Source: Bdellovibrionota bacterium (GTDB taxonomy: Bacteria > Bdellovibrionota_C > UBA2361 > JBGSMV01). Taken from it: a stretch of DNA of 47,690 nt. This document shows, in pieces, positions 1 to 47,690 of this stretch. Both the position numbers and the translations under genes were made by a program. Position 1 is the stretch's first letter; each line of letters begins with the position of its first letter. The DNA lies in NCBI GenBank assembly GCA_041739995.1, contig JBGSMV010000058.1, forward strand, positions 1 to 47,690. The letters are read 5' to 3'. Under the pieces are notes generated by a model. That model saw only the letters and a program-made list of their open reading frames with translations, was not told the DNA's origin and made no database searches.

Positions 1-140
1 GAAAATTACGGGCAAAACCTCTGACCTTCAAACGAATTTTCAACCTGTTCTGAAAATCCACGCCCTAAATGTAAAAAGTTCCAATTCTTACTATTAATTC
101 TTAAATTATCGAGGTTTGATGCTGGCTTTTCGGACAGCCT

Positions 141-220
141 CGAAGGCTACGGAGGATAGGAAAGCTTCGGGGGACAAGTCGGCGGGACGTCGTCGTCTGT
201 GCCGGTTCACAGACTCCTAG
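141..220 (-). repeat. MITE-like dispersed repeat, partial copy A
   Basis: Reverse complement closely matches 5372-5451 (ctaggagtc..cacagacg..ccgacttgtcccccgaagctttcctatcctccgtagccttcg). Its CTAG end overlaps the stop codon of the CDS at 217. Confidence 0.8.
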
Positions 221-981
221 CCTGCGGCGTCGCTTGACTCTGGCTCGTCCGGTGCACGAGTGGAGTTCAATCGTTTCCGGAGACGACCAAGCCGTGTGGC
301 TGGACCTTTGCTTCTTTCAATGCAGAACTTTTCAATTGCATCGACTAATCCCTCTTCTCCGCCCTTTGCAAAAAGCTTAGCGAGATCAGAAGAACGCCGA
401 AGACCTGCAAACGCCTTAGGGATCTCGCGTTTTGCAGTTTCAAACTGTTGGGCTTGTCGAAGTACTGTAGCCGCTTTATCAAGGCTGGCCATGAGAATGG
501 CAACGAGCGCCTCGTTGCGATCCTTTGCTTGAAGCACGGCTTCGGCGAGCGGCTCACCCTTGCTTGCGAGGACAATCGCGCGATCCAGGGTATCTACGGT
601 GAAAGGTTTCACCAGATATCCCTTGGCACCCATGATTAGCAGATCAAACACATCGTCAATGTTTGGATCGTATGAAGAGGGTAGGGCCACAATTGATTTG
701 TCATTCTCCAGAAGGCTGTGGAGGAAGACTTTTGGCTCGATAGTTGTTTTCTTCGCATCAAACAGGACGTGCGTGATTTTGCGTTCCTGTAGCTTTTCAA
801 GCGCCATGGCATGGTCAGCCACGTCCGTGAAGGATCCGTATCCAAGGGCCTTCAGTGCAATACGCAGGTTGTTTCGTTCGGTGGGATCTTTTTCGACAAT
901 CAGAACAAATGCCTTCGCACGTTCTGCAGGCGTCATCCCCGCCCCGTCTTCGCCACTACCGTTCTGAGGAGTTGTACTCAT
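217..981 (-). CDS. Response regulator receiver domain protein with helical C-terminal extension
   Basis: REC pattern: VLIVEKD, VLFD (phospho-Asp), GAKGYLVKPF. Confidence 0.8.
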   Translation of the reverse strand: MSTTPQNGSGEDGAGMTPAERAKAFVLIVEKDPTERNNLRIALKALGYGSFTDVADHAMALEKLQERKITHVLFDAKKTTIEPKVFLHSLLENDKSIVALPSSYDPNIDDVFDLLIMGAKGYLVKPFTVDTLDRAIVLASKGEPLAEAVLQAKDRNEALVAILMASLDKAATVLRQAQQFETAKREIPKAFAGLRRSSDLAKLFAKGGEEGLVDAIEKFCIERSKGPATRLGRLRKRLNSTRAPDEPESSDAAG

Positions 982-1311
982 AGTCGCAATGATTGAATTT
1001 GTTTTCTCCCTGGTCGGTCCAGGTTGCGTGAGCGGTCAGACCTCTCTTTCCAGGCTCCTGGGGAGCCAGGTTATTGGGGCCTTACGGCAACCGCCTCATG
1101 CTAATAGATAGCATCGGAGTGGTCCTTGAATTTCTTAATACTCCTCTAAACAATCATGAAAACTTCTTAGATTACCTGAATTAAGAGGGTTTCTGCAGGT
1201 CAACCTGGGTGGTGGGTGAGCAGTTTGGGGGTGAGGGGGCTAAAAGCCCTAAAAGCCATTGTACGGTTCACCCATAGGTAATTCCCTTGGATTTTCCCCG
1301 TGATTTTATAG

Positions 1312-1947
1312 CTATTTTGACACGGAAGGGGTCGGCTTTAGCTCAGAGATTCGAGCTTGAAGCGAGGGTCTAGTGGTTCCCAAGGGAACTCCAAATTCAG
1401 AGCCCCAAAGTGCGAGCCGCTCCAGGAATGCGCAACCAACCTCTGAATCGTAGGGACTTCTCGCCAGAAGCTGTTGCGCGAAACTATCGGCCTCAAGTTC
1501 CATGTGAATGAGGCCTTGGGGTGAGTGTTGCGCATTACCAAGCAGGCGATGAGAGCCATGCGGGGGAGACTGGCCTGTGTTGTTTGGTTGTAGTTCGCTC
1601 CGGTGCAGCATCAAATGCCCAAGCTCATGTGAAATCACAAAGGCAAGCTCGTCTTCACTGCGAATTAAGTCCATTAATCCTCGAGTCAGCACAATGATTC
1701 GACCGTCCCGGGCGTAGGCGTTCGGCATGAGAGACTCAGCGATAATCACCTCCGGCGTAAATCCGGCGAACGCGTGTACGTCATCTCCCGTGAGGTTCTG
1801 TATGAGTGATGTGATCTTATCTTTCGACAGGAGCGGGCTAAAAGGCGCTACTTCCGGAGAGGTGTCGAGGGCGTACGACTCTGCAGGAATTATTCCTGGG
1901 AGTAGAACCACTGTTGCGACGAGGACAAGCACGCATAGGCGCTTCAT
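1312..1947 (-). CDS. M48 family metallopeptidase, secreted
   Basis: PNAYA, ELAFVISHELGH (HExxH) and ELEAD motifs. Signal peptide follows MKRLCVLV; start placed at the ATG at 1947. Confidence 0.85.
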   Translation of the reverse strand: MKRLCVLVLVATVVLLPGIIPAESYALDTSPEVAPFSPLLSKDKITSLIQNLTGDDVHAFAGFTPEVIIAESLMPNAYARDGRIIVLTRGLMDLIRSEDELAFVISHELGHLMLHRSELQPNNTGQSPPHGSHRLLGNAQHSPQGLIHMELEADSFAQQLLARSPYDSEVGCAFLERLALWGSEFGVPLGTTRPSLQARISELKPTPSVSK

Positions 1948-2201
1948 TCCGTCGGTACTCCAAAAACCGAGACAACCTAGTAACCGCTTGCTAGTGAGGA
2001 TCGGCACAAATGGCCTAAAACCTAACGATCCTCAGCTTCTATTTGTTATGACGACAAGCAGTGGAAAACTGATGCGGAGCTGACCTGGCCTCCTGGACAG
2101 AGAAAGGGGGGAGTCGACTTGCGATCCAGTGCAAGTGCGCTAAAACTAGGTCGGATCATGAGCTTAGCCGCTCGCTAGCGCTGAGGGATGCGCAAAAGCA
2201 T

Positions 2202-2396
2202 GCTCTCTAACGACAGAACAAATGTTCGTACGGTAGCGTCCGAGCAGTGCGATTTTGCCTCTATTGTCCCTACACTGGATTTCCCGCTGGTGATCTGAGC
2301 TAGTGTCTTTGGGGTACCTTTGACCAATGCGGACGGGCCGCATGAGCAGGTGGATCGGAGCCTTGTTCATCGGTGGAGGAAGCGTCTTAGGGGAGC
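2202..2396 (+). ncRNA. ssrS: 6S RNA (probable)
   Basis: About 195 nt directly upstream of ygfA, the established ssrS-ygfA synteny. Ends can pair (gctctctaa..gac / gtc.ttaggggagc) and gaacaa/ttgttc pair internally, consistent with a long rod. Confidence 0.7.
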
Positions 2397-2438
2397 GGCA
2401 GCCGAAAGTTTAATCTGAATTTAAGTGAGCGTAGTGGC

Positions 2439-3071
2439 ATGGGGAAGAAGGTGCGAACTGAGACTCGAGAGGCGATGCGCAAGGTTCTTATGAATCTCGA
2501 TCGTCGGTGGGTTCAGGCCGCGAGTGTCGAACTGTGCGCTCAGCTTCACACCATCATCCATGAAGAATGCGATCCAGTACCGGCGCATATTCTTGCCTGG
2601 GGGGCGCATTTCCCGGGCGAGATTGACCTCTCGCCTCTGATAAGTGCTGAATTTGGAGAGAGCGCGGTGTATCTCCCGAGAGCTCTGCCCGACAGAACCA
2701 TGAGGTTTATTTCAGTCGATGCGGAGTGGCGATCCGATGCTGAGGAAGGAATGCTTGGAATTCCTCAACCGCAAGAACAGTCTGGCGTGGTGTATCGTCC
2801 GGAGTGGGGGCCCGATACGCTGGTGATAGTGCCAGGCTTGGCATTCGACGCGAAGGGGCATCGGCTTGGTCGAGGTGGTGGATACTACGATCGGTTCTTG
2901 GCGAACCCTGCCTTGGATGAAGCAACGCTTGTGGGGGTATGTTGGTCGTTGCAATTAGTCCCGCATGTTCCGCCCGAACCTCATGACGTGCGTATGGATT
3001 GGCTTTGCCATGAACGAGATTTCTTCGCCGCCGGCGACCTCATCTCAAATGAGCATCGACTGGAGCCCTAA
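2439..3071 (+). CDS. ygfA: 5-formyltetrahydrofolate cyclo-ligase
   Basis: IVPGLAFDAKGHRLGRGGGYYDRFL signature; EPHDVRMD near the C-terminus. Confidence 0.93.
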   Translation: MGKKVRTETREAMRKVLMNLDRRWVQAASVELCAQLHTIIHEECDPVPAHILAWGAHFPGEIDLSPLISAEFGESAVYLPRALPDRTMRFISVDAEWRSDAEEGMLGIPQPQEQSGVVYRPEWGPDTLVIVPGLAFDAKGHRLGRGGGYYDRFLANPALDEATLVGVCWSLQLVPHVPPEPHDVRMDWLCHERDFFAAGDLISNEHRLEP

Positions 3072-3096
3072 CGACGACGCCTAAGAGGAAATAGAA

Positions 3097-3906
3097 ATGA
3101 GAATATTGTGCTTAGGCGACGTGGTCGGAAGACCTGGACGAATCGCACTCTCGGTTGGTTTGCCGCGCTTAATTGAGCGTCTAAAGCCCGACGTAGTCGT
3201 GGTTAACGGCGAGAATGCATCGGGCGGAGTGGGGCTCGATCCTAAGAGTGCCGATGAAATAAGAGCCGCTGGCGCGAACGTAGTGACGCTGGGAGATCAC
3301 ACCTGGCAGCGGCGTGAAATTCGTGGCGCCATGGAGAGCCGGCCCTGGATTGTACGTCCGGCCAACTATCCTGAAGGAGCGCCCGGCAGTGGATACACCA
3401 AGATCAAATCTGCTTCTGGTAGTTCAGTGGGTGTTTTCAATCTGCTTGGGCGTGTGTTCTTGAATTTTTCTTTGGACTGTCCGTTTCAGGTAGTTGATAA
3501 GCTACTCGAAGGCCCCTTGAAGGATTGCAAGGTAATCATCGGCGACATTCACGCGGAAGCAACTTCTGAAAAAATTGCGCTCGGCCGCTATCTCGACGGG
3601 CGAGTGACGCTACTATTTGGCACCCACACGCATGTACAGACCGCTGATGAACAAATCTTTGCCGGTGGAACCGGATTCATTTCTGATGTGGGCATGTGTG
3701 GTAGCCAAAATGGTGTGATCGGAATGCATGCAAAAGTGGCTCTCGATCGTTTTCTCACCGGGATGCCACATGCCTATCAGGTGGCCGAAGGTATGGAGAT
3801 ACTGCACGGCGTGTGGTGCGAGTGTGATGAGTCGACGGGGCGCGTAAGCTCAATTGAGCGGGTTCGGGAAGTTGTCACGGTACAGGGCACCGCACAGGCG
3901 GATTGA
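3097..3906 (+). CDS. ymdB: TIGR00282/YmdB family metallophosphoesterase
   Basis: GDVVGRPG, NGENA, HAEATSEK, GTHTHVQTAD motifs. Confidence 0.92.
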   Translation: MRILCLGDVVGRPGRIALSVGLPRLIERLKPDVVVVNGENASGGVGLDPKSADEIRAAGANVVTLGDHTWQRREIRGAMESRPWIVRPANYPEGAPGSGYTKIKSASGSSVGVFNLLGRVFLNFSLDCPFQVVDKLLEGPLKDCKVIIGDIHAEATSEKIALGRYLDGRVTLLFGTHTHVQTADEQIFAGGTGFISDVGMCGSQNGVIGMHAKVALDRFLTGMPHAYQVAEGMEILHGVWCECDESTGRVSSIERVREVVTVQGTAQAD

Positions 3907-4019
3907 GCCTTTATTGACTGAGCCATACCCGCAAAAATTCACATGTAAATGGCGCTGGAGCGGGCATATTCCGCTTGGTGCGACTATCACCGCCTAAGGA
4001 CTGTGATAAGATGCGCCCC

Positions 4020-4286
4020 ATGATCGAACCACCCAAACGCCCTGCTAACTCCTTCCGCATCATCCTTGACCTGCCTGTCGCGCAGCGCATCGACTCCATT
4101 CTTCTTGCGGAGCTGCGAAAGCAGGAGCGAAGCCCTCAACTAAAAGGAATTTCGCGTGCGGCATTCAAAGAACTATTCAAGAAGAAAAGAATTCAATTAA
4201 AAGGACAGCCCGCACGGCCGTCTTCGCACCTGGCGGTAGGAATCACGTACGTCGATATTCTGGGGTTCGAAGATGCCGAATCTTAG
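4020..4286 (+). CDS. Small protein with an S4-like RNA-binding pattern
   Basis: RIDSIL...ISRAAFKELFKKKRIQLKG resembles the S4 motif. Start uncertain (3975-4020). Confidence 0.55.
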   Translation: MIEPPKRPANSFRIILDLPVAQRIDSILLAELRKQERSPQLKGISRAAFKELFKKKRIQLKGQPARPSSHLAVGITYVDILGFEDAES

Positions 4287-4331
4287 AATTGGGCGGTATT
4301 ACGCCTTTCGTTCCAGTCTCTAAGTGTGAAC

Positions 4332-4775
4332 ATGTTGCAGACAGCTTTTAACAAACTTGTGCCCGAACTCTCGGTCTCTCACTTAGAGAAGAGTAGGCAT
4401 TTTTATATCGATATCTTAGGATTTTCGATTAAGTTCGAGCGCCCTGAGAACCGATTTTGCTACCTGTCCTTTCATGGTAGCGAGCTTATGATTGAGGAAG
4501 ATCGTGAGAGAGACGCCGAATCTGCACGTTGGATTATTGAACCCCTCGACTATCCGCGAGGTCGCGGGCTCAATATCTCCATCGAATGCCCTAATGCCAA
4601 TGATTTGGTTGGGCGTCTGACAGGGGCCAATATTGCTCTAAGGAAGGAGCTCGAAGATCATTGGTATCGAAATAACGAGATCCTACATGGCGAACGGAAT
4701 TTCTTGGTTCAAGATCCGGATGGGTATCTCTTGCGTTTTGCCGAATCTCTTGGAAACAAGCCGACAAAGATATAG
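4332..4775 (+). CDS. VOC/glyoxalase (bleomycin-resistance-like) family protein
   Basis: LVPELSV..S..FY..ILGF, YPRGRGLN, FLVQDPDGYLLRF. Confidence 0.88.
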   Translation: MLQTAFNKLVPELSVSHLEKSRHFYIDILGFSIKFERPENRFCYLSFHGSELMIEEDRERDAESARWIIEPLDYPRGRGLNISIECPNANDLVGRLTGANIALRKELEDHWYRNNEILHGERNFLVQDPDGYLLRFAESLGNKPTKI

Positions 4776-5150
4776 CTAGCTTTGCTCAGTGGTCACGTCT
4801 TCTACTGCAGAGAGAATATCACGCATCCCAAATGGCTTTTGGACATAGCCATCGGCACTTAGGTTGTAGCTATTGGTGATTGACTCGGTGTCAAAATCTG
4901 ATGACATCATTACAATTGGCACTGCGGCAGTGGAGGGATTGCCGCGTAGACGCTTAAGGACCTCGATGCCATTCATCTCAGGCATAAGCAGGTCGAGTAC
5001 CACGACGTCTGGTTTCTTAAATGAAATAGTGTCTATGCACTCAGATCCGCTCTCGACGGTAAGCACTTCGTAGCCCTGCGCGGAGAGAAACTCAGTAATG
5101 AGTAAGCGCACAACTGGATCATCGTCTACAACTAAAATCTTTTTTGACAT
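4776..5150 (-). CDS. Single-domain response regulator
   Basis: KKILVVDDD, PDVVVLDLLMPEMNG, YVQKPF. Start at MSKK (5150). Confidence 0.92.
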   Translation of the reverse strand: MSKKILVVDDDPVVRLLITEFLSAQGYEVLTVESGSECIDTISFKKPDVVVLDLLMPEMNGIEVLKRLRGNPSTAAVPIVMMSSDFDTESITNSYNLSADGYVQKPFGMRDILSAVEDVTTEQS

Positions 5151-5372
5151 ACCAACCTTTCTTCTTTTCAACCACCAACGCACAGGAAGAGTCGTCTTTC
5201 AGAAGCAGCACTCGTGTTTCACCACCAATGAGAAAGGTCGGCAATTCTGAGAGGTTACTTGAGGCTCCTCGGAAGGTATCGTAAGAAAATTTCATACTTC
5301 CCTCATTTTGCACCCACCAAATCTCGGCCGAATGGAGGCTAGGAGTAGTCTGGTGGGGTGGAATGGTCGTAC

Positions 5373-5554
5373 TAGGAGTCAGTGCACAGGCACAGACGAT
5401 GAAGTTCCTCCGACTTGTCCCCCGAAGCTTTCCTATCCTCCGTAGCCTTCGCGAACGAGGGAGCGAAGGGGGAAGCCTCCTTGAATTAGAGGGCAGCACA
5501 GGCGCATGTGAGCGAAGGCGGACCCTCATAAACAGGGCGCTGTCACAGACTTCT
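5373..5554 (+). repeat. MITE-like dispersed repeat, long composite copy B
   Basis: Left end taggagtcagtg is shared with copy A. Right part gagcgaaggcggaccctcataaacagggc..tgtcacagacttct is shared with the 41482 and 37202 copies. Confidence 0.75.
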
Positions 5555-5667
5555 GGAGCATCTTCTAGCTTTCAAGGTGGATGGTTTTGAGCGGTCGCGG
5601 AGACGGCGGACCGCAACTTCGCGCTACCCATTTCAGGGTGCGGCGAAGTACCTCCTACACAAATCTG

Positions 5668-8142
5668 CTAGTGCAACAGCTCGCTTGGCACCAGCAACTC
5701 TGATGCGGACTGGGAGCTCGGCGACATGCTTGAAGCTTTGAGGGATTCTTGGACGACTTGTTCGAGCGTTTCTATGTCGAAAGGCTTCGGAAGCAGTCTT
5801 ATGTCGGAGCTCTCGGAGCTCACTAAGTGTCCAGATCCAGTCATAAGTAGTGTGGGCACGTCAGGATGTATGCGCCTCAACTGCTCAATAACTTCGAGAC
5901 CGTACATCTTAGGCATGACCAGATCGACCAGAACGAGATCGAATTTGGTTTTGCTGAAGAATGAGAGCGCTTGCGATCCATCACTACAGGCTTGGACAGA
6001 GTAACCGAGGGTGGAAAGCATCGAACGCACTACTTCACGAATGGTGTCGTCATCTTCCACCACTAGAATGGAGCCCTTTTTGACAGGCGACTCTTGTGAG
6101 CCACTTGGGGCACGAGGTGTTTCTGGCTTCACGGAAGCAGTGCGGCTACCTGCATCGAGGGAGTCTATGGTGCGGGAGGGTTTCTGAGGGCTGTCTTCCT
6201 CCTCAACAAATTTCTGAAGAGGGAGGTAGAGCGATATCGTGGTGCCCCGTTCTTGATGACTTTCAGCAGTTAGAAAACCATCGTGCGCTCGAATTATTGC
6301 ATACGCAGTTGCCAGTGCGAGACCAGGTCCGGCGGATGTCGAGTGCTGGTAGGTTTCTGGGTTAAGCGTGTGTCTGAGTACTTCGGGAGACATGCCTTGA
6401 CCGGTATCGCTTACTTGAATACGCGCGAAATGCCCTGGGCGTGATCCAGGAAGGATTTGCGGTGCATCATCCGAGAGTGTCTCTTCGTTGAGGGATACTT
6501 GAATAGATCCAGCTTCCGCGCCGTAAGAATCTCGCGCATTTATCACAAGATTGGTGATCGCAAGCAGAATAAGTCCGGCGTCGCAGGAGACAGGGAAGGA
6601 TGACTTGGGCACCGTGAAACGCACGTCACAGCCTTCCCCACCGATTCCCGCAAGGACTTGTTGGTGGCTCTTGAGCAGGCGTTCAAGGCGCTCTCCCTTT
6701 GGAGCGTAGCTTCTGGCATTGGAGAATTCTAAGAGCTGACTGATGAGAACTCCCGCTTCCTTGGACGAGCGAACTACTGCGTCTAGGGAGTAGTCGAGCT
6801 TGAACGGATCTTCGCATCGTCGGGCGGTCGAAGCGTTCCCGGCGACGGAAGTAAGAGCATTGTTCAACGCGTGCCCCATACCGGAGATGAGCGTCTGCAG
6901 AGAGTCTTTGCGCTGCGCCAATATAAGGTCGTATCCGACCGTGCGTCGCGTGGTGATATCTTCAATGGTGACGATAATGCTCTGAGCATCAATGGTGGAG
7001 CGCTGGTGACCCAGTTCGCAGGAAATACTTAAGAAGGTGAGACGATCCGGAAGTTGGTTGAGACGAATTTCCTTTGAACAATTAGTTCCCTTGGCGAAGG
7101 ATTCCTCGATGAGTTCCGATATCTGCTGAGACACGCGCGCATCGAGCGCAAGTCCTGAGAGCATACGTCCGGCCGGCTCTGGAGTCGTCACTGAGGCGAG
7201 CTCCCTAAATTTATCATTCATGAATCCGACTGTGCCGTTTCGAGAAAGAGCACAAATGCCTAGGTCTCGGCCACGTGAGCTTGCCAAAACTGCACGACTA
7301 CGTGTCATGGTGTGCTCCGGCACCGAGCGCTCAGCGCCATGTTCCCAGAGTTTGCCGCCTTCTTGCCACACATCGGCCGCAAGATTAGACATGGTTTTAA
7401 ATCGCCGACCGTTACCGTTCGACGACTGCAGGAGCGGAGAAGTATTGTCTGCGAAAAGTAGAGAGACTCTTTCGGCCAGCCAGGTTGAGAGTAGTAGGGA
7501 GAAGGCAACCAGTGCGAGAATATTAGTGGCGGCCTCAGGGGTGCGCATGAAGCGATCGAGGCCCAGGAGTAAAACCGCGCCGATCAGAGGAAACAAGGTA
7601 GCGCCAGCGATTGCGTGGGTAAGCACTTGTTGAAGAGGGAGGTGCCGAGGTTTCCCGCTCACGAGTCCCCAAATGACAGGATTCAAAAGGGCGAGGCCTG
7701 CGCAGGTAGCGAGGAGTACGTCCCACATTCCCATTAACATCAAAGACTCGTTCGACCAGGCCAGTTCGATCTGGTTGGTGTGATGAAAGCCGGTCAAGGT
7801 TGGACTCAGAGTGCCAAGCCACAACAGTCCAACCGAAGCGAACAGCGGCATTCGAGGAAAGGCGCGTAAGAGTAGGCTTGCGCCACTGACCAGGAAGACA
7901 ATGCGCAGCATGTCTATGCGTTCGGGGAAGAGTGTTACCTCGATCAGAGTTGAAATGCTCGCAGCGACAATCGCTCCGGTAGCTGAAAGTGCGCCGACGG
8001 CGAGGAAGAGAAGAATGTTACCAAGGTCCGGCCAGGCACTTGCGCCAATTGTGAAGCTCCCAAGACAGTTAATTGCTGAGCAACCAAACGCGAGCGCAAG
8101 AACTGTTCTGGTTGACTTTGAGATGAAGCAAAAGTTTCTCAC
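5668..8142 (-). CDS. Membrane hybrid sensor histidine kinase (TM-PAS-HisKA-HATPase-REC)
   Basis: Multiple TM segments, H-box GHALNNAL, NLVINARD, DTGQGM, C-terminal REC (ILVVEDD, DLVMPKM, LPKPF). Confidence 0.88.
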   Translation of the reverse strand: MRNFCFISKSTRTVLALAFGCSAINCLGSFTIGASAWPDLGNILLFLAVGALSATGAIVAASISTLIEVTLFPERIDMLRIVFLVSGASLLLRAFPRMPLFASVGLLWLGTLSPTLTGFHHTNQIELAWSNESLMLMGMWDVLLATCAGLALLNPVIWGLVSGKPRHLPLQQVLTHAIAGATLFPLIGAVLLLGLDRFMRTPEAATNILALVAFSLLLSTWLAERVSLLFADNTSPLLQSSNGNGRRFKTMSNLAADVWQEGGKLWEHGAERSVPEHTMTRSRAVLASSRGRDLGICALSRNGTVGFMNDKFRELASVTTPEPAGRMLSGLALDARVSQQISELIEESFAKGTNCSKEIRLNQLPDRLTFLSISCELGHQRSTIDAQSIIVTIEDITTRRTVGYDLILAQRKDSLQTLISGMGHALNNALTSVAGNASTARRCEDPFKLDYSLDAVVRSSKEAGVLISQLLEFSNARSYAPKGERLERLLKSHQQVLAGIGGEGCDVRFTVPKSSFPVSCDAGLILLAITNLVINARDSYGAEAGSIQVSLNEETLSDDAPQILPGSRPGHFARIQVSDTGQGMSPEVLRHTLNPETYQHSTSAGPGLALATAYAIIRAHDGFLTAESHQERGTTISLYLPLQKFVEEEDSPQKPSRTIDSLDAGSRTASVKPETPRAPSGSQESPVKKGSILVVEDDDTIREVVRSMLSTLGYSVQACSDGSQALSFFSKTKFDLVLVDLVMPKMYGLEVIEQLRRIHPDVPTLLMTGSGHLVSSESSDIRLLPKPFDIETLEQVVQESLKASSMSPSSQSASELLVPSELLH

Positions 8143-8754
8143 AGCACTCTATTATAAAACAGCGGTTAACCTTGAGACGCCTCAACGAAGAGTTTTTATC
8201 CTCGGTGTTAGCGTGTCCGGTTCATACAACTAAATCGGCGTTGTTTGGGCGCAACAGCTTTAAACCAGAATCTCAAAACCAGTCCCGAGAGCCCGGTCTT
8301 ATGATGCAATCGACATGCTTGGCGAATCGCCGAAGTTAACTGCTTGAAATATCAAAATATTTTCAACCGAGATCCGCCATGTTCACATATTTGTTGATTG
8401 GTTTTTAGAGGGGCTCAGCCCTGCCCAATCGCGGAACCGATCCGATAGCGTGTGAACGCTGTGACGTTTTGATAATTGCCGAAGAATGGAACTGTTCGCA
8501 TCTTTGACTCATGTGCTAGCGTCAAATCACCGAAGGGGAAGTAGGAAGTCTAGCTGTGATTTCCAGGCTGTAGCCTTTGAATGCGATTGCTCGCTTGAGA
8601 GTTGTTACTGGTTTTTAAAGATCCAGTGCCTGTCGTCTAAGAGGCGTGTTTTTCAGTTCGGGAGATTTTCTATTCGTGGTTTTGCCGAGCGCCGAGAAGG
8701 GATTAGTACTTCAAGGCACTGTTTTCAGGGATGAGGGACTTTAGAGGGAATATT

Positions 8755-9555
8755 ATGAAAGGGAAGACACTTTTACGTTCATCGGTATCATCAGTTGTAT
8801 TAGCAGCGGTGACGTTTGGATTTGGACAACAGGCAGGTCACGCTCAGGATATGCTTCCTTATGATAATGGTCTTGCGACCTATCATACGTCTCCTCGGTA
8901 CCGAGAGAGCGAGAGTCACCCACTTCGAATCTTCGCCTACATTGTTCATCCAATCGGATGGTTGGCACGCGAGGCCATCACCCGTCCCTTGAGCTACTTT
9001 GCCGGGTCGACTGAAACGACACGCAGCGTTTTTGGCTACCGTGAGCCGTTTGACTTTCGTTCACCAGAATGTTTCTCAGCTGACGAAAGCGCGCCTGATT
9101 GCCGATCGGTAAATCCATTTAATTATGACGGCCCATCTTCGAATCTCGGATCTGCCGTAGCTACTGGAGCGCTAGAGGACGGCGGTGGTGAGTCGATGGC
9201 GGTTGCGCAGAAGTCTGTTTACTTCCCTGATGTGAACTTTGATTTCAACAAGCGAGCCCTTAATGATCTAGGAAAGGGACAGTCACACCAAATTGCGCAG
9301 GCGCTTAAGTCTAAGGGTTCTGTGCAGATAGTTCTTCAAGGGCACACTGACTTCATTGGTTCCGATGGATACAACGAGAAACTCGGAATGGATCGCGCTG
9401 AAGCGGTGCGAGCTGAGCTGGTGTCGCAAGGAGTGTCGGGCGACCAGCTTTCTACTGTTACATTCGGGAAAACCCAGCCGATTTTCACTGATGAGACCAA
9501 CTGGGCTCGTGCAGTGAATCGCCGAGTTGAAGTTCACGTCGCTGACGGAAAATAA
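8755..9555 (+). CDS. OmpA family peptidoglycan-binding protein
   Basis: Signal peptide; C-terminal GHTDFIGSDGYNEKLGMDRAEAV and NRRVE. Confidence 0.9.
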   Translation: MKGKTLLRSSVSSVVLAAVTFGFGQQAGHAQDMLPYDNGLATYHTSPRYRESESHPLRIFAYIVHPIGWLAREAITRPLSYFAGSTETTRSVFGYREPFDFRSPECFSADESAPDCRSVNPFNYDGPSSNLGSAVATGALEDGGGESMAVAQKSVYFPDVNFDFNKRALNDLGKGQSHQIAQALKSKGSVQIVLQGHTDFIGSDGYNEKLGMDRAEAVRAELVSQGVSGDQLSTVTFGKTQPIFTDETNWARAVNRRVEVHVADGK

Positions 9556-9582
9556 CTCGAGCAAACGCTAAGCTTTAACTTT

Positions 9583-9630
9583 AGGCGGCCGCGTGTGACA
9601 GAGTTTTCTGTCGGCGGTCGTCTTTTCTCT
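9583..9630 (+). terminator. Probable intrinsic terminator after the OmpA-family gene
   Basis: aggcggccgc..gacaga gttt tctgtc..gcggtcgtct hairpin followed by a T-rich tract. Confidence 0.55.
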
Positions 9631-9782
9631 TAAGTTAATTGATATCTAGTTTATTGGGATGTTCGAGTAACCGTCGAGGCTGCGATTGCCAGAGGCCTCA
9701 TTGTCCCGCAGGTATCCTTGCCTTAGGCCTTACCATTTTTTCGTCTGGAATCCTTGGTGAAATCGTGGGCCACTCAGATTGG

Positions 9783-10952
9783 TTATGCCGCTGCCTTGGG
9801 ATTGTTCTGGGATTCGCCTGACTGAGGACTCCTTTGAGATGCGCGGCCGTTCTCCTCATTGCTGCTCACATGGTGTGGGGCGTGCTCATTTGAATGAGTG
9901 CTGTTTCGTGAGCGGGCATGTCTCGGTTCGGGGTGGACCTCGATTGTTCCGTGACTGCGAGGGTCGCCTGCGTCAGTTGTATCCGACCCCATCCCAAACC
10001 ATTCAAGGGCGAGCCTTAGCGCAGATTTTTTGGGGGTCTGAAACGAAATTAGCTTTCGAATAGTTTGAGTCTCAGAGAGTAGCAGCAACTGATCTCTATC
10101 AGATTTCTCTTCAAGTCTCTCGAGGCGTTTTTGCAGCCAGTCGCGCTGTTGTTTTAGATCTCTAATCTCATCTTCTCGCATACTTAAAATCCGCTCCTGA
10201 AGATCTAGTACATGGCGGAGCTTACGATTCTCTGCGCTCAGTTGTTCGAGGACTTGCTCTGAAGCGAAAGTCTGGGGAACCACTTGTAATGGCGTCGGCG
10301 AAGCAGGAGTGGTGCTTGGTATATCAATAGAGCTGGGGCTCTTAGTGCTGTTAGAAGTGCTTGCTTGCGAAGATTCGGGAGTGCTTGTGTTGTCGTGTGA
10401 AGCCTCTTGGCTCGGCTCAGCGATCCGCGGTGGTGTCTCCTTCGTGAGAGGGGAGGCGTTCTCCGATTTTGAGAGGCTAGGCTCAACAGTGCGTAGCTCC
10501 TCAGAGGGGTTTGTCGTGGAGACGTTCGCAGGTGAGGGGACTGCCGCCGTTTTTTCGGTACGAGTTCGCCCTAAGAGTTCGAAAAGGCTAGAGATGCGTG
10601 GGCTACTTTGCGAGAAGCTCGAAGCGGTTGGTTCTGAAAAGCTTGGGGTAGTGGGACTGGACTTTTCTTCCGTCGAGGCTGAGCCATTGCTTGGCGTTCG
10701 GTCGCTATGCGCTAGGTCACTGTGTTGCTGGTTACTGTGCTGCTGGTCACTATGCTGCTGGTTACTGTGCTGTCGGTCATAGAGCGCGAGGCCGAAGACG
10801 CTTTGTAGTTCCCGTTTAGAAAAGAGTGGAACACCATCGGAGTCAGAGTCGACGTTCAGGTATCCGACTTGTGCAAAACGTTGCAGGGTGGCGACCGAGA
10901 CACCGCTCAGCGAAGCTGCCTCTGAAGCACTTACCATATCGTGAAAGCCCAT
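9783..10952 (-). CDS. MerR-type HTH protein with Ser/Pro/Thr-rich linker and coiled coil
   Basis: N-terminal VSASEAASLSGVSVATLQRFAQVG HTH, long low-complexity linker, heptad coiled coil near the C-terminus. Confidence 0.7.
   Translation of the reverse strand: MGFHDMVSASEAASLSGVSVATLQRFAQVGYLNVDSDSDGVPLFSKRELQSVFGLALYDRQHSNQQHSDQQHSNQQHSDLAHSDRTPSNGSASTEEKSSPTTPSFSEPTASSFSQSSPRISSLFELLGRTRTEKTAAVPSPANVSTTNPSEELRTVEPSLSKSENASPLTKETPPRIAEPSQEASHDNTSTPESSQASTSNSTKSPSSIDIPSTTPASPTPLQVVPQTFASEQVLEQLSAENRKLRHVLDLQERILSMREDEIRDLKQQRDWLQKRLERLEEKSDRDQLLLLSETQTIRKLISFQTPKKSALRLALEWFGMGSDTTDAGDPRSHGTIEVHPEPRHARSRNSTHSNEHAPHHVSSNEENGRASQRSPQSGESQNNPKAAA
10700..10774. repeat. 15-bp tandem repeat x5 encoding QQHS(N/D)
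   Basis: ggtcactgtgttgct / ggttactgtgctgct / ggtcactatgctgct and related units. Confidence 0.85.
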
Positions 10953-11128
10953 AGTCTCCTCCGCTTACCGCAGGCCCCCTAAAATAGGCCCCTGTAACAG
11001 GTCGTTATCCTGGCGAAACTCCACGCGAGTTCGCCTTCGATCGCGTAGATTTAAGTCAGTTAAAACAATGGTACAGAGTGCAGTTGCGTGCAAGCAAAAA
11101 GCGCCAATATCTAGGGCCTAAATGCTTG

Positions 11129-12625
11129 TCACGGCGAGGCCGGAGGGCCTTTAAACGCGCGAAGTTGGAGCTGGCTGGTCGACCCTGGAGCCCCAGCAGA
11201 AAGCCCGCCGATAACCACTGCGCGAGTGCCAGCTGAAAAGGCAAAGCGACTTTGGATTACCTCAAGGGCGCTATCGATCTCAGCAGCCTCGGCGCCAGGA
11301 GAGTCCGCGGGCTGTCCGCCCCGCTTCGAGGGAAGTCGAACCGGAACTACGCCCCAAAAAATCGACATCAGTTGCAGAGCAGTCTCTTCGGTTGATACAC
11401 CAAAAAGAGGCTGCTGAGGACGGTACTTGGCCACAAGGCGAGCAGAGCTCCCGGTGTGTGTGCAGGCGATAATAGCACCCGCACCAACTTTAATCGCTGC
11501 CGCGCATGCCGCGTATGAAATCGCATCGGGAACCGTAAGGCGGTCTGAGTCCCTGAGACGAAGTTTAAATTCTTCAAACTCGAAGGTGCGTTCTGCTTCT
11601 TGAGCAATTTTTCCGAGGTAGGTGACACATTCAAGCGGGTGTTCGCCGATTGCGGTTTCTTCTGAGAGCATCACCGCGTCTGCACCGCTCATTACGGCGA
11701 ACGCGATGTCTGACACTTCAGCACGGGTAGGACGAATTGAAGTGATCATGGAGTGCAACATTTGGGTTGCTACGATGACGGGGATCCCGCGGAAATTAGC
11801 CTGTTCGATCAGGCGTCGTTGAACGAGCGGAACTTGTTCCAGTGGGAGTTCGAGCCCTAGGTCACCGCGGGCAACCATCACCCCATCGGAGGCGTCGAGA
11901 ATCTCTTCGATATTGTCGAGTGCGGTGCGACGCTCAATTTTTGCGATCAGCCGTATGGGGCTCGATCGCTGCTTTAAAACTTCTCGTAGCATCAGCAGGT
12001 CTTGGGCGTTTTGAACGAATGAAATCGCCACAAAGTCGACACCGTTTGCGATCCCCCAATCAAGGTCTCGCATGTCCTTCTCTGTGGTTGCAGGAAGATC
12101 GATATTGCTGTCTGGAAATGCGATTCCAACGCGCGACCGAATGCGACCGCCCTTGCGAACAGAGCAGACGACGACGTCTTTAGATACAGATTCCGTAATC
12201 AGTTCGATAATCCCATCGGCCAGCAGTACATGATGTCCGGGTTGCAGGGAGGTGCAAGGATTAACTGTCTCAACGTAGATCCGAGACGCATTTGATAGTG
12301 GAGATTTGCCCGCGTTCTTGGTAGCGAAGGCTAGCTCGATCTTTGAGCCATCTGGAACGACGGCGTAGTCGCCTTCGACGTTAGAAATTCGTATTTTTGG
12401 GCCAGAGAGATCTTGGAGAACGCCGACGGGCATATCAAGTTCTTGCGAGAGCCGACGAATACTCTGCAGCACTTCAAGGTGTTCGTCTCCTGTACCGTGA
12501 GAAAAATTCAAGCGGAATACGTTAGCTCCGGCAGTGATAAGTGCCTTTAGATTTTCAGGGGAGCGCGAGGCCGGGCCGACAGTGGCGACGATTTTGGTCC
12601 TTCGGCGCATAGTAACGCTAGACAT
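11129..12625 (-). CDS. pyk: Pyruvate kinase
   Basis: RRTKIVATVGPAS, RLNFSHG, IAKIER, MVARGDLG, ATQML. Confidence 0.97.
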   Translation of the reverse strand: MSSVTMRRRTKIVATVGPASRSPENLKALITAGANVFRLNFSHGTGDEHLEVLQSIRRLSQELDMPVGVLQDLSGPKIRISNVEGDYAVVPDGSKIELAFATKNAGKSPLSNASRIYVETVNPCTSLQPGHHVLLADGIIELITESVSKDVVVCSVRKGGRIRSRVGIAFPDSNIDLPATTEKDMRDLDWGIANGVDFVAISFVQNAQDLLMLREVLKQRSSPIRLIAKIERRTALDNIEEILDASDGVMVARGDLGLELPLEQVPLVQRRLIEQANFRGIPVIVATQMLHSMITSIRPTRAEVSDIAFAVMSGADAVMLSEETAIGEHPLECVTYLGKIAQEAERTFEFEEFKLRLRDSDRLTVPDAISYAACAAAIKVGAGAIIACTHTGSSARLVAKYRPQQPLFGVSTEETALQLMSIFWGVVPVRLPSKRGGQPADSPGAEAAEIDSALEVIQSRFAFSAGTRAVVIGGLSAGAPGSTSQLQLRAFKGPPASP

Positions 12626-12779
12626 AGAACTGTTCCTTTTTGTTTTATTATCCTCTCGATAGAACCTTTCCCGCTGACTAGCAAGTCAAAGCGCAAACTC
12701 TTCGCCTAGCTGACATGAAACGCGCGCGCAGCCCGCTCGGCGGAAAAGGCTCTTTCCACAACCCTGCTAGCTACTCGAA

Positions 12780-13919
12780 TTAAAAGTCCGGTCCCGGAAG
12801 CGGCAAAAAGCTGCGGTCATGGGCTACCTTCAGTGCGCGAAGTATCTGCTCAGGCGTGGCGGCGCCCTGGTCAAGGAGTAAGAGTAGCTCGCCGGCGAGA
12901 CTTGTTCCTTGCAGGGAAGGGGCATCGGTCGAGAACGTGTACGGGATCTCGAAATCATCGAGGGTGTTAATGATGCGTCCGTACTCTTTTACGTCAGCAA
13001 CGGCGCGAGTGAGCAAATTTGACTTGACGCAAAGTTCGCACGTGAGGTCGCGCTCTTTAAGAAGCTTCAATCCTCGGTCATCTTTGCGATCCCAGTAGGC
13101 ACGGAAAGCGACGATGGGATGCGCAACGCGGTGTGGGTTCAGGGCGACGATGGTGTTGATGAAGGTATCGAGGTCAATGTGCGGCGTTTCTCCGACGTGG
13201 ACCGTTCGACCTATGCCTTCACCCACAGTATCAAAGACTATTTTCATCTCTTCAAGTTTTTTAGGATCGGAAAGCGGATTAATGGATTCGTGGCCCGCCA
13301 GATCAACTCCGATAATCTTGGCGCTTTTTTCTGTCCACTGACGTGCTTTCTCGGCCAGGATCATATTCGCCTCGAACGCCATGTCGCGCCCGAAGCAGAA
13401 GATTAGTCCTGCTTGAATTTTGCCCTTAAAGCCGAGTTCCACCTCTTCCACCGCAGCACAGGCAGAGCGAATGACTCGATCAACATCATAAAGTCCGGCG
13501 TGCTTGCCTTTCAGGAACACGGCGCCAGTACGCTTCATGGGATTGAGACGCAGTTCGATGCGCCCAATACGAAACAGCGGTTCTGGATCTCCGCCTTCAC
13601 CGCCGGGTCCAAGCTCCGCCATGCCGCCGGTTCTATAGGCGCGGTGTAGGGCGATGATTATGCTCTCGCGAACAGCTTGAGGGCCTGACTGAATGAGCTC
13701 TACTCGGTCATAGACTTCCAGGTAGGAGTCTAGATCTTTGACTTCGCCCTCGGTGATTTTGAGGGTTTTAATAAAGTCCTCGTAGCCGTCCCCCATGCCA
13801 CGGATGCCACGTTCCACCGCTATCTCCCAAAGCCGATATAACGGCACTGAGCCTCCAAGGTGCGTATGGATTTCTGTGACGATGCGTGGCCACTTCAGGT
13901 TTCTGGAGGGGGTGTCCAT
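12780..13919 (-). CDS. Adenosine deaminase-like amidohydrolase
   Basis: EIHTHLGGS, GVDLAGHE, TVHVGE, RVAH, CVKSN, STDAP. Confidence 0.85.
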   Translation of the reverse strand: MDTPSRNLKWPRIVTEIHTHLGGSVPLYRLWEIAVERGIRGMGDGYEDFIKTLKITEGEVKDLDSYLEVYDRVELIQSGPQAVRESIIIALHRAYRTGGMAELGPGGEGGDPEPLFRIGRIELRLNPMKRTGAVFLKGKHAGLYDVDRVIRSACAAVEEVELGFKGKIQAGLIFCFGRDMAFEANMILAEKARQWTEKSAKIIGVDLAGHESINPLSDPKKLEEMKIVFDTVGEGIGRTVHVGETPHIDLDTFINTIVALNPHRVAHPIVAFRAYWDRKDDRGLKLLKERDLTCELCVKSNLLTRAVADVKEYGRIINTLDDFEIPYTFSTDAPSLQGTSLAGELLLLLDQGAATPEQILRALKVAHDRSFLPLPGPDF

Positions 13920-14083
13920 ATATTTATGAAATTACTATGCTTTTTAGGAGGCTCAAGGGAGTCCTAGATTTGATTTGAGGGTACACGACAAGCAGGACTT
14001 TGAGAACCTCTCTGAGGCCCCAATTCATCATACGAAGGAGCGACCTCCCTAATCAGAGCGGGGGGCAGAATTAAGAGGTCCAA

Positions 14084-14575
14084 ATGGCAGACTCAAAGAA
14101 GCCCAAATATCTCACCAAGAGCGTACGTTTTGGTACGAAGCTAGTGACCCTCTACAGCATTGACGGCCTTACCTGGTCCAGTAAGCGCCAGGAGCTTACT
14201 GTGATTAAGGAGCGCCTTGAGAACAAGGGCGCACCAATTGCAGAGATTCGCGCAGCGGGGGAGGAAGAAGACTCTAAGGAGAAGTCCAAGGACGCCAAGG
14301 ATGACGAGCCAGTGGTGCTTGGTTCCGATGAAGATGACGATGCTTCTGCAGATGCCAAGTCCGACGCAGATGATAGCGACGAGAAGGACGATGCGGACGT
14401 AGCAGAAGATATGGATCAGATTGATGATGATGACGACGATGATGCAGTCGCAGTTCGGTCTTCGTCAAAATCAACGACCGGAGCACGTGGCAAGCCAACT
14501 CCAAAGGCGCGACCAAAGAAGCCTGCAGTTAAGGCTAAAGCAGTATCCTCGAAGCAGCGCAGACAGGCTGCCTAA
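14084..14575 (+). CDS. Hypothetical protein with acidic middle and basic tail
   Basis: AGAGG RBS; globular-looking N-terminus, Asp-rich tract, Lys/Ala-rich tail. Confidence 0.7.
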   Translation: MADSKKPKYLTKSVRFGTKLVTLYSIDGLTWSSKRQELTVIKERLENKGAPIAEIRAAGEEEDSKEKSKDAKDDEPVVLGSDEDDDASADAKSDADDSDEKDDADVAEDMDQIDDDDDDDAVAVRSSSKSTTGARGKPTPKARPKKPAVKAKAVSSKQRRQAA

Positions 14576-14599
14576 TCCTGACGGAAGTCATTTCTAGTT

Positions 14600-16732
14600 T
14601 TAGATTGCGGGCTTGGGCTCGACTGAGACCGCGCTACTTACCGTAGTGCTTTCAGGGCTGCCTTCTGGAGGATGGCCCGAACTAACAATCTCTCCAAAAG
14701 AAAGCGTCCCGGAAGTTGCGATTGAGAACGAACCGTCCTCGTTTCGCATTGAAAGCAGGGAGCGATCTAACCCTTCTGGGATTTTACCGTTTTCACCTTC
14801 GAATTTCAGAATAAATCCGGACTGCGCCGTAGGAGCAGCCAAGCTGACCTGTATTTTAAGTGGGACTCGAGCCGGCGTACCAGCATATACTATGTACGCA
14901 ATGGCGTTACCTGAGGCAGAAAGATCACCGGTTTCTTCGGGAGTACTACTCTTAAATTCCATAGGGCCTGCTTCTATCCGCTTAGTCCACGGCGGAAGAG
15001 GAATGCCGCGGGCAACTTCTTCATTGGTGCGCTCACGCTGCAGGGGTGACTCGATGATAAGTGACTCAAGCATCGTGATGGAACCTGACCGCTCGATTCT
15101 CGCGTTCACTGTCCTTGAAGCCTCTTGAAGCGAAGGCTGCCATATTTTAAGCGGAATGCGGGTGGGCTTTGCGAGCGCTTCTGTGGCCTCTGTCTGAGCG
15201 GTTACGAGCAGTTTCTTCGATGGGGGTGGAGGAGAGGCCGAAAAGTACAACCAATTTCCAACCCCTAGTACAATGGATCCAAGCACTATTGGAATCATCA
15301 TCTCGAGTGAAGAAAATGGATTGCTCCTTTTCCGCGCGATGTGAACGGGACTCCGACGCGGCTCGTCAGAGGGTGCTGCGGAAGCATGTTCGCTCTGGGC
15401 CGAGCTCGGCGAAGAGACCTGAGGTTCAGTGTGGTTGTCAGAGATGATCTCGACCGATTCGCTTTCCAAAGTCGATTTTGGAGAGGCGCCCGCTTTCTGG
15501 TGGCCATTGTGGGCATTCGTTGGAGCTGTTTGGCTCTCGTCCGCTTTAACGGGAAGTGGAGGTGGAGAGGCATTTCCTTCCAGCACTGCCGGTTCGAGAG
15601 AGAGATCTAGGTCCATGCTGCTTGGAGATTTTGGCGGCAGTGTCGCTGGAGGATCCTTAGGACTCTCCGTTCGCTCAGATGAGGTAGGAGCATTTTCAAA
15701 AGTAAGCGCGTCTTCGGGCGAATCTTGCGGCTCTGCGGCCTTTGTTGATGACCGTCCTGCAGCACCAAACATGGAAGGAGGACGCTTCTCAGTTCCGGAA
15801 TGTCGATCCTGTTGCTTCGACGGCTGTCCCGCCGGCGTCTCGACACTTGTGGTCAGATCCTCTTCGGGCTCAGCTACCCCTTCGAGCACTAGAGATATTG
15901 CGCGCGCAAGGTCGCGATCATGGTTTCCAGGAGAGGTTGGTCGTAACAAATTTGGATCGACCGGCGCGATATCGAGTGGAACCGAAGGATCAACGAGCGG
16001 GGAGATTGATTCAGGCTCCTCGTGCGTCGTCAATTTTGGTTCAACGAGCGAACCTCCACGACTTAGATGGAATACTGCGAGCTCTTCTTCTGAAAGAAGA
16101 TCTAAAGAAATTCCGCCGTTATTCGGGGTTGCAGCATCGGGCACCTCTGCGGTGGCATCAGCTGGCGCGCTCGCTTTGGAAGTGGCGGATTCCGCATCGC
16201 CAGGTGTTTCAAAAGAACTGAGTATATCATCCACACTAGCGTCAGCTTCTAGGTCGAGTGTGTATGTCTTAGGTGTTCTAGCAGCATCTTTCGAGTGGGA
16301 TTTTGTTTCGCCAGAATTAACTTCGAACTCGAAGGAAAACTCGTCATCTTGCTGGATTTCCTCAGCAGGCTCTTCTTGCTCAGTCTCTTCGAGCTCCTCA
16401 TCGCTTGTAGCATTTGAGGCCTCGGCGAGAATTTGCTCAATGAGAGTGTCTCCGTGCGGAGAAGCGTCGGGGCCGCCTCTTCGGATAATAAGTACGCGGG
16501 CGCCAGCTGCGGCGAGTTTTTCGTACGCTTCCGTTAGTTCATCGGAGCTCTCTGCGCTGGAGATAGTCGCGGGAGCGTGCTCAATGATGCGTTGAACTTC
16601 TGGAATAGAAAGGCTCAAGTCCGCGACAAACACGCCCTTGATGCGTTGCAGTGTGCGAGCGGACTCGTCGCCCGCACCCTCGTAGACGAGATCAAATAGT
16701 CCCTCGATGTCGTGAGAATCGACTTGCGACAT
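14600..16732 (-). CDS. Hypothetical single-pass membrane protein with long disordered cytoplasmic region
   Basis: 710-aa ORF with an acidic/Pro-rich linker and one TM segment (MMIPIVLGSIVLGVGNWLYF). Confidence 0.75.
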   Translation of the reverse strand: MSQVDSHDIEGLFDLVYEGAGDESARTLQRIKGVFVADLSLSIPEVQRIIEHAPATISSAESSDELTEAYEKLAAAGARVLIIRRGGPDASPHGDTLIEQILAEASNATSDEELEETEQEEPAEEIQQDDEFSFEFEVNSGETKSHSKDAARTPKTYTLDLEADASVDDILSSFETPGDAESATSKASAPADATAEVPDAATPNNGGISLDLLSEEELAVFHLSRGGSLVEPKLTTHEEPESISPLVDPSVPLDIAPVDPNLLRPTSPGNHDRDLARAISLVLEGVAEPEEDLTTSVETPAGQPSKQQDRHSGTEKRPPSMFGAAGRSSTKAAEPQDSPEDALTFENAPTSSERTESPKDPPATLPPKSPSSMDLDLSLEPAVLEGNASPPPLPVKADESQTAPTNAHNGHQKAGASPKSTLESESVEIISDNHTEPQVSSPSSAQSEHASAAPSDEPRRSPVHIARKRSNPFSSLEMMIPIVLGSIVLGVGNWLYFSASPPPPSKKLLVTAQTEATEALAKPTRIPLKIWQPSLQEASRTVNARIERSGSITMLESLIIESPLQRERTNEEVARGIPLPPWTKRIEAGPMEFKSSTPEETGDLSASGNAIAYIVYAGTPARVPLKIQVSLAAPTAQSGFILKFEGENGKIPEGLDRSLLSMRNEDGSFSIATSGTLSFGEIVSSGHPPEGSPESTTVSSAVSVEPKPAI

Positions 16733-16906
16733 TGCTTCTTCCCGTAGCTTCGCGCGCTACACACCCCTCTCTACTGACTATCGGCATGAGAGGGGCATTT
16801 TCTTTAAGCCTCTGACAACTTTAGCTGCGTTTTACCGACTGTTTAGGCGTGCTCGACTTAGACCGGTATCTGTCTAAGTGTTTGAAAACACTAAAAGTGA
16901 GTTTAT

Positions 16907-18034
16907 ATGGTCGATATTGAGAGAGCCGCCCAAGCCTTAGTTGTCGCCCAGGCACCCGGAATCGATTGGTTATGGCTTACGGAGCTGCTTCAGCGCTCGC
17001 TGGCGAATTCGCCTCAGATCCCCGATCTCCGCGGCCTAATCGCTTCCCAGGTAGCAATGCATCCATCCGCAGTTACTCTGAGCAGGCTATGGGAAGACAA
17101 GCGAGTAATTAGCAAGGCGCGAGAGACGCTAGAAGGTTGTCAAAGTCAGGGGGTAGTGGTGCTGGATTGGGGCTCTTCTGATTACCCGGCATCTCTAAGG
17201 CAGATATTTCGTCCGCCCATGGTGCTGTTCGTACGAAGCAACATTGCTGAGAGTGAAATTCAGTGGAATCCGCATAGCCTTGCCATCGTCGGCTCAAGAA
17301 AGGCGGACTCTTCTGGTCTGCGTATCTCGCATAATCTGGCAAAGGGCAGTGCTCGAGCTGGGATATCAGTAGTCAGCGGCTTGGCGCTGGGCATTGATGC
17401 AGCAGCCCATCGCGGAGCGCTTGATTCGGGGGGAGACGCACCGACCCAGGCGGTCTTGGGACATGGACTTGGGTTTCTCTATCCACGACAGAATTTATTA
17501 CTGGCGGAGCAGATACTTGCGCAGGGTGGAGCATTAATCACTGAATACCCGCTCAATCACCCTCCTATGCCGCATCAGTTCATTGCGCGGAACCGCATCA
17601 TTGCGGGGCTTTCTCGAGCGGTTGTTGTGGTGCAGGCCACGGCCAAGAGCGGATCTCTTGCTACGGCGCGCTTTGCACTCGAACAAGGGAAGGACATTCT
17701 TATCCCTCCGGGAGCCATTGATGATCCCCGCTATGAGGGTTCGAATCGACTTCTGAAAGATGGTGCGACACTAATTACCAGTGCGGACGATGTTCTAGAG
17801 CTGTTTCCCGAAGCGCTTAGAGCAGCCACTTCTGGGCCTGGAGTCACGAGTGATGTGCCTGAAGTGGCGAACATAATCTCATTCATTCGCGGTGAAGGCG
17901 CCGTAACTTTCGAGCAGATTCTCGAGTATTGGAGGGGGGCGGGGCATGCTGAGTCGCTGGATGGCGTGCTGTTAGAGCTTGAATTGTCTGGTCGGCTTGA
18001 ACGACGTCCTGGGCATGTTTTTGCGCTGGTTTAG
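16907..18034 (+). CDS. dprA: DNA-processing protein DprA
   Basis: LAIVGSR, VVSGLALGIDAAAH, FIARNRIIAGLS, SGSLATA, GSNRLLKDGA. Confidence 0.95.
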   Translation: MVDIERAAQALVVAQAPGIDWLWLTELLQRSLANSPQIPDLRGLIASQVAMHPSAVTLSRLWEDKRVISKARETLEGCQSQGVVVLDWGSSDYPASLRQIFRPPMVLFVRSNIAESEIQWNPHSLAIVGSRKADSSGLRISHNLAKGSARAGISVVSGLALGIDAAAHRGALDSGGDAPTQAVLGHGLGFLYPRQNLLLAEQILAQGGALITEYPLNHPPMPHQFIARNRIIAGLSRAVVVVQATAKSGSLATARFALEQGKDILIPPGAIDDPRYEGSNRLLKDGATLITSADDVLELFPEALRAATSGPGVTSDVPEVANIISFIRGEGAVTFEQILEYWRGAGHAESLDGVLLELELSGRLERRPGHVFALV

Positions 18035-18128
18035 CAGCGCGTTTCCGGTAAAAATATGCAAATTCCTGGGCTCCCTTGAGCTTCCCCTCATGTTTGCGGC
18101 ATACTCCCGGCTCGTTTCTCGTTCTTAT

Positions 18129-18205
18129 GGTGGCTGTAGCTCAGTTGGTAGAGCTCCGGATTGTGGTTCCGGAGGTCGCGGGTTCGAGCCCCGTCAGCCA
18201 CCCCA
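18129..18205 (+). tRNA. tRNA-His (GTG) with G-1 and encoded CCA
   Basis: Cloverleaf with gtggctg/cagccac acceptor stem, ccgga ttGTGgt tccgg anticodon arm and GGTTCGAG T-loop. Confidence 0.97.
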
Positions 18206-18306
18206 CCTTCGCGCTGCGCGCTTCGGCGGGGTAAACCCACTTCGCTTCGTGCAGCGCGAAGGTGGCTCCGACGAAGCCCTTCAGGGCGAAGTCGAGCGGG
18301 CAAGCC
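18198..18306 (+). repeat. 109-bp direct repeat copy 1 (tRNA 3' end plus REP-like hairpins)
   Basis: Identical to 21699-21807. Contains the IR ccaccttcgcgctgc (18203-18217) / gcagcgcgaaggtgg (18251-18265). Confidence 0.95.
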
Positions 18307-18371
18307 AATACCCATTCCAATTTTCAAGAAACTTTCTCTCAAAATCTCCGATTAATACATCGGAGATTCAA

Positions 18372-18611
18372 ATGCACATCGTCTACCTATTGCGCAGCCA
18401 GAAAAACCCAAATCGAGTTTATGTCGGTCTATGCGGCAACATGAAAAACCGCCTTGCCGAACATAACGCCGGAGAATGTAAAACGACCACAGAGGCTCGT
18501 CCATGGGCAGTAGATGTCGCCATCTATCTTCGCGATGAAAAGAAGGCACATGCCTTTGAGCGCTACCTAAAAACTGGATCTGGTAGAGCCTTTTCTAAAA
18601 AACATTTTTAG
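18372..18611 (+). CDS. Small GIY-YIG nuclease (79 aa)
   Basis: IVYLL..YVG..RLAEHNAG..T..RPW..FERYLKTGSGRAF; GGAG RBS. Confidence 0.88.
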   Translation: MHIVYLLRSQKNPNRVYVGLCGNMKNRLAEHNAGECKTTTEARPWAVDVAIYLRDEKKAHAFERYLKTGSGRAFSKKHF

Positions 18612-18674
18612 GACCGTCCTTACTTTTCTAACCGTCTGTAATCATTAGTTCGACCCATCCACCCGATTCTTTGT

Positions 18675-18723
18675 TTGACAACCAGCATTCGTATATATTA
18701 TACTTTCAATATATTCTGAAAGT
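18675..18723 (+). promoter_or_regulatory. Sigma70-type promoter with operator palindrome for the GbsR operon
   Basis: TTGACA at 18675, TATACT at 18699; IR ACTTTCA-N8-TGAAAGT at 18702-18723. Confidence 0.65.
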
Positions 18724-18736
18724 TCAGGAACTATAT

Positions 18737-19252
18737 ATGAAGCTCGAAGATGCGAAACAAAAATTCATCCAAATCTGGGGTACGGTCGGAGTCGAATGGG
18801 GCATAAACCGCACTATGGCACAGGTGCATGGTCTTCTTCTCACACGCGAAGAAGCCCTGTCTACGGAAGAAGTCATGGAAGCCTTAGGCGTTTCAAGGGG
18901 CAACGCGAACATGAATCTCCGCGAATTAGTGAACTGGGGACTCGTTTCTCGTGAGACCAAAGCCGGGGACCGAAAGGAGTACTTTATCGCAGAAAAGGAC
19001 ATTTGGGAGGTTGCTCAACGCATCGTCGCTGAACGAAGAAAGCGAGAACTCGATCCACTAATGAAAATGCTAGAGCAGCTTCAAAACGACACAACGATAG
19101 CTCAAGGACAGAACAAGGAAGCGCAATCTTTTAAGAAGCTGATCTCAGATATTCATACACTCGGAAAAAAGAGCAGCAATCTATTAGATCTTGTTTTAAG
19201 GCTTGATCAATCAACTTTTTTTAAACCGCTAATGTCGTTTCTGAAGAAGTAG
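18737..19252 (+). CDS. GbsR/MarR family transcriptional regulator
   Basis: FIQIWG..WGINRTMAQVHGLL, SRGNANMNLREL..WGLV, GDRKEYF. Confidence 0.88.
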   Translation: MKLEDAKQKFIQIWGTVGVEWGINRTMAQVHGLLLTREEALSTEEVMEALGVSRGNANMNLRELVNWGLVSRETKAGDRKEYFIAEKDIWEVAQRIVAERRKRELDPLMKMLEQLQNDTTIAQGQNKEAQSFKKLISDIHTLGKKSSNLLDLVLRLDQSTFFKPLMSFLKK

Positions 19253-19254
19253 CT

Positions 19255-19743
19255 ATGGCAACTATACAAATCACTACATTAATTCATGCTCCGATAGAGA
19301 GAGTATTTGACCTTTGTCGAAGTATTGATGCCCATCAACATTCGACAGCGACTACTTCTGAAGTAGCAGTGGGGGGAATAACAAGCGGATTGATTGGGCT
19401 AGGGGAAGAAGTTGAATGGGAAGCTTGTCATTTTGGAGTGAAGCAAAGACTTTCCGTCAAAATTTCAGCATTCAGCAGACCGAATCACTTTCAGGATGAG
19501 ATGATCAAAGGCGCATTCTCAACAATGAAGCACGACCACTATTTCAGAATGGTAGGTGATGACACCGAGGTAAAGGACGTATTCGAATATAAGGCTCCTC
19601 TTGGTGTGCTTGGTAGAATTGCGGAAAAACTATTTCTCACTCGGTATATGAGAACTTTTTTAATTAAAAGAAATCAGATCCTGAAGCATGTCGCTGAAAC
19701 TGATGAATGGAAAAAGTTTTTAAGTAGTAGTGAAGCTGTATGA
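19255..19743 (+). CDS. SRPBCC family protein
   Basis: IHAPIERVFDL..SIDAH, F.DEM..G.F..MKHDHYF. Confidence 0.85.
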   Translation: MATIQITTLIHAPIERVFDLCRSIDAHQHSTATTSEVAVGGITSGLIGLGEEVEWEACHFGVKQRLSVKISAFSRPNHFQDEMIKGAFSTMKHDHYFRMVGDDTEVKDVFEYKAPLGVLGRIAEKLFLTRYMRTFLIKRNQILKHVAETDEWKKFLSSSEAV

Positions 19744-20690
19744 AAATCGTAATACCAGGAGGCACAGGACAAGTCGGAACGGTTTTAGCTAGACACTTTC
19801 ATGCTGAAGGACATGAAGTAGTGGTAATCAGCAGAGGTGCAAAACCAGCACCATGGAAAGTCGTGAAATGGGATGGGCAGACTTTAGGTGCTTGGGTCAA
19901 TGAGCTTGAAGGTGCTGATGTGCTTATTAATCTCACAGGTCGTATCGTCAATTGTCGATATAACTACAAGAATCGATGTGAAATCTGGGCTTCACGCTCT
20001 CGCTCAGTGCGAATACTTGGAAAGGCTTTAGAAACACTCAAGCTTCCGCCGCGTGTTTGGCTTCAAGCTGGAACCGCAACGATATACGCCCACCGTTTTG
20101 ATGCACCCAATGATGAATCCACTGGCATTATAGGTGGAACCGAAGACAGTTCACCTGATAAGTGGCGTTTCAGTATTGATGTTGCCCGCGCCTGGGAGGG
20201 TGAATTTGCGCTCATTGAAGCTCCAAAAACCAGAAAGGTAATTCTGCGCTCTGCCATGACTATGAGTCATGATCGTGACGGTATTTTTGATTATCTTCTT
20301 TGGCTAGTGCGCGTGGGCATCGGGGGTGCAGCAGGATCAGGAAAACAATATATCTCATGGATACATTATCTTGATTTCATAAATGCCATACAGTTCATAA
20401 TTGACAATGAGCAAATTTCGGGCGCAATCAATCTTGCTTCTCCAAACCCATTACCAAATAAAGACTTTATGGGTCAGTTAAGAAAAGCTTGGGGACAAAA
20501 GCTCGCATTCCCAGTCTATCAATGGATGCTTGAAATCGGAGCAATCTTTCTTCGCACTGAAAGTGAATTGGTATTAAAGAGCAGGCGTGTCGTTCCTGGA
20601 CGCTTGATTAATGCTGGTTTTAAGTTTCAATACGGCGATTGGTCTTCTGCTTCAATAGATCTCTGCGAACGATGGAAAAAGCAGGGATGA
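19740..20690 (+). CDS. TIGR01777 family NAD-dependent epimerase/oxidoreductase
   Basis: MKIVIPGGTGQVG, INLTG, GSGKQYISWIH, VVPGRL..GFKFQY. Confidence 0.9.
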   Translation: MKIVIPGGTGQVGTVLARHFHAEGHEVVVISRGAKPAPWKVVKWDGQTLGAWVNELEGADVLINLTGRIVNCRYNYKNRCEIWASRSRSVRILGKALETLKLPPRVWLQAGTATIYAHRFDAPNDESTGIIGGTEDSSPDKWRFSIDVARAWEGEFALIEAPKTRKVILRSAMTMSHDRDGIFDYLLWLVRVGIGGAAGSGKQYISWIHYLDFINAIQFIIDNEQISGAINLASPNPLPNKDFMGQLRKAWGQKLAFPVYQWMLEIGAIFLRTESELVLKSRRVVPGRLINAGFKFQYGDWSSASIDLCERWKKQG

Positions 20691-20691
20691 T

Positions 20692-21168
20692 ATGTTGCGG
20701 TGGATGCTCACATTAAAAATACCCGCTTTGTTCGCATACCTTTGTTTTTGCGTTCTAATTTCAGCCTTTGCGCTCGGTTCATTTAGAAAGATTGTTCAGG
20801 AATATCTCAGTACTACTTACGACTACCGCACTGAGGGAATCCTGGTATTGGGGCAAGTGGCATTCCAGTGGTTGTTTATGGGCAAGGCATCTTGGTCTAA
20901 GCGAAAAGTATATGCGATTATCGCACTCACTGTTTCAATGATCGGCTCTTTATTGCTACTTCCGCTGATCGCTTACCAAAGTTTCTTCTCGATCTCTTCT
21001 GTCTGGGCGGCTGTTTACTTCTTTACTGTGGTGGGAGTAATTTTTGTAATTCACCACAGCCTAATAGTACGAAAGCAACTGCCAGCGATACTGACCTATA
21101 CCTGGGTGCTTTATCGTCTACTGCTTCTGATCTACTTGGTTTTTCCACGCCAAGGTCGTTATGGATAA
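20692..21168 (+). CDS. Hypothetical multi-pass membrane protein
   Basis: About five hydrophobic segments; tightly coupled to neighbouring genes. Confidence 0.75.
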   Translation: MLRWMLTLKIPALFAYLCFCVLISAFALGSFRKIVQEYLSTTYDYRTEGILVLGQVAFQWLFMGKASWSKRKVYAIIALTVSMIGSLLLLPLIAYQSFFSISSVWAAVYFFTVVGVIFVIHHSLIVRKQLPAILTYTWVLYRLLLLIYLVFPRQGRYG

Positions 21169-21568
21169 TCAACATGCGCAGCATAGGGTCGGCAAGTCGG
21201 GGTTAGTGATTTTTGATGGATCGTGTGGTGCATGTTCAGCTTTTATCGGCGGGAAAAAGGAGTTTTTTGAAAAATATGGGTTTTCGGTAGTACCGCTTCA
21301 GGAGCCCTGGGTGAAGGAAATTTCAAACTTAAATGAGGAAACTTTACTTCAAGCAATTCATCTTTACACACCAGAGGGTGAGATTGTTCGTGGAGCCGAC
21401 TTCTTTCAGCGAGTTGCTAGTAAAGTCTGGTGGCTGGCACCCGTTAATTTGCTCTTGCATGTTCCTATTCTGAAGCGCTTCTTTGCTGTTATTTATGATG
21501 AAGTAGCAAGGCGCAGACGGCTAATTTCTCGGCTCTGTGGATTACAATCAAGAGCGCTTTACAAGTAA
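21161..21568 (+). CDS. DCC1-like (DUF393) thiol-disulfide oxidoreductase
   Basis: VIFDGSCGAC (DxxCxxC), Y..VARRR. Confidence 0.85.
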   Translation: MDNQHAQHRVGKSGLVIFDGSCGACSAFIGGKKEFFEKYGFSVVPLQEPWVKEISNLNEETLLQAIHLYTPEGEIVRGADFFQRVASKVWWLAPVNLLLHVPILKRFFAVIYDEVARRRRLISRLCGLQSRALYK

Positions 21569-21599
21569 TTCGAAGCCAGTAGGGTAGCATTTCTCTAGC

Positions 21600-21706
21600 T
21601 TTCAGGAGCTTTCTAAATTACCCCAAAATTGGATGCAAAAAGAATGAACGATTTCATGAAGCCCAATAAAAATGCGGGTTTCAGCGGGTGCAGATGCACC
21701 ACCCCA
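21600..21706 (+). repeat. att-like site 1
   Basis: tttcaggagctttctaaatt..aaattggatgcaaaaagaatgaacgatttc..caataaaaatgcgggtttc..agatgcaCCACCCCA. Confidence 0.85.
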
Positions 21707-21807
21707 CCTTCGCGCTGCGCGCTTCGGCGGGGTAAACCCACTTCGCTTCGTGCAGCGCGAAGGTGGCTCCGACGAAGCCCTTCAGGGCGAAGTCGAGCGG
21801 GCAAGCC
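21699..21807 (+). repeat. 109-bp direct repeat copy 2
   Basis: Identical to 18198-18306. Confidence 0.95.
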
Positions 21808-22003
21808 CATCTCGCCAATCGAAAATGTTGTTTACTCAATAGGGCGAAGTTGGCTCCGACAGCTTGCTCCGCCGAAGCTTTAGCGAAGGCGAGAAGTCAG
21901 CTTTAGCTGACGAAGTCGAGCACGAATCAGCAATAATTCAATTTTAAACAGGAAACTTTTCCTCTGAATCTCCGATTAATTAATTGGAGATTCAAATGCA
22001 TTA

Positions 22004-22058
22004 TTCATTGAAACCCAATAAAAATGCGGGTTTCAGCGGGTGAAGATACACCACCCCA
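22004..22058 (+). repeat. att-like site 2 (5'-truncated)
   Basis: cccaataaaaatgcgggtttcagcgggtg is identical to site 1; ends in CCACCCCA at 22051-22058. Confidence 0.85.
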
Positions 22059-22068
22059 CAACACTTCT

Positions 22069-22106
22069 GACATTTCAAGAAACTTCTAATGATTTCTTGA
22101 AATGTC
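22069..22106. terminator. 14-bp inverted repeat just after the core and downstream of the Fic gene
   Basis: gacatttcaagaaa-N10-tttcttgaaatgtc; could be a terminator or a protein-binding site. Confidence 0.5.
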
Positions 22107-22119
22107 CTCCTTTACAAAC

Positions 22120-23034
22120 TCATTTTTTGAGACTGCTGAGATAGTCGGAGATCGATTTTTCTGTCGCCAACCAGTTGCGAGCCTTCTTGTGTGCGTCAAT
22201 TTTTCCTTGTCGGGCTAGCAAACTTAAATACTCCTGTGAGTAGGGAAATTTCTTGGCAAGAACAGATAACGGAACGTATTCGTTGTTTCCTAGTGCACCA
22301 CTACTCTCAAGATATAAATCCAGTGAACGTTCCAACGCCTGAGCAATGAGCAGGATGAAGTCTTTATACTCTCCTTTGTTTGCCTGGTTGAGTGAGCGAT
22401 AATACTGTTTTCTGTTGTTCTTCAAGATGATAGCTGGCGGGTAACCAAATTTCATAAATAGAAGATTCATCAATAATCGGGCAGTTCTCCCGTTCCCGTC
22501 GAAGAACGGATGTATCCAAACAAACCTATGATGAAATCTTGCTATAAGCTCAACATGATCAAGCTTATCAGGGTTCTTGTTCGTATAAGTTACCAGCTCC
22601 TTCATTAACGAACTTACCTTTACAAAATTAGGAGGAATGAAGTTCGCCCCAAGTATGCGAACCTGCCCGTTCCTATACCTGCCTGCAAACTCAGATTCTA
22701 TATTTTCTAGAACTAGCCTATGAACGCCAAAGATATCTTTCTCATTCAGAACGTATTTGGATCTAGCCAGTTCTTCGACAAAATAGATTGCCTTCTCATG
22801 GTTCTTTGCTTCAAAGTGTTCACGAAGATTTCTTCCCTTTATAGTGATGCCCTGCTCAAGAACTAATCTAGTTTCCTGCAAGGTGAGGGTGTTGCCTTCA
22901 ATAGCATTCGAATTATAGGTCCACTCGATAGCCAGCTCAGATTTAAGCCGTTTCAATGCGGCTTGGGGGAGTGGTCGCAGCTTTGCAAGCTGCTTTTTCT
23001 TAGTCTCTATTCTTTCAAGTATTTTTTGTGCCAT
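22120..23034 (-). CDS. Fic family protein with C-terminal HTH
   Basis: Canonical HPFFDGNGRTAR, N-terminal inhibitory SNAIEGN, C-terminal YSQEYLSLLARQGKI. Confidence 0.93.
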   Translation of the reverse strand: MAQKILERIETKKKQLAKLRPLPQAALKRLKSELAIEWTYNSNAIEGNTLTLQETRLVLEQGITIKGRNLREHFEAKNHEKAIYFVEELARSKYVLNEKDIFGVHRLVLENIESEFAGRYRNGQVRILGANFIPPNFVKVSSLMKELVTYTNKNPDKLDHVELIARFHHRFVWIHPFFDGNGRTARLLMNLLFMKFGYPPAIILKNNRKQYYRSLNQANKGEYKDFILLIAQALERSLDLYLESSGALGNNEYVPLSVLAKKFPYSQEYLSLLARQGKIDAHKKARNWLATEKSISDYLSSLKK

Positions 23035-23067
23035 ATCGGATAGGTTTAATATTATACCTATCCGATA
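23034..23067. promoter_or_regulatory. Perfect 12-bp inverted repeat at the Fic start (putative autoregulatory operator)
   Basis: tatcggataggt-N10-acctatccgata. Confidence 0.65.
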
Positions 23068-23090
23068 CTAATGGCAAGTCATCTATAAAT

Positions 23091-23192
23091 TAGGAGCTTT
23101 CAGAATTACCTGAAAATTGGGTGCAAAATGGATGCACGGTTTTATAAAACCAAAAAATCAAGGGTTTTAAGGTGCTCAGATACTCCACACCA
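23091..23192 (+). repeat. att-like site 3
   Basis: aggagctttc.gaattacc..aaaattgggtgcaaaatggatgcacg..aaaaaatcaagggtttt..cagatactCCACACCA. Confidence 0.8.
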
Positions 23193-23209
23193 TTACGAAA
23201 TTTTCGAAG

Positions 23210-24520
23210 TTAATGATGATGCTCGTGCTTTTGTATTGTGGGAGCGTCTTTACGTCCACTTTGTGTGATACCGAGATCCCTCTGGAGTTCAGCGTTTGTA
23301 GCTGAAATGGCAACGGTTCCCTCTGGGTTTTTATACCACCCCGGATCATTGTACGCAGTGATTCCCTCTCTGACTTTGAGCATGGTGAACATTCCACCCA
23401 TTTCAATGTAGCTGAAAGGTCCCGGTGCTCCGAGCATAGGAATACTATTTTTAGGTATGTCCATATGCTGCATGTGTTCTGGATGACCTCCCATCCCCGT
23501 TTCGCCCATCATCATGTAGTCGGGTAGTAACTTTTTTATCTTTGCATCAAGATCGCCTCGTTCGACCCCAATCATGTTCGGTAAGCCATGTCCCATCTGA
23601 TTCATAGTATGGTGAGTCATGTGACAATGAAGTGCCCAATCTCCCGGTTCATTCGCAACGAATTCAACCGATCTTGTAGTTCCGACTGGTGTTAAAACTG
23701 TAGTTTCTGGTTGCTGCGCTGATTCTGGAACTTGCCCGCCGTCTGTCTCAGTAATCTTGAATTGATATCCATGAAGGTGGATTGGGTGATGGCTCATCGC
23801 GCTCAAGTTCGCAACACGAATACGAACTCTATCGCCTAACTTGGCAACCAGCGGCTCAGTTGCAGGAAATGCTTTCCCGTTGAATGTAAGAAGATTGAAC
23901 TCAACCATCTCCATTGGGTCAGGGCGGCTAGTGCCAGGCTCGATCTTCCACTCGCCTAGCATTAAAGCAAAATCTCTATCGATTCTTGGTTCCTTACGTT
24001 CCTTAGGATGGATAATGAATATCCCAGTTGTACCTATTCCGACCTGAGTCATCTCGTCAAAATGCGAATGGTACATGTGAGTCCCGTGTTGCCGAAGAGT
24101 GAATTCATACTTGAACGTGTCGCCTGGTTCGATGGGACTTTGATTCAATCCGGAGACGCCATCCATACCGTTTGGTAGCAAGATGCCGTGCCAATGGACT
24201 GAGGTCGGCTCTGGCAGTTTGTTCGTGACATAGATTCTCACTCTGTCGCCTTCGACGACTTCTATGGTCGGACCAGGCAGATGTCCGTTATACCCCCATA
24301 CCTTTGCTTTGAGTCCCGGTGCGAACTCGTGCTCAAATTCCTCAGCCACAAGATGAAAAACCTTTGTACCATCTACCCTTCGCCAAGGTAATTTCGTGCC
24401 GTTTGGTACAACAACCGGCGTGTAACGGTCATCCTTGCCGTCAAATTTCACCTCGGCGCTTAAGGGAGATCCGAATAGAATGAGGAGTGCCGATATGAAA
24501 AGGAATGTTGCATGTTTCAT
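23210..24520 (-). CDS. Multicopper oxidase (copper resistance)
   Basis: HWHG, MYHSH, HPIHLHG, HCHMTHH; Met/His-rich tail; signal peptide. Confidence 0.93.
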   Translation of the reverse strand: MKHATFLFISALLILFGSPLSAEVKFDGKDDRYTPVVVPNGTKLPWRRVDGTKVFHLVAEEFEHEFAPGLKAKVWGYNGHLPGPTIEVVEGDRVRIYVTNKLPEPTSVHWHGILLPNGMDGVSGLNQSPIEPGDTFKYEFTLRQHGTHMYHSHFDEMTQVGIGTTGIFIIHPKERKEPRIDRDFALMLGEWKIEPGTSRPDPMEMVEFNLLTFNGKAFPATEPLVAKLGDRVRIRVANLSAMSHHPIHLHGYQFKITETDGGQVPESAQQPETTVLTPVGTTRSVEFVANEPGDWALHCHMTHHTMNQMGHGLPNMIGVERGDLDAKIKKLLPDYMMMGETGMGGHPEHMQHMDIPKNSIPMLGAPGPFSYIEMGGMFTMLKVREGITAYNDPGWYKNPEGTVAISATNAELQRDLGITQSGRKDAPTIQKHEHHH

Positions 24521-24522
24521 TA

Positions 24523-25884
24523 TTAAATTGCCTCCTGTTCTACTTCCGAAGGCATTATGCCATTGCGCATAGATTCAAGTTCGGTATGCAAAAGCCAGTA
24601 GCTCTTCAACGTAGAAATGTAGTCCTTGCCCGTTTCTATTTGTTTGTGTTTTGCCTCGAGGAGTTGGAACGCGCCCACCAGCATAGCGTTGTATTGTTTC
24701 TGCGTTTCCGAGACGAGCTTGGCTTGTAAGGGTAGTAAGTTTTTTTTATATCCGGTTAAACGAGACTCGACAAGTTTGACCCTTTTCAGAAGCGACCGTG
24801 TGCGGGCTTGAATCTTAGTCTGCAAATCAATCGCTAGATCGTATTGCTGTTGCAATGCTGCATTTGCCCGAAATATCTCTGTCTGACCTTGGCTAAAAAA
24901 TGGAAGCGGAAGACTGAAAGCCGGACCAAAGCCCCATTTGCCTTCACCTTCTTTTGCACCTGATACTCCGAGTTCTGAATCCCCAAATATTCTATATTGT
25001 TCTGCCGCATCTAAAGAACTCGATAGAGTGAGAAGTCTTTGTCGTGCTTTAGCTAGTGCAAGGTTGTTAGTGATAGCGTCTTTTTCGATCTGGTTAAATT
25101 GTTCGACCGAAGTCTTCACCTCAGGTAGGCGCTTATGAGCGTTCCAATTTGTCTGCTGAACTTCCAAGCCTAGAAGCGAATTTAGCTCCTCCCGTGCTGC
25201 CGCAAGCTCTTCCTCGTGGATAGTGATCTCAATCTTCAAAGATTCATAATTTGATTGCTCCTGTGCAAGATCCAGATCAGTTATGTTCCCAGCGTTATGA
25301 AGCCTAGTGGCTAAATCTTTTGAAGCCTCAAGAGCAATTAAGGCTGTCTTTGACATTTCAAGTAATTGCTCGGATGCCTGGTATTCAAAGAAAGCTCTTC
25401 TCACATTGTAAGCCAGAGACAATGCTTTCTCGACAACATCGAGCTTGGCTTCCTCGAACTCAGACTGTGCGATCTTTTCTCGGAGTGGAATTTCAAATAC
25501 CTTTATAAAGCTCTGGACGATTGACAGCTCTAAATTTGGTCCGTCACTCGGGAAGCGGATTTCGCCACTAAAAATCGGATTGGGGAAAAGACCAGCTTGC
25601 ACAAGATCAGCTTGCGCAATTCCTAGCTGCTGATAAGTGGCTTGCAGTCGTTTGTTGTTCAATAGAGCAATCTGAGTTGCGCTGTCCGCTGTAAGATCAT
25701 TTGAAAGCAGCTTCGCAATCTCTTGTTCAACTTTCTGGTCTTCTTCCGTTCCCGTTTTCCAATAGAGGTTTTGCCCAGTTCGGGAAGAAAACGTTTCGTT
25801 TACTTCATTAAAACCCAACTGATGTGTGAACGTGGCACAACCTGACAAGGTTAGAAGTAAGGTAATCGAAATGAATCGTCTCAT
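24523..25884 (-). CDS. TolC/CzcC-like outer membrane efflux lipoprotein
   Basis: Lipobox LSGC, ADLVQAGLFPNP, helical repeats, YNAMLVGAFQLL. Confidence 0.88.
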   Translation of the reverse strand: MRRFISITLLLTLSGCATFTHQLGFNEVNETFSSRTGQNLYWKTGTEEDQKVEQEIAKLLSNDLTADSATQIALLNNKRLQATYQQLGIAQADLVQAGLFPNPIFSGEIRFPSDGPNLELSIVQSFIKVFEIPLREKIAQSEFEEAKLDVVEKALSLAYNVRRAFFEYQASEQLLEMSKTALIALEASKDLATRLHNAGNITDLDLAQEQSNYESLKIEITIHEEELAAAREELNSLLGLEVQQTNWNAHKRLPEVKTSVEQFNQIEKDAITNNLALAKARQRLLTLSSSLDAAEQYRIFGDSELGVSGAKEGEGKWGFGPAFSLPLPFFSQGQTEIFRANAALQQQYDLAIDLQTKIQARTRSLLKRVKLVESRLTGYKKNLLPLQAKLVSETQKQYNAMLVGAFQLLEAKHKQIETGKDYISTLKSYWLLHTELESMRNGIMPSEVEQEAI

Positions 25885-26615
25885 GTTAAAAGCTGCATTT
25901 GATGAATAATCATTGTGAATGCCATTAGCCCCATCGTTACATCTTCGACCAAGGTTACTTTGGTCATGGGAAGTTTAAGTGCAGTGCCGAGACATGCACA
26001 TTGAAACTTTCGTTTCGTCTTTAGCGCCTGAAGCACACCGACTGAACCAACTGACATTAAAATTAACGTGGCAATGTTAGTTGTAAGTGGTGCGAATCCA
26101 ATGAAATAAGCAATTCCCAAGAGCAGTTCGATGAACGGGTAAGAAAGCCCATAGCGGCGGCTACGTGACGCAATAATGTCATATGTTGCGTAGGCATCAG
26201 CAAAACCAGAAAGATTTAGGAGTTTGAAGAGCGAGAAGACAACGAAGAAACCACCCATGAAGTTATTCATAAGTGAAGTGAAAGAATAGTCGTCGGCAAT
26301 CCAGGCACGAAGAAACACACCGCCAACTATGTATGACAATATCACGAAAAGTGGTGTTAACTTCTCATCGTTCGAATCACTTGGAATTTCAGTCGGCGAT
26401 CGGTGCGCTGACAGCTCCGATTTCCTAACTTTATATTCTCCTACTGTTGAGATAATTGCCTGTAGTGCGTCACTGGTAATTGAATTTGACACGAACTTCA
26501 CCCTAGGGGGTGAAAGTGTGACAGTCGCGTCAGAAAATCCTGCGGCTTTCAGCGCCTGATCTATCTTAGTGACGCAGCTACCGCACCTCATTCCTTCAAT
26601 ATTAAATTCACTCAT
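25881..26615 (-). CDS. HMA domain plus MauE/DoxX-like membrane protein
   Basis: EGMRCGSCV (GMxCxxC), FADAYATYDII, FQCACLG. Start MSEF at 26615 with GGAGAG RBS. Confidence 0.85.
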   Translation of the reverse strand: MSEFNIEGMRCGSCVTKIDQALKAAGFSDATVTLSPPRVKFVSNSITSDALQAIISTVGEYKVRKSELSAHRSPTEIPSDSNDEKLTPLFVILSYIVGGVFLRAWIADDYSFTSLMNNFMGGFFVVFSLFKLLNLSGFADAYATYDIIASRSRRYGLSYPFIELLLGIAYFIGFAPLTTNIATLILMSVGSVGVLQALKTKRKFQCACLGTALKLPMTKVTLVEDVTMGLMAFTMIIHQMQLLT

Positions 26616-26630
26616 AATAACTCTCCATAC

Positions 26631-26660
26631 TTGACACCATATACCCATGGGGGGTATAAT
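26631..26660 (+). promoter_or_regulatory. Consensus sigma70 promoter containing a CsoR-type operator
   Basis: TTGACA (26631)-N18-TATAAT (26655); ATACCC-ATGGG-GGGTAT C/G-tract palindrome at 26641-26657. Confidence 0.8.
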
Positions 26661-26701
26661 GCAATAGATAAAGTTGAACTTTTGGAAATTCAAGGTGGAA
26701 A

Positions 26702-27019
26702 ATGGCTAAGAACGAATTGGCGGCATGTTGTGGTGAATTGGCTTCAACACAATCGCATCCTGATCATTCAAAGGAGCTGCATAGAATTAACCGTATTTCG
26801 GGGCAGCTCGAAGGGGTAAAACGAATGATTTCAGAGCGTGAATACTGCCCCAAAATCATCACACAAATTCAGGCAGTGAGAGCTGCTTTGAAGTCTCTAG
26901 AGTCCGTAGTACTGGAGAAGCATTTAGCCATGTGCATTAAAGATGCTTTGGCTTCTAAGGACGAGAGGGAGGCGAACAGAAAGATGGAAGAGCTAATGGA
27001 GGTTTTCCGCCGAAGCTAA
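26702..27019 (+). CDS. csoR: CsoR/RcnR family metal-sensing repressor
   Basis: RINRISGQLEGVKRMI..YC..I.TQI.AV.AAL..HLAMC. Confidence 0.9.
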   Translation: MAKNELAACCGELASTQSHPDHSKELHRINRISGQLEGVKRMISEREYCPKIITQIQAVRAALKSLESVVLEKHLAMCIKDALASKDEREANRKMEELMEVFRRS

Positions 27020-27046
27020 CTATTCCAAAAATGTCTCTTGGTTGAA

Positions 27047-27152
27047 TTTCAGGAGCTTTCTAAATTCCCTCCAAATTGGATGCAAAAAGGATGCACGATT
27101 TCACGAAACTCAATAAAAACGGGGGTTCTGAGAGGTTCAGATACTCACCCCA
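27047..27152 (+). repeat. att-like site 4
   Basis: tttcaggagctttctaaatt..aaattggatgcaaaaaggatgcacgatttc..caataaaaacgggggttc..cagatactCACCCCA. Confidence 0.85.
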
Positions 27153-27330
27153 GTGTTATTCGTCCGCGGGGGCGTTTCGCCCACTTCGTTCGCTCAACGT
27201 AGCGTGGGCAGTATGGTGGCTGCGGGGAGCATAGTGAGCCTCGGGCCTTCGCGAAGCTGAGTGACTGGCGCCTCTGCTTAGATCTGAGTCCAGCAGGAGT
27301 CGCCAGTGCTGAGCACTCATATAATTGACT

Positions 27331-28140
27331 TCACTTCTCTCCGTAAACGGTGATGCTTGAGAGTGCAGCTCCTTGTTGAGTGAATGCGTCAATCTCTGAA
27401 GGTGAAAGATACTGAGACAATACGCCTGTCGGCAGAGTAATCGACTTTGAGATTTTCACCTCGATATTCTTGAAGCCTGAATCCTTGAGTAGTCCCAGAT
27501 ATTCGGTCCTTTCAATCGCACCTGACACGCAGCCGGCATACATTTCAGCAGCTTGCCTTATGCCCTCGGGCAACTGGCGTTCAAGCACAATATCGGAGAT
27601 TGAGAAATGCCCGCCAACGGCCAAGACCCGGTGCATCTCCTTGAATGCGAGCTTTTTGTCTGGAACCAAATTCAGAACGCAATTGCTGATTACTACGTCA
27701 ATCGAATCAGCATCAATCGGCATATCTTCAATATCACCGAGCTGAAACTCCACATTGGTGAAGCCTAGTTTTTTGGCATTCAGTCTAGCTTTCTCGATCA
27801 TTGGTTCTGTTATATCCAGACCGATTACTTTACCCGATTCTCCAACAATCGCCCTTGCTACAAAGGCATCGTTACCAGCGCCGGAACCAAGATCGAGCAC
27901 CATATCACCAGCTTTAATGCCAGCAACTTCGGTCGGCACACCACAGCCGAGTTTCAAATCAGCATCCCTGTTGTAACCTTTAAGTTGAGTATAGTCGTCG
28001 TTGAAGCAGGTCAAGTCATGTGGTTCACCGCCGCAACTTTGGGTTCCGCAACAGGTTGAGCTACCCAACTCCTCAAGAGACTTCGTTGCAATTTCGCCAT
28101 ATTTCTCTTTCACTATCGATTTTAGATTTTCATTTTCCAT
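27331..28140 (-). CDS. arsM: Arsenite methyltransferase
   Basis: VKEKYGEIA, CCG, LGCGVP, LDLGSGAGND, VVISNCVLNLVPDK, YAGCVSGA. Confidence 0.93.
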   Translation of the reverse strand: MENENLKSIVKEKYGEIATKSLEELGSSTCCGTQSCGGEPHDLTCFNDDYTQLKGYNRDADLKLGCGVPTEVAGIKAGDMVLDLGSGAGNDAFVARAIVGESGKVIGLDITEPMIEKARLNAKKLGFTNVEFQLGDIEDMPIDADSIDVVISNCVLNLVPDKKLAFKEMHRVLAVGGHFSISDIVLERQLPEGIRQAAEMYAGCVSGAIERTEYLGLLKDSGFKNIEVKISKSITLPTGVLSQYLSPSEIDAFTQQGAALSSITVYGEK

Positions 28141-28197
28141 AACGTCTCTTAGTCCTTCTATAAAAATAGGGCTTCATTCAAACGAACTAAGTGCAGC

Positions 28198-28542
28198 TCA
28201 GGACGGGCAACACTTCCTTGATTTAAGACTTTTCCCTAGCAGCTTGAATAAGTTGGTTGATAACTTCTGAAATTCATTAATTGCCTCAGCATCAAGGCAG
28301 TAACAGGACTTAAGCCCTTCAATTTCACCTGTGATGAGCCCCGCGTCCTTAAGCTCCTTCAAGTGTTGAGAAACTGTTGATTGAGCAAGCGGAAGCACTT
28401 CTACGATCTCACCACAGATGCAGCTTTCTTTCTTGGAGAGTGTTTCTAGAATGGCAAGACGCGCAGGATGAGACAGGGCTTTCGCGTACCGTGCTAAAGC
28501 GGTGAGGCGGGAGTCGAATTCGTTCTTCTTTGATTGTGCCAT
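28198..28542 (-). CDS. arsR: ArsR/SmtB family regulator
   Basis: KALSHPARL, CICGEIV, QSTVSQHLKELK, C-terminal CC. Confidence 0.92.
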   Translation of the reverse strand: MAQSKKNEFDSRLTALARYAKALSHPARLAILETLSKKESCICGEIVEVLPLAQSTVSQHLKELKDAGLITGEIEGLKSCYCLDAEAINEFQKLSTNLFKLLGKSLKSRKCCPS

Positions 28543-28549
28543 ATGCCCT

Positions 28550-28579
28550 GTATCGTATATCGTAAGTATACGATGATAC
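28550..28579. promoter_or_regulatory. Putative ArsR operator
   Basis: ATCGTA-agta-TACGAT palindrome just upstream of the arsR start. Confidence 0.55.
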
Positions 28580-28598
28580 CTCGGGGCAATTCAAGCTG

Positions 28599-28668
28599 TT
28601 TCTTGAAATTTCTAAGACTGGCCCCCCGTAGTCTTTACGAAGGCGGATTACTGCAAAATCTGGTGCAC
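28599..28668 (+). repeat. Degenerate att-like site 5 interrupted by a REP-like hairpin
   Basis: tttcttgaaatttctaa resembles tttcaggagctttctaa; tgcaaaatctggtgcac resembles tgcaaaatggatgcac; no CACCCCA core seen. Confidence 0.45.
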
Positions 28669-28758
28669 CGCGCTGCACACACTGCACAAGTGTGCTGGGA
28701 GTAAATAGTTAATGGCCTCGAGACTTGATCGCGCAGGTGCGGTTAGGGCACCCTAAAA

Positions 28759-29246
28759 TCATTCAGGGGTTGCGGTGCCCCACATTCTGACGGCCGCAAA
28801 GAGCAGGTCCCCGATTGTCATGGCGAGGAGAAGGAGCGCCCAGGAGGCCATGAATGTGGTAATTCGAATTATGCCCGGCGACTCTGGGTCGTATGCGATA
28901 GGAACTTGATCTCCCCGATCAAAGGTAAACTGGGCGAAGCGGTATCCAGATTGGACAGTATGGCGATTTCCATTTGTGTCTGTGAACCACAGTGTGGGCA
29001 AGTACGTTGTTGAGGGGCTCTCTTCCTCATGGATTGAATCTGAGACGGTTTGACGGAGAGAATTTCTGCTTCTGTAGAGTTCCACGTTCGCACTAGCTCG
29101 TACTGATAGCAGCACCACGCGAACCCAATCAGAAAAATGGCCGCAGTAGCGTAGGTCAGTCGTAAATTTTTCGACGAATTCGGTCCGATTTTCGCTGTTC
29201 TTCGAGCGAGAGGATCTTCATGAGGTAGAAGGCGCCCTTTAGACAA
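28759..29246 (-). pseudogene. Frameshifted DUF3592-like membrane protein
   Basis: N-terminal TM plus W.STEAEI in one frame; Y.P...FTD..G..H, GDQVPIAYDPESP and a TM in another. Shift near 29030-29055. Confidence 0.6.
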
Positions 29247-29427
29247 TCAAGCAGGGGAGGATTATCCAAGTGGGAGTGGGCGCTTCGCACCCATTGTATC
29301 TGGCCGTTACGCGTAACGCATCCTGGAACATCCACCCGTGCCTATGATAGCCTGTCGCGCGCGACAACATTACCTAAAGATTGAAAAGATGCTCATTCTA
29401 TTCCCAAGTTTTGCCGGCAGACCAATT

Positions 29428-30699
29428 ATGAAACGATTGCGGTTTCTCTATCATAGATTGACTGAGCGGCTCTGGATCAAGCCGCTCATTATTTGTTTTT
29501 TCTCTGTAGTAATAGTCTTTCTTGCTAAGCTCGCCGATCGAAGCAGCATGCTGACGGAGATCTTTCCAGAGGTGACTCTAGAGTCAATCGAGACACTTCT
29601 AAATATTTTAAGTTCGAGCATGTTGGTAATCGCGACCTTTGCTGTTGCGTCTATGGTTTCGGCTTACGCTTCGGCAAGCAGCACAGCGACGCCACGATCG
29701 TTCTCGCTTGTCATCTCCGACGATGTTTCACAGAACGCACTTTCTACTTTCATCGGAGCATTTATCTTCAGCATAGTGGCGTTGATCGTCGCGAAGAATG
29801 AATACTACGGTAAAGCAGGGCTGCTTGGTCTTTTTGTACTCACCATCATTGTATTTGCGCTCGTCATTTATACTTTCGTGCGTTGGGTTGATCGAATCGC
29901 TCGCCTTGGTCGGCTTGGTGCCACGATCGACAAGGTAGAGGCGGCCACGAAAAGCGCATTGCTAAATCGTAAGAACGCTCCGCGCCTTGGAGGTAGTCCG
30001 GTTGAATCTCGCCGAATAAAGGATGCCCGGCCGATTTATAGCGATAGGGTGGGCTACGTGCAGCAAGTAAATGTGGATACCTTGCAAGAGATAGCCCAAA
30101 GCTACGAGACACGGATCGTGGTTTTTGCGCTTCCTGGCGCCTTTGTCACACCAAATTCGCCCTTAGCCTACATTGAGCCGAACCCTGACTTTGAAAAGAA
30201 GATTGAGCTAGAGCAATTGATAAAGGCGTTTGTCGTTGGCGATGATAGGAAGTTTGATGAAGATCCTCGCTTCGGTTTGATAGTTCTCTCGGAAATCGCT
30301 GGTCGTGCTTTGTCTCCGGCGGTGAATGACCCCGGCACTGCCATAGACATTATTGGAACCTTTGTAAGGCTTTTTTCGATTTGGGGTGAGCCTCTGACGG
30401 AGGCGCAAGAAGAGAAGATTGAATTTGATCGAGTTGCGGTTCCTGAAATTTCGATTGACGACATGTTTGATGATGCCTTTACCGCAATAGCCCGAGACGG
30501 TGCGGGTTCTATTGAAGTTATAATGAGACTGCAGAAGGCTTTCATCGCTCTCGCATCTATGGATAGTTCTGAAATGAAATCAGCTGCAGAGCGCCACTCA
30601 CGATTAAGTCTCGCAAGAGCTGAAAAGAGAATGGACCTTTCCGACGATTTGGAGATAGTACAAACCTTATCGGAATCCCTCTGCAGGTCTAAGGCTTGA
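29428..30699 (+). CDS. DUF2254 family membrane protein
   Basis: ASSTATPR, QNALSTFIGAF, DPRFGLIVLSEIAGRALSPAVNDPGTA. Confidence 0.88.
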   Translation: MKRLRFLYHRLTERLWIKPLIICFFSVVIVFLAKLADRSSMLTEIFPEVTLESIETLLNILSSSMLVIATFAVASMVSAYASASSTATPRSFSLVISDDVSQNALSTFIGAFIFSIVALIVAKNEYYGKAGLLGLFVLTIIVFALVIYTFVRWVDRIARLGRLGATIDKVEAATKSALLNRKNAPRLGGSPVESRRIKDARPIYSDRVGYVQQVNVDTLQEIAQSYETRIVVFALPGAFVTPNSPLAYIEPNPDFEKKIELEQLIKAFVVGDDRKFDEDPRFGLIVLSEIAGRALSPAVNDPGTAIDIIGTFVRLFSIWGEPLTEAQEEKIEFDRVAVPEISIDDMFDDAFTAIARDGAGSIEVIMRLQKAFIALASMDSSEMKSAAERHSRLSLARAEKRMDLSDDLEIVQTLSESLCRSKA

Positions 30700-30874
30700 G
30701 AATCTGTTCGTCTGAAATGTGGAAAGCGCTCGGTAGCGTCGCCTAGGCTTCTACCCCTCAGAGGAAGAAGCCACAAACCAGAATTAGGTGGCTATTATCG
30801 CTACCAGTGACTAGGCTCTCTCCGACATAGAGACATGCGTTAAATTGGTAGTCACCATATAGGGAGTCTCCGCA

Positions 30875-31132
30875 ATGACAGCCGATCTTCAATCTTTACT
30901 TATGACCTTACTGATTGGTGGTGTGGCAGGCTGGCTTGCTGGCACACTAATGCGTGGCGGAGGATTCGGTATTGTCGGCGATATCGTTGTCGGAATTGTG
31001 GGTGCTTTTGTAGGTGCCTGGATTTTTGGAATGCTCGGAATTGCTTGGGGTGGAATGCTGGGTGCAATCGTCTGTGCGACAGTCGGCGCCATGGTATTAA
31101 TATTCCTCATTCGTCTTATCAAGCGGGCGTAA
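30875..31132 (+). CDS. GlsB/YeaQ/YmgE family (transglycosylase-associated) membrane protein
   Basis: IGGVAGWLAG..MRGGGFG..GDIVVGIVGAFVG. Confidence 0.92.
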   Translation: MTADLQSLLMTLLIGGVAGWLAGTLMRGGGFGIVGDIVVGIVGAFVGAWIFGMLGIAWGGMLGAIVCATVGAMVLIFLIRLIKRA

Positions 31133-31166
31133 AAGAGTACCTGTCCTGCCCGCTCTATCTCTTCCC

Positions 31167-31490
31167 TTAGCCCGGCTGCCCGTCAATTCGCGGGCGAACA
31201 AGCACGCTGAAGTAGGCTAGAAGAAACAGGCTGAATGCAGCTATCCACAGTGCTTGAGAGAGTGCGACCCAAAGTAAGTATTGTTGCGGGGCAAACAAGG
31301 GAAATCCAACGCGGACAACGAAGCCAAGTACCATTGCACATAAAGCAAAAGTAGTGAGCTTCGGCGGATTCCTAATATTTCGCCCTGAATGACCAAGCGA
31401 CACTCGAGACATCATGCCAATTGTCGCCAGTCCGACTCCGCCAACTGCAAAGGCATGAACTGCAAGAAACGGTGAAGCGAGAGAGAGCGC
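31167..31490 (-). pseudogene. nnrS: C-terminal fragment of NnrS
   Basis: HAFAVGG..GMMSRVSLGHSGR..RPRIDGQPG; the N-terminal majority of the protein is absent. Confidence 0.75.
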
Positions 31491-31713
31491 ACTAGGACCA
31501 CAAAGAATTAGTCTTTCAGAATCCTCTAGACATTTAAGCTCTAATTTTGAGGAAAGTTTCTCTCTGTGAAGTATGCCTAGCGTCGCTACGCAAACCTCGT
31601 TTCTCGCATAACGAAATACCATTATTTTCTTTGTGTTTTCATGATTTTAGCTAGCGAAGCTTGCTCTCACGTTTGATAGTGACGAGGTTCTCCATGGTTA
31701 ATGGAGTAGTGAA

Positions 31714-33150
31714 TTGCAGGAGTCTCTCACACCATCTCAGCAGCGTTTCGTTACGCTCCTTGGAACCTCGTGGTTTCCACCCCACCCAGAGATTCTTGCT
31801 CGGGTGCAAGCGCGTGTTCGGGATGAGCGCGCTATACTGGATCGCGACGCGCTAGAGCGCGAGTTGCAAGGCGATCCGAGTTTGTATTTGCGTACCGTTC
31901 GCGAGCTTACTACGCGCGTGCTCCGTGAGGGCGAGAGTGCTGCGGGTGGAGAGGACGTGCCGCCAGTGCGCCACCGCCTTCATCCGTCGCAGCTAATTCG
32001 CAATGCTTCGGTTCGGGCGCTACGCGAAGTACTCGATGTATCCGCAGATAATTGTTCAGCAGTACCTTTCCACGGTGGATCAGAGTGGGCCGCGAAAAGA
32101 ACCGCCCAGGCGCTTTTCGGGGGAGTTGTCGTTGATGCTCTGGCAGCATCTAAGGTGGCGGGTACGGGGCTTGGCTTCGCCTCAGGGGTTTTTCGGCAGT
32201 TGGGAATGCTGTTAATCGTTTGGCATCACCCGCACGTATACAGTCGCCTCGTCGAATCATTGCCCGTAGGACAGTCGCTTGATGAGGCCTTGGCGCGGGT
32301 ACTTGGCATGTCACCTGCCTCCCTAGGGTTAGTGCTTGCGAGAGAGTGGCGTATCAGTCCGGAGATTCGCTCAGCAATGGGAGATCCCCTCGAAGGCGAG
32401 GAAGAAACGGCACAGGCAGTGGGGGGTCATTTGCGGGGGCTGTGCGAGCTTGGAGAGTCGCTTGCGACAAGCCGATTTCTTAAGGCATCAAGTGCAGGAC
32501 TTATAGAGTATCAGGAGGCCTCTAGTCGCGCTCAGTTAATTCTGGGGAATGACGGTCTTCGGGCCATCTTCGCTCAAGTAGACCGCGCATGTGAACATCT
32601 GATGCGCTCCTTTCCTTCGGCATTTCCGGCGGAAGGCCCCCAAAGACAGCGGCCTGAACCAAAGCCATTTTCCACCAAGCTTCCGCCTTTCGTAATTGAG
32701 CAATTGCAGTTTCTTCGCGATAACTTCTCCGGTGGCGTTGCACCCGAACGATTGCGAAGCGTTGTGGAGCAAGTGGTGAGGTCGCTCGGCTTTGTCAGTG
32801 GCAGACTCTATGTCTTTGATCCCGGAGATCAGCGACTCATTCCACGCGTGGCGTGGGGCGCGGCGGAGTTGAAGTCTATTCGCTCTATCAATCTTGGCCC
32901 TGAAGAGGCGCAATCAAAAAAAACGCACACAACGGAACAAGACCAAGTGGTTCGAGATGCATTTGGCTCTCGAGAACCGAAGGTTAACGGGCGTGCTATT
33001 GCGGTACTGGCCGTGCCGATTGGAATCGACAATACGATTGGCGTGCTGGCGTTGGAGATGAAGCGAGAGTTCTTCGAGCCGCGGACAGAGCTTGTTCAAG
33101 ACTGTGCGGTGGCCCTCGGTGCAGCGATCTCAGAGGCGATCGATCTTTAA
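31714..33150 (+). CDS. HDOD domain protein with C-terminal GAF-like region
   Basis: LERELQGDPSL..R, GVFRQLGMLLI, LAREWRISPEI; C-terminal LAVPIG..IGVLALE. Confidence 0.7.
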   Translation: MQESLTPSQQRFVTLLGTSWFPPHPEILARVQARVRDERAILDRDALERELQGDPSLYLRTVRELTTRVLREGESAAGGEDVPPVRHRLHPSQLIRNASVRALREVLDVSADNCSAVPFHGGSEWAAKRTAQALFGGVVVDALAASKVAGTGLGFASGVFRQLGMLLIVWHHPHVYSRLVESLPVGQSLDEALARVLGMSPASLGLVLAREWRISPEIRSAMGDPLEGEEETAQAVGGHLRGLCELGESLATSRFLKASSAGLIEYQEASSRAQLILGNDGLRAIFAQVDRACEHLMRSFPSAFPAEGPQRQRPEPKPFSTKLPPFVIEQLQFLRDNFSGGVAPERLRSVVEQVVRSLGFVSGRLYVFDPGDQRLIPRVAWGAAELKSIRSINLGPEEAQSKKTHTTEQDQVVRDAFGSREPKVNGRAIAVLAVPIGIDNTIGVLALEMKREFFEPRTELVQDCAVALGAAISEAIDL

Positions 33151-33259
33151 CCGCGAAGAATATAGAGAGCAGGTAGCGAGATGATGTCTCCACCCGCCGC
33201 GAGCGGCTCTCTTTATTAAAGAGAGCGCTTCTCAGCGACGAGCGGAGACAAGGGGATGG

Positions 33260-35776
33260 CTAAGCGGACTTAATGCGCATTCCGTAGAACGAGCGATGCA
33301 CGAACCAAAGTCCAACTACCAAAAGAACCAGTCCAATCCAGACTGCCACCTCATGAGATTCCACCGCGATTTCTACCGCGAGGAGTCCAAACAATGTGGT
33401 GAACTTAATGATTGGGTTCAACGCCACTGAAGAGGTGTCCTTGAAAGGATCGCCCACCGTGTCACCAACCACTGTGGCAGCATGAAGCGGCGTTCCTTTT
33501 TCGCGAAGATCAACTTCGACAAACTTCTTGGCATTGTCCCAAGCACCACCGGCATTCGCCATGAAAATAGCCTGGTAAAGCCCAAACACCGCAATCGACA
33601 CAAGGTAACTTGCGAAGAACTCGGGGTCGAAACAAGCAAACGCCAGGGTAAGGCAGAAGACCACTCCGAAGATGTTGATCATGCCCTTCTGAGCGAACTG
33701 AGTGCAGATCTTCACCACTGCCTTTGAGTCCTCAACTGAGGCCTTTTCCCTATCGAGACGAATATTGGCCTTGATGTACTCAACCGCACGAAACGCGCCA
33801 GTTGTCACGGCTTGCATTGAAGCACCCGTGAACCAGTAAATGACCGCGCCGCCGGTGATGAGTCCCAGAAGAACCTTAGGAGCGAGAAGGTCAAGCTTCA
33901 ACTCAAGCAAGAGAATGATCGAGAAGATCATCGTCGTTGCACCAATAACTGCGGTTCCGATTAGCACTGGCTTTGCAGTTGCCTTAAAGGTGTTCCCCGC
34001 TGAGTCGTTTTCCTCAAGGAAGAGCTTGCCGCGCTCAAAATTGGGGGTGAACCCAAAGTCCTTCTTAATCTCTTCTGAAATATTTGGAGCCGACTCAATC
34101 TGCGAAAGTTCGAACACTGACTGAGCATTATCCGTCACTGGGCCGTAGCTATCGACCGCGATAGTAACGGGGCCCATGCCCAATAGTCCGAAAGCCACCA
34201 AGCCGAACGCGAACACAGCCGGGTAGATCATCACCTGCTCAAGCCCGAGGGACGAGGTGTAGTAGGCCACGTACATCAAGGCAACAATGGTCAGGCCCTT
34301 CCAGAAAGCGCTGAAATTTCCAGCGACGAGTCCGGAAAGAATCGTGAGCGATGCGCCACCTTCGCGCGAAGCAGCCACGATTTCAGCGACATGCTTCGAC
34401 TTCGAGGAGGTGAATACTTTCGTGAACTCAGGAATGACGGCTGCGGCAAGCGTGCCGCAACTGATGATGGTGGAGAGCTTCCACCATAGGCCATGTCCAA
34501 GGAACGAAATGAGCTCGTAGCTGACCAGGTAGGTCACCACGATTGAGATTAGCGAAGTAACCCATACCAATGAGGTAAGCGGTGCTTCGAAGTCGAACTT
34601 GTCGGACTGACCGTATCTGGCCTTTGCGAGAGCGCCATTCACGACATAGGCAAGCACCGAAGTGATTACCATCAGAACACGCATCACAAAGATCCAAATA
34701 ATGAACTTGGCTTGCAGTTCTGGGCCTGAAATTCCACCTACAAGCGAATCGCTCACTACGGGACGACCGTCTATGCCGACCATCATGCCAACTGCCAAGC
34801 AGATGAAGGTAATGAGAGCAACGCCGGTCACACCGTAGGTTTCAAATCCGTCAGCGGTTGGGCCGACGGAATCGCCTGCGTTGTCGCCTGTGCAGTCTGC
34901 GATAACGCCAGGGTTTCTTGCGTCGTCTTCCTTGATGTTGAAGACGATCTTCATCAAGTCAGCACCAATGTCAGCAATCTTGGTGAAGATACCACCGCAG
35001 ATACGCAGCGCAGAAGCACCAAGGGATTCGCCGATGGCAAAACCAATGAAGCATGCGCCCGCGTACTTAGGATCAACTAGAAGTAGAATCGCGAGCATCA
35101 AAATGAGCTCGACGCAAATCAAGAATACGCCAATCGACATACCCGCACGTAATGGAATGTCCATAACTGGGTACGGTTTTGCTCCGAGCGAAGCGAAGGC
35201 GGTACGGCTGTTTGCGTAGGTGTTGATACGAATTCCGAACCAGGCCACACCGTATGAGCCGAGAATTCCCAGTATCGACCAGAAAATAATCATGGCAACG
35301 ACTGGTATTGGCTGATGCACAAGGACGTAGAAGTAGTACACCATGCAGGCGCCGATAAGCGCTTCAAGGGCGATCAGAAACTTCCCTTGTTGGAGTAGGT
35401 AGGTCTTGCAGGTCTCATAGATAATATCGGAAACCTCAAGCATGAGCCGATGTGCGGGCAGGCCCTTCACCTTCATGAACTCAGCGTAGGAGAAGACGAT
35501 GCCCAAGGCGGAGACGACTACACCAATCCAAAGCAGTGTTCGTCCGGAAATGTCGGATCCAAGCACCGAGAACATCACGTTCAAATCGGGAACCTTGATA
35601 TTTACATCTCCTGAGGCATGCGCAGCGACGGGGGCAAATAAACTTAACCCGCAAAGCATCAAACAGGCGTATGCCAGCGTCGACGGCGTGCCCTTACGTG
35701 GCAAAAGCGAGGGAAACACATCTCGCAAGCGAGAAAGAGGTGATGAACGAAAAAATTTACCGAGCATAGCCTTCAA
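33260..35776 (-). CDS. hppA: Membrane-bound ion-translocating pyrophosphatase
   Basis: GGIFTKIADIGADL, EDDARNPGVIAD, DSYGPVTDNA, GGAWDNAKK, GDTVGDPFKDT. Confidence 0.96.
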   Translation of the reverse strand: MKAMLGKFFRSSPLSRLRDVFPSLLPRKGTPSTLAYACLMLCGLSLFAPVAAHASGDVNIKVPDLNVMFSVLGSDISGRTLLWIGVVVSALGIVFSYAEFMKVKGLPAHRLMLEVSDIIYETCKTYLLQQGKFLIALEALIGACMVYYFYVLVHQPIPVVAMIIFWSILGILGSYGVAWFGIRINTYANSRTAFASLGAKPYPVMDIPLRAGMSIGVFLICVELILMLAILLLVDPKYAGACFIGFAIGESLGASALRICGGIFTKIADIGADLMKIVFNIKEDDARNPGVIADCTGDNAGDSVGPTADGFETYGVTGVALITFICLAVGMMVGIDGRPVVSDSLVGGISGPELQAKFIIWIFVMRVLMVITSVLAYVVNGALAKARYGQSDKFDFEAPLTSLVWVTSLISIVVTYLVSYELISFLGHGLWWKLSTIISCGTLAAAVIPEFTKVFTSSKSKHVAEIVAASREGGASLTILSGLVAGNFSAFWKGLTIVALMYVAYYTSSLGLEQVMIYPAVFAFGLVAFGLLGMGPVTIAVDSYGPVTDNAQSVFELSQIESAPNISEEIKKDFGFTPNFERGKLFLEENDSAGNTFKATAKPVLIGTAVIGATTMIFSIILLLELKLDLLAPKVLLGLITGGAVIYWFTGASMQAVTTGAFRAVEYIKANIRLDREKASVEDSKAVVKICTQFAQKGMINIFGVVFCLTLAFACFDPEFFASYLVSIAVFGLYQAIFMANAGGAWDNAKKFVEVDLREKGTPLHAATVVGDTVGDPFKDTSSVALNPIIKFTTLFGLLAVEIAVESHEVAVWIGLVLLVVGLWFVHRSFYGMRIKSA

Positions 35777-36125
35777 TTTAACTCCCCAAATTATGCACTC
35801 TAGGGACGAGCGCGTTTCAGATTGGTTATTTCAAAACAGTTACTTCAGAACTTTCTTTTTAAAACAGGGCTTCTCTACAGAGCTTCCCTACGTGGCGCGA
35901 TATGCCATCTCCATAGGTCAGATTTGAATGGAGTGACCCGTTCAAATGACCAGATTTTCCGAATAGCCCATATGAATCGCTCGTTTTTGATCGATTGTAG
36001 GGGCTCATTCAACGAAGAAAGCGCTACACACGTTGCGAATGACCCCCTTTAGTAGCTAAATCAGACGATTTGGTAAAGAACTCTGGGTCCTTAGAGGATT
36101 GTTTTCGTAGGGAGCGAGCAGGCAG

Positions 36126-36968
36126 GTGGTGAAAATTAGGCGAGTGCCGCTTAAAGAGCTGCTGGTGGTTCGTGGGCTGGCTGAGTCGCCAGCTCGAGCT
36201 GAGGCTTTGGTGCTGGCAGGCGACGTCTGGCTCGGGGACACCGCTGCCAGGAGTTCTGGTGCGCTTGTCGACGAAAACGTTGAGGTCAGAGTGAGGGAGC
36301 CGGAGCGCTATGTAAGCCGGTCAGCTCAGAAACTGGGTCTGGCTCTAGAGGGGTGGGGCCTTACGCCACAAGGCTGTGTGTGTGCGGATGTGGGCAGTTC
36401 GACCGGAGGGTTCACTCAAGTCTTGCTTGAGCGTGGGGCGTCTAAGGTGTTTGCAATCGATGTCGGCCAGAATGAGCTGGCTTGGAAGCTCCGTAATGAT
36501 CCGCGGGTGCACGTCATGGAGCGCACCAATGCGCGCACCTTAGCGGCGCTACCCTGTGAGATTACTTTTGCATCGATCGACGTCTCTTTCATTTCAATTC
36601 GAGTGGTTTTGCCAGCGGTGTTGAAGTGGTTTGCCTCTGGAGGAGGTGATGTGGCGACGCTGGTGAAGCCCCAGTTTGAGGCTGAAAAGGACGAGGTTCC
36701 CTCGGGAGGAGTGGTTCATGATCGCGCAGTGCATCGCCGTGTCCTTGAGCGGACCTTGATAGAGAGTCTGCCCAAGAGCTGTCGGGTGATGGGGGTTGTA
36801 GCGGCAAGACCGCGCGGGCAGTCGGGCAACCAGGAATTTATGGCCTGGATTAGATATGGCGCTGCTGAGGACGGTGTGGCTGAAGACAGTCCGACCAACC
36901 AGGAGCAAGCGGTGCAGGTGCGAGGGTGGATCGAGGAGGCGGTAAGTAACCAGGACCAGGACTTGTAG
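36126..36968 (+). CDS. tlyA: TlyA family rRNA methyltransferase
   Basis: YVSRSAQKL, DVGSSTGGFT, DVSFIS, LVKPQFEA, GNQEF. Confidence 0.93.
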   Translation: MVKIRRVPLKELLVVRGLAESPARAEALVLAGDVWLGDTAARSSGALVDENVEVRVREPERYVSRSAQKLGLALEGWGLTPQGCVCADVGSSTGGFTQVLLERGASKVFAIDVGQNELAWKLRNDPRVHVMERTNARTLAALPCEITFASIDVSFISIRVVLPAVLKWFASGGGDVATLVKPQFEAEKDEVPSGGVVHDRAVHRRVLERTLIESLPKSCRVMGVVAARPRGQSGNQEFMAWIRYGAAEDGVAEDSPTNQEQAVQVRGWIEEAVSNQDQDL

Positions 36969-37041
36969 CAGGTTTTGGCAGGCGGGCCCCCCGAGTTGAA
37001 TAACATTCCGTTAGAAGCTACTCTCCCGGTTCTTCTGTGGC

Positions 37042-37117
<76 letters not shown>

Positions 37118-37201
37118 TTTTTTTCTTTCCCCATTCGTCTTTGTTCCTATTTCGTTCCTATTTCCTGATCCTCTTACGACCTGAGCTTAGGAGTCCCAGC
37201 T

Positions 37202-37273
37202 TAGGAGTCCGTGACACAGCCCTTTATATAAGGGGCCGCCTTCGCTCTCCTGTACCTGTGGCACAGACTCCTA
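37202..37273 (-). repeat. 72-bp MITE-like element copy C
   Basis: taggagtccgtg...cacagactccta terminal IRs; reverse complement is 66/72 identical to 41482-41553. Confidence 0.85.
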
Positions 37274-37287
37274 GCGCGCAGATGCTC

Positions 37288-38508
37288 CTAGCGCGCAGAT
37301 GATTGTTGCACCCGCTTTGCCATTTCCCTCGCAATTACCACGCGCTGAATCTGATTTGTGCCTTCAACGATCTGAAGCATCTTAGCTTCACGCATCAATC
37401 TCTCTACGCGGTAATCTTTCAAATATCCCGCTCCCCCTAAGAGCTGCACTGCGTCGGTGGTGATTTTCATGGCCGCGTCAGTTGCAAAACATTTTGCATA
37501 ACTAGGCAGGGAGCGATTCTCGGAAGCACCAAAGTCTGCGTCGAGACTCGTTGCGGCTTCTCTAGTAAGTAGCCGCGCTGCTTCATGCTGGATTTGCATG
37601 TCAGCAAGCATGAACTGCAGACCCTGGAATTCGATCAACGGTGAGCCGAACTGAGTTCTTTCGGCCAGGTGCGCGAGCGACAGATCTATTGCCGCGCGTG
37701 AAAGGCCGGTAGCACAAGAAGCAATAGTAACGCGTCCGCGCGCCAGACCACCGAGCGCGACCTTGTATCCATGCGAAGGATTTCCAAGGATGTTTTCTTT
37801 CGGCAAGCGCACTTCATCGAACGAAAGGCTGGCTATTGGCGAAAGCTCGCAACCCATTTTGATATCAGGTTTAGAAACAGAAAAGCCCGGACGATCTTGT
37901 GGTTTGGCTCCGGCTTCAGGCGCGTCAACAAGTAGGGCAGTGAACGCATCCGGTCCAAGTTCTGGGGCACGCGCGAAAACTACGTACACGTCCGCAAAAC
38001 CTGCGCTGGTGATGTAGCACTTTTCTCCGGAGAGAATTACGGAGTCACCGTCTAGTCTCACCGTTGTTTTTAAAGCGCGCGCATCCGATCCGGCCGAAGG
38101 TTCTGAGAGTGCAAACGCACCTAGTAACTTTCCTTTAGCCATCTGGGGTAGGAAACGCTTTTTAATGGCAGCACTCCCCGACTGCTGAATGATGCCGCAC
38201 ACCATGTTGTGTACGCCCATGAAAATGGCGGGACCAAGGTCTGCTGCCGCCAGCTCTTCGGAGATAATGGAGCTGGTAACGGCCCCCGCTTCTATTCCGC
38301 CGAACTCCTCTGCGACCTGGAGGCCGCAAATCCCCAAGGCCCCGAGAGATTCAAACAGCGTTTTTGGTACAGAGTTGTAAAACTCCTGAGTCTGAAAGCG
38401 TGGAAGTTCTTGTTCACAGAGTCGTTTGACACTGCGACGCATCTCACACTGCTCAGGACTTTCGCTTAGGAGAGGAATTGGTCGAGTTGAGTCGGTTATG
38501 TTGCTCAT
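37288..38508 (-). CDS. Acyl-CoA dehydrogenase
   Basis: GAFALSEPSAGSD, GEKCYIT, RTQFG, QLLGGAGY, EGTNQIQR. Confidence 0.95.
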   Translation of the reverse strand: MSNITDSTRPIPLLSESPEQCEMRRSVKRLCEQELPRFQTQEFYNSVPKTLFESLGALGICGLQVAEEFGGIEAGAVTSSIISEELAAADLGPAIFMGVHNMVCGIIQQSGSAAIKKRFLPQMAKGKLLGAFALSEPSAGSDARALKTTVRLDGDSVILSGEKCYITSAGFADVYVVFARAPELGPDAFTALLVDAPEAGAKPQDRPGFSVSKPDIKMGCELSPIASLSFDEVRLPKENILGNPSHGYKVALGGLARGRVTIASCATGLSRAAIDLSLAHLAERTQFGSPLIEFQGLQFMLADMQIQHEAARLLTREAATSLDADFGASENRSLPSYAKCFATDAAMKITTDAVQLLGGAGYLKDYRVERLMREAKMLQIVEGTNQIQRVVIAREMAKRVQQSSAR

Positions 38509-39178
38509 ACGCCGTTCTGAAAATTTTTATTCATGAGAAAGTCTAAATGAATCGAGCATTATCGCTAGATATCCACAGATGCCAAGGGTTCTCTTGAATA
38601 ATTCTAATCTTGACGGAAGTAGCGGAACTTGTGAGCTTCCCTAAGGCAGAAGGTGTATCTCGGCTTGCGAGTCTTTTGGGAAGGCTTCTTAAGCCTGTTT
38701 TCGTCGTGAATCGAATGAAGACAGGGTAGGAGAGCGTGCTTTAAGAGGCTAGGAGGTTCGGGGTATGTGGATTCAATAGGTTTTCCGCGAGCGTTTTTGG
38801 TGTCAGCGTACGAATGGGTAGCGACATTTTATTAGCTGGACGGATTTTGTTCGTTCGGTATTTAATTAAGTGTCGTTGTCTTTCAGTACGTTGGTGAATT
38901 GAAAGCGCGACGCGGGATTAGCGTGAGAGCTTGCAACGAACGCTAACTGAAGTTTTTGCTGATTCTGCGCTAGCTAGATTGGGATTTAGCTGGACTGGGA
39001 TTGAGCTCGCCGGAAGATGTTCCAATGGCCATGAGCCTCGAATTTGAGTCTGCACTTTTCTGAGTGTGGAAACTTTCAGGGAGCTGGGCATCGGGAAAGT
39101 CTCTGGTAGTCATGAGGTTGAAGTTGGGTTCAGAACATTAATTTTGATTTTTGTGTAACGTTTATTTAGGAGGCATTC

Positions 39179-40399
39179 ATGCGTAAATCATTGCTTGTTG
39201 CCACAGCTTTATTGCTGTCAGCGCCTGCAGTTTCGCAAGCAAAAAGTCTTGAGGAGCTCCTCGTAGAAAAGGGAGTTATTTCAAAGGCTGAGGCAAGAGG
39301 CTCAATGAGCTCTTCCGGTGCGAAAGTTTGGTGGAACGAAGGAACTCGACTTGAGTTCGCGGACAGTGGTCTTACCACTGGCTTTGCGACTCACCTTGAG
39401 TCCCGTTATTCGTACTTTGACTTTGATGAGGACATTTCTGGCTCGAACATTTCGAGCTTCGATGTCACCAAGGCTCGTGTCATCTTGTCCGGGTCTGCGC
39501 TTCATAACGAATTCGAGTACTACATGAACGCGGATTTCGTTGGTGCAGGCGACAACTCGGTGAACACTGGTTCCACAAATCTGCTTGATGCGTGGATTCA
39601 GTGGAATGCTTGTGATTGGGCTTCCGCCAAGATGGGGCAGTTCAAGACCTTGGTATCTCGTCAGTTCAACACAGAGGACTACAAACTCCAGTTCCCAGAT
39701 CGTGCTTTTGCGACACAGCTATTCAATGCTGGTCGACAAGGCGGTATGTCTGGCATGGCGGACTTCTCTGAAGGGCAGTTCCAGGTATCAGGAATGGTAT
39801 CTAACGGAAGCAGCACAGGAGAAGGGATAAATGCTCCTGGTATGGATACTGACGTTGGTGGTGCTATCGCGGTTCGATACAACCAAGGTGGTATTGATGC
39901 GATGTCAGAGTCTGATGTGGAGCACTCAGAAGAGCTTGGCTTCACGGCTGGCGCAGCGTACTACGTCGACACTGGCTCAACTGCTGGAGTTAACCGAGAC
40001 TTTAGTCTTATCAGCGTCGATACGATGTTGAAGATTGAAGGTTTCAGCTTCGCTGCAGAGTACTATGTTGCTGATATTGACCCTGATGCTGGGGACAGTG
40101 TTACGCCGCAGGGCTTCTATGCACAGGCTGGATACTTCCTCATTCCGAAGAAGTTCGAACTTGCAGTTCGTTATGGCTACATTGATGGCGATGACGGCGG
40201 CTTGATCGCTTCAACCGGAACTGCTTCAACTCCGGCTGATTCGGTTGACGAAGTTAACGTGGCACTTAACTACTACTTCTGGGCTCACTACCTGAAGGCA
40301 TCAGTTGGGTACACGCACATCCGAATCAACCCAGAAGACTCTTCACTTGATGAGGCTAACCTCAACAAGTGGATGCTTCAGTTGAGCGGATACTTCTAA
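39179..40399 (+). CDS. Outer-membrane porin (OprO/OprP-like)
   Basis: Signal peptide, LEELLVEKGVIS, MGQFKT, GFYAQAGYF, beta-strand pattern, terminal Phe. Confidence 0.8.
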   Translation: MRKSLLVATALLLSAPAVSQAKSLEELLVEKGVISKAEARGSMSSSGAKVWWNEGTRLEFADSGLTTGFATHLESRYSYFDFDEDISGSNISSFDVTKARVILSGSALHNEFEYYMNADFVGAGDNSVNTGSTNLLDAWIQWNACDWASAKMGQFKTLVSRQFNTEDYKLQFPDRAFATQLFNAGRQGGMSGMADFSEGQFQVSGMVSNGSSTGEGINAPGMDTDVGGAIAVRYNQGGIDAMSESDVEHSEELGFTAGAAYYVDTGSTAGVNRDFSLISVDTMLKIEGFSFAAEYYVADIDPDAGDSVTPQGFYAQAGYFLIPKKFELAVRYGYIDGDDGGLIASTGTASTPADSVDEVNVALNYYFWAHYLKASVGYTHIRINPEDSSLDEANLNKWMLQLSGYF

Positions 40400-40419
40400 C
40401 CACTTGGTCAGAAGGCATG

Positions 40420-40502
40420 TTCAACCCGTCCTGCTGTTCGGGGGCGGGTTGAATATACGAAGGGCCTCAGTCGCTGCGAAATCAGCGACTGAGGCCCTTT
40501 TC
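40420..40502 (+). terminator. Double hairpin/terminator after the porin gene
   Basis: ttcaacccgtcc../gggcgggttgaa, then the perfect aagggcctcagtcgctg/cagcgactgaggccctt followed by T residues. Confidence 0.8.
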
Positions 40503-40569
40503 ATTTGGGCCGGCACTCGACGTATGGGGACCTGAGCCTGATCTGTACGCGAGGTTGTGCGCCTTTCCA

Positions 40570-40648
40570 GGTTCACCACAGAGGGCTCTGAGTTTCACAG
40601 AGGGGAGAATCTTACCTCTGTGTACCTCCGTGCCCTCGGTGGTGAACC
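40570..40648. repeat. Long imperfect palindrome (CACCACAGAG-type REP-like element)
   Basis: ggttcaccacagaggg..cacagagg / cctctgtg..ccctcggtggtgaacc. Confidence 0.7.
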
Positions 40649-40704
40649 AAAACTGTCGTTGGGCAACGTCATTGGAAGTTGAAGCGAGAAGGCTGTGCAC
40701 GCCT

Positions 40705-41358
40705 TTAGCGAGGGCCGTCTCCTGCTTTCTGTGTGGTCCGTCCCAGTGGCAACAGCACGCGGGGAAGGCGTTTCATCGAAGGGGCTCTCGAGACCACACT
40801 CGCGACTTCGCTGAGAGCGTGGGCGTGCGGAGCGACCCGTCGGAGCACTTCAAGGAAGCTAGTAAGGTAATCTCTTTCTTCGTCGTTTGAAGAGCACTCC
40901 AGCGAAGCTGCTTCCTGTCCAGCCATGGCAGACCCAGTTGAGAAGATGTCCATTGTCGGATTTACAAACGGGTTGCCGATCTCAGAATTTTCCAGCTGGA
41001 GTAGCCGCTTTTCAATCAAACGAGCAGGATCTACCCAGAACTCAAAGTCATCGGCGTCACAGAGCGAGAGACCACTTCTCCAAAGAAACACGTTCCTCTC
41101 AGTTTCAACCAGGAACCAAATGGGAAAAAACTCGGCGTTTGGTGGAACAATAAGTTTCCTGGAAATGAACTCGGTCTCTAGAGTTTTCATGAAGGAAGAA
41201 AGCAGGGCTCCAGCGGGCAGAGGGTTCGTCTGTGGGTGGCAAGGTAGAGGAGACAGCTCCGCGCCCGCGCTGACGGGTGCGCAAGATGGATCTGGGACCT
41301 GGTGTTCAATTTTGTTCGCTGACCAGAAACTTCGTGCGGAGCTAAATGGCATAACCAT
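40705..41358 (-). CDS. Hypothetical protein
   Basis: Long ORF filling the gap; start uncertain; no recognisable motif. Confidence 0.5.
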   Translation of the reverse strand: MVMPFSSARSFWSANKIEHQVPDPSCAPVSAGAELSPLPCHPQTNPLPAGALLSSFMKTLETEFISRKLIVPPNAEFFPIWFLVETERNVFLWRSGLSLCDADDFEFWVDPARLIEKRLLQLENSEIGNPFVNPTMDIFSTGSAMAGQEAASLECSSNDEERDYLTSFLEVLRRVAPHAHALSEVASVVSRAPSMKRLPRVLLPLGRTTQKAGDGPR

Positions 41359-41481
41359 GTGAATTCTCTCAGGGGGGTTAGAAGACACGCGGTGAACACG
41401 AAACGACAGCGATATCAGAAGCAAAATGCGCACCAAATTCACCTCACCGCTGTTGGCTCAGGTGATTTTGAGATTCTTGCG

Positions 41482-41553
41482 TAGGAGTCTGTGCCACAGG
41501 TACAGGAGAGCGAAGGCGGACCCTCATAAACAGGGCTGTGTCACAAACTCCTA
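41482..41553 (+). repeat. 72-bp MITE-like element copy D
   Basis: taggagtctgtg...cacaaactccta. Confidence 0.85.
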
Positions 41554-41698
41554 TGTCGACTTCAAGGCACTCGAATAGATTCGATTTTCCCCAAGGGCGA
41601 GATCTCGGGTATAAAACAACAATTCAACAGTCCGTGGCGTGTCTGTATGGTGGATTCAGGACTTGATTCAGTTGAAGTCGGTAAATAGGGAGTTAGGA

Positions 41699-42865
41699 AT
41701 GGCCAATCGAGAACTCCGCATGGTGCACTTTGCCGACCCACATCTTGGATATCGACGATTTCATAGACTGAATAAGTTCGGATTCAATCAGCGTGAAGTT
41801 GATGTGAATCAGGCTTTTAAAGAGTGCATTGATCGCTCTATCGCGCTCAAGCCAGATATCGTTCTTTGTGCCGGCGATCTGTTTCACACAGTACGTCCTT
41901 CGAACGCGGTAATTACTTTTGCCTTTAGAGAACTCACTCGACTATCCCAGCGCCTCAAAGTCCCCATTGTCTTGATCGCAGGCAATCATGATACGCCACG
42001 ACGGAGTGATAGCGGATCACTACTTCGGTTATTTTGCGAAATCCCACAGGTGTACGTGGCAGATGCAGAACTAGAGCGCTTCGATTTCCCAGAGCTTGAG
42101 CTGTCCGTGACCTGCCTGCCACATGCCGCCTTATTGGATCCAAAGCTTGAATCGCTCAGGGCGGACGAAAGACGACGCTTCAATGTGTTGGTCGCTCATG
42201 GGCAATTTGACGCTCGCCTGGTCAGCGATTTTGGAGGAGTGGACATTCCCTACACCAAGCTATTTCCACATGAATGGGACTATGCAGCTCTGGGTCACGT
42301 GCACTCGCGCCTAGATGTGGGTACCAATGGCGCCTATGCCGGATCATTAGAGCACACAGCTACTGATATTTGGCGTGGAGCAAGAGAGCCTAAAGGGTTC
42401 CTTCTGGTCGAACTGCCCAAAGGCACAAGGACGTTTCACTCACTCACAAGTCCGCGGGAAGTCGTCGTTCTTGATGCCATTGATGCGCGCCACTTGTCAG
42501 CTCCTGAAGTGACGACTCGTATCTGCGCTGCACTCGAAAGCGTGCCGGGTGGGATTGAAGGGAAAATGGTGCGGCTCGAAATCAACAATTTGCCGCGTGA
42601 AGTAATGCGTGCAGTGGATCACAAGGCTATTCGTTCCTATCGCACCAAGGCGCTGAATCTTTCGCTTGAGATTCGACCTCCGCAGCGTGGGGAAGGAGAG
42701 CGGCAGCATTCTGCGCGCAGCAAACGTTCCTTGGGCGAGGAGCTTAGACTCTTTGCTGAACATTGGCCGCAGAAGTCAGCGCGCACCCCGTCAATAGTAC
42801 AGACAGTAGACCGTTTTTTAACCCAAGTTGAGGAGCAGAATGAAACTCGTCTCTCTCACACTTGA
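41699..42865 (+). CDS. sbcD: SbcD/Mre11 nuclease
   Basis: FADPHLG, AGDLFH, AGNHD, AHG, LGHVH, YAGSLE. Confidence 0.92.
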   Translation: MANRELRMVHFADPHLGYRRFHRLNKFGFNQREVDVNQAFKECIDRSIALKPDIVLCAGDLFHTVRPSNAVITFAFRELTRLSQRLKVPIVLIAGNHDTPRRSDSGSLLRLFCEIPQVYVADAELERFDFPELELSVTCLPHAALLDPKLESLRADERRRFNVLVAHGQFDARLVSDFGGVDIPYTKLFPHEWDYAALGHVHSRLDVGTNGAYAGSLEHTATDIWRGAREPKGFLLVELPKGTRTFHSLTSPREVVVLDAIDARHLSAPEVTTRICAALESVPGGIEGKMVRLEINNLPREVMRAVDHKAIRSYRTKALNLSLEIRPPQRGEGERQHSARSKRSLGEELRLFAEHWPQKSARTPSIVQTVDRFLTQVEEQNETRLSHT

Positions 42866-44969
42866 GTATTTTCGTCAGTATCGAGCAGTGACTGTTCCGT
42901 TCGCCGATGGACTTACTGGCATCATTGGACCAAACGGCGCCGGTAAAACCACTTTGCTTGAAGGTATAGCGTTTGCGCTTTTTGGATCGCGCGGCTTGAG
43001 GGGCAAGGTCGATGAAGTGCTACAGCGTGGGGCTCCGCGCGGAAGTGTCCCTTTGGCACAACTGACTTTTGAGCACGATGGTCAAGTGTTTCGCGTAGAA
43101 CGTCGCGGAGGAGAAGCGAGCCTCTACCAAGGAGGCGAACCGACTCCGCTGGCGAGCGGCTCACGGGACGTGAGCTCGTTTGTTTCCGGCGTGGTTCGCA
43201 TGTCCTATGAAGAGTTCTTTGCCACCTATTTTACCGAACAAAAGGGGCTTGAATTTCTGTCTGGGCAAAAGGGGGCTGCGGAGCGTGAGCGCTTTATCGT
43301 GCGGCTGCTGGGCTATGATCGATTTGAAAAGGTTCAAGAGCTTCTCAGAGCAGAGCGAAGGGATATAAAAACTGATCTGATGGGGCGCGAATCTGCGCTT
43401 GGGGAGCGCGCTCAGTTGGAGCAAAGATTAGAGCGTGAGGTGCGAGAAACCAGCGCCTTGGAGAAGGCGTTGCTGGAGGCGGCGCAATCACTCGCACAGG
43501 TCGAAACGCAAGCTGCTCAGGCTAAGCGTGGATTTCTTGAAATCGAAGCTCGCCGGGTGATTTTCCAGAAAGCTGCTGTTGAACTAAAGGAGTTAGAAGC
43601 CCGGGTTGCTGAGCGGGTGCGACTGGAGAGCTCATTGCAAGCTCAAGGAGAAAGTCTCCACGTGCGAGAGCTAGCGCAGCGGGAAGCGCTCGGGATCTCG
43701 CCTCAGGCCGACTGGAAGGGCGTTCGTGAGCAGCTTGCGCAGCATTTGAAAGAGCTCAGCGATTTGCGACGGGCAGGGGAGAAAGAGCTTAAGGAACGGG
43801 AGCAAGAGTGGCAGCGCCTACAGAGCGAAGCCGAGACAAAGCTGAGAGTGGTAGAGGCCCAGCATTCGGAGCGTTGTTCCCGAGTTGAGCGGCTACGAGC
43901 GTTGACTGATCACGGAGAGTGCCCGACCTGCGGACAGGTGCTGGGAAGTGGGTTTGAGGGTGTGCTGACCTCACAAGGGCTTGAGCTTTCTCTGATAGAT
44001 CAAGCAAAGATTGAGGCGACTCAAACGTTTGCGAATGCCAAAAGTGCTCCTGCCATGGTGACTGAGCTTCGCAATAAATTGCAGGCCAGTGGCGAGGCGG
44101 AGGAGGCCGCCCGAGCGCGTGCAACGGCCTTCGAGACCATTAATCAGGTGTCACAGGAGCGGGCTTCAATCTCGGAGCGTCTTGCCGCACTTTCAAGCGA
44201 AACGGCAGCTTTGGTGGCTCAGGCCGAGCAGCTCCGCCAGGCCGCTGCGCAAAGTAATTTTTCCGAAGAACAGTACCTGAGAGAGAAAGCTGCGTTTGAA
44301 ACCAGCCAAAGTCTTGAATCGACCGCACGACTACGACGCGTGAAGGTCGAAGGTGAACATGGAGCCAAACAAGGCATGGCAGAGAGAACCCGGGCGGAGT
44401 TGGTGACGTTTGATGGTAAACGACGAGAACTTGAACAGCGCAAGGAACTTCTCGTGACGCTTGATGAGTCAGACACTTTCCTTACTGATTTTCGATCGTA
44501 CGTGAATGGATCTATTCGTCCGCGCTTGGCAGAGCTTGCCAGTGAATTTATTACCGAGCTGACTGATGGTCGTTACACAGCCGTTGAAGTGGCACGGGAT
44601 TTCTCGCCTACCGTAATTGAAGACGGAGAGCAGAAAGCAGTTATCAGCGGAGGAGAGGAGGATATTCTTAATTTGTGTATGCGCTTCGCGCTTTCGCAAA
44701 TGTTGGCCGAGCGCGCGGGGCATACTTTCTCATTAATGGTGCTCGATGAAGTTTTTGGATCGCTTGACGAGCAGCGTCGCATAAATGTGCTTCAGCTGAT
44801 GGAAAAATTATCAGAGCGCTTTGAGCAGATATTGATTGTGACTCACCTCGATGATGTGAAAGAAGGAGTGCGGCATCTTTATCAGGTTGAGTATGACGAG
44901 GCGACAGGACTGGCGAGCGTGCGTGGCCAGAATCATTCTTATGAAGTTGAACTTGCAGAGGCGGTTTGA
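42840..44969 (+). CDS. sbcC: SbcC/Rad50 SMC ATPase
   Basis: GPNGAGKT, zinc hook CPTCGQ, signature SGGE, LDEVFGSLD, VTH. Confidence 0.93.
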   Translation: MKLVSLTLEYFRQYRAVTVPFADGLTGIIGPNGAGKTTLLEGIAFALFGSRGLRGKVDEVLQRGAPRGSVPLAQLTFEHDGQVFRVERRGGEASLYQGGEPTPLASGSRDVSSFVSGVVRMSYEEFFATYFTEQKGLEFLSGQKGAAERERFIVRLLGYDRFEKVQELLRAERRDIKTDLMGRESALGERAQLEQRLEREVRETSALEKALLEAAQSLAQVETQAAQAKRGFLEIEARRVIFQKAAVELKELEARVAERVRLESSLQAQGESLHVRELAQREALGISPQADWKGVREQLAQHLKELSDLRRAGEKELKEREQEWQRLQSEAETKLRVVEAQHSERCSRVERLRALTDHGECPTCGQVLGSGFEGVLTSQGLELSLIDQAKIEATQTFANAKSAPAMVTELRNKLQASGEAEEAARARATAFETINQVSQERASISERLAALSSETAALVAQAEQLRQAAAQSNFSEEQYLREKAAFETSQSLESTARLRRVKVEGEHGAKQGMAERTRAELVTFDGKRRELEQRKELLVTLDESDTFLTDFRSYVNGSIRPRLAELASEFITELTDGRYTAVEVARDFSPTVIEDGEQKAVISGGEEDILNLCMRFALSQMLAERAGHTFSLMVLDEVFGSLDEQRRINVLQLMEKLSERFEQILIVTHLDDVKEGVRHLYQVEYDEATGLASVRGQNHSYEVELAEAV

Positions 44970-45177
44970 GCGGACATTCTCTGCAACTTTCCCCGTGTCC
45001 CCCGCGTTAGAAAATCCCATTTCGAATTTCCGCGGTAGCTGTCCTGGACTTGGAATGTGTGATTAGGGGTATTTTGCGCGCACCGTTGGCCAATGCCGCT
45101 GATTATTTAGTAACGCAGAGGTCGCGGGGGTCGCGGGGAGGTATCTCTCGCAGTGCTTCGAACCTGGACGGTAACTG

Positions 45178-46104
45178 CTAGGCAGCCTTTTTCGCGACCG
45201 TTGAAAGAAATCCATCAAGTCTTGTCATACGTAACTGTTCACCAAGCGCTTCTGGAATGTTCCGAAGTTCCAGAGTGGCGTTGTGGCCTTGAAGGGTTTG
45301 AGCGCACGAGATGATTGTTCCGACTGCGTCAGCGCCAAGGCTACCTTCAATATTTTTACAATCGAGAATCAAATGCTTGGCACCGATAAGCTGCATTCGA
45401 GCTAGGGCGTCCCTAACCTCATCGTGAAACATGCGGCTTGCCGAGGTCTGTTCGCCAATGCGATTTACGACTGGAGTAATTCGGAAGGCATTGTCGAGCA
45501 TGTCTATGGCGAGAATTGGACCTTCGATCTTTTGTTCAGGGAGTGTTTGGAGCCCCAAAGTCATGGTCAAACGCTCAAGCGCCTTCTGTTGCATTAGGGC
45601 TTCGGCCGAAGCACCGATTTGATTTGAGGCTTGGATGTCTATCGCAGAAGGAGCGCCATCGAACTTGGCTCGAATAGAAGCCACCGCATCCTCGGCAAGT
45701 ACTTTGATCGGTGAGTTGGCGCTGGTAAAGCCATATCGAACGAGAGATTCATGAACCGACTCGTTGGCACCGAGTATGCTCACTGAGCATCGCTTATTAG
45801 GATTAGTACCTTTCAAGTCGGGATGACTGGCATTAACAATTACGGACATCGTCTCGGCATCAAGTCGATCCAGTTTTGACAGATCGAAAACCACTTCTGG
45901 AACTTTGCTAAGCTTTAGTGCGCCGACTCGCGCGGCGAGGTGCTCTCTGGCATCGTCAGTGAGCCTGTGTCCTTGGCACGCGCAATCAGAGAGGGATATC
46001 AGAGCGGTATTGTTTCGAACTGCCAACTCTGTAAAGGACTGAAGACTCGCGGGAGAATCCGGTCCCCGCAGTTTTGTTTCGTCTTTGGAGGCTATTTCAC
46101 TCAT
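45178..46104 (-). CDS. Tandem STAS (anti-anti-sigma-like) domain protein
   Basis: VVFDLSKLDRLDAE and LILDCKNI..LGADAVG..LELRNI..LRMTRLD segments. Confidence 0.6.
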   Translation of the reverse strand: MSEIASKDETKLRGPDSPASLQSFTELAVRNNTALISLSDCACQGHRLTDDAREHLAARVGALKLSKVPEVVFDLSKLDRLDAETMSVIVNASHPDLKGTNPNKRCSVSILGANESVHESLVRYGFTSANSPIKVLAEDAVASIRAKFDGAPSAIDIQASNQIGASAEALMQQKALERLTMTLGLQTLPEQKIEGPILAIDMLDNAFRITPVVNRIGEQTSASRMFHDEVRDALARMQLIGAKHLILDCKNIEGSLGADAVGTIISCAQTLQGHNATLELRNIPEALGEQLRMTRLDGFLSTVAKKAA

Positions 46105-46380
46105 AAGGTTCGTCCCCTGCACCACATACTAGAGCTCTCTGAGGGATTAGCATCGGAGAATCTATGCCCCACGAATGCTTGGTCCAAGTAGTGAGGTTAT
46201 GGAGGCGCCCCGTTTCGAGGGGGCTGGCACCAGAACGCATGTTCTCTTGGAGCTGCTTAAGTCCTTGAACTAGCAAACTTTGCCTTCGAATTCGCCGCTA
46301 GACTCTGACGAACAGGACGCTGGAGCAAAGTACCCAAGTGCTTGAATTTCTAGGGATCATCCGCAATACTCTGTCGGCGT

Positions 46381-46728
46381 ATGAACGATGACACCATATT
46401 CTCTAAGATTATCAGGCGGGAGATCCCCGCGGACATCGTGTTTGAGTCCGACCAGGTCCTGGCTTTTCGAGATGTGAGCCCCCAGGCGCCCACCCATATT
46501 TTGGTAATCCCAAAGAAACCGCTGAAGGATGTGCTGGACGCCACGCCAGAGGATTGCGAGTTGCTGGGGAGGCTTCTGCTTGCTGCTGGACACATCGCCC
46601 GCTCTTTGGGCTTGGACCAAGACGGTTTTCGATTGGTAGTGAATACCGGAAGTGGTGCGGGTCAGACCGTTTTTCATTTACATATGCACATACTGGCTGG
46701 GCGAGACTTTGCCTGGCCGCCCGGATAA
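46381..46728 (+). CDS. hinT: Histidine triad nucleotide-binding protein
   Basis: IFSKIIRREIPA, GQTVFHLHMHIL, WPPG. Confidence 0.95.
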   Translation: MNDDTIFSKIIRREIPADIVFESDQVLAFRDVSPQAPTHILVIPKKPLKDVLDATPEDCELLGRLLLAAGHIARSLGLDQDGFRLVVNTGSGAGQTVFHLHMHILAGRDFAWPPG

Positions 46729-46793
46729 AGCAGGGGTTACCGAGAAAATCAGAAGCACTTATAAATTTGAAGATCGGTGGATAGAGGAAGAGC

Positions 46794-47585
46794 ATGACGG
46801 TAATGACTGACGAAGCAGTGCGCAAAGAGATTGTGGGTTCACGTGCGGAACTCACGATACAGCGCCCGCATCATTTGAATGCGTTGAATTCAGATGTGCT
46901 CTATTCCTTGCTGCTGCATCTTGAAAAAATAGGCAGTGCCCCGGAAGTTCACGCAGTACTCATCACTGGGCAGGGCGAGAAAGCTTTTGTTGCGGGTGCC
47001 GATGTTGCGTCCATGGCCCAGTTGGGACCTCGCGCCATTGCTGATTACGTAGAGCTTGGGCAACGCACGATGCGTGCCGTTGAGAAGTGTGCGGTGCCTG
47101 TTGTCGCCGCGGTGAATGGCTTCGCCTTAGGTGGTGGTCTTGAGCTGGCGCTTTCCTGTGACCTCATTGTTGCGTCCGACAAGGCCAAGATTGGGCAACC
47201 AGAAGTGAACTTAGGCATTATCCCCGGCTTCGGCGGAACCCAGCGTCTGATTCAGCGCTCAGGCGTAGGGGTTGCTCGGCGGCTTTGTCTTACAGGTGAG
47301 TTGATCCTTGCTGACGAAGCGCTGCGTTGTGGAGTGGTTGACTATGTGTTCCCGCACGCGGAACTTATGCAGAAGGCCCGAGACATATGCGATTTGATTG
47401 CTACTAAGGGACCGCTAGCAGTGCGTGGAGCGAAGCGGGTGATTCGAGAGTCTCAGGAGCAAGTGCTGCTCGCAGGGCTCCGATTAGAAGTAGAAGAGTT
47501 TTTGAAATTGTTTACTACTTCGGATCGCGAAGTAGGCATGGAAGCATTTATGAAGAAAAGCGAAGCTCGATTTACTGGACGGTGA
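46794..47585 (+). CDS. Enoyl-CoA hydratase/crotonase
   Basis: AFVAGAD, NGFALGGGLELALSCD, GQPEVNLGIIPGFGGTQRL. Confidence 0.95.
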   Translation: MTVMTDEAVRKEIVGSRAELTIQRPHHLNALNSDVLYSLLLHLEKIGSAPEVHAVLITGQGEKAFVAGADVASMAQLGPRAIADYVELGQRTMRAVEKCAVPVVAAVNGFALGGGLELALSCDLIVASDKAKIGQPEVNLGIIPGFGGTQRLIQRSGVGVARRLCLTGELILADEALRCGVVDYVFPHAELMQKARDICDLIATKGPLAVRGAKRVIRESQEQVLLAGLRLEVEEFLKLFTTSDREVGMEAFMKKSEARFTGR

Positions 47586-47690
47586 TTGGCTGGTCGGTGA
47601 GTTGCCGCTAATGGAAGCACGAGGGCTTTCGAGTGAAGAAGTATGAAGGTACGTAATAAATGACTTGGGAAGATGGATTTGTTTTCGACC

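Follow-up and report, generated by a model that had tools for sequence, protein, structure and literature searches.

Small integrase-less cassettes stacked behind tRNA-His probably form a composite, CIME-like genomic island in a Bdellovibrionota bacterium

CIMEs have lost their integration and transfer genes and retained attL and attR. Those of the ICESt1 family are described as having accumulated through site-specific integration behind a single target gene, at its 3′ end, and as open to mobilization together with an integrase-bearing neighbor (PMC5704250). The locus described here lies in a 47,690-nt window, the whole stretch of DNA analyzed, and likewise comprises att-bounded units devoid of integration and transfer genes at one gene 3′ end, as that account has it for CIMEs (PMC5704250). 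Unlike the ICESt1-family elements as portrayed there, the cassettes are much smaller (~1–4 kb) and numerous, the same integrase-less units extend over several families, a conserved ~107-nt block arm is present, no conjugation genes are seen, the host belongs to the Bdellovibrionota, and mobilization is predicted only. The ssrA islands of Dehalococcoides offer a second parallel: many islands share one small-RNA-gene target, 16/31 carry an integration module, the histories of cargo and integration module are discordant, and the islands drive strain diversity, according to the abstract (PMC3146451). Here, too, a single small-RNA gene is the target and many units have no integration module; the target there is tmRNA rather than tRNA-His, and the abstract describes no conserved 107-nt arm. 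The microcin H47 island of E. coli is reported as a small, recombinase-less unit with extensive imperfect direct repeats, for which excision and integration, with functions supplied in trans, were demonstrated (PMC3191183). It resembles our cassettes in its size, its flanking direct repeats and its want of a recombinase, whereas it is a single, experimentally proven island whose reported crossovers fall in several identity segments of long repeats. In Prochlorococcus, tycheposons and tRNA-linked islands are described as tyrosine-recombinase elements at tRNA genes, set in rows split by partial tRNA copies, with degenerate remnants and with cargo for defense and for nutrient or metal stress (10.1101/2020.12.28.424599). 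A tRNA-gene target, a row of elements with partial tRNA copies, remnants, and defense or metal cargo are all encountered here; in contrast, tycheposons are defined in that account by integrase and replication modules, and most of our units are devoid of mobility genes and have retained an arm that is long and conserved. Identity with tycheposons was rejected, as the modules of the window carry neither an integrase nor a replication module.

In integrons and CALINs, small cassettes are lined up in arrays, a recombination site closing each one, and their order is shuffled between genomes. The present array shares all of these traits, but has no IntI, attI or Pc, its sites are direct repeats, and its core is a tRNA 3′ end. 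In the SCC and pseudo-SCC arrays at rlmH of staphylococci, recombinase-less cassettes bounded by direct repeats rely on the recombinases of their neighbors, which are serine recombinases (Ccr). Direct-repeat-bounded cassettes without a recombinase are stacked at one gene's 3′ end in both cases; the staphylococcal arrays differ in that they use serine recombinases, have no more than short repeats and target a protein gene.

The intact tRNA-His (GTG) gene occupies 18130–18205 on the plus strand (Rfam, 67.9 bits), and its last 8 nt, CCACCCCA (18198–18205, +), form the core common to every block. The window contains six copies of this octamer where 0.72 would be expected, and 0/100 shuffles reach six; the three plus-strand copies are at 18198, 21699 and 22051, and core variants stand at 23185–23192 (CCACACCA) and 27146–27152 (CACCCCA). 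Direct repeats of the tRNA-His 3′ end at 18198, 21699, 22051, 23185 and 27146 bound the modules, as such repeats do in 13 related loci. An earlier note on this DNA had reported both the recurrence of the tRNA end at the four downstream positions and modules of ~3.5, 0.35, 1.1 and 4.0 kb; both were borne out, the core-to-core sizes being 3501, 352, 1134 and 3960 nt. The tRNA-end repeat is likewise real but extends over 112 nt, not 8: 18198–18309, core included, recurs at 21699–21810 with 99% identity, exact for ~110 nt.

Four homologous blocks of ~107 nt, one of them as a 3′ half only, all terminate with the 3′ end of tRNA-His. A repeat search returned one family with four copies of 105 nt (at 21600, 21952, 23088 and 27047), and a profile built from 25 block copies gave four matches in the 3.8-Mb genome, a 91%-complete MAG, all at this locus (E = 8e-32, 1.9e-31, 2.6e-27 and 1.1e-15); the next match in that genome had E = 0.19. 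Repeat family and profile matches together uphold the proposal of a homologous block before each core copy after the tRNA. The layout comprises a TTTCAGGA-type motif, one GGATGCA pair whose starts lie 11 nt apart, a variable stretch, CAGATACT and the 7–8-nt core, and the motifs and the 16-nt CAGATACTCCACCCCA end are kept at ≥90% across 29 copies from many families. All four lie on the plus strand: b1 at 21600–21706 (arm plus core; E = 8e-32), b3 at 23088–23192 (core variant CCACACCA; E = 2.6e-27), b4 at 27041–27152 (core CACCCCA; E = 1.9e-31; its 105-nt repeat copy starts at 27047), which holds the genome's only GGATGCA-N4-GGATGCA pair, and b2 at 21949–22058 (E = 1.1e-15), which closes an empty 352-nt module. 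Block b2 is a hybrid. Its B-type 5′ half (21949–22000) is a copy, 85% identical, of the GIY-YIG gene leader at 18325–18376, joined at a shared ATGCA to a block 3′ half and core (22004–22058) that match b1 at 93% identity over 55 nt; the earlier observation that only the 3′ half of a block survives at 22004 is thereby confirmed.

Module 1 opens directly after the tRNA core with a GC-rich leader, A (18206–18309, +), which recurs at 21707–21810 with a perfect match over 101 nt and has no further copy in its own genome. Segment B (18325–18376, +), which contains TTTCAAGAAAC, a palindrome and ATGCAC, is the leader of the gene for a small GIY-YIG protein of 79 aa (18372–18611, +; PF01541, E = 2.5e-11). 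The cargo that follows (18671–21568, +) encodes a MarR-type regulator, a 162-aa ORF, a DUF1731 epimerase, a membrane ORF and a DCC1-like oxidoreductase, and is syntenic with that of a relative (L041; G019:C94) at 44–78% amino acid identity. B-like leaders also stand upstream of GIY-YIG homologues in other genomes. Such homologues lie 130–850 nt downstream of tRNA-His in 9/29 loci of the order, and a GC-rich leader plus GIY-YIG gene follows tRNA-His in 9/29 loci, six of these genomes being block-free. The claim that the modules hold unrelated cargo is thus not simply true of module 1, which opens with a leader and gene common beside tRNA-His even where blocks are lacking. Assemblers work with words roughly as long as the exact ~110-nt repeat, so that module 1 could owe its position to an assembly path rather than to the real order. 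The second leader copy (21707–21810) is followed by A′ (21811–21948, +), a diverged partial duplicate.

The remaining modules carry recognizable toxin and metal-resistance genes. The Fic cassette (22059–23087, −) holds a Fic/DOC gene (22120–23034, −), begins at its left end (22069–22106) with a palindrome of ATTTCAAGA motifs, and is also present in six other genomes and two metagenome contigs. Four genes make up the copper cassette (23193–27040, −, with CsoR on +): a multicopper oxidase (23210–24520, −), a TolC-like OEP (24523–25884, −), an HMA-MauE protein (25881–26693, −) and a CsoR-type repressor (26702–27019, +). The arsenic module (27153–28542, −) consists of a GC-rich leader (27153–27330), an ArsM-like methyltransferase gene (27331–28140, −) and arsR (28198–28542, −), with no confirmed closing block. 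A decayed fifth block had been proposed at 28599–28668 (+), but the resemblance is not significant: over 27153–33000 the best profile match spans only 22 nt (E = 0.9, 1.5 bits), and in local alignments to five blocks the score was reached by 14–15/300 shuffles for three of them and by 250–256/300 for the other two. The position itself is plausible, since a block directly follows arsR in two relatives (L031 and L133).

Blocks were found behind tRNA-His in 12/61 relatives at E ≤ 1e-3 and in 13/91 at E ≤ 1e-6; they are 73–89% identical and form co-oriented arrays in at least 13/91 genomes of the order, with three further genomes (L148, L167 and L168) in which a block is seen by profile only. All blocks of a locus share one strand (14/14 loci), which is that of the tRNA in 8/8 loci holding the tRNA. 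The host and the named relatives in its order are alike Bdellovibrionota. The copper cassette matches L031, from another family, at 87.9% identity over 3852 nt (87–92% at the amino acid level), the Fic cassette is 73–88% identical to its counterparts in six genomes, and cassette proteins share 84–92% amino acid identity across relatives; for the 18-kb left flank, the best pieces reach 64–72% only, with nothing matching in G007, and DprA is 46% identical in amino acids even within the genus. At the level of sequence comparison, the Fic and copper cassettes have demonstrably been exchanged horizontally. Their order varies, from Fic-Cu-Ars in the window to AbiE-Fic-GNAT-Ars-Cu in L031 and Cu-block-core-Fic in L121, and in L079, L137 and L121 the core is where homology to the Fic cassette sets in; some cassettes, such as Fic in L031 and L034, start within ~10 nt of the core, with no recognizable integrase-side arm. 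Nor do blocks strictly track cargo: b3 flanks Fic on the right, and its nearest match is the block on the left side of Fic in L031. The earlier note had suggested searching this genome and its relatives with a block profile and comparing the locus between them. Blocks occur at the one locus in its own genome and in arrays behind tRNA-His in relatives, and integrase-less cassettes common to several families are permuted with breaks at the cores. The observations that the note had named as refuting its view—one invariant block in relatives, breaks away from the cores, and remnants of known ICEs or prophages—were tested for, and none was made.

No recombinase, transposase, relaxase or replication family was matched among the 43 contig ORFs scanned, in keeping with the earlier statement that the region has no such genes, and transfer families were likewise unmatched among the same 43. 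The four PF00589 matches of the genome all fall on other contigs, none on that of the array (C48). Neither a homologue of the cognate integrase (tblastn, E ≤ 1e-3) nor the integrase-side arm was found in this genome; because it is 91% complete, the integrase is best called not found rather than absent. Relatives provide the missing partner. A tyrosine integrase (L035:2187–3260; PF00589 and PF22022) has close homologues in 7/61 genomes, with 72–100% identity among copies, and lies 1.1–1.3 kb downstream of tRNA-His in 7/7 relatives holding it. All three integrase-island right ends fetched finish in block plus core (L035, 17366–17476; L065, 19741–19854; L032, 8831–8942). The integrase-side arm, directly after tRNA-His in 7/29 sampled loci, is conserved in eight loci as ATTTCAGGAAATTTCAG-N4-TTGGATGCAAAAAGGATGCA, the same module as the block 5′ half, and carries a further two GATGCA pairs as well as a single inverted copy. 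A GGRTGCA pair also stands just upstream of unrelated tyrosine integrase genes (22–25% identity) on viral and metagenome contigs. A recombinase elsewhere flanked by the same arm, which the earlier note had proposed looking for, therefore exists in relatives, always beside tRNA-His. Because the integrase islands end in the block and the integrase-side arm carries block motifs (TTTCAGGA, paired GGATGCA), the blocks are judged to be attR-type arms, an integrase-distal arm plus core, which supports the earlier view of them as arms of the sites at which a tyrosine integrase family specific for tRNA-His recombines. Since 9/12 block-bearing genomes of the E ≤ 1e-3 set, including the single-contig G042, have no close integrase homologue, the arrays may be largely inert.

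The locus is probably a composite genomic island behind tRNA-His, in which a tRNA-His-specific tyrosine integrase family has stacked non-autonomous, CIME-like cassettes by tandem accretion. This way of building genomic islands is known, and the locus adds a clear new example; core repeats, homologous att arms and the lack of integration and transfer genes bear out the earlier assignment to the CIME or tandem-accretion kind. The integrase family would circulate in the order and recombine at the tRNA-His 3′ end, and the modules would be cassettes, presumably descended from integrase-bearing ancestors, that kept the arm with its putative integrase-binding motifs and have no integrase. Entry and exit would occur by recombination between cores, most likely in cis, with cassettes as passengers of an integrase-bearing island docking beside the tRNA: the composite would leave through recombination of the tRNA core with the core of any block further downstream, and after transfer the integrase island alone would excise precisely, leaving the cassettes behind. 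The array of the window would at present be stranded, because no cognate integrase was found in its genome. Simple insertion at the tRNA core fails to explain the blocks to the right of the GIY-YIG-headed module 1.

It is conceivable, if improbable, that each cassette instead forms its own excisable circle (block-core-cargo), inserted singly at tRNA-His or a resident core by an integrase from a separate element. The cassettes are small (174–4656 nt between cores, against 13.9–16.5 kb for integrase islands) and recur as units with varying neighbors and order, Fic-type and copper-type left ends directly follow the tRNA core in L150, L145 and L162, and arrays far outnumber integrases. Inverted TTTCAGGA-type motifs at some left ends (22069–22106 in the window; L121) could serve as a minimal second arm, but several cassettes have no left-side arm. 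Moreover, the island arm abuts the tRNA in 8/8 integrase-bearing loci with no cassette between, no single-cassette circle was seen, and separate composite deliveries or inter-block recombination would account for the permutations just as well. Serial single-cassette insertion in trans, as first proposed, is thus not borne out, hitch-hiking in cis fitting the data at least as well. The accompanying integron analogy broke down at every defining feature tested: no integrase lies on the contig, where an integron would have an IntI with attI and Pc at the array head, and the relatives' integrase scores 53.8 bits against the XerA/integron-integrase model, with a cut-off of 220. The blocks were rejected as attC, being direct repeats for which RNAalifold on 29 copies yields 3 pairs at −0.52 kcal/mol; a match to mostly promoterless, co-oriented cassettes was rejected too, since both strands carry genes and these come with regulators of their own (CsoR, ArsR and MarR). 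About as improbable is a "split integron," in which a tRNA-His platform would collect defense, toxin-antitoxin and metal-resistance cassettes, each with a ~107-bp arm and core, moved singly by an integrase on a separate, transient island. The GIY-YIG gene heading many arrays might then be part of the platform and, were this arrangement true, gene cassettes would circulate across families without a vehicle of their own.

Less likely again, the cassettes are inert fossils, leftovers of many independent integrase islands, shared and reordered by homologous recombination between ~80% identical blocks after DNA uptake. The scarcity of close integrases in block-bearing genomes favors this view, as do block subtypes that do not follow cargo and visible decay, such as the lost fifth block and empty modules of 174–352 nt; the L031 copper cassette has no block, homology ending at the block's first bases, and hybrid b2 and the exact 110-nt repeat resemble homology-driven events. 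Against it, the ≥90% retention of the block motifs and of the CAGATACTCCACCCCA end across 29 copies suggests continued selection, no match was found between cassette cargo and integrase-island cargo, and the same integrase-less unit recurs in several families at 73–88% identity. That the block acts as a functional RNA or as a terminator/promoter unit, its tRNA-like end being fortuitous, is very improbable: in most copies T residues come after an inverted repeat, AAACCC-N11-GGGTTT, but Rfam gives no match besides the tRNA, RNAalifold finds no consensus structure, the hairpin has almost no compensatory change, and block motifs recur in integrase-side arms, with blocks only behind tRNA-His and co-oriented.

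For the Bdellovibrionota, a predatory phylum in which mobile elements have received little study, the composite island offers a concrete, testable system of recombination by which genes flow horizontally, comprising an integrase, a defined core, candidate arm-type motifs and natural substrates. Because the cassettes carry toxin-antitoxin or defense genes (Fic/DOC, AbiE, BrnT/BrnA) and genes for copper and arsenic resistance, the array is a record of exchange among these bacteria. More broadly, the dominance of integrase-less units with long arms bears on the question of whether decayed att-flanked islets are dead remnants or parasitic, cassette-like mobile DNA.

The last 8 nt of tRNA-His (18130–18205), CCACCCCA, are found again on that strand at 21699 and 22051, with core variants CCACACCA at 23185 and CACCCCA at 27146, and a homologous block of ~107 nt precedes all four copies (21600–21706, 21949–22058, 23088–23192 and 27041–27152), just as the earlier note had described. 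The exact 8-mer occurs six times in the window versus 0.72 expected. A profile built from 25 copies of the block finds four matches in the organism's own 3.8-Mb genome, all at the tRNA-His locus (E-values 8e-32 to 1.1e-15), and the next match has E = 0.19. The repeat at the tRNA end spans 112 nt (18198–18309 = 21699–21810), ~110 nt of it exact. The second block does indeed retain only its 3′ half (22004–22058); the 5′ half of this hybrid (21949–22000) is a second copy of the GIY-YIG gene leader (18325–18376), joined at a common ATGCA. Core to core, the proposed module sizes hold at 3501, 352, 1134, and 3960 nt, but the decayed fifth block thought to close the last module (28599–28668) is not significant; its position is where two other loci, L031 and L133, carry a block beside arsR.

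The first module encodes GIY-YIG, a MarR-type regulator, a 162-aa ORF, a DUF1731 epimerase, a membrane ORF, and a DCC1-like oxidoreductase; the second is empty; the third carries Fic/DOC; and the fourth a multicopper oxidase, a TolC-like protein, HMA-MauE, and a CsoR-type repressor. Beyond the fourth core lie an ArsM-like methyltransferase and ArsR. Consistent with the reading from sequence alone, no recombinase, transposase, relaxase, or replication protein appears among 43 scanned ORFs of the contig (C48, which the window spans whole, one of 81 in a 91% complete genome), and the four PF00589 proteins of the genome are all encoded on other contigs. A truncated NnrS-family gene sits in the low-GC stretch at 27–31 kb that separates the array from the conserved right flank: a 151-aa ORF (31167–31622, minus strand) that matches only the last 107 of 371 NnrS model positions. 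GC-rich, partly palindromic segments (GCGAAG...CTTCGC, AGCTTTAGCGAAGG) directly follow many cores, while the cassettes are otherwise AT-rich; examples are 18206–18309, 21707–21948, and 27153–27330 in the window, 6890–6960 in L031, and stretches after cores in the loci L038, L032, L035, and L036. Neither the segment after the tRNA (leader A, 18206–18309) nor these motifs were found as dispersed repeats in the own genome, and the segments may be relics of post-tRNA sequence from former hosts.

An alignment of 29 block copies from many genomes resolves the block, from 5′ to 3′, into ATTTCAGGAGCTTTCAAAATT, which contains two TTTCA words; TTGGATGCAAAAAGGATGCAC, comprising two GGATGCA words 11 nt apart from start to start; a variable stretch, usually with AAACCC-N11-GGGTTT; and the nearly invariant CAGATACTCCACCCCA. 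ATTTCARGA occurs six times in the window versus 1.18 expected, four of them inside the array. The spaced GGATGCA pair has a single occurrence in the own genome, within the fourth block. Taken singly, GRTGCA shows no enrichment in the window (55 versus 51 expected); specificity is confined to the spaced pair. We also considered the block as a structured RNA, but consensus folding of the 29 copies gave no structure; an AAACCC/GGGTTT hairpin was likewise set aside, the sequence being conserved with compensatory change almost absent. An Rfam scan returned the tRNA as its sole match and none for the block.

A tyrosine recombinase flanked by the same arm sequence, a candidate for the trans-acting enzyme that the earlier note had supposed, exists beside tRNA-His in relatives and not on the window contig. 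At locus L035, a 357-aa tyrosine integrase (2187–3260; PF00589 and PF22022) adjoins the tRNA and heads an island of 16.5 kb that carries Mrr and type I restriction-modification genes. Close homologues (72–100% identity) occur in 7 of 61 related genomes, in all seven 1.1–1.3 kb downstream of tRNA-His, and each of the three islands fetched to the far end terminates there in a block plus core of recognisable subtype. The arm between tRNA and integrase, conserved in eight loci, holds the block's TTTCAGGA and GGATGCA-pair module, two more pairs, and one inverted copy; of 29 loci sampled across the order, 7 have this arm directly after tRNA-His. Because islands end in block and core, and because the integrase-side arm contains the block's own module, the blocks are best interpreted as attR, the integrase-distal arm with its core, of a tRNA-His integrase family, with binding by the integrase predicted from these shared motifs. 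Neither an integrase homologue nor the integrase-side arm was found in the own genome, 91% complete, and a close homologue is missing from 9 of the 12 block-bearing genomes among the 61, the single-contig G042 included. Searched viral contigs yielded no full block and no relative of the integrase. Elsewhere, on viral and metagenome contigs, the same GGRTGCA-N4-GGRTGCA pair lies ~40–300 nt upstream of genes for 444-aa tyrosine integrases only 22–25% identical to the Bdellovibrionota enzyme (L142 162–180, L143 551–569; also L112, L118, L122, L124, and L131); these contigs probably represent one further element family.

Blocks at 73–89% identity are present in 12 of the 61 related genomes; across the order, 13 of 91 genomes carry them, and the profile search adds three. 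Among public contigs, those carrying full blocks have Bdellovibrionota or Bdellovibrionales in their titles, apart from one titled Deltaproteobacteria (UBA2409), and 12 of 31 metagenome pattern matches are true blocks; one chance match unrelated to the array, L136 (21–2075), packs 17 tRNA genes into 2 kb. All blocks of a locus share one strand (14 of 14 fetched loci) and run in the direction of tRNA-His in every locus that includes the tRNA (8 of 8). Integrase-less units span 174–4656 nt from core to core. The left flank is syntenic between the window and relatives, and dprA is the gene immediately upstream of tRNA-His in all three loci scanned there (the window, L036, and L039). The interval from tRNA-His to tRNA-Lys varies in several families with syntenic outer sides, measuring 19 kb in the window (18205–37042), 32 kb in G042 (C1 1473498–1505447), and 28 kb in the genome G049 (C81 19356–47772).

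The cassettes pass from genome to genome and change order at the cores. Over 3852 nt, the copper cassette shares 87.9% identity with its counterpart in G012, a member of another family, and the Fic cassette is 73–88% identical to six genomes from five families, with protein identities of 84–92% for the two; the 18-kb left flank reaches only 64–72% in its best pieces against the same genomes and has no match in genome G007, and dprA gives no DNA alignment even within the genus (46% protein identity). Order is permuted: Fic-Cu-Ars in the window, AbiE-Fic-GNAT-Ars-Cu in L031, and Cu-block-core-Fic-block on the metagenome contig L121. In L079, L137, and L121, the core is where homology to the window's Fic cassette starts; that of the copper cassette runs from 6 nt after the core to the first bases of the block; and left ends of both types directly follow the tRNA core in other genomes. 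Cross-family sharing and an order that breaks at cores thus argue against the earlier note's own counter-scenarios, among them that of one invariant block: in relatives, cassette content and order differ. Block subtypes and cargo are not strictly linked. Integrase-island and cassette cargo have no DNA in common, which gives no sign of cassettes deriving directly from the known islands.

Several further features of these loci deserve mention. The G012 copper cassette has no closing block (L031 10800–10815), its homology to the window ending within the block's first bases (AATTT). In the same locus the tRNA 3′ end is present again, as a 20-nt copy (GAGCCCCATTAGCCACCCCA) at ~240–265, some 130 nt after tRNA-His; this copy is longer than the 8-nt block core and may be the scar of another element type. 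In genome G016, the module after a block encodes a class-A-like beta-lactamase (L017 1624–2211; Pfam Beta-lactamase2, E = 1e-16), an incomplete ORF that runs off the end of the fetched stretch.

Module 1 stands somewhat apart. In 9 of 29 loci, a GIY-YIG homologue follows tRNA-His within 130–850 nt, behind a GC-rich stretch; six of these loci belong to genomes without blocks. In the window, G007, L140, and G015, blocks lie to the right of GIY-YIG, and the intervening cargo, up to the first block, differs. Contig C94 of genome G019 shows synteny with both module 1 and the arsenic genes (44–78% aa identity) and has no block between them; at the DNA level, module 1 and the arsenic genes reach 69–73% identity, not above what conserved flank genes show. 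Module 1 may be a "GIY-type" element with captured flank, or resident DNA. A second core after GIY-YIG, CCACCCGA 40 nt past the window stop codon, was rejected as a true array entry, having no counterpart in the other eight GIY-YIG loci. Small GIY-YIG genes also sit beside integration hot spots: that of the window (18372–18611) behind tRNA-His, and a second homologue in the own genome (40% aa identity; G000:C41:46578–46754, minus strand) ~250 nt after the tmRNA gene.

By sequence comparison, recency is demonstrable only for the stretch from the first to the fourth block (empty module, Fic, copper), which looks like an insertion at the first block's core. The copies of leader A (18206–18309 and 21707–21810) are identical over ~110 nt and the adjoining GIY-YIG leader copies 85% identical; such a repeat can form an assembly-graph loop, so the position of module 1 is tentative. 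The stretch is present in four sequencing runs of one study as Logan contigs at depth ~3–5, which list no joints and are uninformative about excision. One of these contigs (X2, record 9) starts with 14 unmatched letters ahead of 18198 that could be the junction of first block, core, and the two leaders. Another, from run X1, is identical to the window over the first block, leader A, its diverged partial duplicate A′ (21811–21948), and the second block, then differs at 21 positions within 22195–22326, all towards the 3′ terminus of Fic, pointing to a coexisting strain whose Fic allele is different.

The simplest and most likely mechanism for the array is accretion and cis-mobilisation, processes defined for CIMEs (PMC5704250). 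An island would integrate at the tRNA core; a crossover of the tRNA core with the core of any block downstream would release a circle of island plus cassettes; and, after transfer, the island alone would excise at its own block, leaving the cassettes behind. The integron-like alternative, single cassettes moved in trans, draws on small, recurrent units and on TTTCAGGA-type palindromes at some cassette left ends, yet we consider it unlikely: the island abuts the tRNA in all eight integrase-bearing loci, with cassettes, if any, beyond it, and several cassettes have no left-side arm. The likeness to integrons that the earlier note had drawn is not borne out, as the array lacks all three integron features tested and displays those tested for tRNA-targeting tyrosine-integrase islands with CIME-type accretion. 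That the blocks are inert fossils, with homologous recombination between them, seems to us quite improbable.

SCC and pseudo-SCC arrays are a close parallel to this array. Others are the tycheposon islands (preprint), the ssrA islands of Dehalococcoides (PMC3146451), and the H47 island, which lacks a recombinase (PMC3191183). Among the matches listed for Bdellovibrio genomic islands at tRNA genes and for tandem tRNA-His islands, no description of the array came to light. What is particular to the array is the predominance of small units without an integrase, which circulate across families and keep a long, well-conserved arm. For an understudied phylum, an integrase, its core, and its arm motifs can now be named.
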